From: Nemertoderma westbladi
Taxonomy: Eukaryota > Animalia > Xenacoelomorpha
DNA length: 64,000 nucleotides
Direction of reading: 5' to 3'
Assembly (NCBI GenBank): GCA_032718475.1
Contig: JAUCBJ010009113.1
Location: forward strand, 11,722 to 75,721
How positions within the stretch are numbered: the first letter of the stretch is position 1; every line of letters begins with the position of its first letter. The position numbers and the translations under genes are program-made. This document shows positions 1-64,000 of the stretch, piece after piece. The notes below the pieces were generated by a model, which saw only the letters and a program-made list of their open reading frames with translations, did no database searches and had not been told where the DNA came from.

Positions 1-3000
1 GAAATCGACCTCCGCACATTTATCCCTTTTTACTACTACTGTGAGGTTTCTTTGAGACTGACAAGAAATCGACCTCCGCACATTTATCCCTTTTTACTAC
101 TACTGTGAGGTTTCTTTGAGACTGACAAGAAATCGACCTCCGCACATTTATCCCTTTTTACTACTACTGTGAGGTTTCTTTGAGACTGACAAGAAATCGA
201 CCTCCGCACATTTATCCCTTTTTACTACTACTGTGAGGTTTCTTTGAGACTGACAAGAAATCGACCTCCGCACATTTATCCCTTTTTACTACTACTGTGA
301 GGTTTCTTTGAGACTGACAAGAAATCGACCTCCGCACATTTATCCCTTTTTACTACTACTGTGAGGTTTCTTTGAGACTGACAAGAAATCGACCTCCGCA
401 CATTTATCCCTTTTTACTACTACTGTGAGGTTTCTTTGAGACTGACAAGAAATCGACCTCCGCACATTTATCCCTTTTTACTACTACTGTGAGGTTTCTT
501 TGAGACTGACAAGAAATCGACCTCCGCACATTTATCCCTTTTTACTACTACTGTGAGGTTTCTTTGAGACTGACAAGAAATCGACCTCCGCACATTTATC
601 CCTTTTTACTACTACTGTGAGGTTTCTTTGAGACTGACAAGAAATCGACCTCCGCACATTTATCCCTTTTTACTACTACTGTGAGGTTTCTTTGAGACTG
701 ACAAGAAATCGACCTCCGCACATTTATCCCTTTTTACTACTACTGTGAGGTTTCTTTGAGACTGACAAGAAATCGACCTCCGCACATTTATCCCTTTTTA
801 CTACTACTGTGAGGTTTCTTTGAGACTGACAAGAAATCGACCTCCGCACATTTATCCCTTTTTACTACTACTGTGAGGTTTCTTTGAGACTGACAAGAAA
901 TCGACCTCCGCACATTTATCCCTTTTTACTACTACTGTGAGGTTTCTTTGAGACTGACAAGAAATCGACCTCCGCACATTTATCCCTTTTTACTACTACT
1001 GTGAGGTTTCTTTGAGACTGACAAGAAATCGACCTCCGCACATTTATCCCTTTTTACTACTACTGTGAGGTTTCTTTGAGATTGACAAGAAATCGACCTC
1101 CGCACATTTATCCCTTTTTACTACTACTGTGAGGTTTCTTTGAGACTGACAAGAAATCGACCTCCGCACATTTATCCCTTTTTACTACTACTGTGAGGTT
1201 TCTTTGAGACTGACAAGAAATCGACCTCCGCACATTTATCCCTTTTTACTACTACTGTGAGGTTTCTTTGAGACTGACAAGAAATCGACCTCCGCACATT
1301 TATCCCTTTTTACTACTACTGTGAGGTTTCTTTGAGATTGACAAGAAATCGACCTCCGCACATTTATCCCTTTTTACTACTACTGTGAGGTTTCTTTGAG
1401 ACTGACAAGAAATCGACCTCCGCACATTTATCCCTTTTTACTACTACTGTGAGGTTTCTTTGAGACTGACAAGAAATCGACCTCCGCACATTTATCCCTT
1501 TTTACTACTACTGTGAGGTTTCTTTGAGACTGACAAGAAATCGACCTCCGCACATTTATCCCTTTTTACTACTACTGTGAGGTTTCTTTGAGACTGACAA
1601 GAAATCGACCTCCGCACATTTATCCCTTTTTACTACTACTGTGAGGTTTCTTTGAGACTGACAAGAAATCGACCTCCGCACATTTATCCCTTTTTACTAC
1701 TACTGTGAGGTTTCTTTGAGACTGACAAGAAATCGACCTCCGCACATTTATCCCTTTTTACTACTACTGTGAGGTTTCTTTGAGACTGACAAGAAATCGA
1801 CCTCCGCACATTTATCCCTTTTTACTACTACTGTGAGGTTTCTTTGAGACTGACAAGAAATCGACCTCCGCACATTTATCCCTTTTTACTACTACTGTGA
1901 GGTTTCTTTGAGACTGACAAGAAATCGACCTCCGCACATTTATCCCTTTTTACTACTACTGTGAGGTTTCTTTGAGACTGACAAGAAATCGACCTCCGCA
2001 CATTTATCCCTTTTTACTACTACTGTGAGGTTTCTTTGAGACTGACAAGAAATCGACCTCCGCACATTTATCCCTTTTTACTACTACTGTGAGGTTTCTT
2101 TGAGACTGACAAGAAATCGACCTCCGCACATTTATCCCTTTTTACTACTACTGTGAGGTTTCTTTGAGACTGACAAGAAATCGACCTCCGCACATTTATC
2201 CCTTTTTACTACTACTGTGAGGTTTCTTTGAGACTGACAAGAAATCGACCTCCGCACATTTATCCCTTTTTACTACTACTGTGAGGTTTCTTTGAGACTG
2301 ACAAGAAATCGACCTCCGCACATTTATCCCTTTTTACTACTACTGTGAGGTTTCTTTGAGACTGACAAGAAATCGACCTCCGCACATTTATCCCTTTTTA
2401 CTACTACTGTGAGGTTTCTTTGAGACTGACAAGAAATCGACCTCCGCACATTTATCCCTTTTTACTACTACTGTGAGGTTTCTTTGAGACTGACAAGAAA
2501 TCGACCTCCGCACATTTATCCCTTTTTACTACTACTGTGAGGTTTCTTTGAGACTGACAAGAAATCGACCTCCATACATTTATCCCTTTTTACTACTACT
2601 GTGAGGTTTCTTTGAGACTGACAAGAAATCGACCTCCGCACATTTATCCCTTTTTACTACTACTGTGAGGTTTCTTTGAGACTGACAAGAAATCGACCTC
2701 CGCACATTTATCCCTTTTTACTACTACTGTGAGGTTTCTTTGAGACTGACAAGAAATCGACCTCCGCACATTTATCCCTTTTTACTACTACTGTGAGGTT
2801 TCTTTGAGACTGACAAGAAATCGACCTCCGCACATTTATCCCTTTTTACTACTACTGTGAGGTTTCTTTGAGACTGACAAGAAATCGACCTCCGCACATT
2901 TATCCCTTTTTACTACTACTGTGAGGTTTCTTTGAGATTGACAAGAAATCGACCTCCGCACATTTATCCCTTTTTACTACTACTGTGAGGTTTCTTTGAG

Positions 3001-4715
3001 ACTGACAAGAAATCGACCTCCGCACATTTATCCCTTTTTACTACTACTGTGAGGTTTCTTTGAGACTGACAAGAAATCGACCTCCACACATTTATCCCTT
3101 TTTACTACTACTGTGAGGTTTCTTTGAGACTGACAAGAAATCGACCTCCGCACATTTATTCCTTTTTACTACTACTGTGAGGTTTCTTTGAGACTGACAA
3201 GAAATCGACCTCCGCACATTCATCCCTTTTTACTACTACTGTGAGGTTTCTTTGAGACTGACAAGAAATCGACCTCCGCACATTTATCCCTTTTTACTAC
3301 TACTGTGAGGTTTCTTTGAGACTGACAAGAAATCGACCTCCGCACATTTATCCCTTTTTACTACTACTGTGAGGTTTCTTTGAGACTGACAAGAAATCGA
3401 CCTCCGCACATTTATCCCTTTTTACTACTACTGTGAGGTTTCTTTGAGACTGACAAGAAATCGACCTCCGCACATTTATCCCTTTTTACTACTACTGTGA
3501 GGTTTCTTTGAGACTGACAAGAAATCGACCTCCGCACATTTATCCCTTTTTACTACTACTGTGAGGTTTCTTTGAGACTGACAAGAAATCGACCTCCGCA
3601 CATTTATCCCTTTTTACTACTACTGTGAGGTTTCTTTGAGATTGACAAGAAATCGACTTCCGCACATTTATCCCTTTTTACTACTACTGTGAGGTTTCTT
3701 TGAGATTGACAAGAAATCGACCTCCGCACATTTATCCCTTTTTACTACTACTGTGAGGTTTCTTTGAGATTGACAAGAAATCGACCTCCGCACATTTATC
3801 CCTTTTTACTACTACTGTGAGGTTTCTTTGAGACTGACAAGAAATCGACCTCCGCACATTTATCCCTTTTTACTACTACTGTGAGGTTTCTTTGAGACTG
3901 ACAAGAAATCGACCTCCATACATTTATCCCTTTTTACTACTACTGTGAGGATTCTTTGAGACTGACAAGAAATCGACCTCCGCACATTTATCCCTTTTTA
4001 CTACTACTGTGAGGTTTCTTTGAGACTGACAAGAAATCGACCTCCGCACATTTATCCCTTTTTACTACTACTGTGAGGTTTCTTTGAGACTGACAAGAAA
4101 TCGACCTCCGCACATTTATCCCTTTTTACTACTACTGTGAGGTTTCTTTGAGACTGACAAGAAATCGACCTCCGCACATTTATCCCTTTTTACTACTACT
4201 GTGAGGTTTCTTTGAGATTGACAAGAAATCGACCTCCGCACATTTATCCCTTTTTACTACTACTGTGAGGTTTCTTTGAGATTGACAAGAAATCGACCTC
4301 CGCACATTTATCCCTTTTTACTACTACTGTGAGGTTTCTTTGAGACTGACAAGAAATCGACCTCCGCACATTTATCCCTTTTTACTACTACTGTGAGGTT
4401 TCTTTGAGACTGACAAGAAATCGACCTCCACACATTTATCCCTTTTTACTACTACTGTGAGGTTTCTTTGAGACTGACAAGAAATCGACCTCCGCACATT
4501 TATTCCTTTTTACTACTACTGTGAGGTTTCTTTGAGACTGACAAGAAATCGACCTCCGCACATTCATCCCTTTTTACTACTACTGTGAGGTTTCTTTGAG
4601 ACTGACAAGAAATCGACCTCCGCACATTTATCCCTTTTTACTACTACTGTGAGGTTTCTTTGAGACTGACAAGAAATCGACCTCCGCACAATATTTATCC
4701 CTTTTTACTACTACT
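1..4715. repeat. 64-bp tandem satellite, ~73 near-identical copies, truncated by the window start
   Basis: Unit GAAATCGACCTCCGCACATTTATCCCTTTTTACTACTACTGTGAGGTTTCTTTGAGACTGACAA recurs every 64 bp (1, 65, ... 961, 1921). Only scattered substitutions; the array ends about 4690-4715. Confidence 0.98.
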
Positions 4716-6554
4716 CCTCACAATAAAAATAAAACATCTCGCAGCTCCGATCCCTGATTAAAGAAAATATCGACGTTGATGAAATTTTATCAAGTGAAAA
4801 AACCTTTCAGTTCCGCAAAGCAGCAATTTCGACTCTAACCAAGCAATATTAATTGAATATACTGTACTGTATTATATTTGCTATGTATTTTTACTCTTAT
4901 GAGTTAATCTAGCTAAAAACTTACCAAATCGTGTTCGGACAGAATAGTTGAATTTCGCTAATCTAGAATTAAGTGAAAAGCGGTGTTTGTTTTCCGCTTA
5001 TTTTTTCTTATCGAATAATTCAGTAGTCCCTTTTTGTGAATTCTACAACAAAATGAAAAATATACCAACAGCAATTAATTGTATAAAATTTGCTCCAATC
5101 TACATAGTTTCTTGTTTTTGTTTACTTGTACTGTACCATGATTTTTTTTTAGAATGCATCACTTGTTTGAATCTTTTTCTTTACAAAAATGGCGCTTAAA
5201 CCTGTTTATAATGTTTACTGTTCTGTACGTTTTTAACCAGATCCGTGTCGAAAATTAGTGCAATATTTAATTTACTCTTTTTTTAATTATCTTTATGTAC
5301 AAATTATCAACTTTTTTGTCATTATCAATATTTTAAACTGCCAATTTTAATTATAATGCATTAGATATTTCTGTTATTTTTCAACCATCTGATATACCCC
5401 GTAATTGATTATAGGCCTACAGTAATGGTATTGGTATATATATATAGGTACGGCAACCAACCGAATTAATATCAACTACAATTAATTCATTCATTAATAT
5501 TTCCTAATCGTTGCGTTGTTAGTTATACTTATTTGTTTATATTTTACTTTGTTTTCTTTTGGAATAAATCCTACGGGACGAATCCGGGCTGCCTTCATTG
5601 GACGACGAGCAAGTAAGGCGTATACGCGCACGTGTAATGAGACACAACATTCTAGAACATTTTGTTTTGTTTGTGTATCTAAGAAAGAGTGTAGTCATTT
5701 AGGCATACCGATGTTGCCCACCAAATCATGAAATAAATAACCCGTTCTAGAATTTTGTGTTTTTATTTAATAGAATAAATGTCCTAAAGCGAACGATAAT
5801 TCTTGCAATCTTTGAACGTCTATATCATAGCTGCTTCTAAACGAAACTCAGACACTGTTGCATTTATAGTAATATGTACAAATCCCGCGGCTAATATTAA
5901 GAATGTAATTCACACTCTTTTTTTAAAAAAGCTAATAGAAAATCTTTAAAGGCAAAATCCGGTGGCGAATATAACTCCCAACTTTTCCGCTCAAGCATGT
6001 CTGTATGTGGTCTGTTAATCGGTTAGTAGTGTTTGACACAATGGCTATTCATATGGGGGTTTTGGGGGGGGGGGGGGGGGGGGTGATATCATTTCCGACG
6101 TCAGTTTTAATGTTTGGTTGTATCTAATATGTCTGTCAGATAGTTTGTTTGTCTTCTAAATCTTCACGGACAAATTATTTATAAAAAATATTTGAAATCC
6201 CCATTAAATTCTACATCATAAGAACACAAAAATAGGAAAATTGTACCCACCCAAGGTACCATATACTGCACACTTACAGTACCGTTTCCGTTATTAGCTT
6301 TAGCTCCTTAAGCCATACATTTCTACGCCCACATTTTAAAATGTCAATTTCAATAGATTTTCCATGAATAAATATATCGATTCGCTAAAATTTTACAGAC
6401 TCATTTTGTCTTTACAAGATATTATAGAATCTAATAAATTGGCTTGGATCATTGATTGCGAATTTCTTTCTGATTTTTTATGTACCAGATTCACTGAACT
6501 AAAAAATAAATTAAATTTACTGCCAAAAAACTTCGTTAAATCAAAACAAAATGA

Positions 6555-7475
6555 GAGAAAAAAGTAAAAATTGGGCACCAAGGCCGGCCAGAACTCCGGA
6601 AAAAACGGCGTATAATTATTGGACTTATTGCATTTGTGCTAGTGGCGATTGGAGCTGGTGTAATCGGGTGGTTTCTGGCAAATCAAGACAATGAAAATAG
6701 ATTGGGGATACCAACATCGGCAGTCCCAAATACTACCGGCAATGATAGGCCTACTACTGGCTGGGAAGGCATCACTGGGATACAGCTAGTAGTGAGTTAT
6801 CCACCATCGAGAGTACAGCTAGTAGTGAGTTATCCACCACCGAGAGTACAGCTAGTAGTGAGTTATCCACCACCGAGAGTACAGCTAGTAGTGAGTTATC
6901 CACCACCGAGAGTACAGCTAGTAGTGAGTTATCCACCACCGAGAGTACAGCTAGTAGTGAGTTATCCACCACCGAGAGTACAGCTAGTAGTGAGTTATCC
7001 ACCACCGAGAGTACAGCTAGTAGTGAGTTATCCACCACCGAGAGTACAGCTAGTAGTGAGTTATCCACCACCGAGAGTACAGCTAGTAGTGAGTTATTCA
7101 CCACCCAGAGTACAGCTAGTAGTGAGTTATCCACCACCGAGAGTACAGCTAGTAGTGAGTTATCCACCACCGAGAGTACAGCTAGTAGTGAGTTATCCAC
7201 CACCGAGAATACAGCTAGTACTGAGTTATCCACCACCGAGAGTACAGCTAGTAGTGAGTTATCCACCACCGAGAGTACAGCTAGTAGTGAGTTATCCACC
7301 ACCGAGAGTACAGCTAGTAGAGAGTTATCCACCACCGATATTACTACTACCACGACAACAATGACCTCAACCACCATCTCCAATAAGGATGACTTTTATC
7401 ATTCGTTTATCGAATGCAATGCTGCACGACATTGTGATCCCTACACTCATTCTCATATATGCAATATTGCGACAC
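6555..7475 (+). pseudogene. 5' part of a disrupted type II membrane protein gene (signal anchor plus repeat stalk), interrupted by an LTR element
   Basis: The frame of ORF 6636 extends upstream as ELRKKRRIIIGLIAFVLVAIGAGVIGWFLA, a basic cluster followed by a hydrophobic anchor. A 33-bp repeat follows, then an in-frame TGA at 7362 and MTF...AILRH up to the TSD GACAC (7471-7475). The correct frame through the repeat is unresolved. Confidence 0.55.
6781..7338 (+). repeat. 33-bp coding-type minisatellite, ~17 copies
   Basis: Unit AGTACAGCTAGTAGTGAGTTATCCACCACCGAG reads STASSELSTTE (mucin-like) in one frame and VQLVVSYPPPR in another. Confidence 0.95.
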
Positions 7476-8672
7476 TGTAAAAGCTTTTGCGTAATTAGCC
7501 GGTTATTTTCCCTTAAAGTACTCTGTAGTTGGTTTGCCAGGCATAAAAAGGCCGTGCCCTTGCTGTACTGGTGTTTTAGGGGACATAAAAGTCATTTCTT
7601 ATGTATTTGTACTGTATTTGTACTTTAGAGGACATAATCCACAATCTCGTGACGCAATAGCTGGATACTTTGAAAACAGTGTCGCTACCATGACGACGGC
7701 TAGCAGCTGATATTGCCACGTCGACGTTTCTTTGTTTCTTTGTTCTCTCGTTGTTCAGGTTGACCAATCAGAGCGTTTGTTGTCTCTGTGTTGAAGGTGT
7801 ATACAGAAACTCAGTAGTTCAGTGTTATGTTTTTGCCCAGAGCCTAAGAACCGGCTTTTGGCACCTCCGTGTTTTCAGTTTTAGTCTTACACTAGTAGGC
7901 TTAATTATAAGGACATATATCCGTTATCTGATGTCTGATCACTGCATTTATCACAACATAACATACCATACCTAATCAAACAACCTGTGCATACTTTTAT
8001 ATTGTTATACTGCTATTTACTGTCAGTTCTTCATAATATGGTTGATGAATTATTATATTTGGAATAACGATAAATAACCCCGAAACCCAATATTCTTGAT
8101 ATACCGAAGGTAAGAGAGAAGGGTTACATATAACAATTGTGACTTATGTTAAAGTGGTTTGAAGTGAATCTAATGTTATTTGATAGACCCTACATGATTC
8201 GGTCCGTGTTCCTTTTATATATAACTAAAATCAGTGAAGATCGGCAGATCAGTGTGCAGTATTGTGCAGCATTGTGTATGAGTGAACCTGATAACGAAGC
8301 ATTTCCTAAAGAATGCGCCATATATGTGAATTATAACTAAGCCATATCGTTGTGAGTAGTTTAAGTCATAACTCTGTGTATATAGATAGAGCGCCACGTC
8401 CTAAAGGAACTGTTAATATTTCCCGAAGGTGAATAATATTGTCAGAGATTATATAATACTGTCAGTCGAATAATACATTAAGCTTACATAGCAATAAGAT
8501 TAAGCCGTCGAACCCAATCTCCCGGGTATATCCAGCGGGTGAATGATCGCGCACAGATTGGTTTCGACTAGTGTAGTGAATTAAATACTTGTCATAGACT
8601 AAAAGTGATTTATTATCTAGAAGACATCCTAATTTGGCGGGTTAAACTGCCAAAGGTCTGAAAGCGCGAACA
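7476..8672 (+). repeat. 5' LTR of the outer element (1197 bp)
   Basis: TGTAAAAGC...GCGCGAACA. Identical by eye to 35347-36538 apart from a 5-bp indel near 8452. Confidence 0.95.
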
Positions 8673-8683
8673 ATAACGGATAT
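8673..8683 (+). promoter_or_regulatory. Candidate non-tRNA primer-binding site of the outer element
   Basis: ATAACGGATAT abuts the LTR end and is the exact reverse complement of ATATCCGTTAT at 7917-7927 inside the LTR. No TGG-type PBS lies next to the LTR. Confidence 0.6.
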
Positions 8684-8811
8684 TTAGTCTGTATTGCAGT
8701 GTAGGCACTAAATACAGTTTAATATTGTTCTGGTAAGAACAATAACGGATATAGCTTCTTTATTGCAGTAAGCAATAAAGTTGAAAGTACCGGTCAACCG
8801 GTAAACCTGAA

Positions 8812-9680
8812 CGGTACTTCAGTAGGTCAGTAGGCCCAACTGTCAGAACCGGTACTGCCGTAGGTCCGTAGGTCCAACTGCCAGAACCGGTACTTCAGTA
8901 AGTCGGTAGGCCTAACTGTCCTAACCGGTACTTCCCGTATAAGTACAGCAGTATTATTCGATTTTGATAATTATAAGCCGGTAGGTCTTAATAATTAATC
9001 GGGGACGCCTGGTTTTTATTGGGATTTTACTTAGGCCTATTTCTGTCAGTTTTATTTATTTGTAGGCCAGTATTGAGCAGAAGGCGTGTAAGCCTGATCA
9101 GATTGTACAGATAATTTGTAGGTTGGACTGTTGTCTGATTGATGTTAGGTCTGAACGGATTACAGTGTGTGTAGAGCCTGTCCGATAAAGAACGGTTAGG
9201 AAGTAGGGGCAGCGAATGCTGTAAGGTAAACCCCCAACTAAAGAATAAGTCGTACTACTGGGTTAGAACGCATACTACCTAATTATTTCGGAGTCTGCAT
9301 GTCCTGTAGTTTATTTAGGCTTGAGAGTAGTCTGCCATCGTTTAGTCTGTACTTTGTTTGTGTAAGTATATACGGGTAGCGTATAATATTTATTTAGATA
9401 ATTTGTAGGCTGGATAGTTGTCTGGCTGTTATTAGGTCTGAACGGATTGCAGCGTGTGTAGATCACTTGTCCGATAAAGAACGGTTAGGAAGTAGGGGCA
9501 GCGAATGCTGTAAGGTAAACCCCCAACTAAAGAATAAGTCGTACTACTGGGTTAGAACGCATACTACCTAATTATTTCGGAGTCTGCATATACCGTAGTT
9601 TGTTTAGGCTTGATGGTAGTCTGTCAGTGTTCGGTCTGCATTTTGTTTGAGTAGTTTGTACGCGTAGCGTAATATTTATT
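8812..9680. repeat. Tandem repeats in the outer element 5' UTR (38 bp x3; ~288 bp x2)
   Basis: CGGTACTTCAGTAGGTC... starts at 8812, 8850 and 8888; AGATAATTTGTAGG... starts at 9109 and 9396 with a long shared core. Confidence 0.85.
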
Positions 9681-10985
9681 ATTCAGAGTTTATGCGATTA
9701 TCCGCAACATTCATTCCCCAAGTTTGTTCCTACAGTAATTGTGTTTGTTATACATACCGCTATAGTTAAATTAACCCCGGTACTACACGGGCTGCTTGGC
9801 GTAGGTAAAGACTGGTGATTTTGTGCATCGGTCACTCCAGCAGATGCCGTGGTTCTTTTAGCTGTTCAAGTATATTTAACTACTGATTATCTGATTATAC
9901 AAGTACTCGTACCTAATTAGGGTTTAGTGTACAGTGCTTTCCGAAAGTAATTAGTGTAGGCATTATATTTGTGTTGTAAAGTGGTTGATAGGCACGTTCG
10001 ATTAGCTCTATTAACTTCTAGGTAGGAACACTCCGTGATACATAACGTAGAACCTATAGCGATACGGCTATAGGTCGTCAGGCGGTGGTATTTTCCTATC
10101 TGGACAACGCAGTGTATTTACTACTACGTTTTATTTTCAAATACCGCAGTACCCTGTCCGTTGTAATAACCAGATTTCTAACCCTTTGTTAGGCTGGTTT
10201 GTAGACTTCTTGTAAAATTACCCAGAAAATTCGTATTTTGTGTTTTTGTAAATTTTTGTGTTTATTTAGAGATTGTAATCTCACCCGAATTGTACGTAAT
10301 TTGTAGTATTAAGTAACTTAGGTAAATTAGAATTATTTGTTTTAGTGTCCTATAAGTAACACTTCACTGAAAGCGCACCGCTTTGTGTAGTGATTACTCC
10401 CCAGAAATAATAACATTTATTTCAAATATTGACAAAACCCATTAAACGGGTATATATATATTATAAATCAACTCAAACGATTTATAAATAGTAGGCCTGC
10501 CATACAACCATTAGGTCTCAATATCAGTTGGACTACTGCTCAAATAATGGTAATAAAGTAAGTAAAGTAACAAAGTAACCCTAAAATTCAGAAATTCAAT
10601 TATTTAAAATAATTGATATACCGGTATTTACGATAAGCCTATTATCTTTATTTCTATAAATTTAGGCTGAAATTATACCGGTACTTGTAATTAATTCTAG
10701 TCCAGAATTATATATACTACAAACTGTAAGCTGTATACCGGTATTCCCGATAGGCCTATTATATATTTATATATATTTGTGCTAAAATTATACCGGTATT
10801 CTGTGATAAACCTAGTCTGTAATAATACTTTTATAGTTATATATACTATAAGCATACCGGTGTTCTAATATATTATATATATATCCTACTACACTGAGTA
10901 GCAGTATCGGTAATTAATTACTAGGCTAGCAGTTAATACTGAGTTACTAGACTTGCTCAGACTGTAATACAGCAGTAGACATTCA

Positions 10986-11511
10986 ATGGTATACATAGAT
11001 ATGTCTGATACTAAGCAGAACCTGTCAGACAGTTTATTAGATGTAACTATCTGTGACTCAGATAGAGACGTAGAACCGTCTGGTCGTAAGTTCAGTTCAC
11101 CTCCCACTGTGAGGAAGGTCATCCCTCCTATAGTAATAACCGAACCTAGGCTGGTCCAACATCGTAGGTCTATCATAGGCACTCGAGCTCAGGTCAAGCG
11201 GGACCAAGAAGCAGCAGAACAGCAACAACCCGCGAGACAAGAACTTATTTCTCAGCGGCCCAACAGTTCCGGTAGTGATCATACTGTAGAGCTGACACCT
11301 GAGCGCGGAGCAAAGATGACGGATGCGGTTTATTCGGATCCCCTTCTCATCCTTCCTGCAGCCGTACTCACCAGGTTATTGATCGCTGTGGAAGAACACC
11401 AGATCGATTGGGCGAGAAGCCAGCGTTCAACTAGAGATAGTTATGCTGGATACACAAGAGAAGAACTGAAGTCCATGGTCGAGTCGCAATGGAACTTCCC
11501 CGGACCCGGAC
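10986..11511 (+). pseudogene. N-terminal part of the outer element gag, split by the nested insertion
   Basis: Removing 11512-28415 joins ...WNFPGPG to LPFDLSEAAWEDIHRMGVAKE..., in frame with the ORF at 28460. Confidence 0.9.
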
Positions 11512-13459
11512 TAATTGAAGAGATACGCCTATTCCTACTATTGGAAGAGACGGTAACAATACCTGCAATATCTTACTGTAAAGTTTGTAAATCAAATCAT
11601 AAATCCGACCTTCTCACCAAAACAGTAAACTCTAAGTAAGCGAATATATTGCAGTATCGATCTCTTATAACCGGTGAGGCAGAAAACAGTCTACGAGCAG
11701 ACAAACTTCGATAAAACAAAATCCCGCGCAGCGAATCCTAAAATCAGGCTGACTCACTGACGGACTAAAGGGCTCGTATACTTTGCCGCGGTGTGATTTA
11801 TATAGTTGGGCAAAGGGACGCTAGCTAGGTACAGAGGCAGATATTTGGAGATGTCTAACTAGCGAGCAAAGTGCAGTAAGGACGAAAGTTAATTTTATAT
11901 ATTTTGAGGTGTAAAGAATTTCTAACGCGCGTGTGTCAATTCTGAACGGTCAAAGCAGTTTTGCTCCTTCACATATATAATTACTGGGTACGGTGTGCAT
12001 TTTACGAATATTCTAATTTTATAACTTGTAGGTCCAATACTCACGAATGATAAGGTTCCTTCCCCTCTTGCGTATTTCCAGGACTCAAATTCAGGCATAG
12101 GGTTAATGCTACGCCCAGAATTCGGCAATTTTAGGTACCAGGTCCCTGATACTAAGAAGAGATGTGTTAGTTTACTACTGTAGGCGTACGGGTACTAATA
12201 GCTATCCTGGCTCCTATCTAGAATTTTAGTCACCCAGGTAGTCCGGGTAACTTCCTATTAGGGCGTTGGCGGGGACACGGTAGATGTTAGTATATCCCTG
12301 ATAGCCTCAATTTATTTGCGCCTAGTGTAAACTGCCCTACCGCCTGAACGGTACAATCCCAATTCAGGTGAAAACACAGCAACCCCCCTAGCCTACAAGT
12401 TCTAATGCAATGGACACTGTCGTACTACAAATAGTCGCACACACACCTGTACTTAGCAAGAGTTAAGCGTACAGTTTGCTGCACCCTAACCAATTGTATG
12501 CCTTGTACCGGTGTGCCTACGTCCTATCTGCGTACTAGTATCTGCCTGCGCTCTCTCCCTCCCCCGTAGGAATATGAAGGTCTACTGCGGTTTTTTCCTG
12601 AATCAAGACAGTACAGCCCCTATGATGTAATTTTAGGCTTACAGCGTGTCACTACGTCTACCTTTTGATCTTTTGGTCTTACACTTAGGTAGCAAGGATC
12701 GAACGCTGTCTAACCTTTCAGGCGATGGGCGAATAACTCTAGATGGTATTGCGGGTTGTCTCTCGTCTACATTCCCCCGATGTTCCCGTTCATTGCTGCG
12801 GCCCGATCTCTAGCCGGCCATCCTGTCCCTTAAGTTTGTTCACCGTAGTGAATCATGGTAAAACAGATAGAAAAGCAGATTAGCGATAATTCTGACTTTA
12901 TTACAGAAGATATAATTATAATACAATGTAATCTGAAATAAACTAAGCACGACAGAATATTGATAAGATAATCTGAGAAGTAGAAGTGAATATAGATTGA
13001 GATATAAGATTGAAGTAGTGAACTAATGAACGAAATCGCACCTTTATATACCAAATTTGTGCCGCAATCAATCGAGAAAATTCTCAATTGTTCTATGGGT
13101 TCTAACAGGGTTTTAAAGATAGCTATTGGTCCAGCTAATATATAACTTGCACGACATTGGTTACAATCAAATAACTACAGTCTCATTGGTACAGACAAAT
13201 GCAATTAATTTGTAGCGGTTAATTTAAATGAGTTGAAATTCTGCACAAAAAATAATTCGCAATTACTAGGATTCGAACTCGATACCTACTACACATATAA
13301 TTTCCAACGCTCTACCAACTGAGCTACTGAACCACTTGACCGATAGGCGCACAAATGATAGAACCAATACGAATGAGAACTCAAAGCAATCTTTACAAAG
13401 TTAATTCGAATAAAATAAAATTTTGAAAATCCATGGCATTTAGGGAATATAATTCTATA
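11512..13459 (-). repeat. 3' LTR of the inner element
   Basis: Minus strand reads TATAGAATT...CTTCAATTA. Matches 26461-28410 with at least 5 substitutions and a 2-bp indel seen by eye. Confidence 0.95.
13247..13333 (-). ncRNA. tRNA-derived Pol III-like cassette in the inner 3' LTR
   Basis: Minus strand GGTTCAGTAGCTCAGTTGGTAGAGCG...GAGTTCGAATCC...TTTTTT contains an A box, an intact D-arm (GCTC/GAGC), a B box and a T6 run. Acceptor, anticodon and T stems pair poorly, so it is not a functional tRNA. Confidence 0.7.
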
Positions 13460-14349
13460 CCGCTCCATGAAAACAGGATATTATCGTGCATAAAATATAC
13501 GGTTTTCACCAATAATCAATCAAACTATAGAATACTTAGGGCGTACTTACATATTTACAATTAAATTTCAAATAATACTTCCTTTCTACGTAATGATTCA
13601 CTACAAAAATAATTACAAATTCAAACTTTACGTATTTAAGGCTTTACTAAGTAAGTACAATATAAATCTAAATTAAATTCACCAATATAAATCTATTGCA
13701 TCTCAAATATTGCATAAATTCAAACAATTAAAAATACAAATAAATGAAAATATTGCATCTCAAATATTGCATAAATTCAAGTAATTACAAATACTTTCGT
13801 ACCTAAATGTAGATTGCATAAGTTTGGAATAATTACAAATATGAGTCTTTCTGAGCACAAAATTTTCTAACTATAAAACTTTCTAAATACAAAATATAAC
13901 ACTTTACAAATGAAACTATAAGAAAGGCCCACGAGTCTTCCATCTACTCTTACTTTCGATTTCACTGTAAATACAAATACTGCTTATAAGATATAAATTG
14001 CATAATATTCGGAACAATATAAATTGCATAAGTTCGGAATAATATAAATTGCATAAGTTCGGAATAATCACAAATATAAAATATAAATTCTTACTAAATA
14101 TAAATCTTTACTAAATATAAATATAAACTGCATAAGTTTAGAATAATATAAACTCCTTTGCATCTCAAATATGAAACATAAATCTTTCAAATATAAGTTC
14201 CTTCTAAATATAAACCTTCTAAATTTCATAAATTTGGAACAATACAAATTGCATAAGTTCGGAATAAACACAAATATAAATATAAATTCAAATAAATCAC
14301 AAATCATAAGAAAGGCTCACGAGTCTTCCGTCCACCCTTGCCCTCCCTT

Positions 14350-16052
14350 TTATCGTTTTGTGGATCGAGCCCTGCCGCGTCCTCGAAAACTGCGCACAGG
14401 TGACTTTGCTCGCGATATGGGACTCGTGGGGCGAGTCACTGGTTTACTTGGGACGTTGAGAGACGGTGCGACCATTTCCTCACAAATTCGTCTATTTGGC
14501 ATCCCAAAACCTCGACCAATTCCTCGTGACCGATCAGTCGTCACTACAGTTGGTAGAACGTCTGGGAACGCGCGAGAAGTGGACGACGCAGACCCAAGAG
14601 TAGCTTGCGCCCCCTGTTGATCAGCTGGTGTATGTCCCGATCCTCCTACTGGTTCTCTTGGAAGTGATACCGTATCCCGAGTAACTCGAATAGTCGGCTC
14701 AACTCCCTTGCGTTCTTCTACATTAATAATTTTCTTTAATTGTTGGCCCACTTTCTGGACCCGTATGATCCTACCCTGTCCGTCCTCCCGAGGGTGACGT
14801 GCAGACGGCGCAACCGGAGTGGCTGATATATTTGTCGCCTCTAGGACCTCCTCTTCCTCGAATACGCTCGCTCGTATACGTTTGTGGTAAAACGCGGCTC
14901 GGTACGCCCATGCGACGGTTAATCAAGCTCCCTTGTTCCGCTTTTCGGTTCGGAAACGATCGAATTCACCATACGTAATCCGATTAACGACTTTCTGAAA
15001 ATTCCACGTGTTTTTGTTATCCGGGTGAATCTGTAGTAGATACTCGCGCACCACTCGGAATCCGCTGTCGTGGGGCAAAATATCGACAACCTCGATAAGT
15101 TCGTCATATTGGGGCATAGCGGAGATATATCCTTCCGACATCATCGTTTGAGGATTTACCGCCCAAAATCCGAGATGCGCTCTCATCGGAAACCGTCTTC
15201 TTTGTGCTGATACATGTTCGTCGGCTAAATCTTCCCACTCGTCAAATAATTTCCTCACGAGTTTTACAGATTCGTGTTCATAAGGTATGTCCCTTAGTTG
15301 GCATTCAGATGCTCGATGTCCCTTTATATTGCAATAAGTACATTGAGCCATAAATCTCCAGCAAGTATAAAAGGTATGAGACCCTTGATCCCCACACCAT
15401 CCACAGATTAGCTGAGTCGTAGTAATGTGCTTTCCACTGCACTTTGTCATATGATGTCCAGCGACGCCACATTTACTACACATCGTATTGGCAGGGTACC
15501 ACACTCGTTCGTATATAAGATCTCCAATCGGTCGAGCGCTTCCTCCCATACTATAATCGTAATCATCTGGGTCTATGGGTTGGTAGGTTTCTGAAGGTTG
15601 TATACAAACTATAGCATCTGTTGCTTCAAGTTGTCGAATCTCCGTCTGAGATTTCTTCGGGAGGTTCCTTTCTATCTCAAGAAGTTCCTCTAAAGGATCG
15701 TCGGCGATCGTAGTAGTTACTTCGAATTCATCACCAAGGTGACCGATAGGCGCGCGCGTCTGCCGTGATTCATCCATAATCTCCACGACACGCTCTCCTT
15801 CATAGGGCAACAATGCAAACACAGATGGCCCTCCGACAAGAGATCCCGCACAGCGAAGATGCACGTCTCGAAATATGCTAAATCCTGCTCGAGTAAAGGC
15901 ATTGCTGTCTTTGCGAGCTTCGCTGTACTTTCTGATAATTCCTTTATACCAAATATAGTGTAGTCTTTTGCTCCAAATCGTTCGAATGAAGCTGCCGCTT
16001 CCTCTTGGATATCATATCCCCATCTCGGCTCTCCTTGTATCCCTTTCTCCAT
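14350..16052 (-). pseudogene. Extra sense ORF after the integrase, with three CCHC zinc knuckles (one frameshift, one in-frame TGA)
   Basis: ORFs 16052-15717 and 15864-14923 overlap in different frames. 15864-14923 and 14751-14350 share a frame, separated only by a TGA. Motifs CSKCGVAGHHMTKC, CGWCGDQGSHTFYTC and CTYCNIKGHRASEC. Confidence 0.75.
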
Positions 16053-16710
16053 AATTAGAGGTGTAGTTACATAATCATTACTACTAGAGGGAATACAACA
16101 GAGTTTGTGGTTAGTTGTGAGGAGACGTGAGAGTTTCGTCTGCCCTTTGGGCTCGACAACGCTCTAACCTCCTACCCATAGCCTAAGATCTAGGGTTTCT
16201 TTAATGACACGCTGCTTCTTATCTAAAATTTTTTGCCGAAATAAAAACGAATTTGGGCTAAACTGGCTGTGAGTCTAAAATACTCACTTTTGATCCCAAA
16301 CTATTATCAGAAAATAAGCAGTCAAGAATTAGTAATAAATATAGGGGAGTCTATTTTGACGTAACTTATTGAAACAAGACCGTGTAAAATTTAATTAAAA
16401 TTTTAAGAAAGGCTCGCAAGTCTTCCTCTCTTGTTTCTCTAATTTTAAGTTCCACCCGACTGTACCCTGAAATCTATTCACTGGAGAAAATTTTAAAAAT
16501 TTTTCAAATCCAAATGGATTGTCTAAAATTTCGAAAATGTCTCAATATTGTGAGTTCCAAGTAGAATTCCATTTCTTATACCTACAAATCCCGCTCCTAT
16601 GTGACACATAAGGGTACCACCCTCAATGTTCACATATAAAGACAATGGAATTCTACCGCTGTCCTTACTACGGTGTACAGGTACGTGGAAATCTATTTGT
16701 AAACTCCTAA

Positions 16711-19479
16711 TTATTTACTAGTATTAGGTGGAGATTTGTAGTCTCCAGACTCGTTACGAGTCTCTTCAAGAAGTACGAGACGTTGAGTCGGTCTGTCTAC
16801 TGTTCGACCGTCAATTGTCCGTACCGTCACAGTTCTTGTCACTCCATCCATAGATGGATGTGTGGCTAAAATTACACCTGTTATCCAGAAGCGTCTTTTT
16901 AGATTCACTTCCGCTAACAGCACGTGATCTCCCGGCTTTAATGCGCGGGTGTTATTGTACCAGTTTGTTCTGGCAGAAATAGAGGGCAAATAATGGTTTT
17001 GCCATATTTCCCAGAATTTGTTAGAAAGTAGTTGCGTGATTTTCCACGCTTTTCTACCGTAGCTGTCGCTTTCTATTGGAATAGAAATCGGCGTCAATGT
17101 GGTCGGTGCCTGCATAAGCAGGTGTGCCGGTGTTAAAGCGAACTGAGATTGTTTGTCATCGGGTACTAATACTATTGGTCTAGTATTTAGTATTGCCTCG
17201 ATTTCAACAAACAATGTTGTCAGTTGGTCGTCTGTCAATATGTGGTTTACTGGAATGACCTTTGCCATTGCCGTCTTTATAGATCTAATCAATCTCTCCC
17301 AGACTCCGCCTCTCCAAGGACTATCTGGAGGATTAAACTTCCAAACAATCTTGTGAGGTTGTAGTTCGTTCGAGATTTGATCATGATCTAGTTTCTTAAA
17401 GGCTCTAGCAATCTCATTCCGAGCACCAACAAAGTTTGTCCCTTGGTCTGAGTACAAGCATTTTACTAGTCCGCGTCTAGCGATAAATCGCCGCAGTGCT
17501 AGTATAAACGCGTTGGTGGAAAGATCCATCACACGTTCAATGTGAACTGCCCTACTGGACATACATGTGAAAATCAGTCCCCAGCGTTTTACTAGTATAC
17601 GTCCACGTTTCGTATGTATGGGACCAAAGCAATCAATTCCAGTCTCTGTAAAAGGTGGTCTGAATGCTTGAAGTCGTGCTTGTGGAAGTTCACTCATTTC
17701 TTGGGTACCTATTCTAGAGTGTACCTTTTTACAAATAATACACGTACGCGTCACTGAACTTAACGCTTTACTGGGTCTAATTAATACAAATCTTGTACGT
17801 AAGTAGGAAAGACAGTGGTGTCTTCCAGCGTGTTTCAGATGTAAATGTGCGTCCAGTATCATTGCACGTTGTAGTTCGTGGTGTTGCGGTATTATTATTG
17901 GGTACCTAAAGTTTGTGTTAAAGTCAATGTTTTGAAGCCGAGATTTATGACAAATTAAGCCATTATAAATAATCGGACTCCAACTCAGTATTGGTGACGA
18001 CTTGATTGGTTGACCTTGATTTATGGATGTGAATTCGCGCGCGAAATATCGCAGTTGGTAATGGCGAATTAATTTAATCTCACACCTGTCAATCTCAGCC
18101 AATGTAAGTCGACGTGTAAAGTCACGTTTGCCTTTAACGTATTGTACAAAACGTACAATCCACGCTAATTTTCGGCAAGCGTTTGTCCAAGAATCTGTTA
18201 GGTTTACAATCCGGTCGACGTGAGTATTTGTGACGTCATCAGGTAAGTCAATGGAGATTTTGGAAGGTTTTGAATTACTAGAAGGGCCCATGGGTCCGCC
18301 GGTAAGTATTCCCTTGTTGACTGTTGATCCGTCCGGGTCTACAAGTAATTTGTCCTTCTTCGTCTTCTTACCTTGATCGTCAGTACTTTGTAAGTCGATC
18401 GTTAATGGTGGTTTGAACTCTATGGGGTCAGCAGGTTTCGGTAAACTTATTTTCCTGCCGACATTAATCCCAGGTCTCACCATAGGTTGCAAGTTTGGTA
18501 TGTCTCTTGAGCGCAAAGTAACACCTGTATTTACATTAGCGTAGGTACTACCCACATCTGTAATACATGAGGTTTCACCGTGCTTATGGTTGCTCAAGCG
18601 TGTCAAAATTGGTAGTTTGTCGATACAAGGCCGCTCCAATAGAGAAACTGCGGCTTTACTGTTTGTCAATACATTACTAATGTCCGGTAGAACATTTTGT
18701 GATGTTTCTGACAAAATGTCTAGTCGACTGTCTAGTAATGTGTCTGGCGATACGTCTGGTAACGTATCTGGTTGTTTGTCAATAGAAGGCCGCTCCAATA
18801 GAGAAACTGCGGCTTTACTGTTTGTCAATACATTACTAATGTCCGGTAGAACATTTTGTGATGTTTCTGACAAAATGTCTAGTCGACTGTCTAGTAATGT
18901 GTCTGGCGATACGTCTGGTAACGTATCTGTTTGTTTGTCAATAGAAGGCCGCTCCAATAGAGAAACTGCGGCTTTACTGTTTGTCAGTGTGTTACTAGCG
19001 TCTGGTGGAACATTTTGTGACATGTCTGGTTGACCGTCTAGTAACGTGTCTGGTTGACCGTCTGGCGATATGTCTGGTGTAGAAAGGCTCGCAAGTCTTC
19101 CTCTCTTGACCTTTGAAGTTATATCTTTCCATTTCGCCTTCGGTTTTTTCTTGAGTTTTGCCGCCGTCGTCCTTTTCTTTGTCTTCCCCTTTTTTGGTTT
19201 CTTGATTTCGGCGTCCTTAGGGATAGTGTTAGATTTGTTGTCGTATAACGGAGGCCAATCTTGCGTCGATTTCTGCAAGAATTGGGGTCCGTGTTGCCAA
19301 AATTCTTTGTTCTCCGGTTTACAGAATTCCTCAGGCATCATTCCTCGCGACGCAATATCAGCTGGGTTTTGTGGTCCGGGACAATGTCGCCAATCCTCTT
19401 TTATTGAACGGTCTAGAATTTCCGCGCGACGGTTAGCTACGAATGTCTTGAATTCGAGTGTGTCGTTGTTTATGTAAAA
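16711..19479 (-). CDS. Inner BEL/Pao pol C-terminal part: end of RNase H, repeat linker, integrase
   Basis: FKTFVANR, NPAD-like QNPADIASRG, HHCC zinc finger (HLHLKH...CIIC), DDE motifs GIDCFGP, SDQGTNF and GGVWERLIRSIK, and the BEL C-terminal FWEIWQNHYL. In frame with the upstream ORF across a single TAA. Confidence 0.93.
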   Translation of the reverse strand, partial: FYINNDTLEFKTFVANRRAEILDRSIKEDWRHCPGPQNPADIASRGMMPEEFCKPENKEFWQHGPQFLQKSTQDWPPLYDNKSNTIPKDAEIKKPKKGKTKKRTTAAKLKKKPKAKWKDITSKVKRGRLASLSTPDISPDGQPDTLLDGQPDMSQNVPPDASNTLTNSKAAVSLLERPSIDKQTDTLPDVSPDTLLDSRLDILSETSQNVLPDISNVLTNSKAAVSLLERPSIDKQPDTLPDVSPDTLLDSRLDILSETSQNVLPDISNVLTNSKAAVSLLERPCIDKLPILTRLSNHKHGETSCITDVGSTYANVNTGVTLRSRDIPNLQPMVRPGINVGRKISLPKPADPIEFKPPLTIDLQSTDDQGKKTKKDKLLVDPDGSTVNKGILTGGPMGPSSNSKPSKISIDLPDDVTNTHVDRIVNLTDSWTNACRKLAWIVRFVQYVKGKRDFTRRLTLAEIDRCEIKLIRHYQLRYFAREFTSINQGQPIKSSPILSWSPIIYNGLICHKSRLQNIDFNTNFRYPIIIPQHHELQRAMILDAHLHLKHAGRHHCLSYLRTRFVLIRPSKALSSVTRTCIICKKVHSRIGTQEMSELPQARLQAFRPPFTETGIDCFGPIHTKRGRILVKRWGLIFTCMSSRAVHIERVMDLSTNAFILALRRFIARRGLVKCLYSDQGTNFVGARNEIARAFKKLDHDQISNELQPHKIVWKFNPPDSPWRGGVWERLIRSIKTAMAKVIPVNHILTDDQLTTLFVEIEAILNTRPIVLVPDDKQSQFALTPAHLLMQAPTTLTPISIPIESDSYGRKAWKITQLLSNKFWEIWQNHYLPSISARTNWYNNTRALKPGDHVLLAEVNLKRRFWITGVILATHPSMDGVTRTVTVRTIDGRTVDRPTQRLVLLEETRNESGDYKSPPNTSK
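18620..19075 (-). repeat. 159-bp (53-aa) in-frame tandem repeat between RNase H and integrase
   Basis: CCGCTCCAATAG occurs at 18631, 18790 and 18949; protein TNSKAAVSLLERPxIDK x3. Confidence 0.9.
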
Positions 19480-22400
19480 TTAAACCAACGTCGCGTCAGT
19501 CCAATAAAATATCTGTAAACTCGACTGTAGTTCTGTCTGTATGAGGTTCACGATGGTGGTTGACAGGGTTGCGGCTTGTAGCTCAGCTCGTGGTGTCGTC
19601 ATATACTTAGTAGGCATGGTCTTAGCCTTAGAAGTAATGAGCGAAACATCGAACTCGTCTGAGTCTACTTGTCTGCGCAAGTACGCTGCCACACCAAAAC
19701 CGTTGTCACTGGCGTCAGAAAAACAGTGTAATTCCAAGTTGTCAGGAAATGTACTTTGTAATGGAAAGTAAACCCTGGGTATGAAATAATCCTCTAGCGA
19801 AGATAATTCCGCCTCCCAGGTCTTCCATAAGTCCACTTGGTCTGATGAGATCGGCTCGTCCCATGTTAGTCCATCCTTCCATATACTGCGCATATAAATG
19901 CGGGCTTGCAGTATCACTGGACTGATGAATCCTAACGGATCGAACAATCGGCTCAATTTTGACAAGCATGATCTCTTTGTCAGTGTGTTCTCTTGACTGT
20001 CCAGTCTCACCTTCACTCGAAAGTTGTCTGTGTTTGGGTCCCAAAAGAGCCCCAACACCTTAGTCGTCGGTAGTGGTTCGAACTCTAGGTCTATGTCACC
20101 ACCTCCACGCTCAGTCGTTCCGAATGAGTCTACTAATTCGGCACTGTTTGAGGCGAATTTGGTGAGGTTAAAACCTCCGCCCGCTAAGCAGTCCCGTAAT
20201 TGATGTGCTACTGTTGTAGCACGTTCTACTGTGTCGCAACTCTGTAAACCGTCATCGACGTAAAAGTCACGTTCTACGATTTTAATTATCTCTGGGTCAT
20301 ATAGATGTTTCTGATCCCTAGCGGCCTGCTTTAGGGCGTACATCGTGCAATTTGGGCTGTCTCTGGCACCGAAAACGCGAACTTGCATTTGGTAAGTCGC
20401 CGGTGGTAAACTTAAGTCTCCTTCCGGGTACCAGAGGAACCGCAAACTGTCTCTGTCTCGCTCTAACGCTCTCACTTGGTGAAACATCGCTTCAACGTCA
20501 CAAGTAAAAGCTACTTGACGCTGACGGAAGCGCATAATCACCCCCATAAGATAATTATTCATGTTTGGTCCATCCATCAACTCACTATTGAGGGACATTC
20601 CCTCAAATAGAGCCGCACAATCATTGACTACGCGTACTTTATCTGGTTTGTCGGGGTGTCTCACATAGTGATGTGGCAAGTAATATGTTTGGTCAGTCAC
20701 TATCTCCGGGTTAGTCATTCGGATAGCGTATCCTTTTGTCAAATACGTCTCCATCTGAGTGTTGTACTGCAGATGGGCTTTCTCGTCCTTTAATAGACGT
20801 TGCCGTATTGAATGTAGACGTCTTAAAGCCAGTGGGTAGTTGTTTATAAGTTTAGGACTTTGGCTACGCCATAACATCCCTACCTCATAATGTCCGTCTT
20901 TCGTCTGGTGGATAGTATCTTCCATGATCTTCAGAGATTGTTTCTCCTGTTCCGACATACAAGGTTCGTAGCTACCAGGTTCAGCTGTATCTTGTTCTAA
21001 CCACCTGATAGTCTTCTCCGTTAATTCTTTGTCCAAAGCGGCTTGTTCCATTTGATGATTTCTCAACACGTCATCATCGATATCGACGGGCACTGTTGAG
21101 GTTATTGGGGTAGGTAGACTCGCAAGCCTATCATGTGTCGTCGATGGAATCTCTAGCTGACTTGTCTTCTCCCCAAGTTCTAAACTCACCTGGTGGGTTA
21201 GCTGCTCCTTGTGACTTATCATACTAGTTACACGTCTGTCATGTTTTGTCGACTGTAGTGTAGTATGGTTCACGTCGTGTGAAAAGGAATGAATTGAATT
21301 TGTAGTTAATAAACTACATGTACTTTGTACATCGTCTTCCTCGTCACTTACGTCTAGTGTGCGCACAGGCGCTCGAGTATACCACCCTATCGGCGTTCTG
21401 CAGGCGTATGCGTTTCCCGCTACAACTGCCGATGGTCTGGTTTCCCACACCTGATGTAGGTTGAATTGGTCTGTCCCGATCAGCATGGCTACCGATCTAT
21501 AATTGACAGGACATTCGGGTACACCTAGGTGTCTGAAATACTTACGGTCCTCTAGAGATTGTTCCGGCACTGGACCTAGTAGATTACTAAAGTCCTTCGT
21601 GGCCGCAAAGGTTAGATCTTTAAAGGGCAACAAAGACCTCTCCCTCTCGCTGTGCTGCGATTTCGGAAGAAGAGAGTCTAAGTCCAACTTAACTCGTGTC
21701 ACTGGTATTGCACGCTGTCCGTGCATACTACTTACGGTATAACTGACGTGCTTACCTTGTTTAAGATCCGTCACTACGTCAGCTATCTTTTCATCCACGT
21801 AGCTATGAGATGAGGCTGAATCTAGAATAGCGTAGATTCTTTTACTCCCATTTGTGCCGGTAATCTTAATCGGAATTACACTGAATCCCTTCAGTTGGTC
21901 AGTAGTCAGAAGCGCGATCGACGGTTGTTCGTCTCCATTGGAATATTCGTCGTCGTCTTCTAACTCTTCATCCGACGATCCGGATTGTTCTGAGAAGCAA
22001 TCCTCAATATGGGTCACGAAGGTTGGAGTCGTTTTCGATTCTCGCCTTTTGTAGGCCGCATCACATCTCGCTGCTGCTTCCGGGTGTTCCCTGGCGAAGC
22101 GTTTCGTCGGCGTGTGGCTGTCTGTATGGAGCAGACCGTCATGGTTGCGTCCACAGGATGGACAAGTGTCGGTATTTGGGCAATCTTTACGGACGTGTCC
22201 GTGTCGCGTACACCGCCAACAAGAGTCCAGTGGCCGTATTTGCAGCCGTCGTTCTTCCGAGTTCAACTCGCGAAATTGTCGACAACCTCGTAACTTGTGA
22301 CCGATATACCGCTTGCCTAAATGCTCGCAGTATTGGCAGCCGCTGAAGTCGGTACTAAGTTGTTGTCTCGTCTGTTTTGTCCCAATGGGCGCAGATACCC

Positions 22401-25400
22401 TACTACCGTCCGAGAATTGTCGTGATTCCGTCGGTGTGGTGTAAGTGGCCGTCTTAGTGGATGTTGTCTGGGGTTTTTGTCGGTTGGAGGATGGCAATGT
22501 GATCCCTTCTGCCACGATGTGCTGGTCAGTGTAGTTAGATCGAGTTTCTACTACTGCCTCCCTGGATATTAAAAGGTACACATCTTCTAATTTTAAGAAT
22601 CCTCCCCGCTCTTCTCGCTGGTATTCGACCTTTCTCCACTCCCGACGAAGTCGATGGTGGAGTCGTCCTATGATCTTTAATAGGACTGTAGGGGTATTCC
22701 CGTAATCAAGTTGTCCAATGGATCTTAAGGTAGTGATAGCGTTCTTGATCTCGTCAGCTAGTTTTAATAAGTCGACGGGTTTAGTGATAGCCCCTCCCTT
22801 ACAGAGTTCCTCTATTACTGACCTGGCCATACTAACTGTACCTCCGTATATCGAAGTTAAACGATCGTACGCTAGTTCAAAAGCGTCCGGTACACCGACG
22901 AAAGTCTCCGCCAAACGTTTAGGTTCTCCTGACAACGTTTGGAGCAGGTAATCGAACTTCTCCCGTGATGTAAAGGCGCACACGGCGATCTGGGATTCGT
23001 TATAGTCTACGAAAGTATGCCAGTGTTTTGAGCTACCGGAAAACTTCGGTGGTTGTTGTACCGGCAATCCCTGTCTGGCTGCGAATTTCGCTATCTCCTC
23101 GGCAACGTTCAGAGTTTCGCGTCCTTGGTTGGTACGCTGGTTGATATCCCTTCTTGGCGCTTTTCCCTGATACGATGTGGGGTTTGAAGGTACCGGTCTT
23201 TGTGGTTCCTTCGGGTGTCTATTGTGTTCGAATTCGGAATTTCTCGAACTGTCGGTGTAACCTTCCTCCAGACGTTCCTCGATCTGAGCCAACTTATTGA
23301 CAACTGGTCGCAGAATGTCGGCGAACTGTTGTGTACTAATTGCGTCCGTTGGTTGTAACGCCTTCTGTGTTGGTGTATTCTGTGGAGGATTGTCTGCAAA
23401 GGAGTTGTCTGAATGCTCGCGTTTATATTCATCGGCCGCCCCTGTTCTAAATACCTCGCGTTTCGGGTAATCCGATTCGCTCGAAGTACTACTATCATCC
23501 GGATATGGTGGTCGACGTGCTCGCGTCCGTTGCGTCGTTCGAATTCTAACGTTCCGTTTCGGAACATCGTCCACTGATCTCCGTTGTTCGGTAGGCTCAC
23601 AAGTCTTCCTCGAAGTCGTAGATTGCGATGTAAATTGGTTGAATGGTCGCGTATCCACTGTTCTCCGTTGTTCGGTAGGCTCACAAGTCTTCCTCGAAGT
23701 CGTAGATTGCGATGTAAACTGAACCGGTGGGCGAATGACAGCATTTGAAACAACTGGCCTTGTGGGTCGAAACGTCATTGGGTAAGCGTAGTGTGTAACG
23801 GGTTTAGGTGTCGACGGTGGACTCACCTGTTTAGTCGTCAGTAGTGCAGGTCCAGTCAACAAACTACTACGATCCGTAATCGGTGGGTTACTTACCTTGA
23901 CTTTCGGAATGGGCGACGACGTTGCTCTTGGCGGTGTAAACTCGTCCGGAATAACAAACCTGTGTTCCGTCGCACCATGGATAGGAGAAATGTTACTACT
24001 ACCCGCAATCGAAACAGGTTCCTTAGTCGTAACTGGTGCAAACATATGAGTTACCTGTGGGAATCGTTGACACAAGTCCTTTACTAATTGTCGTTCCCGT
24101 CCGGGTGCTCCCACGCTTCCTTCCTTCTTCCGTTCCTGAATTTGGCGATGTCTTACCTCTATCTGGTCCAAGTCATGTCCGTCTCGAGATCTCATTGATC
24201 GATCGCGGGCTAGAAGATCCAGATTTTCCTTGGCTTCGGCTACTTCTCTCGCCTTCTTCTCGAGTTCGAAATGGAGTTTAGCTGTCTTCTCTCGTTGTTC
24301 CGTTTGTTGTCGTTGCGCCTCAAACTCCGCTTGTCGTATAGCGGATTGAGCTTTTATTTGCCGTGTTTTCATTTCGGCCCGTGCTTCCGAAACTAATCTT
24401 TCTCTCTCTAAATCAGCCGCTGCGTTTCGTCGCTCTAAATCAGCCGCTGCGTTTCGTCGCTCTAAATCAGCCGCTGCGTTTCGTCGCTCCAAATCAGCCG
24501 CTGCCATTTGTCGCTCTAACTCGACCGCTGCGTTTCGTCGCTCCAAATCAGCCGCTGCGTTTTGTCGCTCCAAATCAGCCGCTGCCATCTGTCGCTCTAA
24601 CTCGACCGCTGCGTTTCGTTGCGCTAAATCAACCGCTGCTGTTTGTTGGGCGATGTCTACCTCTAACCTTTCTACTTCAGCTGCTTCTAATTCAGCTTGT
24701 TCCTGTAGATGAGAGATTCTCGCTACATTTGCAACGCGCAGCTTCTCTTCCTCTACTGCTGCCTGCATCACTAGAAGTTGAGCTTGTTCCTCGATTTCTC
24801 GTTGTTGTTGGTAGAATTCTTGCTGTTGTCGAGCAACTTCTGACGTGACCATACTTCCCTCGCAGATTTCGCTACGAATACTTACCAGCGATTGATTTAG
24901 TATTCCCGGTGCCGATTCGATTTGTGCGAATGAAGTTTCCTTCGTATATTCCGGCACGGTTTCCAAATCACCGACGTCTTCGCCGCACATGCGTAAGTGG
25001 TCCGTCAGGTGTTTCAATTGTCCATCCAGTCGGTACAGTTCCTGTTCTTCCTCGGGTTGTAATAATTCGTCCGAAACTGACTCACCTAACAACTGGTCCG
25101 CTTGTTCCTGTTGTATCTGTCTAATCGTCGACTTAAACTGAATCAGTTTCTCTCTAGCGATCATTAGTTTCTCGAGGATTCTAAGTTGAGTATCCACGTC
25201 CTGTCTCTGTCTAGCTAGATCTTGTAGACCAATTAGGTTATCTACGGACTTGTGTACTCTACTTTGTACTCTAACCTGGAGGGTGTAGAACTCGAATCGA
25301 GACATCGGAGCGGTCAACTCGTCTAATGTGCGTTGGCCTTCCCCAATACTCCTGGTTATATGCGCCATATATCCTCCGACGCTTCTAACCACACTTTCTG

Positions 25401-25650
25401 TGCTTCCTGCTGAACTTACCATGTCCGATTCCCTATATCTAGGTTGCGGAACAATTAGAAAGTCCTCGGTCCTGCCGTCGCCTCGTACTACGGCATCCGG
25501 TACTCCCGTTGGATGTACTGGTGACGCACACGGTGTAGGTTCGGTAGGCTCGCGAGTCTTCCCCTGTTGTTCTTCCGCTGCTGACTTATCTCCGTTGCAT
25601 GAGTCATAGTCGGTAGGTGTGTTCTTCGTATAGTCTTGTTTGTCACTCAT
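19480..25650 (-). CDS. Inner BEL/Pao gag-protease-RT-RNase H polyprotein, ending at a premature TAA
   Basis: BEL-type knuckles CWRCTRHGHVRKDC and CPSCGRNHDGLLH; protease ILDSAS; RT YYLPHH...KVRVVND, DVEAMFHQV, FYVDD; Pao-type RNase H LHCFSDASD and TPRAELQAA. Confidence 0.95.
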   Translation of the reverse strand: MSDKQDYTKNTPTDYDSCNGDKSAAEEQQGKTREPTEPTPCASPVHPTGVPDAVVRGDGRTEDFLIVPQPRYRESDMVSSAGSTESVVRSVGGYMAHITRSIGEGQRTLDELTAPMSRFEFYTLQVRVQSRVHKSVDNLIGLQDLARQRQDVDTQLRILEKLMIAREKLIQFKSTIRQIQQEQADQLLGESVSDELLQPEEEQELYRLDGQLKHLTDHLRMCGEDVGDLETVPEYTKETSFAQIESAPGILNQSLVSIRSEICEGSMVTSEVARQQQEFYQQQREIEEQAQLLVMQAAVEEEKLRVANVARISHLQEQAELEAAEVERLEVDIAQQTAAVDLAQRNAAVELERQMAAADLERQNAAADLERRNAAVELERQMAAADLERRNAAADLERRNAAADLERRNAAADLERERLVSEARAEMKTRQIKAQSAIRQAEFEAQRQQTEQREKTAKLHFELEKKAREVAEAKENLDLLARDRSMRSRDGHDLDQIEVRHRQIQERKKEGSVGAPGRERQLVKDLCQRFPQVTHMFAPVTTKEPVSIAGSSNISPIHGATEHRFVIPDEFTPPRATSSPIPKVKVSNPPITDRSSLLTGPALLTTKQVSPPSTPKPVTHYAYPMTFRPTRPVVSNAVIRPPVQFTSQSTTSRKTCEPTEQRRTVDTRPFNQFTSQSTTSRKTCEPTEQRRSVDDVPKRNVRIRTTQRTRARRPPYPDDSSTSSESDYPKREVFRTGAADEYKREHSDNSFADNPPQNTPTQKALQPTDAISTQQFADILRPVVNKLAQIEERLEEGYTDSSRNSEFEHNRHPKEPQRPVPSNPTSYQGKAPRRDINQRTNQGRETLNVAEEIAKFAARQGLPVQQPPKFSGSSKHWHTFVDYNESQIAVCAFTSREKFDYLLQTLSGEPKRLAETFVGVPDAFELAYDRLTSIYGGTVSMARSVIEELCKGGAITKPVDLLKLADEIKNAITTLRSIGQLDYGNTPTVLLKIIGRLHHRLRREWRKVEYQREERGGFLKLEDVYLLISREAVVETRSNYTDQHIVAEGITLPSSNRQKPQTTSTKTATYTTPTESRQFSDGSRVSAPIGTKQTRQQLSTDFSGCQYCEHLGKRYIGHKLRGCRQFRELNSEERRLQIRPLDSCWRCTRHGHVRKDCPNTDTCPSCGRNHDGLLHTDSHTPTKRFAREHPEAAARCDAAYKRRESKTTPTFVTHIEDCFSEQSGSSDEELEDDDEYSNGDEQPSIALLTTDQLKGFSVIPIKITGTNGSKRIYAILDSASSHSYVDEKIADVVTDLKQGKHVSYTVSSMHGQRAIPVTRVKLDLDSLLPKSQHSERERSLLPFKDLTFAATKDFSNLLGPVPEQSLEDRKYFRHLGVPECPVNYRSVAMLIGTDQFNLHQVWETRPSAVVAGNAYACRTPIGWYTRAPVRTLDVSDEEDDVQSTCSLLTTNSIHSFSHDVNHTTLQSTKHDRRVTSMISHKEQLTHQVSLELGEKTSQLEIPSTTHDRLASLPTPITSTVPVDIDDDVLRNHQMEQAALDKELTEKTIRWLEQDTAEPGSYEPCMSEQEKQSLKIMEDTIHQTKDGHYEVGMLWRSQSPKLINNYPLALRRLHSIRQRLLKDEKAHLQYNTQMETYLTKGYAIRMTNPEIVTDQTYYLPHHYVRHPDKPDKVRVVNDCAALFEGMSLNSELMDGPNMNNYLMGVIMRFRQRQVAFTCDVEAMFHQVRALERDRDSLRFLWYPEGDLSLPPATYQMQVRVFGARDSPNCTMYALKQAARDQKHLYDPEIIKIVERDFYVDDGLQSCDTVERATTVAHQLRDCLAGGGFNLTKFASNSAELVDSFGTTERGGGDIDLEFEPLPTTKVLGLFWDPNTDNFRVKVRLDSQENTLTKRSCLSKLSRLFDPLGFISPVILQARIYMRSIWKDGLTWDEPISSDQVDLWKTWEAELSSLEDYFIPRVYFPLQSTFPDNLELHCFSDASDNGFGVAAYLRRQVDSDEFDVSLITSKAKTMPTKYMTTPRAELQAATLSTTIVNLIQTELQSSLQIFYWTDATLV

Positions 25651-26449
25651 TTCGGTAGTTGTAAGTCAAGTAAAGTGAGTGTCAAAGTATCGAGTTTACC
25701 GTATTTATCTAAACGGTACTAATTACAGTCTTATAAAATTAGCCTACCGGCCGATTTTATAGCAGATGGATAAAATTAGCCTAAAACGGCCAATTTTACA
25801 GCAAATAAATGTCACGGAATAAGTATATAATAAAATTAGCCTAGCGGCCAATTTTATAACAAATAAATCGGATAACGATATGCGTTATCAAAAGGTAAAT
25901 TAAATACAATAATACGGACTAATTCAGCAACGAACAAAGAAATCATACGGAATGCATAAATACTTGAGACAGTGGAACCCACAATAATTTTAACTAATAC
26001 GGTAATGCCTAACTTATTTATGCAACTTTTCGAACTCACCCACTCCAATAATTCTCCAGAAAAACAGATTCCCAGATACAAACCGGACGTGAACCTTTCC
26101 GTTTTTAACGTTGCGGACGAAACGCGATTTTCCCAACCAAAGTTGTTGAGTTATCTATCTCCCAAACTTGCTAAACACGGTCTTGCTCCCGTTACAGTCT
26201 AGAAATGAGTTCTGAATCCTGAAAAACAAAAGAGTTAGGTTTTACTTTACGAAAAATTTTTGTACCGGTACAATATGGTATTTAAACCCTTTTAAACACC
26301 GGTATTCAATTCCAAAAATATTTTACACGCGGTTCAAATCAAATTTTATTTCAAAAAATTAGCACTTAGCTAATCAAATACAAAATTTTTACCTCAAAAT
26401 ACAAAATTTTCAAATAACTTTAGTCCTACCGAACCGTAGTTCAGTAAAA

Positions 26450-26459
26450 CATATTCCTA
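26450..26459 (-). promoter_or_regulatory. Candidate non-tRNA primer-binding site of the inner element
   Basis: Minus strand TAGGAATATG starts 1 nt after the 5' LTR and is complementary to sense-strand CATATTCCTA in the LTR (27518-27527). No TGG is present. Confidence 0.5.
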
Positions 26460-26460
26460 A

Positions 26461-28410
26461 TAATTGAAGAGATACGCCTATTCCTACTATTGGAAGAGAC
26501 GGTAACAATACCTGCAATATCTTACTGTAAAGTTTGTAAATCAAATCATAAATCCGACCTTCTCACCAAAACAGTAAACTCTAAGTAAGCGAATATATTG
26601 CAGTATCAATCTCTTATAACCGGTGAGGCAGAAAACAGTCTACGAGCAGACAAACTTCGATAAAACAAAATCCCGCGCAGCGAATCCTAAAATCAGGCTG
26701 ACTCACTGACGGACTAAAGGGCTCGTATACTTTGCCGCGGTGTGATTTATATAGTTGGGCAAAGGGATGCTAGCTAGGTACAGAGGCAGATATTTGGAGA
26801 TGTCTAACTAGAGCGAGCAAAGTGCAGTAAGGACGAAAGTTAATTTTATATATTTTGAGGTGTAAAGAATTTCTAACGCGCGTGTGTCAATTCTGAACGG
26901 TCAAAGCAGTTTTGCTCCTTCACATATATAATTACTGGGTACGGTGTGCATTTTACGAATATTCTAATTTTATAACTTGTAGGTCCAATACTCACGAATG
27001 ATAAGGTTCCTTCCCCTCTTGCGTATTTCCAGGACTCAAATTCAGGCATAGGGTTAATGCTACGCCCAGAATTCGGCAATTTTAGGTACCAGGTCCCTGA
27101 TACTAAGAAGAGATGTGTTAGTTTACTACTGTAGGCGTACGGGTACTAATAGCTATCCTGGCTCCTATCTAGAATTTTAGTCACCCAGGTAGTCCGGGTA
27201 ACTTCCTATTAGGGCGTTGGCGGGGACACGGTAGATGTTAGTATATCCCTGATAGCCTCAATTTATTTGCGCCTAGTGTAAACTGCCCTACCGCCTGAAC
27301 GGTACAATCCCAATTCAGGTGAAAACACAGCAACCCCCCTAGCCTACAAGTTCTAATGCAATGGACACTGTCGTACTACAAATAGTCGCACACACACCTG
27401 TACTTAGCAAGAGTTAAGCGTACAGTTTGCTGCACCCTAACCAATTGTATGCCTTGTACCGGTGTGCCTACGTCCTATCTGCGTACTAGTATCTGCCTGC
27501 GCTCTCTCCCTCCCCCGTAGGAATATGAAGGTCTACTGCGGTTTTTTCCTGAATCAAGACAGTACAGCCCCTATGATGTAATTTTAGGCTTACAGCGTGT
27601 CACTACGTCTACCTTTTGATCTTTTGGTCTTACACTTAGGTAGCAAGGATCGAACGCTGTCTAACCTTTCAGGCGATGGGCGAATAACTCTAGATGGTAT
27701 TGCGGGTTGTCTCTCGTCTACATTCCCCCGATGTTCCCGTTCATTGCTGCGGCCCGATCTCTAGCCGGCCATCCTGTCCCTTAAGTTTGTTCACCGTAGT
27801 GAATCATGGTAAAACAGATAGAAAAGCAGATTAGCGATAATTCTGACTTTATTACAGAAGATATAATTATAATACAATGTAATCTGAAATAAACTAAGCA
27901 CGACAGAATATTGATAAGATAATCTGAGAAGTAGAAGTGAATATAGATTGAGATATAAGATTGAAGTAGTGAACTAATGAACGAAATCGCACCTTTATAT
28001 ACCAAATTTGTGCCGCAATCAATCGAGAAAATTCTCGATTGTTCTATGGGTTCTAACAGGGTTTTAAAGATAGCTATTGGTCCAGCTAATATATAACTTG
28101 CACGACATTGGTTACAATCAAATAACTACAGTCTCATTGGTACAGACAAATGCAATTAATTTGTAGCGGTTAATTTAAATGAGTTGAAATTCTGCACAAA
28201 AAATAATTCGCACTTACTAGGATTCGAACTCGATACCTACTACACATATAATTTCCAACGCTCTACCAACTGAGCTACTGAACCACTTGACCGATAGGCG
28301 CACAAATGATAGAACCAATACGAATGAGAACTCAAAGCAATCTTTACAAAGTTAATTCGAATAAAATAAAATTTTGAAAATCCACGGCATTTAGGGAATA
28401 TAATTCTATA
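26461..28410 (-). repeat. 5' LTR of the inner element
   Basis: Direct repeat of 11512-13459, flanked by the TSD CGGAC at 28411-28415. Confidence 0.95.
28198..28284 (-). ncRNA. tRNA-derived Pol III-like cassette in the inner 5' LTR
   Basis: Second copy of the A box/B box/T6 cassette, ~125 nt from the LTR 5' end. Confidence 0.7.
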
Positions 28411-28415
28411 CGGAC

Positions 28416-31400
28416 TCCCGTTTGATTTATCAGAAGCTGCCTGGGAAGACATACACCGGATGGGAGTAGCCAAAGAAACCATAGATCCCGCTGTGTGGAA
28501 GAGGTCCGCAGCCGGATACGCACAGGGATTCTTCAGCTCTATGGAGCGAGTAGAAAAACAACTGTTACAACAACCTCAGGGACCTCAAGAGCAGGGACAG
28601 CTGCTTTATCAAGTAAGAGAAAGAATTCTACGAATCAGGTTAATATTATCGGCCTTTGAGGAGGCTTCTAAACGAAGACAAGACACGTCGTTGCAAGTTG
28701 CCGTAAAAACTTGGTTTCAACGGGTGAGTCGCCAGGTTCAAGGAACAGCTCAGTGGAAAGCTCAGCTAGAGGAGCGATCAACCCATGGAGAATCAACAGA
28801 CGCTACTTTTTCCCAAGTGGAAAGTGAAGCGACGGCAGAGAAACCGCATAAGAGGGATGCCATTGACATCTATCTGTCGGACTATCAACGTTTTTTAGGT
28901 AATGACGAGTTGAGGAGAAGGTTAGAGGGACTTAGCCCTAATAGTGAAGGAACCAAGCTTGTGTTGGATGCCATCGATGTGGAAATGAGAGCTGCGAATC
29001 AGGCTAAATTCGATGAACAACTCCGCATCGCTAGAGACCAAGAGGAAAGGGTTAAGAAAAAACGTATAGAAGACAGAAAGGCAGCGGCAGTAGCAGCAGC
29101 AGTGGCATCGGCAGAAGCGGAAAGAAAGGCGGCAGCGGCAGAGGCAGAAGCGGGAAGAAAGGCGGCAGCGGCAGAAGCCGAAGCGGAAAGAAAGGCGGCA
29201 GCGGCAGAGGCCGAAGCGGAAAGAAAGGCGACAGCGGCAGAGGCCGAAGTGGAAAGAAAAGTGGCAGAGGCAGTAGCAGAAGCAGAACGGAGAGCGACTG
29301 AAGAAATCACCCAGTTAGAATTGGAAAACATTCAGGAGAATCAAGACTGCATAAATAAACAGTTAACAGCTAGCAATATGCAGATGATGAATCGATCTAC
29401 TCCCAAACGACAGGGATATACATCATCTGAGGAAGGTGATACCACCGATACTGAAGGCAAAGGAAATAGATCTCGTTTAAGCAGACGTAAAAGAACATTC
29501 CACCGTCAGAAATTGCCTGATTTGCCTCCAGCTGTTAGAAGGCAACTAAATAACACCAACTTAGGTAGTACAGAGCCCACAGACCAAATAATTAAAATAG
29601 AAAGACTCCCTACTATAGTAGATGAGCCTGAAATAATTAGGCCTGTTCTTGAAATCACCCCTTCGGTGATAGACATACCTGTGCTCCCTGAGACTACCTC
29701 TAAATTCCCTTTGCATAGCACTAAGCTACCTGTGCCCCGTAGAACTGCCCCGGATACAGTTCAGGTCCTGGACCCCGAGCGAATTATTCATAATTTGTCG
29801 CCCGTTGTCCCTCGTCCGCCCGCTACAACGTTGGCGACTCCCGCTTCGGCGGTCGAATGGGTGGACGAGAGACGGCGGGGGATGGATATCCTGCTCGGGC
29901 AGATGCAGGAGACTGTCCAGCAATTCAAGGGCACAGTAAGGGAAAGTAGGCTAGAGTTGCAAGAAGTGCAGCAAAGTATCGCGCTCGAACGCGATAAATT
30001 AGTAAACACACAAAGGGGTATACCACCACCCTCAGTAACAATGTGTCAACCTGTTAGGTCTGAAGTATCTCATGCGCAAGGTGTGGAGCCTACACGCATA
30101 TATACTGCTAGCGAAGTCGAAACTCCTATAGTGAACCCTATTAAGGGTAATTATATGCCTGTTGATAATGACATTCCCTATAGAGTTTATCATAATCCGA
30201 GAAATTTATATACCGATAACTCGATATTAAATAACACGATGGCCCAAGAAAGTTTTACGCGTCAAATGGCTAGAACCGAAGCCCGGCAAGCGGTGAAGGT
30301 GGGAGAGATAGTCAAATTCAATGGAGATGAGATGAAATGGTTACCTTTTAATGAATATTACAAAGATAACATACAGAACTCTGTACTATCTAATGGAGAA
30401 AAACTTAGATACCTCATCGAGTGCTTGGAAGGATCTCCCAAGTTAATGGCGTTAAAGTTTATTGGACATCCAGACGGATTAAGACAAGTTTGGGACACAC
30501 TAAACATCAGGTATGGTAATAGGAATAATATCGCTAAGTATTTATATGCAAAATTAGTAGCGCCCAGAAAGTTCATCAGCAGTGGGATAATAGAGTTTTC
30601 CGATGAGATTCAAGTGATCTGTAGACAATTAGATTGGTTAGGTAAGTCTCATGAATACCAAAGTTCTATGGTCATTGGAGCTGTGGCTTCTACTTTACCG
30701 AAAGGTGGGGTAGGCACACGCTGGGATAAGAAAGTACTATATATGATGGAACAACAACGACGAGACCCTACCATGGCTGATCTCATGTCATTCTTGGATG
30801 GAGAAGTGAAATTGCAACTCCTCAAGCAGTCCCGAGAGAAGACACCGGAAAACAAGGTAAGTGAAAAACCCGTCTCTAGGAGAAAGGTAACACCAGTGTG
30901 TTATACAGACGACGGCGAAAGCCAGACTTCTCAAGGAGAAGATAGCGGGAAAGACACTGATAGATCTTATTATGTCAATAAAATGCCTAAAGATCAGGTA
31001 AGTAAATTCAAGTCTCGAGCAAATGACAGGAGAGAACCGATAAGAAAAACTCCTCCCACGTCTCCCAAGAGAATTCAGGTGAGAAAGCCCGAAGAAAAGG
31101 CAAGTCTACACAATGTGACTCAGAATAAAGTAAGTAACATCAAACCGAAATGTGCGCTGTGTGACGGGACCCACCATTTGAATAGGTGTGATGAATTTCT
31201 AAAGAAATCATTAACGGAGAGACGCGAAGTCATGTGGGATAAGCGGTTATGTTATAATTGCCTCAGACAAGGACACCAACGGCGAACCTGTTTCTCTGAC
31301 ATAAGGTGTGCAAAGTGTGGTGCGAAACATCATATCTTGTTGCACGCTGAATTCGATCGAAATAGTCCGAATCAGGTAAGTGATTCCGAGCTACATGTCC

Positions 31401-32983
31401 AATTCAGTGATGTGAACGACACTGATCAATCTGAGATGGAAGGATTCTATACAGACGAGTTCTCCGACGAAAACGAATCCTGTTACATGATAAATACCGC
31501 AGTGTATCGAGCACTCACATATGAAAAAGATACAGACAACGACTTTACTCTAACTACTTCTGAGCGACAACCATCTTGGAAAGAGCCATCTTCCAATGTA
31601 GGGATCCGAGAGTTTCCTGTGGTGCAAGTAAGGGTTCACGGACCTGAGAGGAGTTATGTAGTGAACGCCCTCCTTGACTCCGGTAGTACAGGAACATTCA
31701 TCGACAAAGAGCTAGCCGAAGATATATTTGCTGGACAACCCAAGTTCCAAACTAAGCTCAACATGTCCGGCATTATGCAAGTTTGGAAATCTACAATAAC
31801 AGCTGATTATTATGTAGGCGCGTTGTCCACCCCACAAGACGAACTAGGAGAACATAGCATAAGGTCAGTGAAAATGGTAGCTATAAAGAACTTCGCTACT
31901 ACTCAAGCAGACCTTTATAATTGGGACGAGGATGAGAGCATCCAACATCTTAACATACCTCGATTCCAGACTGATTATCCTGGAGTGCAAATACTCATCG
32001 GCCAAAACGCGCATGAGGCGCTGGAGACATTAGAGAAACGGCCTGCTCAACCGCAGCCACTACAGACCTATGCGGTAAGAACTAGAGTAGGTTGGTACTT
32101 TACTGGCCCTTCCCGTAGAACACTCAGAGAAAGACTACCGCCAGAGAGCGTATGCCAGGTGAGTGAATGGGAAGATGATACCAGTGAGGGAGACAACTTA
32201 ACTGAGGGAACTCCATACTCCTCAGATAATGACGACGTTCACCAGCTTTTTGATGAGGAGAATACCATCGATCTCCTTAAGGAAAACGAGGCTTGGCAAA
32301 ACCAAGTGAACTTATGTCAACTTCTCTATCCATCTGAACGAGAAGCTTACAACGACGAGTTAAATGACGTCATTGAGCGTTGCAATGCCAAGACTCGAGA
32401 TGAACATGCTGTACGATTCTTTACGCAAGAGGCGGTAGAGCCCAATTCCTACGATAAAGCCTTGTCGGTGGAAGAGGAAAGGGCCAAGCAGATCCAAGAG
32501 ACAACTACACGTTTCCTCAAAGATCAAGGAAGGTACGAAGTCGGTTTACCTTTTCGCAAGAGAGAACCGAAGTTCATCAATAACAGACCTTTGGCGGAAA
32601 AAAGAATCGCGCAACTCCATCGACGCCTTACGGCTAATTCTTCAGCTAAAGCAATGTATCAAACGCAGCTGGAAAAATTTATTAGTAAGGGATACGCAGA
32701 GAGAGTACCGGAAGAAACACCTATGACTGAAAGAACGTATTACTTAACTCACCATTACGTTCCTAAACCCGGTAAGCCACACGAAGTGAGAGTAGTGTTT
32801 GATGGCTCCGCTCTTTACATGGGTCAATCCCTTAACTCTGAATTGTTACCCGAACCCAACTTGCTTCAATCTTTGTTGGGAATTCTTTTAAGATTGAGAC
32901 AATATTCGATTGCTTTCGCCTCCGATATAGAAGGCATGTTCTTACAAGTCAAGGTGCTAGATAGGGATCGAGATAGTAATTAA
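28416..32983 (+). pseudogene. Outer BEL/Pao gag-protease-partial RT
   Basis: Knuckles CALCDGTHHLNRC, CYNCLRQGHQRRTC and CAKCGAKHHILLH; protease ALLDSGS; RT start YYLTHH...VRVVFDGS...SDIEGMFLQV. It stops abruptly at DRDSN* before YxDD. No RNase H or integrase is found downstream. Confidence 0.93.
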
Positions 32984-33906
32984 ATAAATAATAAGCAAAT
33001 ATTAATTATTTAATATTTGCAAATCTAATAAATCAAAATCTGTAAATTCAGATCCTTCAACAATTCTAGTCAATTAAGATATCGTAGCATTTACCGATAT
33101 TCTTAAAAAGACAATTGTCATAGAATTAAGGATCTTGTGTCCCCAGACATATTCTAGAATCAAAATATGTCCATTTAATTATCAAATAATAAAATTTCAG
33201 GGAATAATTTAAATTCATGCCTTTTAATGAATTTAATAAATTGCCATTTTTACGCAATTTATAACATTCCCAAAATTCCATTAATTAATAGATCAAGGGA
33301 GCGGAGATTTATCTTATTATGCCTATGAGTGTGCGAAAGTCTCCCAAACATAGTCAATAGCCGATAAAATTCATAAAGTCATGTATAAAACCGAACATTG
33401 ACTATTAAAGAATACTATTAAATAACATCCCAGATCTGTATGCATTGGAATTACCCTAATTCTACCGCTAGCTTTGCATAATGTCACCATAGCAACAACC
33501 ACGCTAGAATTAGAATTGAGTTAAAAGAACAATAGAAAGCTTGTCCCATTGAATAGCATAGGGAATAAATAGCGCACTACTAGTATCCAAGGATACATAA
33601 TAATACAGTGACATTCTGGAAGGCATTGACTAACGGACAAATGGCCCGAATGTGCGTAGTTGTGACCAGTTGTGTGGTATTTGTGAGTTTATAGGTGAAT
33701 GTTACTGCTAAGGTGTGTTTACAGTAGCTAGTCGCAATCGTAAAAGTAACCTAACTCTCCAAGGAAAACCTGAAGTACATCTAAGCCTTTGGGACGGACA
33801 GTTGAGTGACTTGTGCCGGTTGTCGTTGTCGTTGTGCGGCTACGTCGTTGGCGAAAGTACAGCGGCGACGACACATCGGCGCTGAGGATCTCGTACTGTC
33901 CGGGGG

Positions 33907-34290
33907 TTGATTGGGGTAGGCAGCGACGCCCGCTCGCCTAAATGTGGACTCATTATAATATGGACAAACTCATATATAGCAAATATGACGGAGTTGATAG
34001 AAGATGGTCTTGGTATCGGGGAGCGATATACTCTACTTTTACAAGCGTTTGTTGATAGCTTAATACGCGGCGACGTTAGTCCAACTGCTGCGGAGGACGA
34101 TGGTCGTTATATCGAACCGCCAATGTCCCAAGAGCAGCTCACGCGTGAGTTGGACTACAGAAAATTCGCTGCTCGATATACGCAGCGTAATGGTACGTAT
34201 ATGGGCTTCTTAACTACTGGTCATCCTATCGATTTACACAATACGGACTATGTCGACTATATATCCTGCCCAGCGGAGTCGGAACCATAA
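33907..34290 (+). other. Possible remnant of an accessory ORF in the outer element 3' region
   Basis: Protein-like ORF (MTELIEDGLG...) in a balanced-GC segment between the truncated pol and the 3' LTR. No recognisable motif. Confidence 0.35.
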
Positions 34291-35346
34291 ACTGAAATTC
34301 GAATGCGAAAATTCTATTCGAAATCGACTCGAAAGAAAAGACACTAAAGAAACAAATGGACGCGGTAACTCCAACGTATATTTGGAATTCTTGATAGAAG
34401 CATTGTAACAATAAATAAATATCACCGCGTTTACCTTACCAGACGTGCGTCTTTGGTATTATTACGATAAATGCCCTAGACCCAACTAATAAACGGAAAG
34501 ACATAAACATCCACGGAAACCGAAACTTGTTGACGTATCACCTATGCTCACTCGGCTCGAACGATCCTGGAGTAAACCTACGATCAGAGTCCCGGAATAC
34601 TCGGTCAAACCTCCTCATTCCTTAGTTGGACCTCAGACCTGCGATCCTGGTGGTGTCGCGGATCCTCGCGGACTGTATTCACTGTTCAAGATCTAGTGCT
34701 ACCCTAACAATTAATCGGTAACACTCCGACAGTGATTTCTAGCTAGCCGCCCATCTTACCTAGCCGGATTGTGACGCGGACACCTAATATCATTATCCAA
34801 CCGGATGGTTGTCCCCGTTTAACGCGATACAACCCCTCATCAAGGTGAAGGAGAGCGTTGTACGAAACGAGTTAAACGCTATTCTATAAAGATCAAAAAA
34901 GAAACCTGCGTTTGTTCAGATAAACGTAAGTTATAACAGTAAGTCCAATCGATAAACGAATTGGCCTTATCTCAATTCGATTGGGAAATCCAGAATCTCT
35001 AAGAAGTTATCGAACTTGGACGATCCTATTCTCTGCGAGAGTTTTTGGATGAACGTATCCAGCTACGAGCGGAGGAAAATCAGCTCGAGGAGAAGCATAT
35101 CGAAACGGCAGATACCTCGACCACAATCCTACACCTTCTGATGCAATCATATTGCACCCTTCACCCAGGAGTTATGGCCCTCCTAGTAAAGTGGCTCCCC
35201 CCAAAGAGAAAAAGACTCTTGCTAGCCTCAAAAAACTGCGTAAACGCCGTCTGCGTAAGAAAGGCTAACTGTTTAGAGTATCTTTATATTTTAGAAACTG
35301 TGATTTGTTATATTTTATAGACTTAAATCCCATTTTCTGGGAGCGG

Positions 35347-36538
35347 TGTAAAAGCTTTTGCGTAATTAGCCGGTTATTTTCCCTTAAAGTACTCTGTAGT
35401 TGGTTTGCCAGGCATAAAAAGGCCGTGCCCTTGCTGTACTGGTGTTTTAGGGGACATAAAAGTCATTTCTTATGTATTTGTACTGTATTTGTACTTTAGA
35501 GGACATAATCCACAATCTCGTGACGCAATAGCTGGATACTTTGAAAACAGTGTCGCTACCATGACGACGGCTAGCAGCTGATATTGCCACGTCGACGTTT
35601 CTTTGTTTCTTTGTTCTCTCGTTGTTCAGGTTGACCAATCAGAGCGTTTGTTGTCTCTGTGTTGAAGGTGTATACAGAAACTCAGTAGTTCAGTGTTATG
35701 TTTTTGCCCAGAGCCTAAGAACCGGCTTTTGGCACCTCCGTGTTTTCAGTTTTAGTCTTACACTAGTAGGCTTAATTATAAGGACATATATCCGTTATCT
35801 GATGTCTGATCACTGCATTTATCACAACATAACATACCATACCTAATCAAACAACCTGTGCATACTTTTATATTGTTATACTGCTATTTACTGTCAGTTC
35901 TTCATAATATGGTTGATGAATTATTATATTTGGAATAACGATAAATAACCCCGAAACCCAATATTCTTGATATACCGAAGGTAAGAGAGAAGGGTTACAT
36001 ATAACAATTGTGACTTATGTTAAAGTGGTTTGAAGTGAATCTAATGTTATTTGATAGACCCTACATGATTCGGTCCGTGTTCCTTTTATATATAACTAAA
36101 ATCAGTGAAGATCGGCAGATCAGTGTGCAGTATTGTGCAGCATTGTGTATGAGTGAACCTGATAACGAAGCATTTCCTAAAGAATGCGCCATATATGTGA
36201 ATTATAACTAAGCCATATCGTTGTGAGTAGTTTAAGTCATAACTCTGTGTATATAGATAGAGCGCCACGTCCTAAAGGAACTGTTAATATTTCCCGAAGG
36301 TGAATAATATTGTCAGAGATTATACTGTCAGTCGAATAATACATTAAGCTTACATAGCAATAAGATTAAGCCGTCGAACCCAATCTCCCGGGTATATCCA
36401 GCGGGTGAATGATCGCGCACAGATTGGTTTCGACTAGTGTAGTGAATTAAATACTTGTCATAGACTAAAAGTGATTTATTATCTAGAAGACATCCTAATT
36501 TGGCGGGTTAAACTGCCAAAGGTCTGAAAGCGCGAACA
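35347..36538 (+). repeat. 3' LTR of the outer element (1192 bp)
   Basis: Direct repeat of 7476-8672, preceded by GGGAGCGG and followed by the TSD GACAC. Confidence 0.95.
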
Positions 36539-36543
36539 GACAC

Positions 36544-37041
36544 AATCCAAGAAGCAATATACCGTCGGTAAAGGCGATCCCGCCCATTCAGTTACTACAC
36601 ACCTCTACCAATCAACTGAGATGCGATGGTGGATTGCTCGTATTTTATAGTCGCATCAACGGTGTCATCGCGGTTGGAAGTGATTATTATTACGGATTCG
36701 GAGATCCCGAACGATCTTACTTTCTAGGCGTGAGTAATGTCTTAAGGCTGACACGAGGGGATGATTATTGTTTCGTAAAGGTCGATTTGGGTAACTCAAC
36801 GAGAATCTACAGTAACTTTACTGTGGCGCGTGGATATAAGCTAAAGATTACAAATTATAACAATTCACATAATTCTGGTGATCTTACTAAAGAAGAATAC
36901 GACCTCACTCGCCCGAATAACACGAAGTTTGACTTCGGTAGCGGATGGTGGACTGGAGGTGGAGGTACTCACCCAAATGAATGGGACCCGAAGAATGAGA
37001 ATTTAGAGATGAAACTGAAATGTCTAGAGTTACAAATATAA
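36544..37041 (+). pseudogene. Divergent fibrinogen C-terminal (FReD) domain, 3' part of the LTR-disrupted gene
   Basis: The frame is open from the TSD: ...LRCDGGLLVFYSRING...DYYYGFGDPERSYFLG...RLT...KVDL...YSNFTV...YKLKI...SGD...GSGWW. This follows the FReD motif order GGWxVFQRRxDG / YxxGFG / FWLG / YxxFxV / YKL / GWW. Confidence 0.75.
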
Positions 37042-37651
37042 AAGAACAAACTGTAGTGTAGCAGTAGGTTACTTATTGTTATTGTATTACACACAAACAT
37101 AATTTACATAATTTATTAATAATTTTATAATACAATAATAATACAAATCAAGAATCAAAAATCGCTCGACATTGGAGTGCATTTTTACGCTTGATGCTAT
37201 CTTCAACCCGGAAGATAGCATGGGGGAATGTTAGCGGATCCATTCCGCTATGCACTCCCATTTCAAAGTGGATCAGGGGCCAATTTAGAAGTATTGGCCA
37301 GAACAAACATCAGGCTAGTAAGTGAGGTTATCCTTATTTAGACGGCTTTTTCTTTGCTTCCAGTTCCCATTATCCTCCATTATCCATTACAACCTTTGGT
37401 CGCCTAGCTGTATGAGTCTATGTTGTTGCTAGTATTGCATATAAACTCACTATCTTTATCCCAACAACGGGCTCAGAGGGGTGGTTTTTAATTGTAACAT
37501 CAGTGTTGGGGGGTTCTATCACTACAAACTTCATTATCAATTCTAACCTCCTTAACATTGTTTTCCAGATTGTCCGTACTTTTTGGATGTGGATGGAAGG
37601 ATCATGAGTAGCGGTGGGAGGGGGTGGTTGGATGTGTGTGGGGCGAGACAC

Positions 37652-38347
<696 letters not shown>

Positions 38348-39141
38348 ATACGTGCTGCGCGAAGTCCCCACGAACGTGTTGGTGGTGTGTGGGTATAGGT
38401 GAGTTACTAATGTCGAATTTCTCACACATAAATAAGATTATGTGTGGGTGTGTTGACATGAGTTTGGTGTCAAATCCTCTCACACAAAAATGGGGGTGTC
38501 GATTCTCTGCTCACACAGAAATAAGATTGGTTGTGTTGGTGGGATGACATGATTTACTGGTACCAATAATCTCACACACGATATTTATAAACTATGAGAG
38601 AAATTTAAACAGTGCTAGGTGCTGTAGCTATATATTCCTGCTAATTGCTGCTTTTCCTGTCTTCTAAAATAATCAATGCTACCCTAGCGACTTGAAGTAG
38701 ACTAAGTCTGCGGTACATACTAAAATATACAGTAGAACGACGGCTGTAGAACGACAAACAGTGCTGGGCATAGCGGCTGTTTGAATTTCCCACCTACTGT
38801 AATATTTGAATATCATAAACAAATACTGTAGAATGTGAGAGGATTCACACCAGTAACTCATATCAACCCCCCTCGCCCCTCACTATTTATGTGTGAGTGT
38901 GAGAAGATCGACAGTGTATTATTACTGTCAGTCAATCCAACACACTCAAACGTATTTATATGTGTGAGATGATTAACAACGTCATGTCATTCCTTTCACA
39001 GAAACCACTTGAGTGTGAGAGGAGCGGCATGGCAGTTGTCGTAGGCCTATTCATTAGCATAGAATACTGGAATAGCCTGCGATCGTATTTACCTATCGTA
39101 TTTGAGTCAATCATATGCGCTGCTCCTGTCACAAGCTTAGC

Positions 39142-42100
39142 CAATAGTATCTACATCATTGTCCAGAATAGGGTGTTTCCCTTCACTTCTATGGGGCTTT
39201 CTATTATTCCTACCTGTCCCAAATACGTTGTCTAATGATTTCCAACCTGTCCAATATAGGGGCATCCAATCAAATCATCATATGAGCCAACTCCTCTTCA
39301 TCGGACCAATACCAACATTCCTAAAGTTAGGCATCTCCCTTATTGGCTATATAATGTAAAGGTTAATGGAAAATTCCACTGATATATAATCCAAGTGTCA
39401 ACTACGAATCCAGGGCTCATTATAACAACCTATACTGGACAGAGCAACATATTTGGGACAAGAGCTGGTTGAGGTATATGTACAGTGGAAATTCCCATTC
39501 TAAATAAGGGCATTTGGAGTACTTGTTCCCTAGTTATGGTTAAAGATATACTGTGGGTGCCTTGCAAATGGCCTGTAAGACTGTGATGCATTATAGGCTA
39601 TAGTGTCATCATAGTCACGTTATTTAATTTAATGTTGTACAATTTATTCATATTTTGCAATTTATCATGTTGTGCAATTTATTCATTATGCAATTTATTC
39701 ATTGTGCAATTTATTCATGTGGTGCAATTTATTCACTTATAATAAATCTAAATACATTCGTATATTAATAATTAAATGACAATCAAATTAGTGATATCGC
39801 AACCTCCTCCCCCGGACTCAACTTCATCCCAAATAGTCCTTAATAAGTCTTAAATTTGAATCAAATAGGTTGTTAGTGTCTCATATAGGGTGTTTGTGTC
39901 CCATATACGTTGATTTTATCCAAAATAGCCTGTAGCTTTATCAAAATTATTTCAAATGGTTTATAAATGTAAAGGAATACTGAAAAGAATATTGACTTCA
40001 TAATCATAGCTTTACTTCCAATTTGTCCCAAATAGGTTGTTTATGTCCCATATAGGGTGTTTGTGTCCCACACAGGGTGTTTTTATACCAAATAGCATGT
40101 AACTTTCTCAAAATGATTTTACATCGTTTATAAATATGATGGAAATACTCAAAAGAAAATAGAATTCACTATCATAGCTTTAATTTAAATTTTAATTAAA
40201 AGTTTGTCCCAAATAGGATGTTTTTGTCCCATATAGGGTGTTTGTGTCCCGTATAGAGTGTGAATTGCTTATAATGATTTCAAATAGTTTCTAAATGTAA
40301 TGGAATACTCAAAAGAATATAGAATTCACTATCATAGCTTTAATTTCAATTTGTCCCAAATAGGTTGTTTTTGTCCCATATAGGGTGTTTGTGTCCCGTA
40401 TAGGGTGTGAATTGCTTATAATGATTTCAAATATTTTCTAAATGTAATGGAATACTCAAAAGAATATAGAATTCACTATCATAGCTTTGTAGGGTCCCAT
40501 ATAGGGTGTTTGTGTCCCAAATTGCGTGTGACTTTCTCAAAATGATTTTACATAGTTTATAAATATAATGGAATACTCAAAAGAAAATAGAATTCACTAT
40601 CATAGCTTTAATTTCAATTTGTCCCAAATAGGTTGTTTTTGTCCCATATAGGGTGTTTGTGTCCCAAATAGCGTGTTACTTTCAAAAAATGATTTTAATT
40701 AGTTTCTAAATCTCATGGAATACTCAAAAGAATATAGAATTCACTACCATAGCTTTAATTTCAATTTGTCCCAAATAGGTTGTTTTTGTCCCATATAGGG
40801 TGTTTGTGTCCCGTAAAGGGTGTGAAATGCTTATAATAGATTTCAAATAGTTTCAAAATGTAATGGAATACTCAAAAGAATATAGAATTCACTATCATAG
40901 CTTTAATTTAAATTTGTCCCAAATAGGTTGTTTTTGTCCCACATAGGGTGTTTGTGTGCCAAATAGCGTGTGACTTTCTCAAAATTATTTTACATAGTTT
41001 ATAAATATAATGGAATACCGTACTTAAAAGAAAATATAATTCACTATCATTTTTTCTTTAATTTAAATTTGTCCCAAATAGGTTGTTTGTGTCCTGTATA
41101 GGATGTTTCTGTCCTGAATAGGGGAATACAGCTTGCCAACACATTGTTGCTGAATAGGGTGTACATTTCTTATAATGATTTTATTTAAATAGTTTCTAAA
41201 TGTAATGGAATACTCAAAAGAATATAGAATTCACTATCAGAGCGTTAATTTAAATTTGTTCCAAATATGTTGTTTGTGTCCCAAACTAGATGTTTGTGTC
41301 CTATATAGGGTGTTTTTGTCCCATATAGCGTGTGACTTTCTCAAAATGATTTTAAATAGTTTCTAAATCTCATGGAATCATCAAAAGAATATAGAATTCA
41401 CTACCATAGCTTTAATTTCAATTTGTCCCAAATGGGTTGTTTTTGTCCCATATAGGGTGTTTGTGTCCCGTATAGGGTGTGTTTTGCTTATGATGATTTC
41501 CAATAGTTTCTAAATGTAGGGGAATACTCAAAAGAATAGCGAATTCACTACCATAGCTTTAATTTCAATTTGTCCCAAATAGGTTGTTTTTGGCCCATAT
41601 AGGGTGTTTATGTCCCGTATAAGGTGTTTGTATCCCAAATAGCGTGTAACTTTCTCAAAATGATTTTAAATAGTTTCTAAATCTCATGGAATCCTCAAAA
41701 GAATATAGAATTCACTACCATAGATTTAATTTCAATTTGTCCCAAATGGGTTGTTTTTGTCCCATATAGGTTGTTTGTGTGCCAAATAGCGTGTGACTTT
41801 CTCAAAATGATTTTACATAGTTTATAAATATAATGGAATACTTAAAAGAAAATATAATTCACTATCATTTTTTCTTTAATTTAAATTTGCCCCAAATAGG
41901 TTGTTTGTGTCCTGTATAGGGTGTTTCTGTCCTGAATAGGGGAATACAGCTTGCCAAACACATTGTTGCTGAATAGGGTGTACATTTCTTATAATGATTT
42001 TAAATAGTTTCTAAATGTAATGGAATACTCAAAAGAAAATATAATTCACTATCATAGCTTTAATTTAAATTTGTCACAAATAGCTTGTTTATGTCCCATA

Positions 42101-45100
42101 TAGGGTGTTTGTGTCCGAAATGGCGTGTGACTTTCTCAAAATGATTTTACATAGTTTATAAAGAAAAAATATTTTTTTTATTATTCCATTATATTTATAA
42201 ACTATGTAAAATCATTTTGAGAAAGTCATACGCTATTTGGGACACAAACACCCTATATGGGACACAAACACCCTATATGGGACATAAACAACCTATTTGG
42301 GACAAATTTAAATTAAAGCTATGATACTGAATTATATTTTCTTTTGAGTATTCCATTATATTTATAAACTATGTAAAATCATTTTGAGAAAGTCACACGC
42401 TATTTGGGACACAAACACCCTATATGGGACACAAACACCCTATATGGGACATAAACAACCTATTTGGGACAAATTTAAATTAAAGCTATGATAGTGAATT
42501 CTATATTCTTTTGAGTATTTCCATTATATTTATAAACTATGTAAAATAATTTTGAGACAGTCATAAGCTATTTGGCACACAAACACCCTATATGGGACAA
42601 AAACAACCTATTTGGGACAAATTTAAATTAAAGCTATGATACTGAATTATATTTTCTTTTGAGTATTCAATGAGATTTAGAAACTAATTAAAATCATTTT
42701 GAGAAAGTAACACGCTATTTGGGACACAAACACCCTATATGGGACACAAACAACCTATTTGGGACAAATTTAAATGAAAGCTATGATATTGAATTCTATT
42801 TTCTTTTGAGTATTCCATTACATTTCGAAACTATTTGGAATCATTATAAGCACTTCACACCCTATACTGGACACAAACACCCTATATGGGACACAAACAA
42901 CCTATTTGGGACAAATTTAAATTAAAGCTATGATAGTGGATTCTATATTCTTTTGAGTATTCCACTACATTTCGAAACTATTTGAAATCTATTATAAGCA
43001 CTTCTCACCCTTTACGGGACACAAACACCCTATATGGGACAAAAACAACCTATTTGGGACAAATTTAAATTAAAGCTATGATACTGAATTATATTTTCTT
43101 TTGAGTATTCCATGAGATTTAGAAACTAATTAAAATCATTTTGAGAAAGTAACACGCTATTTGGGACACAAACACCCTATATGGGACACAAACAACCTAT
43201 TTGGGACAAATTTAAATGAAAGCTATGATAGTGAATTCTATTTTCTTTTGAGTATTCCATTACATTTCGAAACTATTTGGAATCATTATAAGCACTTCAC
43301 ACCCTATACTGGACACAAACACCCTATATGGGACACAAACAACCTATTTGGGACAAATTTAAATTAAAGCTATGATAGTGGATTCTATATTCTTTTGAGT
43401 ATTCCACTACATTTCGAAACTATTTGAAATCTATTATAAGCACTTCTCACCCTTTACGGGACACAAACACCCTATATGGGACAAAAACAACCTATTTGGG
43501 ACAAATTTAAATTAAAGCTATGATACTGAATTATATTTTCTTTTGAGTATTCCATGAGATTTAGAAACTAATTAAAATCATTTTGAGAAAGTAACACGCT
43601 ATTTGGGACACAAACACCCTATATGGGACACAAACAACCTATTTGGGACAAATTTAAATGAAAGCTATGATAGTGAATTCTATTTTCTTTTGAGTATTCC
43701 ATTACATTTCGAAACTATTTGGAATCATTATAAGCACTTCACACCCTATACTGGACACAAACACCCTATATGGGACACAAACAACCTATTTGGGACAAAT
43801 TTAAATTAAAGCTATGATAGTGGATTCTATATTCTTTTGAGTATTCCACTACATTTCGAAACTATTTGAAATCTATTATAAGCACTTCTCACCCTTTACG
43901 GGACACAAACACCCTATATGGGACAAAAACAACCTATTTGGGACAAATTTAAATTAAAGCTATGATACTGAATTATATTTTCTTTTGAGTATTCCATGAG
44001 ATTTAGAAACTAATTAAAATCATTTTGAGAAAGTAACACGCTATTTGGGACACAAACACCCTATATGGGACACAAACAACCTATTTGGGACAAATTTAAA
44101 TGAAAGCTATGGTAGTGAATTCTATTTTCTTTTAAGTATTCCATTACATTTCGAAACTATTTGGAATCATTATAAGCACTTTACACCCTATACCGGACAT
44201 AAACACCCTATATGGGACAAAAACAACCTATTTGGGACAAATTTAAATTAAAGCTATGATACTGAATTATATTTTCTTTTGAGTATTTCATGAGATTTAG
44301 AAACTAATTAAAATCATTTTGAGAAAGTAACACGCTATTTGGGACACAAACACCCTATATGGGACACAAACAACCTATTTGGGACAAATTTAAATTAAAG
44401 CTATGATAGTGGATTCTATTTTCTTTTTGAGTATTTCCATTATATTTATAAACTATGTAAATTCATTTTGAGAAAGTCACACATAATTTGGGACACAAAC
44501 ACCCTATATGGGACACAAACACCCTATATGGGACATAAACAACCTATTTGGGACAAATTTAAATTAAAGCTATTATACTGAATTATATTTTCTTTTGAGT
44601 ATTCCATTATATTTATAAAGTATGTAAAATCATTTTGAGAAAGTCACACGCTATTTGGTACACAAACACCCTATATGGGACACAAACACCCTATATGGGA
44701 CATAAACAACCTATTTGGGACAAATTTAAATTAAAGCTATGATAGTGAATTCTATATTCTTTTGAGTATTCCATTACATTTCGAAACTATTTGAAATCTA
44801 TTATAAGCACTTCACACCCTTTACGGGACACAAACACCCTATATGGGACAAAAACAACCTATTTGGGACAAATTGAAATTAAAGCTATGGTAGTGAATTC
44901 TATTTTCTTTTTAGTATTCCATTACATTTCGAAACTATTTGGAATCATTATAAGCACTTCACACCCTATTCCGGACACAAACACCCTATATGGGACACAA
45001 ACAACCTATTTGAGTCAAATTTAAATTAAAGCTATGATAGTGGATTCTATTTTCTTTTGAGTATTTCCATTATATTTATAAACTATGTAAAATAATTTTG

Positions 45101-48100
45101 AGAAAGTCATACGCTATTTGGCACACAAACACCCTATATGGGACAAAAACAACCTATTTGGGACAAATTTAAAGTAAAGCTATGATACTGAATTATATTT
45201 TCTTTTGAGTATTCCATGAGATTTAGAAACTAATTAAAATCATTTTGAGAAAGTAACACGCTATTTGGGACACAAACACCCTATATGGGACACAAACAAC
45301 CTATTTGGGACAAATTTAAATGAAAGCTATGATAGTGAATTCTATTTTCTTTTAAGTATTCCATTACATTTCGAAACTATTTGGAATCATTATAAGCACT
45401 TCACACCCTATACCGGACATAAACACCCTATATGGGACACAAACAACCTATTTGGGACAAATTTAAATTAAAGCTATGATAGTGGATTCTATTTTCTTTT
45501 TGAGTATTTCCATTATATTTATAAACTATGTAAATTTATTTTGAGAAAGTCACACATAATTTGGGACACAAACACCCTATATGGGACACAAACACCCTAT
45601 ATGGGACATAAACAACCTATTTGGGACAAATTTAAATTAAAGCTATGATAGTGGATTCTATTTTCTTTTGAGTATTTCCATTATATTTATAAACCATGTA
45701 AAATAATTTTGAGAAAGTCATACGCTATTTGGCACGCAAACACCCTATATGGGACAAAAACAACCTATTTGGGACAAATTTAAATTAAAGCTATGATACT
45801 GAATTATATTTTCGTTTGTTTATTCCATTATATTTATAAACTATGTAAAATCATTTTGAGAAAGTCACACGCTATTTGGGACACAAACACCCTATATGGG
45901 ACACAAACACCCTATATGGGACATAAACAACCTATTTGGGACAAATTTAAATTAAAGCTATGATAGTGGATTCTATTTTCTTTTGAGTATTTCCATTATA
46001 TTTATAAACTATGTAAAATAATTTTGAGAAAGTCATACGCTATTTGGCACACAAACACCCTATATGGGACAAAAACAACCTATTTGGGACAAATTTAAAT
46101 TAAAGCTATGATACTGAATTATATTTTCTTTTGAGTATTCCATGAGATTTAGAAACTAATTAAAATCATTTTGAGAAAGTAACACGCTATTTGGGACACA
46201 AACACCCTATATGGGACACAAACAACCTATTTGGGACAAATTTAAATGAAAGCTATGATAGTGAATTCTATTTTCTTTTAAGTATTCCATTACATTTCGA
46301 AACTACTTGGAATCATTATAAGCACTTCACACCCTATACCGGACATAAACACCCTATATGGGACACAAACAACCTATTTGGGACAAATTTAAATTAAAGC
46401 TATGATAGTGGATTCTATTTTCTTTTTGAGTATTTCCATTATATTTATAAACTATGTAAATTCATTTTGAGAAAGTCACACATAATTTGGGACACAAACA
46501 CCCTATATGGGACACAAACACCCTATATGGGACATAAACAACCTATTTGGGACAAATTTAAATTAAAGCTATGATACTGAATTATATTTTCTTTTGAGTA
46601 TTCCATTACATTTCGAAACTATTTCGAATCATTATAAGCACTTCACACCCTATACCGGACACAAACACCCTATATGGGAAACAAACAACCTATTTGGGAC
46701 AAATTTAAATTAAAGCTATGATAGTGGATTCTATTTTCTTTTGAGTATTTCCATTATATTTATAAACTATGTAAAATCATTTTGAGAAAGTCATACGCTA
46801 TTTGGCACACAAACACCCTATATGGGACAAAAACAACCTATTTGGGACAAATTTAAATTAAAGCTATGATACTGAATTATATTTTCTTTTGAGTATTCCA
46901 TTACATTTCGAAACTATTTCGAATCATTATAAGCACTTCACACCCTATACCGGACACAAACACCCTATATGGGAAACAAACAACCTATTTGGGACAAATT
47001 TAAATTAAAGCTATGATAGTGGATTCTATTTTCTTTTGAGTATTTCCATTATATTTATAAACTATGTAAAATAATTTTGAGAAAGTCATACGCTATTTGG
47101 CACACAAACACCCTATATGGGACAAAAACAACCTATTTGGGACAAATTTAAATTAAAGCTATGATACTGAATTATATTTTCTTTTGAGTATTCCATGAGA
47201 TTTAGAAAATAATTAAAATCATTTTGAGAAAGTAACACGCTATTTGGGACACAAACACCCTATATGGGACACAAACAACATATTTGGGACAAATTTAAAT
47301 GAAAGCTATGATAGTGAATTCTATTTTCTTTTAAGTATTCCATTACATTTCCAAACTATTTGGAATCATTATAAGCACTTCACACCCTATACCGGACATA
47401 AACACCCTATATGGGACACAAACAACCTATTTGGGACAAATTTAAATTAAAGCTATGATAGTGGATTCTATTTTCTTTTTGAGTATTTCCATTATATTTA
47501 TAAACTATGTAAATTCATTTTGAGACAGTCACACATAATTTGGGACACAAACACCCAATATGGGACACAAACACCCTATATGGGACATAAACAACCTATT
47601 TGGGACAAATTTAAATTAAAGCTATGATAGTGGATTCTATTTTCTTTTGAGTATTTCCATTATATTTATAAACTATGTAAAATAATTTTGCGAAAGTCAT
47701 ACGCTATTTGGCACACAAACACCCTATATGGGACAAAAACAACCTATTTGGGACAAATTTAAATTAAAGCTATGATACTGAATTATATTTTCTTTTGAGT
47801 ATTTCATGAGATTTAGAAACTAATTAAAATCATTTTGAGAAAGTAACACGCTATTTGGGACACAAACACCCTATATGGGACACAAACAACCTATTTGGGA
47901 CAAATTTAAATTAAAGCTATGATAGTGGATTCTATTTTCTTTTTGAGTATTTCCATTATATTTATAAACTATGTAAATTCATTTTGAGAAAGTCACACAT
48001 AATTTGGGACACAAACACCCTATATGGGACACAAACACCCTATATGGGACATAAACAACCTATTTGGGACAAATTTAAATTAAAGCTATTATACTGAATT

Positions 48101-51100
48101 ATATTTTCTTTTGAGTATTCCATTATATTTATAAAGTATGTAAAATCATTTTGAGAAAGTCACACGCTATTTGGTACACAAACACCCTATATGGGACACA
48201 AACACCCTATATGGGACATAAACAACCTATTTGGGACAAATTTAAATTAAAGCTATGATAGTGAATTCTATATTCTTTTGAGTATTCCATTACATTTCGA
48301 AACTATTTGAAATCTATTATAAGCACTTCACACCCTTTACGGGACACAAACACCCTATATGGGACAAAAACAACCTATTTGGGACAAATTGAAATTAAAG
48401 CTATGGTAGTGAATTCTATTTTCTTTTTAGTATTCCATTACATTTCGAAACTATTTGGAATCATTATAAGCACTTCACACCCTATTCCGGACACAAACAC
48501 CCTATATGGGACACAAACAACCTATTTGAGTCAAATTTAAATTAAAGCTATGATAGTGGATTCTATTTTCTTTTGAGTATTTCCATTATATTTATAAACT
48601 ATGTAAAATAATTTTGAGAAAGTCATACGCTATTTGGCACACAAACACCCTATATGGGACAAAAACAACCTATTTGGGACAAATTTAAAGTAAAGCTATG
48701 ATACTGAATTATATTTTCTTTTGAGTATTCCATGAGATTTAGAAACTAATTAAAATCATTTTGAGAAAGTAACACGCTATTTGGGACACAAACACCCTAT
48801 ATGGGACACAAACAACCTATTTGGGACAAATTTAAATGAAAGCTATGATAGTGAATTCTATTTTCTTTTAAGTATTCCATTACATTTCGAAACTATTTGG
48901 AATCATTATAAGCACTTCACACCCTATACCGGACATAAACACCCTATATGGGACACAAACAACCTATTTGGGACAAATTTAAATTAAAGCTATGATAGTG
49001 GATTCTATTTTCTTTTTGAGTATTTCCATTATATTTATAAACTATGTAAATTTATTTTGAGAAAGTCACACATAATTTGGGACACAAACACCCTATATGG
49101 GACACAAACACCCTATATGGGACATAAACAACCTATTTGGGACAAATTTAAATTAAAGCTATGATAGTGGATTCTATTTTCTTTTGAGTATTTCCATTAT
49201 ATTTATAAACCATGTAAAATAATTTTGAGAAAGTCATACGCTATTTGGCACGCAAACACCCTATATGGGACAAAAACAACCTATTTGGGACAAATTTAAA
49301 TTAAAGCTATGATACTGAATTATATTTTCGTTTGTTTATTCCATTATATTTATAAACTATGTAAAATCATTTTGAGAAAGTCACACGCTATTTGGGACAC
49401 AAACACCCTATATGGGACACAAACACCCTATATGGGACATAAACAACCTATTTGGGACAAATTTAAATTAAAGCTATGATAGTGGATTCTATTTTCTTTT
49501 GAGTATTTCCATTATATTTATAAACTATGTAAAATAATTTTGAGAAAGTCATACGCTATTTGGCACACAAACACCCTATATGGGACAAAAACAACCTATT
49601 TGGGACAAATTTAAATTAAAGCTATGATACTGAATTATATTTTCTTTTGAGTATTCCATGAGATTTAGAAACTAATTAAAATCATTTTGAGAAAGTAACA
49701 CGCTATTTGGGACACAAACACCCTATATGGGACACAAACAACCTATTTGGGACAAATTTAAATGAAAGCTATGATAGTGAATTCTATTTTCTTTTAAGTA
49801 TTCCATTACATTTCGAAACTACTTGGAATCATTATAAGCACTTCACACCCTATACCGGACATAAACACCCTATATGGGACACAAACAACCTATTTGGGAC
49901 AAATTTAAATTAAAGCTATGATAGTGGATTCTATTTTCTTTTTGAGTATTTCCATTATATTTATAAACTATGTAAATTCATTTTGAGAAAGTCACACATA
50001 ATTTGGGACACAAACACCCTATATGGGACACAAACACCCTATATGGGACATAAACAACCTATTTGGGACAAATTTAAATTAAAGCTATGATACTGAATTA
50101 TATTTTCTTTTGAGTATTCCATTACATTTCGAAACTATTTCGAATCATTATAAGCACTTCACACCCTATACCGGACACAAACACCCTATATGGGAAACAA
50201 ACAACCTATTTGGGACAAATTTAAATTAAAGCTATGATAGTGGATTCTATTTTCTTTTGAGTATTTCCATTATATTTATAAACTATGTAAAATCATTTTG
50301 AGAAAGTCATACGCTATTTGGCACACAAACACCCTATATGGGACAAAAACAACCTATTTGGGACAAATTTAAATTAAAGCTATGATACTGAATTATATTT
50401 TCTTTTGAGTATTCCATTACATTTCGAAACTATTTCGAATCATTATAAGCACTTCACACCCTATACCGGACACAAACACCCTATATGGGAAACAAACAAC
50501 CTATTTGGGACAAATTTAAATTAAAGCTATGATAGTGGATTCTATTTTCTTTTGAGTATTTCCATTATATTTATAAACTATGTAAAATAATTTTGAGAAA
50601 GTCATACGCTATTTGGCACACAAACACCCTATATGGGACAAAAACAACCTATTTGGGACAAATTTAAATTAAAGCTATGATACTGAATTATATTTTCTTT
50701 TGAGTATTCCATGAGATTTAGAAAATAATTAAAATCATTTTGAGAAAGTAACACGCTATTTGGGACACAAACACCCTATATGGGACACAAACAACATATT
50801 TGGGACAAATTTAAATGAAAGCTATGATAGTGAATTCTATTTTCTTTTAAGTATTCCATTACATTTCCAAACTATTTGGAATCATTATAAGCACTTCACA
50901 CCCTATACCGGACATAAACACCCTATATGGGACACAAACAACCTATTTGGGACAAATTTAAATTAAAGCTATGATAGTGGATTCTATTTTCTTTTTGAGT
51001 ATTTCCATTATATTTATAAACTATGTAAATTCATTTTGAGACAGTCACACATAATTTGGGACACAAACACCCAATATGGGACACAAACACCCTATATGGG

Positions 51101-52787
51101 ACATAAACAACCTATTTGGGACAAATTTAAATTAAAGCTATGATAGTGGATTCTATTTTCTTTTGAGTATTTCCATTATATTTATAAACTATGTAAAATA
51201 ATTTTGCGAAAGTCATACGCTATTTGGCACGCAAACACCCTATATGGGACAAAAACAACCTATTTGGGACAAATTTAAATTAAAGCTATGATACTGAATT
51301 ATATTTTCGTTTGTTTATTCCATTATATTTATAAACTATGTAAAATCATTTTGAGAAAGTCATACGCTATTTGGGACACAAACACCCTATATGGGACACA
51401 AACACCCTATATGGGACATAAACAACCTATTTGGGACAAATTTAAATTAAAGCTATGATACTGAATTATATTTTCGTTTGTTTATTCCATTATATTTATA
51501 AACTATGTAAAATCATTTTGAGAAAGTCATACGCTATTTGGGACACAAACACCCTATATGGGACACAAACACCCTATATGGGACACAAACAACCTATTTG
51601 GGACAAATTTAAATGAAAGCTATGATGGTGAATTCTATATTCTTTTGGGTATTCCATTACATTTCGAAACTATTTGAAATCATTATAAGCACTTCACACC
51701 CTATACCGGACACAAACACCCTATATGGGACATAAACAACCTATTCGGGACAAATTTAAATTAAAGCTATGATAGTGGATTCTATTTTCTTTTGAGTATT
51801 TCCATTATATTTATAAACTCGTAAAATCATTTTGAGAAAGTCATACGCTATTTGGGACACAACCACCCTATATGGGACACAAACACCCTATATGGGACAC
51901 AAACACCCTATATGGGACACAAACAACCTATTTGGGACAAATTTAAATGAAAGCTATGGTGGTGAATTCTATATTCTTTTGGGTATTCCATTACATTTCG
52001 AAACTATTCGAAATCATTATAAGCACTTCACACCCTATACGGGACACAAACACCCTATATGGGACACAAACAACCTATTTGAGTCAAATTTAAGACTTAT
52101 TAAGGACTATTTGGGATGAAGTTGAGTCTGGGGGAGGAGGTTGCGATATCACTAATTTGATTGTCATTTAATTATTATTATACGAATGTATTTAGATTTA
52201 TTATATGTGAATAAATTGCACCACATGAATAAATTGCACAATGAATAAATTTGCACAACATGAATAAATTGCACAATATGAATAAATTGCACAACATGAA
52301 ATGAAATAACGTGACCATGGTGACACTATAGCCTATAATGCATCACAGTCTTACAGGCCATTTGCAAGGCGCCCACAGTATATCTTTAACCATAACTAGG
52401 GCACATGTATTCCAAATGCCCTTATTTAGAATGGGAATTTCCACTGTACATATACCTCAACCAGCTCTTGTCCCAAATACGTTGCTCTGTCCAGTATAGT
52501 TTGTTATAATGAGCCCCGGATTCGTAGCTGACACTTGGATTATATATCAGTGGAATTTTCCATTAACCTTTACATTATATAGCCAATAAGGGAGATGCCT
52601 AACTTTAGGAATGTTGGTATTGGTTCGATGACGAGGAGTTGGCTCATATGATGATTTCATTGGATGCCCCTATATTGGACAGGTTGGAAATCATTACACA
52701 ACGTATTTGGGACAGGTAGGAATAATAGAAAGCCCCATAGAAGTGAAGGGAAACACCCTATTCTGGACAATGATGTAGACACTACTC
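39142..52787. mobile_element. Non-autonomous foldback DNA transposon (13.6 kb) with long inverted arms and internal satellite
   Basis: 8-bp direct repeat AGCTTAGC at 39134-39141 and 52788-52795. ~700 bp of unique inverted arm (39142-~39850 vs ~52085-52787) continues into oppositely oriented satellite arrays meeting at ~42160-42190. No transposase ORF. Confidence 0.85.
39855..52085. repeat. ~147-170-bp satellite with 20-bp subrepeats and higher-order structure
   Basis: Subrepeat GGGACACAAACACCCTATAT. A 442-bp trimer period is seen at 42719, 43161, 43603 and 44045, and a 3516-bp duplication at 44791/48307, 45265/48781, 46191/49707 and 47244/50760. Minus orientation before ~42160, plus after. 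Confidence 0.95.
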
Positions 52788-53108
52788 AGCTTAGCACGTC
52801 TTTAAATTTAGATATAATTGGTTCTTTAACCTCAATAATTATGATTGGTTAATTTAACTAAAAATTTGAATGACTGTACTCCTTCCCTTAATTAATTATT
52901 AGAATGCACTTAAATCTGCTTCAAATATTACAGTCTGACAGTAGGCGCAGGCCTACAGTACATCGACGGAAGAGTGCACTCTCAATGGTATTATTATGCC
53001 ATTGTATTCAGTTCAGCCCAAGGACTACTATACTATCAGACTATATTACAGGACTGGCATACTGTTGTACTGCCTGATCCTACTTCGCTAGGGGTCCTAC
53101 TAAATACT

Positions 53109-53243
53109 ACAAAAAGCACAAAACAAGCACAAAAAAGCACAAAAAAGTCAAGAAAAGCACAAAAAAGCACAAAAAAAGCACAAAAAAGCACAAAAAAGGT
53201 AAAAAAAGCACAAAAAAGTAAAAAAAAAAGCACAAAAAAGCAA
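53109..53243. repeat. A-rich (AAAAAAGCAC)n low-complexity repeat
   Basis: Degenerate 10-11-bp units. Confidence 0.85.
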
Positions 53244-53688
53244 ACTGATCGTTTATTGAGCTTATAATACAATACAGTAGAACAGATGATAGAAGCAATA
53301 TCATGTAGTGCAGTAGTGTCTAGGCTACCGGAAGGATAATCACATGTCCAGTATGCTTTCATGTCATATAGCTGCCAGTGAGTGAGCACCAGCACGAGCA
53401 CTTACATAGGTACAGCCCTACCACGAGCACCCAAGTGCAATATCAGGCTAATGCAGTAATGTCAGAATGTAAAGATGGTTCAATTCAAATATCAGGATAG
53501 AACTTATAATACTGTAATAGACTTTGTTATTGTCACATTATGTCAACTTATCAGCGTTCTGTTTAATTACTTTAATTTATTCACCGATAAATCGACATAC
53601 TGTACAATTATCACATCACGGTCTGCCCGAACCTCTCGAGTGGGTGATCGATAACGTCTGAGGACGATCGATAACGTCTGAGGACAAG

Positions 53689-55080
53689 CAGTTAGGTACA
53701 ATGGCCAAATCTGGCAATGATTGTGATTGCCATATTTGGCAACCAAGCAAAATTTGGCAACATTTCTGATTGCCTGATTTGGCAACTATATAAAGCCGTT
53801 GTTGCCATATTTGGCAACTTAACTAACTCATTGAATATGGATTATATGGTTCTGCGTCATTAAGTCCTTCTATGGCAGTATGGTCATTCCTTAGATCCTG
53901 AAATGTTAATGTTAGGCCTAGAAAAAAGGCAAAGGGGTAGGGCCAGGTTACAGGTTATACTTATACCAGTAGTGGCATATTCTAAGTTCTAACCAATACA
54001 GCAATATATCCTAATAAATGAGGTGAGAATGAGAGTCAATAACACAAACACAGACTGACTGGTGATAGTTTTTTTGCTTTTTTGACATTTTTGCTAGTAA
54101 TCTCTGGCGCTGCTTGGGGAGGTGGTTCATTGTTTAGTAGTTAAAGATTGTAACTGTCTGACTGTGTAATGCTGATACAATTGCCCAGCAATCTAAATCA
54201 TCCTTTACTCTATATCAGTTCAGTATATCTATCTTTCCATTCCTACATCAGTCCATACAGACATATAATGAAAATAATTTCATCCCGTTTTTCATTAGCT
54301 GATTAGGGCATAGGCCTACTAGAAACAATTTGTTGAATCCCTTAACCTGTTAACACGCGTTTTGGTTTTCTCAGTCTTTCTAAATTTTGACACTATTTTT
54401 CTTCCGTCACGCTGTTTCTCAGACTTTAATGCCCCCTTGCCTTCTTGCTGCCTTTTGGTGATGTTAACGTTCTGACGTTGTCAAATATTATTACGTTTAT
54501 TTCCATTTCAGCCTTTGAAGCATGTGATTCTTTAGATTTGTTTATGCCTATACCATAGGCAGATAGGAGGGCCTATACCAGTCTACCAGTACGGTATCTG
54601 TTACAGACTCATCCATCTGTCCATTAACATATTAACAACATATCAAATAGGCCTACATTCTGACATTTCATCAACTAATAATGTTTATAAATCATCACAA
54701 CTCGACAAGGGTAAGCAAGATGTAAGCAATTTTGAAGTAATTTACAATGAAAGGGTTACTGACAGGGCTGCACAATAATAATTGTTGCCAAAAATGGCAA
54801 CCATTATTTTTCTTTAATTCTAATGGTTGCCAAAAATGGCAATAATTATTTTAGGCACATTTCGGCCTATTGCTAAGAGAAATTCAGACGATTATTTTTT
54901 TTCTTATACGGTCAATTATATTTAAATTTCGCGCTCTTTTCACTTAACTATTAACCAAAATGCGATTTTGCTTCTGGGCGTGCGAAAATTAGAAAAACCA
55001 AAAGTTGCCAGATTTGGCAATAAACATTGCCATATGTGGCAACTTTTGAGGTTGCCAGATTTGGCCATTGTACCTAACTG
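53689..55080. mobile_element. Non-autonomous DNA transposon with 29-bp TIRs (possibly Tc1/pogo-like)
   Basis: CAGTTAGGTACAATGGCCAAATCTGGCAA at 53689 and its exact reverse complement ending at 55080; internal TTGCCA..TGGCAA palindromes. TA lies on the right flank only, so the superfamily is uncertain. Confidence 0.8.
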
Positions 55081-55906
55081 TATTAGCTGATTAGGCCGCC
55101 ACAGTAGGTTGCACGACCGTAGCCCGTCGGTGTTGGTAGTTCTGTAGTTGGCTATGTCAACCCTTGGCTGCTCGACCCACGAACTGCCAAACACGGAAAC
55201 AGCCAAAGGCAGGGAAAAGTTGAACCGATAATTCGCGAACAACGATCACAGGGTTTGGATTAACTGATTAATTTGGAATCTGTTACCAGTTTATCTACTA
55301 CTACAGTTTATCTACTGGTAAATGGTAATTCCGTAATTATACCTGTCTGTGACTGTGATAGGGATAGCCTACCCTGCTACATGGCCCTGGCGGGTGCTGG
55401 CAGGATGCAGGACTGGGTGACGTTTGGTTGAATACGGTCAGACAGTCAGACGGTACTTGGCCGCCTGCCTGGCACCTGGAAACCTGGATGGATTATCAAA
55501 TTATTGGATACCAGGATACGTAAGTCTGTAAGTCCTACCTACCGCATGCCGCAGTACCGTACCGGTAGGCGGTAGATCAGTACATAGCAGCATAGGCAGA
55601 TAGCAGATAGGCCTGCCAACCCATGCTGCCATGCTACTGTGCTACCGATAATACAAATGTTCTAAATGTGCTCTACATTCAGTACGATTACCATGTCCGC
55701 GCGGTTCTAGCCTTCGCGGACAAGTCCAGTGCTGTAGTGAACCTTACAGAATTTTAGGTACTGCAATAACAGAATAAAGTCGAAAGTATGTACCGGTACT
55801 CGGTACTGCAGTACTGGTACCATGTTCGGTATATGTCCATTGTCATTGTGTAATGTCAGACTGTACCGTCTGACCGTAGTACAAACTGAAACTTCTTAAC
55901 TTCCTA

Positions 55907-56080
55907 CACTGTAAACCCGTATGCAGTTTTTGAATTAACTTAGTTATGGTGAAACAACTTCACCATAAACGAATGGCATCGTTACTATAACAATGTTATG
56001 GTGATGTAAACCATTAGTGAATTAGCCATTTTGCACACAAATATGTTGTATTGAATATTGTATTTTTACCATAACAATTT
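55907..56080 (+). mobile_element. Possible left terminus of an EnSpm/CACTA-type element
   Basis: CACTGTAAACCC followed by GTTATGGTGA/CACCATAA subterminal-like repeats. The matching right end is not in the window. Confidence 0.3.
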
Positions 56081-56755
56081 TGTGCTGTTTGTACCTTAGT
56101 TGTTTAGCTTTTCAATATAGACACTCAATTTCCTATTGGTCAATAGACTTTAGCGCCTTAAATTTAAGCATAGCCCCTTAACTTCGTAACTTCTGCTAAC
56201 TTCTCTGCTTCTGGTACCAGTACCGGTACTGCAGTAATCTAGTAGTAACAGTAAGTCGCAGTGTTCTGGTGTTGGTTTGTCATATTCTGACATCACTTCA
56301 TCAGCCAGCGCACTCTGCACTCAGACACTCCACACTCTTTCAACAGCTCAGTCTGTCATTACCTACAGCCTACCGGTCTGCCGGTACATTACTGTATTAC
56401 ATTTACATTGATGTACCGGTCAGCCGGTAGCGGTAGGCGGTAGGTAGTACTGTAGTATGGTCTGACACTGACAGACCTGCAGACTCAGAGACTGACAGTA
56501 GTAGCAGTAGGTAGCCTATCCAGTTGCCAGTACAGCCGTATACAGGTATAGCTATAGGCTGATAGACCCCCTATTAGCCTACATTATTGTATTGTTATTA
56601 CTGTATTACATTAGCAATTAGGGCCTATTGTATTACATTATTGTATTAGGCCATTACTGCATTAGGCAGAGTGTTAGTTAACTTAACCATCAATCAATAT
56701 ATTTTGCAACATTTGCAATTTGTGCTTAAATAAGGCCTACCGCCCTACCGGTACA

Positions 56756-58430
56756 CCAGGTTGGAATTCATGCTGCAAAACTCGGACGCGTACCTGCGCG
56801 AATGACCGCAAACCAGATGCGCGTTGCGCGTTTGGGTGAGACAGGTGCGCGTTCGGGTGTGAGACAGGTGCGCGTTGCGCCTCAGCGCGCAGCTCTGCCT
56901 CTGATGCGCACCACAAATTAATTGAAATCACGAAAATACACAAAAAAAATTTCGCTCGCTGCGCTCGCATTAGTTTCTCATTTCCAATTCTTCAAACAGT
57001 CAAATCACTTCACCATAATACTGTAATACCGGCAACCGGAGCTGAATTTGTCTATTTATTTTAACTACAGTACTCTATTGTTGTATTGTTATTAGGTCTA
57101 TGCTATGCCGATGTTACGTTAGTAAACAGGTAAAGTCAGAAAGTAACAATGTATTATAAGTATGACTTAATTATAAGCCAACTGTATGTTTAAGCCTAAT
57201 TGTTAGGTAGGCCTATACAAAGTATTATTGGCCTGTTGGCAGACTGGTACCAGGGCTGGCAAAGTAGGTTTTTGTAAACCTAGGTTTTTGTAGGTTTTTG
57301 TCAAAAACCTAAAATTTGAAAAAAGCCTAAAACTAGGTTTTTAGGTTTTTGATTTTTCATCTTTAATTTGCCGTTTAATTTCATGTGTACACTCAAAACA
57401 ACTGACAACTACTGCTGTACTGACACTGCTGACAGCTGAGACTGACTATCGCTTAGGCAGTTAGGTAGGTACTGCAACTGCAGTAACTGCACTTTCACTG
57501 CCACCAACCAGCTGGCTGGCTGGAGCTGACAGATGCAAGTTAGCAGTCAGACAGTCAGATGGTCAGATAGTACTGCTGTAAGTGTAAGCCTACTTTGTAC
57601 AGGTTTATATAATTGTAACTAATCTGACAATGAAACCTGACAGACTCATTCTTTCAAACAATTTTGTATCATAGTCAGATAACAGGATAGCCTGATAGCT
57701 GGATAGTGTATCTATAAAATATAATCTTGATTCTTGACCAAATATGGCCCCATACTGCCATATAACTGTATAATTTATCTAATCATTTACCAATCAGGTC
57801 AATCTAATCAATCAATATACAAATACATAAATACTACAAAAACCTAGCGAAATACTACAAAAACCTAGCGAAAACCTTCAAAAACCTGCAAAAACCTCCC
57901 AAAAACCTACAAAAACCTTGCAAAAACCTAAAACCTAAAAATATTTCTGAAAAACCTATGGTTTTTGCCAGCCCTGACTGGTACCTATTTCAATATTAGT
58001 TTTTTTGAAATTACCGGTACATGTTTTGTTTGTAATCTAAAATAATATTTTCTGTTATAAAAGCAGTGAGCCCGATGGGCCACCATAGTAGTGGATTAAA
58101 AAAATATTTTTTAATATTAACAATTTTGATGTTGCAAAAATTACATTTATTGGATTTATTATGTAAGCCTAGATTCAACGTACAGCTGTACAGACAGACA
58201 GACGTAAAGATAAGCTTAAAACGCTCAAACTTGTAAAATAGGCTAGGAATGTAAAATTGTTCTTATGAACTGTGCGATTTTTTGAGATATGCATGACATG
58301 AGCTGCGCGATTTTGTTTGGATTATGACATACAGACATATGATGAGGTGCGCGACGAGCCAATTTCAGGTGCGCGGTGATTTCAAAACAACAAAGCGTAC
58401 CTGCGCGCTCATGCATGAATTCCAACCTGG
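56756..58430. mobile_element. Non-autonomous hAT-like element with 18-bp TIRs
   Basis: CCAGGTTGGAATTCATGC ... GCATGAATTCCAACCTGG; 8-bp TSD CCGGTACA at 56748-56755 and 58431-58438. Confidence 0.88.
57251..57976. mobile_element. hAT-type MITE nested in the previous element
   Basis: CAGGGCTGGCAAA ... TTTGCCAGCCCTG; 8-bp TSD ACTGGTAC at 57243-57250 and 57977-57984; AAAAACCT subterminal repeats. Confidence 0.9.
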
Positions 58431-59465
58431 CCGGTACATTGATTTAGTTTGCAGTTTTTTCTAAAATTTGTATCATACCGGTACTTATACGTTGATTTTG
58501 CAAAATTTGTGCGTAAATTCATTGATTTAGTTTGCAGTTTTTTCTAATATGTTTTGTCTTATTTACTGGCTGACTGGTGTCAGGATGTCACAATGCAATC
58601 ATTGCAATCACTTGTTTCAAAAGTTTTTCAATTGTCAGATTCTTCAAACCAATAAAACCATGACAGCCTGCATGATTCAGCAGAATTTCCGTGCTCGCTA
58701 CGCTCACCAGCTCGCTACGCTCGCCAGCTCGCAATTTCATGACATCTGCATTTCTGCATTTGAAAACAGTCGGTTTGCCTACTTTAAATGCTGAAATGTT
58801 AAAATTTTCGTGCTCGCTACGCTCGCATCTTAATCACATCCGCATTTAAAAACAGTCAGTTAGGTTGACCTACTACTACTAACTACAGCACTATCTGACT
58901 ATTACAGTATTACCTGATTACTGTCAGACTGTATTTATGTTAACATAATTGGGAAATTTCCTTGCTCGCTACGCTTGCATTTTAATGTTAAAATACTGTA
59001 GGGCTACAGCATTATAAACTGAGAAATTATTACAACTGACTGACTGAGCAATTACTGCAAAATTTCATGGTCAATTGTTGGCTTGGCGCGCATTAGATAT
59101 CATGGCTGGCGCGATTTTCATTTAACCAGAACGCGTGTGGCGCGCTTTTTGTCAGTATTCCATATAGGATGCAATGAAAGTCTTTTTCGTTTTTAAACTT
59201 CAATTTACTTGTTAAATAGGCTAGGCATATTGTTAGGCCTATATGTTAAATATCCTAAAATATTTTATCTTTACTCAGTTAGGCCTACTTCTGTACTTAA
59301 ACCTTATATTTCTGTATTTGAAATTTGAAAAAATTTCAAATTATAGGCCTACGGCAGACAGATACAGATAATACTGTAATATTATTATTATTAGTCTATA
59401 TATATAGGGCCTACTACCAAACGACATCCGTATATATAATATAATATATATCATTGTGAGCTAGA

Positions 59466-61615
59466 ATGACATCTGCGGAGTCAGAATGGATTGCCTTTTT
59501 ATCAAAGTACTCGTTTACAGAGGAAACACTTCAAAAATTTAAAGAAGGTGGAATTAATTCGACTGTTGCTCTTCAATTGACACCATTTGAGGAATTATCT
59601 TCCCTCAAATTTCAAATTGGGCAAGTAAATCTTGTAAAGAAGGCTCAAAATGATATCTCTAGTATGTTTCATGGACAAGATACTGTTTCTGGTACTGGTA
59701 TTCAAGCAATTCCTGGGTCGAGTATGTCTGCAGCTCCTATTCTTCGTTGTAACACCGCAACATTCGCTAACAGTTTTGTTATGCCACAATATGGCATTGA
59801 TATAGAACAAAGAATGAAATACATTGAATCCCCCGCTAATCTAGTCACTCAGAAGAAACTGAAGGGTTTGCTTCCAACCCCACTTGTCCAGGCAATGCAT
59901 GAGATTAATGCATATCCTACACTTATGGACTTCCGACTTGTAGCTATGGAATTGATAACGCGATTCCCACAACTTAAATCTCAAGATCCTTTGGATACAG
60001 CTGGTATCGAAGTATGGGTTATCCGTCTCCAAAGTAAGATGAGTGACCTCCGCCGTGAATTAGCTAAGTATGGGTCTGCAGAGGTTGCGGTTAATTCAGG
60101 AAAGAGGAAAGGTGTCAACACCAATAAAAATATTAAGAAAGCCAGACGAGGAGTAGTGAACTATTTCCCAGAGAAGTCTCTAAATGTCACTGCAGACATG
60201 GAAGAAACATCAATTATATCTATGCAATCGGAAATGAATACTATGGAGACAGATTCTGTGGATGATGTCTGTGGGTCAACTCCGAGCCCAACTCTTATAG
60301 TTGAAATGCATACAACATTTCCTACTAGGAGGAAGGATGTAGTTTCAAACATGCCCGTGAATGACATCATCGCTAAGTGGCCTGCACTAAAGGAATTCGA
60401 CATTGTTAGTACAGAAATGGCATATGTGATATGTATTTATATTTTACATATATTTGTCTGGTTCACACTCCCTATAGTTATATTTTGTTGTGGCTAGGCT
60501 ATATGATATATTATTATTGGTTGTACCGCAACTCCGTAATGGGCTTTAGTTAAAAGGATTAAAGAAAGTAATTTTTTAACCATTTATCTCTAGGTTTGTC
60601 AGGAATTCCGTCTCCTAACGAATATGGATTTAGACTGGAAGTTATTAGAACCTCACACATCAAACCTCATAAAAATATTCAAATCTACTTCCCCGACATC
60701 GCGTCGTATGGCAATTGAGAAAGAGATGAAACGGGCTGAGGCATGGGGCTGTTCGAGTAGAGTTTCTATTTTGATGGGCCTTAATGAATATTTCCAAGGT
60801 TCATCAATAGAAATAAGGGATCCTGTAAGTACCAGTACTTCGATACGATAGCTTCAGTAGCGCTATCCGATTCTACCACCCTCACCCCTGGCACTTGCCT
60901 TTCTATTTATTCCACTTCTATTGAAAAGACGCGGGCCTACTAGCCTTAAGAGGGAATTACAAATAAATAAATATATGTTTGCGAAAAAATATATTTTTAA
61001 TATTTTACTTCTGTTTAAGGTTTTGGTGGTTGGTGGAGTAGAATTAAAAAGCAGTGTGCTACAGTTCCATAACACATTCTCGTTTATAAATTAATAATTT
61101 AGCTGAATTGTGACGATAAATTTTTATTTTAATTGGCCCATCAAACAAATTTTTTGATCTTTTTTTCATCTTTTGACCTTAATCACCACTTCTAAACTTT
61201 TGAATTTTTATGTGTTATTCATTTATTTAGAATTGATATATTATAATTTAACAATTTTGTTGTGACATTTTTTCGAACACCCCCCCCCCCCCCCCCCCTC
61301 CTCACATGTGTAACAAGTTGATTTCCATTTTTCCAATATTGATCACAACATTATTTTTATTTTGTTTATACAGGAAGACGCCGAAACTCCAGGATTTGGG
61401 GATTTGGAAAGTGACGAGTCACGCACTGGAGAGCTCGGTGCAACTGTTTCTTACATGGAATTGATACAGCTGTTCTTTTTGCCGTCGGACTTATATTTTC
61501 ACTCAATTTTATTTACCCCGATCCCCTATTCGATGTTATTGATTCTTTGCTAACGGGTACCAACCCGTATTATACCAAGAGTAGACGGCTGCGTTCTAAT
61601 TTATACTCATATTAG
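59466..61615 (+). pseudogene. SAMD3-like gene (N-terminal SAM-like domain), three exons, apparent frameshift in the last exon
   Basis: Exons 59466-60404, 60594-60824 and 61374-61615 have phase-0 GT-AG introns. Motifs KMxxxRxxLxxxGxxEVxVNSxKRK, KKARRGVVNYFP, MxxTFxxRR, KWPAL and QEFRLLT are present; GLIFSLNFIYP appears in a shifted frame near 61490. Family recognised from memory only. Confidence 0.65.
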
Positions 61616-61618
61616 AAG

Positions 61619-64000
61619 ATAAGTGTCGGCTTTGTACTCATATAAGTGTCGGCTTTGTACTCATATAAGTGTCGGCTTTGTACTCATATAAGTGTCGGCT
61701 TTGTACTCATATAAGTGTCGGCTTTGTACTCTATATACATTTCGCCTTTGTATCTTTATACGTTTTGCCTTTGTACTCATAAGTGTCGGCTTTGTACTCA
61801 TATAAGTGTCGGCTTTGTACTCATATAAGTGTCGGCTTTGTACTCATATAAGTGTCGGCTTTGTACTCTATATACATTTCGCCTTTGTATCTATATACGT
61901 TTTGCCTTTGTACTCATAAGTGTCGGCTTTGTACTCATATAAGTGTCGGCTTTGTACTCATATAAGTGTCGGCTTTGTACTCATATAAGTGTCGGCTTTG
62001 TACTCTATATACATTTCGCCTTTGTATCTTTATACGTTTTGCCTTTGTACTCATAAGTGTCGGCTTTGTACTCATATAAGTGTCGGCTTTGTACTCTATA
62101 TACATTTCGCCTTTGTATCTATATACGTTTTGCCTTTGTACTCATAAGTGTCGACTTTGTACTCATATAAGTGTCGGCTTTGTACTCATATAAGTGTCGG
62201 CTTTGTACTCATATAAGTGTCGGCTTTGTACTCTATATACATTTCGCCTTTGTATCTTTATACGTTTTGCCTTTGTACTCATAAGTGTCGGCTTTGTACT
62301 CATATAAGTGTCGGCTTTGTACTCATATAAGTGTCGGCTTTGTACTCTATATACATTTCGCCTTTGTATCTATATACGTTTTGCCTTTGTACTCATAAGT
62401 GTCGGCTTTGTACTCATATAAGTGTCGGCTTTGTACTCTATATACATTTTGCCTTTGTATCTATATACGTTTTGCCTTTGTACTCATAAGTGTCGGCTTT
62501 GTACTCATATAAGTGTCGGCTTTGTACTCATATAAGTGTCGGCTTTGTACTCATATAAGTGTCGGCTTTGTACTCATATAAGTGTCGGCTTTGTACTCTA
62601 TATACATTTCGCCTTTGTATCTATATACGTTTTGCCTTTGTACTCATATAAGTGTCGGCTTTGTACTCATATAAGTGTCGGCTTTGTACTCTATATACGT
62701 TTTGCCTTTGTACTCATAAGTGTCGGCTTTGTACTCATATAAGTGTCGGCTTTGTACTCATATAAGTGTCGGCTTTGTACTCATATAAGTGTCGGCTTTG
62801 TACTCATATAAGTGTCGGCTTTGTACTCTATATACATTTCGCCTTTGTATCTTTATACGTTTTGCCTTTGTACTCATAAGTGTCGGCTTTGTACTCATAT
62901 AAGTGTCGGCTTTGTACTCTATATACATTTCGCCTTTGTATCTATATACGTTTTGCCTTTGTACTCATAAGTGTCGACTTTGTACTCATATAAGTGTCGG
63001 CTTTGTACTCATATAAGTGTCGGCTTTGTACTCATATAAGTGTCGGCTTTGTACTCTATATACATTTCGCCTTTGTATCTTTATACGTTTTGCCTTTGTA
63101 CTCATAAGTGTCGGCTTTGTACTCATATAAGTGTCGGCTTTGTACTCATATAAGTGTCGGCTTTGTACTCTATATACATTTCGCCTTTGTATCTATATAC
63201 GTTTTGCCTTTGTACTCATAAGTGTCGGCTTTGTACTCATATAAGTGTCGGCTTTGTACTCATATAAGTGTCGGCTTTGTACTCTATATACGTTTTGCCT
63301 TTGTACTCATAAGTGTCGGCTTTGTACTCATATAAGTGTCGGCTTTGTACTCATAAGTGTCGGCTTTGTACTCATAAGTGTCGGCTTTGTACTCATATAA
63401 GTGTCGGCTTTGTACTCTATATACATTTTGCCTTTGTATCTTTATACGTTTTGCCTTTGTACTCATAAGTGTCGGCTTTGTACTCATATAAGTGTCGGCT
63501 TTGTATTGTACTCATAAGTGTCGGTTTTATATTGTACTCATAAGTATCGGCTTTGTACTCATATAAGTGTCGGCTTTGTACTCTATATACATTTCGCCTT
63601 TGTATCTTTATACGTTTTGCCTTTGTACTCATAAGTGTCGGCTTTGTACTCATATAAGTGTCGGCTTTGTACTCATATAAGTGTCGGCTTTGTACTCTAT
63701 ATACATTTTGCCTTTGTATCTATATAAGTTTTGCCTTTGTATCTATATACGTTTTGCCTTTGTACTCATAAGTGTCAGCTTTGTATTGTACTCATAAGTG
63801 TCGGTTTTATATTGTACTCATAAGTGTCGGCTTTGCATTGTACTCATAAGTGTCGGCTTTGTACTCATATAAGTGTCGGCTTTGTACTCATATAAGTGTC
63901 GGCTTTGTACTCATATAAGTGTCGGCTTTGTACTCATATAAGTGTCGGCTTTGTACTCTATATACATTTTGCCTTTGTATCTATATAAGTTTTGCCTTTG
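61619..64000. repeat. 21/23-bp minisatellite with interspersed variant units, truncated by the window end
   Basis: (AT)ATAAGTGTCGGCTTTGTACTC units are periodically interrupted by the variant pair TATATACATTTCGCCTTTGTATC / TATACGTTTTGCCTTTGTACTC. Confidence 0.97.

Follow-up and report, generated by a model that had tools for sequence, protein, structure and literature searches.

Nested BEL/Pao retrotransposons of Nemertoderma westbladi match their own LTRs at the primer-binding position, suggesting tRNA-independent priming

We analysed a 64,000-nt stretch of DNA from Nemertoderma westbladi (hereafter the window) and found in it two nested BEL/Pao retrotransposons, each of which carries, directly behind its 5' LTR, a short sequence complementary to a segment of its own LTR. 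The same feature was found among related elements, and it is real and lineage-wide. The 11 nucleotides that follow the outer 5' LTR (8673-8683) are probably, by analogy with Tf1, the binding site for a primer cut in cis from the element's own RNA, after position 7927. That the primer would be self-derived, whether it acts in cis or in trans, is likely.

Two nested BEL/Pao elements

Self-comparison of the window revealed one LTR element inserted into another (Table 1). Both are BEL/Pao elements according to their Pfam domains (PF03564 in both, PF05380 and PF18701 in the inner one) and their homologues, and LTRs, target site duplications and polypurine tracts are present. The outer element is young, its LTRs differing by no substitution and by a single 5-nt indel, and the second element lies within its gag, in the minus-strand orientation. 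The BEL-type homologues numbered 357, with the best showing 36-43% identity; the named BEL homologues among the matches listed came from sea urchins, molluscs, cnidarians, a nemertean and a tunicate. The start of the outer RT could be aligned to the inner-element protein. In 32984-35346 no RNase H or integrase homology was found, and this 2.4-kb segment, without homology to BEL Pol, stands in place of the remaining outer pol. With a frame that ends early in RT and is followed by this segment, the outer element is non-autonomous.

Table 1. Features of the outer and inner elements in the window
Feature	Position	Strand	Remarks
Outer 5' LTR	7476-8672	+	1197 nt, TG..CA ends
Outer 3' LTR	35347-36538	+	from self-comparison
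Outer target site duplication GACAC	7471-7475 and 36539-36543
Candidate CCAAT box	7764	+	candidate promoter
Weak TATA-like TATACAGA	7800	+	6/8 consensus; 122 nt before middle of primer segment; candidate promoter
Rival weak TATA-like TATAAGGA	7906-7913	+	6/8 consensus positions
Outer predicted self-primer segment ATATCCGTTAT	7917-7927 (LTR position 442-452)	+	contiguous, intron-less
ATTAAA	8580-8585	+	sole poly(A)-signal hexamer in outer LTR
Outer primer-binding position ATAACGGATAT	8673-8683	+	offset 0 from LTR end, no TGG
Second copy of LTR end and primer site (GAACA+ATAACGGATAT)	about 8737-8753	+	69 nt downstream
Outer gag frame, 5' part	10968-11511	+	broken by insertion of inner element
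Outer frame, remainder	28370-32983	+	gag (DUF1759, triple Cys-His box), protease (ALLDSGS), RT start, then stop
Outer polypurine tract end GGGAGCGG	35339-35346	+
Inner 5' LTR	26461-28410	-	1950 nt, TA..TA ends
Inner 3' LTR	11512-13459	-	polypurine tract ending GGAGCGG directly upstream (from 13460)
Inner target site duplication CGGAC	11507-11511 and 28411-28415
Inner gag-pol	16711-25665	-	DUF1759, Peptidase_A17, integrase, DUF5641
Inner predicted self-primer segment CATATTCCTA	27518-27527 (LTR position 884-893)	-
Inner primer-binding position TAGGAATATG	26450-26459	-	1 nt past LTR, no TGG

The inner gag-pol frame contains one in-frame TAA (19480-19482), in the RNase H region. The inner LTR pair differs by five substitutions and a 2-nt indel, which is more than in the outer pair, yet the inner element was inserted into the outer one. 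The TA..TA ends of the inner LTRs, in place of TG..CA, have counterparts in the TA 3' ends of several relatives (L001, L051, L137). We also noticed by eye a tRNA-like piece with A-box and B-box in the inner LTR (13265-13345 and the equivalent place in the 5' LTR), possibly a SINE head; ARAGORN and Rfam called no tRNA or RNA family over the window, this piece included.

The window elements share with Belpaoviridae (Semotivirus) the Gag-protease-RT-RNase H-integrase order, the DUF1759, Peptidase_A17 and DUF5641 domains and the 5-bp target site duplication, and with Sinbad the triple Cys-His box and the ALLDSGS protease motif (PMC554778). Judged by motifs only, they probably belong to the Sailor (Sinbad-like) lineage; our trees were built without named reference sequences. 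In the surroundings, open frames shortly before the outer element contain a 33-nt tandem array of 17 copies (6781-7338) with a mucin-like Thr/Ser/Glu repeat, long inverted repeats around 147/167-nt satellite arrays in both orientations give 39145-52784 a foldback-like appearance, and the window ends (1-4715 and 61619-64000) hold a near-perfect 64-nt satellite and a 23-nt satellite.

Complementarity between the LTR and the primer-binding position

An earlier, sequence-only reading of this DNA had noted that 8673-8683 is the exact reverse complement of 7917-7927, and the self-comparison of the window confirmed it; the LTR segment is repeated in the outer 3' LTR at 35788-35798. No TGG is present within 0-3 nt of the outer LTR, in agreement with that reading, and the polarity is the one it had described as suitable for minus-strand priming, with the 3' end of the LTR segment paired to 8673. 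The expectation for the 11-mer to occur in its own LTR by chance was 9e-4 under a first-order Markov model, and two of 300 dinucleotide-shuffled outer LTRs reached 11 nt when offsets of 0-4 were allowed. The second copy of the site, overlooked earlier, gives a 12-bp match to 7916-7927. Also overlooked was a 10-nt self-match in the inner element (reached by 3 of 300 shuffles), whose sequence differs from that of the outer match and whose LTR segment recurs in the 3' LTR at 12567-12576. Since the best segment shared by the outer and inner proteins has 29% identity, the inner self-match represents a separate instance of the pattern. A chance match in AT-rich DNA could be suspected for a single 11-mer picked from a large scan; however, with the independent match in the nested element and the counts obtained for the relatives (see below), we consider such an origin extremely unlikely.

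The longer imperfect pairing around the outer site, which had been proposed as well, is present, but its stability is within chance, as 123 of 1000 flank shuffles were equally stable; the corresponding numbers were 440 for the inner element and 43 for the second outer copy. Fewer than 50 per 1000 were found in only 4 of 14 elements, and extended pairing was not retained as general support. A spliced match was likewise tried for the outer and inner elements and rejected, being weaker (8 and 9 nt, respectively) than the contiguous one. Hairpins are predicted directly behind both outer site copies (8684-8780), and a hairpin with a UACG loop behind the inner site (26422-26449). Among the contigs of run X1, which are of uncertain type, one skips the 69 nt between the outer site copies, and one that diverges after 7930 has the segment 7917-7927 unchanged. 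The run gave neither splice joints nor start sites, and contigs of this kind could not reveal them; a step in its depth near 8000 was not taken as evidence.

Self-matches and LTR introns among the relatives

The relatives were retrieved with an alignment of the inner RT-RNase H and 38 of 120 listed homologues, which yielded 80 metagenome and 22 genome-collection loci; 20 further regions came from three of the five assemblies searched, and a viral contig collection, scanned twice, gave no relatives. From 42 inspected loci with repeated ends we kept 15, in which the LTR 3' end was fixed by the divergence of the two copies and one LTR was full, and the addition of L144 brought the set to 16 relatives with 34-46% identity. 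Loci cut within the LTR were left out, as were L049 (end unclear) and L098 (L022 family, altered end), and the LTR end of L074 was placed 2 nt past the aligned end, at CA. Each element was scored by its longest exact complement at offsets 0-4, either contiguous or across a canonical intron. Candidates had already been seen when the offset range was extended from 0-3 to 0-4 and the splice filters were set; cross pairs were treated equally. Several BEL/Pao and gypsy animal elements (L082, L084, L087, L089, L098 and other genome-collection loci) were located in contigs filed as bacterial MAGs, which is likely host contamination.

An exact self-match of 10-15 nt was found in 14 of the 18 elements with a bounded LTR end (outer, inner and the 16 relatives), whereas in the control only 2 of 306 cross pairs reached this length, both of them between sister families. 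The sequence-only reading had asked whether the two sites co-vary in related families; they do, each family having its own, and these counts also support its inference of a BEL/Pao lineage that does without tRNA and has a primer site matching the LTR of the element itself. The match is contiguous in five elements (outer, inner, L001, L041, L089). Nine others (L011, L019, L022, L034, L051, L077, L082, L084, L144) match only after removal of a predicted intron within the LTR, with a GTRAG-type donor and a pyrimidine-AG acceptor. The remaining four of the 18 match at a canonical junction, L068 with 10 exact nucleotides and an acceptor below our pyrimidine filter, L057 and L074 with one G:U pair and L087 with one mismatch. 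For the sister pair L082/L084, a change of the exon end from CAC to TAA is accompanied by a change of the site from GTG to TTA, i.e., a compensatory change of three bases. Sixteen loci with undefined LTR ends were left uncounted, the LTR end being free: four (L008, L009, L035, L048) have an 11-nt junction match at a plausible ACA end, and the other 12 showed nothing clear.

None of the 17 elements first examined has TGG at 0-3 nt, and L144 has TGG at +1 alongside an 11-nt junction match. In three BEL elements that are more distant (28-34% identity), a TGG lies no further than 1 nt from the LTR; the self-matches in these and in one gypsy element were 7, 6, 0 and 6 nt, and the TGG-type BEL elements were placed outside the self-matching group in our trees. 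The family-specific sites also bear on a further explanation, in which a host tRNA half or another host small RNA primes and the LTR match is secondary: each site differs and matches its own LTR, not those of other families. The anticodon loop of tRNAs obeys the rule Y32-U33-NNN-R37, which the outer 11-mer, inspected by eye, fits in no register, and the four tRNA genes found in 152 loci, a very small set, match by at most 5 nt. Thus, although half-tRNA priming is known in Ty1/copia lineages (PMC6317226), we find a host RNA primer highly improbable here.

The two forms of the match meet at one locus, L041: in the 5' copy an intron with a pyrimidine-AG acceptor ends precisely where the junction lies, and in the full-length 3' LTR the sequence is already joined. 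The similarity of the two copies is 88%, and they may derive from different insertions. Intron loss is shown at this locus and presumed for the window elements. On the trees, the contiguous forms correspond to four to five changes, and they cluster no more than shuffled labels do. A quick tree restricted to the 189 columns that the outer element covers, which gave long-branch warnings, joined the outer and inner elements as sisters (SH-aLRT 94) and placed them beside L011, an intron-bearing element (SH-aLRT 88), and within the self-matching group (81); in a longer alignment, again with a quick tree and long-branch warnings, the position of the outer element was not resolved. The tree support for the nesting of both elements in the self-matching group is modest.

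A predicted priming mechanism and its relation to known systems

The sequence-only reading had suggested a Tf1-like primer made of the first 11 nt of the RNA. We found no support for this in the relatives: in nine of the 16, a TATA-like box (7 or 8 of 8) precedes the junction by 118-156 nt, and hence the primer is probably internal. Three relatives have a TATA-like box 36-75 nt upstream, and four have none. The outer LTR has no strong TATA box, and TATACAGA and TATAAGGA score alike; TATAAG at 7906 could direct the RNA start to about 7936, past the primer segment. For the inner element, the clearest TATA box is ~470 nt upstream, and AATAAA precedes the self-primer site. In whole-leader folds, the helix at the first outer site had a probability of 0.00-0.01 with all starts tested between 7614 and 7905, and of no more than 0.09 with a start at 7917. 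The second outer copy alone paired well, and only with the RNA start at 7917, and the inner helix formed for one of three starts, its own first base. Folds of 900-nt RNAs are unreliable, but these favour an RNA start at the site and lend no support to an upstream one. Strong splice donors were noticed downstream of the primer segment in the outer LTR (8110-8187 and 8352), and these could yield subgenomic RNAs without the primer site.

The distance from the primer end to the LTR end is 745 nt in the outer and 1057 nt in the inner element, in comparison to 44-245 nt in the 16 relatives. Because of this difference, we also considered a primer that is self-derived but acts in trans, as a short LTR RNA ending at 7927 and provided by a solo LTR, the 3' LTR or a second packaged genome, with no intramolecular loop. 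The 745-nt loop is long and its intramolecular pairing is predicted to be poor, a poly(A) hexamer 1-26 nt past the primer end in several relatives makes short LTR transcripts plausible, and co-variation would be accounted for equally well. However, such an RNA would require an unadenylated 3' end exactly at the site, and the Tf1 precedent acts in cis (PMC7175516), and we think that a primer in trans is unlikely. The hexamers located close behind the paired segment would also suit a regulatory pairing, acting for instance by masking the 5' poly(A) signal or by monitoring splicing ahead of packaging, with another primer in use. Against this role, which seems improbable to us, the partner lies in all cases 0-4 nt past the LTR end, where minus-strand synthesis starts, no alternative primer site is evident, and the hexamer is 653 nt (outer) and 251 nt (inner) away from the paired segment in the window elements.

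According to the cis model that we favour, the RNA would start in the 5' LTR at or upstream of 7917, perhaps near 7830, and 7917-7927 would pair with 8673-8683 or with the copy at 8742. By analogy with Tf1, the RNase H of RT would cut just 3' of 7927 and leave a free 3'-OH, from which RT would copy 8672 back to 7928 as strong-stop DNA. Following the general pathway, the primer would be copied during plus-strand synthesis, which would renew the binding site in each cycle and keep both in step, and this regeneration could explain the co-variation. In most relatives the primer segment would be an exon-exon junction created by splicing of the LTR intron, and the contiguous forms, those of both window elements included, may arise by reverse transcription of the spliced LTR. 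The outer copy, without RNase H and integrase, would need both in trans.

In Tf1, the RNA first pairs with its own site, and RNase H then cleaves it between bases 11 and 12 (PMC7175516); self-primers are given for Tf1/sushi, Tcn1 and TAR (PMC6317226). Tf1/Tf2 of S. pombe, Tj1 of S. japonicus and the Tf1/sushi and Tcn1 groups of Ty3/gypsy are likewise described with no tRNA site and with ~11 nt beside the 5' LTR complementary to their own LTR, in minus-strand polarity (PMC7175516, PMC4600332, PMC6317226). The priming of the window elements likely works in a similar way to that of Tf1, outside the Tf1 group: Tf1/sushi elements have a Ty3/gypsy chromovirus Pol, whereas the window elements have BEL/Pao proteins, and the Tf1 primer is the first 11 nt of the RNA, whereas theirs is probably internal, with a loop of 745-1057 nt, and in most of their relatives coincides with a predicted splice junction. 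Self-priming outside Ty3/gypsy was likewise predicted from sequence for the TAR lineage (Houba, Osr-1) of plant Ty1/copia, which differs in superfamily and host and for which the relevant part of the source mentions no splice junction (PMC6317226). The ICTV profile of Belpaoviridae gives an 18-nt site for tRNA-Arg or tRNA-Gly and calls the replication tRNA-primed and poorly understood (PMC8742986); the window elements, with no tRNA site, depart from this description, not from the protein-based placement. By titles and abstract openings we found no report of self-priming in BEL/Pao; subscription journals, Repbase entries and supplements were outside this scope and may hold one. The terms primer, PBS, tRNA and intron do not occur in PMC3118150, nor do PBS, primer or tRNA in the excerpts of PMC6238403, or PBS, primer binding or tRNA in those of PMC8556966; parts of PMC3601003, PMC8220671, PMC5341516 and PMC6934838 were also within the scope.

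In the review sections covered, BEL/Pao is the sole large LTR superfamily with no self-priming listed. Whether a large aquatic-animal branch of BEL/Pao is tRNA-free, with an internal primer cut from RNA and ancestrally spliced from an LTR intron, and with intron-less forms that arose repeatedly, is in our judgement an evenly balanced question. The cis model makes exact predictions, namely a strong-stop DNA end at 7928 and the RNA attached to it. If true, self-priming would have arisen independently a third time, here with an internal primer that is in most members a splice junction, and the account of how LTR elements begin reverse transcription would change. This would also explain the failure to find primer sites in many marine BEL elements, and the elements would escape control by tRNA fragments. 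Reverse transcription would then be gated by host splicing, which would remove the intron from the 5' LTR of an RNA and leave the one in its 3' LTR in place.

Follow-up and report, generated by a model that had tools for sequence, protein, structure and literature searches.

A short LTR segment as the probable reverse-transcription primer of two nested retrotransposons in Nemertoderma westbladi

The window, meaning the whole 64,000-nt stretch of Nemertoderma westbladi DNA analysed here, contains two nested LTR elements, the inner on the minus strand and the outer on the plus strand. The trinucleotide TGG is absent from the first 40 nt after the LTR in both the inner and the outer element, raising the question of how elements without a tRNA site begin to copy their RNA. 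The inner element runs from 28410 to 11512 on the minus strand, is 16.9 kb long, and has borders supported by both a 5-bp target duplication and empty-site contigs in public runs. The main parts of the two elements are as follows.

26461-28410, minus strand: inner 5' LTR, 1950 nt, with ends TA...TA rather than TG...CA
11512-13459, minus strand: inner 3' LTR, 1948 nt, with a short purine tract before it that ends at 13460
28411-28415 and 11507-11511: the two copies of the inner element's 5-bp target site duplication
16711-25650, minus strand: inner gag-pol in a single frame, with DUF1759, zinc knuckles, protease, RT, Peptidase_A17/RNase H, integrase and DUF5641
14350-16011, minus strand: two extra 3' frames, the first with three Cys/His knuckle-like motifs
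7476-8672, plus strand: outer 5' LTR, 1197 nt, TG...CA
35347-36538, plus strand: outer 3' LTR, with the 5-bp target duplication of the outer element
28416-32983, plus strand: remainder of the outer gag-protease-RT frame past the inner insertion, stopping inside RT

The two inner LTRs differ at 7 positions, and the inner gag-pol frame is interrupted by one in-frame TAA (19482-19480, in the RNase H region). Domain scores in this frame are E 2e-41 for Peptidase_A17 and E 3e-21 for DUF5641, with DUF1759 and Integrase_H2C2 also present, and the nearest database proteins, about 40% identical, belong to BEL/Pao elements of molluscs, sea urchins and corals. By its proteins, LTRs, target duplication and purine tract, the inner element is a member of BEL/Pao (Belpaoviridae). 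As the family is defined by proteins, the element is filed there, and a tRNA primer site is treated here as a trait that is not universal in it. The extra 3' frame has a zf-CCHC match (E 0.0012) under the curated cut-off, and an Atlas search with it gave only leads below 0.9. Comparison of the inner and outer LTRs detected no similarity, and the proteins of the two elements share 29% identity along the main part of their alignment.

Each element nevertheless carries a short complementarity between the start of its leader and its own LTR, at the following positions.

26450-26460, minus strand: putative inner primer-binding site, the first 11 nt past the LTR, without TGG and polymorphic at nt 9 (26452)
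27517-27527, minus strand: inner LTR partner, the candidate self-primer, polymorphic at 27525, opposite 26452
27532-27538, minus strand: possible extension of the pairing by 7 bp, to post-LTR nt 13-19, in competition with a local hairpin
8673-8683, plus strand: putative outer primer-binding site, nt 1-11, without TGG, from pairing and shuffles
7917-7927, plus strand: outer LTR partner, 11 perfect pairs, from pairing and shuffles

In the inner element, ten Watson-Crick pairs join post-LTR nt 2-11 (26459-26450) to 27518-27527, just as an initial annotation of this DNA had read them when it reported the lack of TGG, with all strings and coordinates right; the 7 bp that it added beyond an internal loop (TTTACTG) are likewise there, as nt 13-19 against 27532-27538 with one G-U. 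Nucleotide 1 (26460) is mispaired in the window copy and paired in other copies. The comparison with shuffled controls that the annotation had proposed used 5000 dinucleotide shuffles, with the start allowed to slide by 1, 2, 3 or 5 nt. The inner 10-bp match was equalled in 35, 51, 61 and 100 of these respectively (p ~0.007-0.02), and the outer 11-bp match, which begins at nt 1, in 5-14 (p ~0.001-0.003). Among start positions internal to the inner element, 45 of 12,970 reach at least 10 bp, and the inner match taken alone is modest. Pairing is confined to 11 nt in the inner and the outer element alike, with an abrupt limit at either end.

Other copies of the inner family were seen in contigs from public runs (X1-X5), aligned to 26100-28450 and to 26385-26530. 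None of the runs listed as containing this sequence is registered as RNA. X1 and X2 are one sample, possibly the source of the window itself; the label of X4 ('DNA?') is a guess, as is the RNA origin of X5, in which coverage excludes both the primer site and its partner. At 26460, the base that pairs with 27517 accounts for 100% of the depth in X1 (26 contigs), 99.4% in X2 (21), 100% in X3 (16) and 100% in X4 (2). This base being nearly fixed in other copies, pairing in the family covers nt 1-11 exactly, as it does in the outer element. At the LTR end, the other copies share the leader and show just a one-base insertion, with neither a joint nor TGG; hence no TGG site was deleted from the window copy, which largely disposes of one objection that the annotation had raised against its own reading.

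Variation within the pairing falls at opposed positions. A partner variant at 27525 is present at 13% in X1 (22 contigs), 15% in X3 (19) and 94% in X4 (1), among the 40 variants listed of a total of 128, with other partner changes possible. A compensating change at 26452, which lies exactly opposite 27525, was predicted beforehand and then found, at 25% in X1 (13 contigs), 22% in X2 (11), 19% in X3 (9) and 31% in X4 (1). Four substitutions reach at least 2% in the 146 nt (26452, 26460, and the rare 26422 and 26430), of which 26452 is the sole one at an intermediate frequency. Contigs are about 60 nt long, leaving 26452 and 27525 unphased, and the frequencies in X4 disagree (94% at 27525 against 31% at 26452, one contig each); the 26452 change by itself still pairs, as G-U. 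The covariation across family copies that the annotation had suggested looking for is therefore present as unphased variation at matched positions. As a separate observation, one divergent X4 contig aligns only across 27512-27542, covering the partner and the 7-bp extension, with flanks that are unalignable.

Relatives, from other animals, were drawn from BEL/Pao contigs that contaminate prokaryote assemblies, and are independent elements. From 14 loci and 19 stretches, partly the same contigs, eight clade members and three TGG controls were tested; outside the test stand L046 and L047, both with TGG, and a remainder without a readable LTR-leader junction, while an element with 331-bp LTRs nested in L010, which the contiguous test read in a probably wrong orientation, is left out of the counts. 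L002, L005 and L009 come from the same assembly, and the LTR ends of L004, L008 and L009, in collapsed or cut contigs, were placed by eye. In a quick tree with SH-aLRT support only, in which the outer element spans 36% of the columns, the two window elements are sisters (SH-aLRT 86) inside a 99% branch containing all the non-TGG elements, and the TGG-bearing elements fall outside it. A metagenome scan added a single short and uninformative locus, and a viral-contig scan 72 pattern matches, 0 of which were confirmed.

At their readable LTR ends, none of the eight relatives starts with TGG. A test for contiguous matches in four of them gave 4-8 nt and nothing significant; matches appeared once splice junctions were allowed, three only after a second relaxation of the rule. 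The strict rule restricts both donors and acceptors, and the relaxed rule accepts any GT/AG with an offset of up to 5 nt. Under the strict rule, L002, L005 and L009 match over exactly 11 nt across a predicted GT-AG junction just before AATAAA (0, 1 and 0 of 300 shuffles), the other five relatives reach 4-8 nt, the three TGG controls, run under this rule only, reach 3-4 nt, and no splice junction improves the match of either window element. Between L002 and L005 three exon-end bases differ, as do the three primer-site bases that match them. Under the relaxed rule, exactly 11 nt are also found in L052 (2/200 shuffles), L003 (3/200; contiguous, offset 4) and L008 (14/200; offset 5), with the L052 and L008 junctions at consensus-like splice sites. 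L007 reaches 8 nt by script (53/200 shuffles) and 10/11 over the same junction by manual reading, and L004, with an incomplete LTR, gave nothing significant under the relaxed rule. Exactly 11 nt are hence matched in six of the eight relatives, five via a predicted splice junction. Counting the window elements as well, the distance from the LTR edge to the match is 0-1 nt in six cases and 4-5 nt in L003 and L008. The junctions of L009 and L008 lie about 220 and 100 nt past a TATA motif, and as the 11 nt are kept across such distant junctions, this length does not require a 5' end. Five of the seven relatives with full LTRs have a poly(A) signal no more than about 35 nt past the partner, a placement that would retain a short repeat, as Tf1 does.

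A second pairing in the inner leader involves two further features.

26423-26450, minus strand: nt 11-38, next to the primer site, predicted to fold into a 12-bp hairpin capped by a C(UACG)G loop
28198-28298, minus strand: tRNA-like cassette, with an A-box-like motif at 28277-28266, a B-box-like motif from 28229 and a T6 run at 28203-28198

As an alternative to the LTR partner, the annotation had paired nt 14-36 with 28275-28298 in 8+12 bp, at the 5' end of the cassette. Its strings are confirmed: nt 14-25 and 29-36 form 12 and 8 pairs, four of them G-U, in helices free of mismatches, and 28298-28275 is indeed the 5' part of the cassette. The 20-bp pairing is worth -26.9 kcal/mol, against -18.4 +/- 1.8 in shuffles, over an interval chosen post hoc (0/200 shuffles); 0 of 267 GC-matched internal 23-mers equal it, and the antisense strand reaches -15.5. 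With a fixed interval (nt 12-45), z is just -2.5 (60 mononucleotide shuffles). The hairpin at nt 11-38, which the annotation missed, has -15.5 kcal/mol (z -4.56, 0/200 shuffles), and a minor variant at 26430 (0.3-3.4%) turns a G-U of the hairpin into A-U and breaks the long-range pair. Within the window, the A and B box motifs are confined to the two inner LTRs, and neither such a cassette nor such a pairing was found in the outer LTR and seven relatives. Folding of the cassette gave no cloverleaf (z -0.7), ARAGORN found 0 tRNA genes in the window, and Rfam gave 0 matches at E <= 1 over 5000-64000. Since its duplex lies 13 nt from the LTR edge, ends in the A box and is rivalled by the hairpin, the cassette is unlikely as the primer; a role as a family-specific helper, opening the hairpin or pairing the 5' and 3' ends, is possible. 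Hence, of the self-encoded primer that the annotation deduced from LTR complementarity, the complementarity has gained from shuffles, matched polymorphisms and relatives, and the cassette has become unlikely as its source, with priming the step that we infer.

Whether the partner lies at the start of the RNA or within it depends on the transcript, for which the inner LTR offers these features.

26219-27665, minus strand: putative GT-AG intron of 1447 nt spanning the partner and the primer site, from one X4 contig
27848-28001, minus strand: TATA-like motif at 28001 with AATAAA at 27853, as unmapped motifs
27267, minus strand: second AATAAA, motif only
26753, minus strand: second TATA-like motif, accompanied at 26706 by a GTGAGT donor, both as motifs only
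26475-26501, minus strand: hairpin near the U5 end (z -2.85, 2/200 shuffles)

The X4 contig (depth 250, 27 nt on its short side) joins 26217 to 27665, the letters between being not known, and this joint is absent from X1, X3 and X5. A pyrimidine tract and a branch motif accompany the acceptor, and the intron would remove both partner and primer site while keeping the gag start at 25650. The joint implies that transcription starts upstream of 27692, which in turn puts the partner at least 165 nt inside the RNA; should the promoter be the TATA-like motif at 28001, this distance would be about 440 nt. The best pair of TATA and AATAAA motifs (28001 and 27853) places the partner in U5, and the clearest TATA of the outer LTR (8218) sits downstream of the outer partner. 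The outer stem-loop at the U5 end has z -1.54, and such stem-loops are inconsistent across relatives. In X4, unlike X1 and X3, one contig also shows A-to-G changes in clusters on the element strand, a pattern like that of edited RNA. The summed contig depth of X4 is greatest over 28000-28300 and least in the intron, a measure that cannot rank the parts of the gene.

Pairing with the element's own LTR, combined with matched variation on both sides, makes it likely that these elements start copying with their own RNA. We consider it highly probable that both self-prime with a segment of their own LTR RNA, whether internal or cap-proximal. By analogy with Tf1, the inner partner (27527-27517) would anneal to nt 1-11, the element's RNase H would cut 3' of 27517, and RT would extend from the cut primer into U5. 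Plus-strand synthesis would later copy the primer back into the primer site, and it is through this proposed copying that a change in the partner would reappear there.

For this self-primer we somewhat favour a position inside the transcript over one at the capped end. Judging by the one joint and the motifs, transcription would begin upstream of 27692, the candidate promoter being the TATA-like motif at 28001; the mRNA for Gag-Pol would be the spliced RNA, which lacks partner and primer site, and the genome would be the unspliced RNA. With an internal cut at 27517, strong-stop DNA would end at 27516. As such a cut severs the upstream part of the RNA from the template, either the RNA would have its 3' end downstream, at the AATAAA at 27267, or priming would occur between copies; the nearer AATAAA, at 27853, lies upstream, and a cut in cis would then leave no repeat for strand transfer. 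A wider scheme can be put forward only tentatively: a large BEL/Pao branch of aquatic animals may have replaced the tRNA with an internal 11-nt self-primer, which splicing would assemble in some families; in the inner family it would instead remove primer and primer site together and so choose between genome and message, with priming perhaps acting between the two packaged RNAs and the cassette helping by opening the hairpin.

The strongest competitor to an internal location retains self-priming and moves it to the end of the RNA. In this arrangement, familiar from Tf1, packaged RNA would start at 27527 (7917 in the outer element), its first 11 nt would be the primer, and separate mRNAs would come from splicing of RNA begun further upstream and from the downstream TATA promoter. 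A capped 5' end would simply explain the sharp 11-nt limit in both elements, and there are precedents in the use by Tf1 of its first 11 nt (available part of PMC7175516) and in the alternative starts of Tf2, with and without the primer (available part of PMC5341516). Base composition shifts near 27810, and the contiguous partner of L003 lies about 27 nt past an AT-rich motif. However, no TATA motif lies about 30 nt upstream of the inner or outer partner, the splice joint comes from upstream of 27692, and the relatives hold 11 nt even across junctions far from TATA. A cap-proximal primer is therefore possible but doubtful. Removing self-priming altogether, the complementarity might be a selected long-range RNA structure, used for packaging, dimerisation or a splicing switch, with a host RNA or protein as the primer. 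Selected helices covary too, and internal tRNA fragments prime some non-TGG Copia elements, according to the accessible portions of PMC6317226 and PMC10886601. Yet the primer sites of both elements and eight relatives share no sequence that one host RNA could recognise, and each matches its own LTR; the match is one of 11 nt, lying 0-1 nt from the LTR edge in six cases; and a helix at this position would block a host primer, such that this explanation is improbable.

The two remaining explanations fare worse still. A Pol III transcript of the cassette could anneal to nt 14-36 as primer or helper, and the low energy of that pairing, unequalled in shuffles and asymmetric between strands, speaks for it, as do an A box, B box and T6 run that are all intact. 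Set against these are a duplex that stops short of the LTR edge, in mid A box rather than at an RNA 3' end, a local hairpin that the 26430 variant fits better, a weaker score in the fixed interval, and the lack of both cassette and pairing in the outer LTR and seven relatives; in the part of PMC10886601 available, the tRNA-like part of the Helenus LTR is not complementary to the primer site either. We therefore regard such a transcript as very unlikely. Chance matches in long AT-rich LTRs, coupled with the loss of a normal site from these particular copies, would be compatible with the inner 10-bp match alone (p ~0.01-0.02) and with its frequency among internal positions. The other copies, with the same leader and no TGG insertion or joint, largely refute this, and neither the outer match nor the matched polymorphisms nor the relatives depend on the inner 10-bp count, hence chance can practically be discounted.

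Self-priming by LTR sequence is an established mechanism elsewhere. The primer of Tf1 is the first 11 bases of its RNA, freed by an RNase H cut between nt 11 and 12 (PMC7175516, PMC4600332, PMC5341516, in the parts available), and self-priming has been proposed for Tj1, Tf1/sushi, Tcn1 and the plant Copia TAR lineage (PMC4600332, PMC6317226, also in part). Like Tf1/Tf2, Tj1, Tf1/sushi and Tcn1, which are Ty3/gypsy chromoviruses, the window elements combine the lack of a tRNA site with an 11-nt self-complementary site at the LTR edge. Unlike Tf1/sushi, the inner element has BEL/Pao proteins, and so belongs to a separate family rather than being a member of that group. It also differs from Tf1 in the place of its partner, 884 nt from the start of a 1950-nt LTR and probably inside the transcript, with cleavage hypothetical here, and in that the partner of its relatives is built over a predicted splice junction. 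The TAR/Houba/Osr-1 plant Copia elements are likewise a case of sequence-predicted self-priming outside Tf1/sushi, with an independent origin (PMC6317226, available part).

Within its own family, the inner element stands beside an ICTV description from 2021, in which Belpaoviridae have an 18-nt site for tRNA-Arg or tRNA-Gly, LTRs of 0.2-1.2 kb, genomes of 4.2-10 kb and poorly understood replication (PMC8742986). It has in common with this description the set and order of gag-pol domains, LTRs, a purine tract and a 5-bp duplication, and is unlike it in lacking a tRNA site, in its 1.95-kb LTRs and 16.9-kb length, and in its TA...TA ends. Cer7 of Caenorhabditis elegans, a BEL-type element, has reportedly been proposed to encode its own tRNA-like primer. 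That primer is said to be a tRNA-like sequence in the internal 3' region, as opposed to the 11-nt LTR segment described here. Helenus, Cassandra and Ajax resemble the inner element in having tRNA-like A and B boxes within the LTR, but are short and non-coding with tRNA primer sites, whereas the inner element is large and coding, and Kojima reports no complementarity between tRNA-like part and primer site (PMC10886601, available part). In the portions accessible of the surveys of Sinbad, metazoan BEL/Pao and molluscs (PMC554778, PMC3118150, PMC6238403) there is no mention of a PBS or tRNA, and the accessible portions of PMC8220671, PMC6934838, PMC3601003 and PMC13524379 contain no BEL/Pao self-primer. 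The literature search as a whole returned no report of BEL/Pao self-priming, with little coverage of subscription papers, Repbase reports and supplements, where a prior mention is possible.

The window thus presents a known mechanism, the LTR self-primer, in a family where the searched literature does not describe it, and adds to it a matched polymorphism that was predicted and then found, and a first hint of an internal primer. If this is true, the primer need not be the 5' end of the RNA, and the scheme of cleavage and strand transfer would differ from that of Tf1. The failure of tRNA-based annotation to locate a primer site in many BEL/Pao elements of marine invertebrates would also be accounted for, and such elements would escape control by host tRNA fragments. 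The exactness of the sites makes the question testable by the mapping of RNA ends alone. Self-priming would then have arisen in a third family of LTR elements, in animals, besides Ty3/gypsy and Copia.

Downstream of pol, the inner BEL/Pao element (11512-28410, minus strand) carries two extra frames:
14923-16011, minus strand: frame with three Cys/His knuckle-like motifs and a weak zf-CCHC match
14350-14922, minus strand: frame in the same phase as the first, with one TGA between them
The product of the first could be a nucleic-acid chaperone. The 3' region of the outer element, into which the inner is nested, contains remnant frames without clear similarity.

Within the inner LTR, one contig of the public sequencing run X4 (26781-26925) shows a cluster of A-to-G substitutions when read along the strand of the element, a pattern that looks like ADAR hyper-editing of its RNA; runs X1 and X3 have no such contig. 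The same LTR also includes the following motif:
27655, minus strand: second B-box-like motif, adjoining the observed splice donor, within a TTTT-free stretch of 490 nt (27814-27325)

Both elements have near-copies of their primer site, the 11 nt following the LTR. That of the inner element (26486-26476) lies 26 nt upstream of the site, within the U5 hairpin, and deletion variants between the two inner copies appear as loose ends in the run contigs covering this region. That in the outer leader (8736-8751) lies around 70 nt downstream, accompanied by the last five LTR bases.

Two frames flank the outer element, and are possibly parts of a host membrane-protein gene split by its insertion:
6555-7364, plus strand: left-flank frame with a hydrophobic stretch and 66-nt Ser/Thr repeats
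36541-37041, plus strand: right-flank frame of 166 codons, without a Pfam match
Satellite arrays occupy 1-4700, 39850-52800 and 61619-64000; they comprise a 64-nt perfect repeat, a repeat of about 147 nt with an inversion near 42165, and another array at the window's right end.

Whole animal BEL/Pao elements are also present in several prokaryote genome assemblies (loci L002-L015; G001-G010, with 68 matches in G003), and represent host contamination.

The inner LTRs end in TA...TA (28410-28409 and 26462-26461), rather than TG...CA. As both LTRs, and the U5 ends of other copies, agree in this respect, these termini are a family trait, and their recognition by integrase would be unusual.
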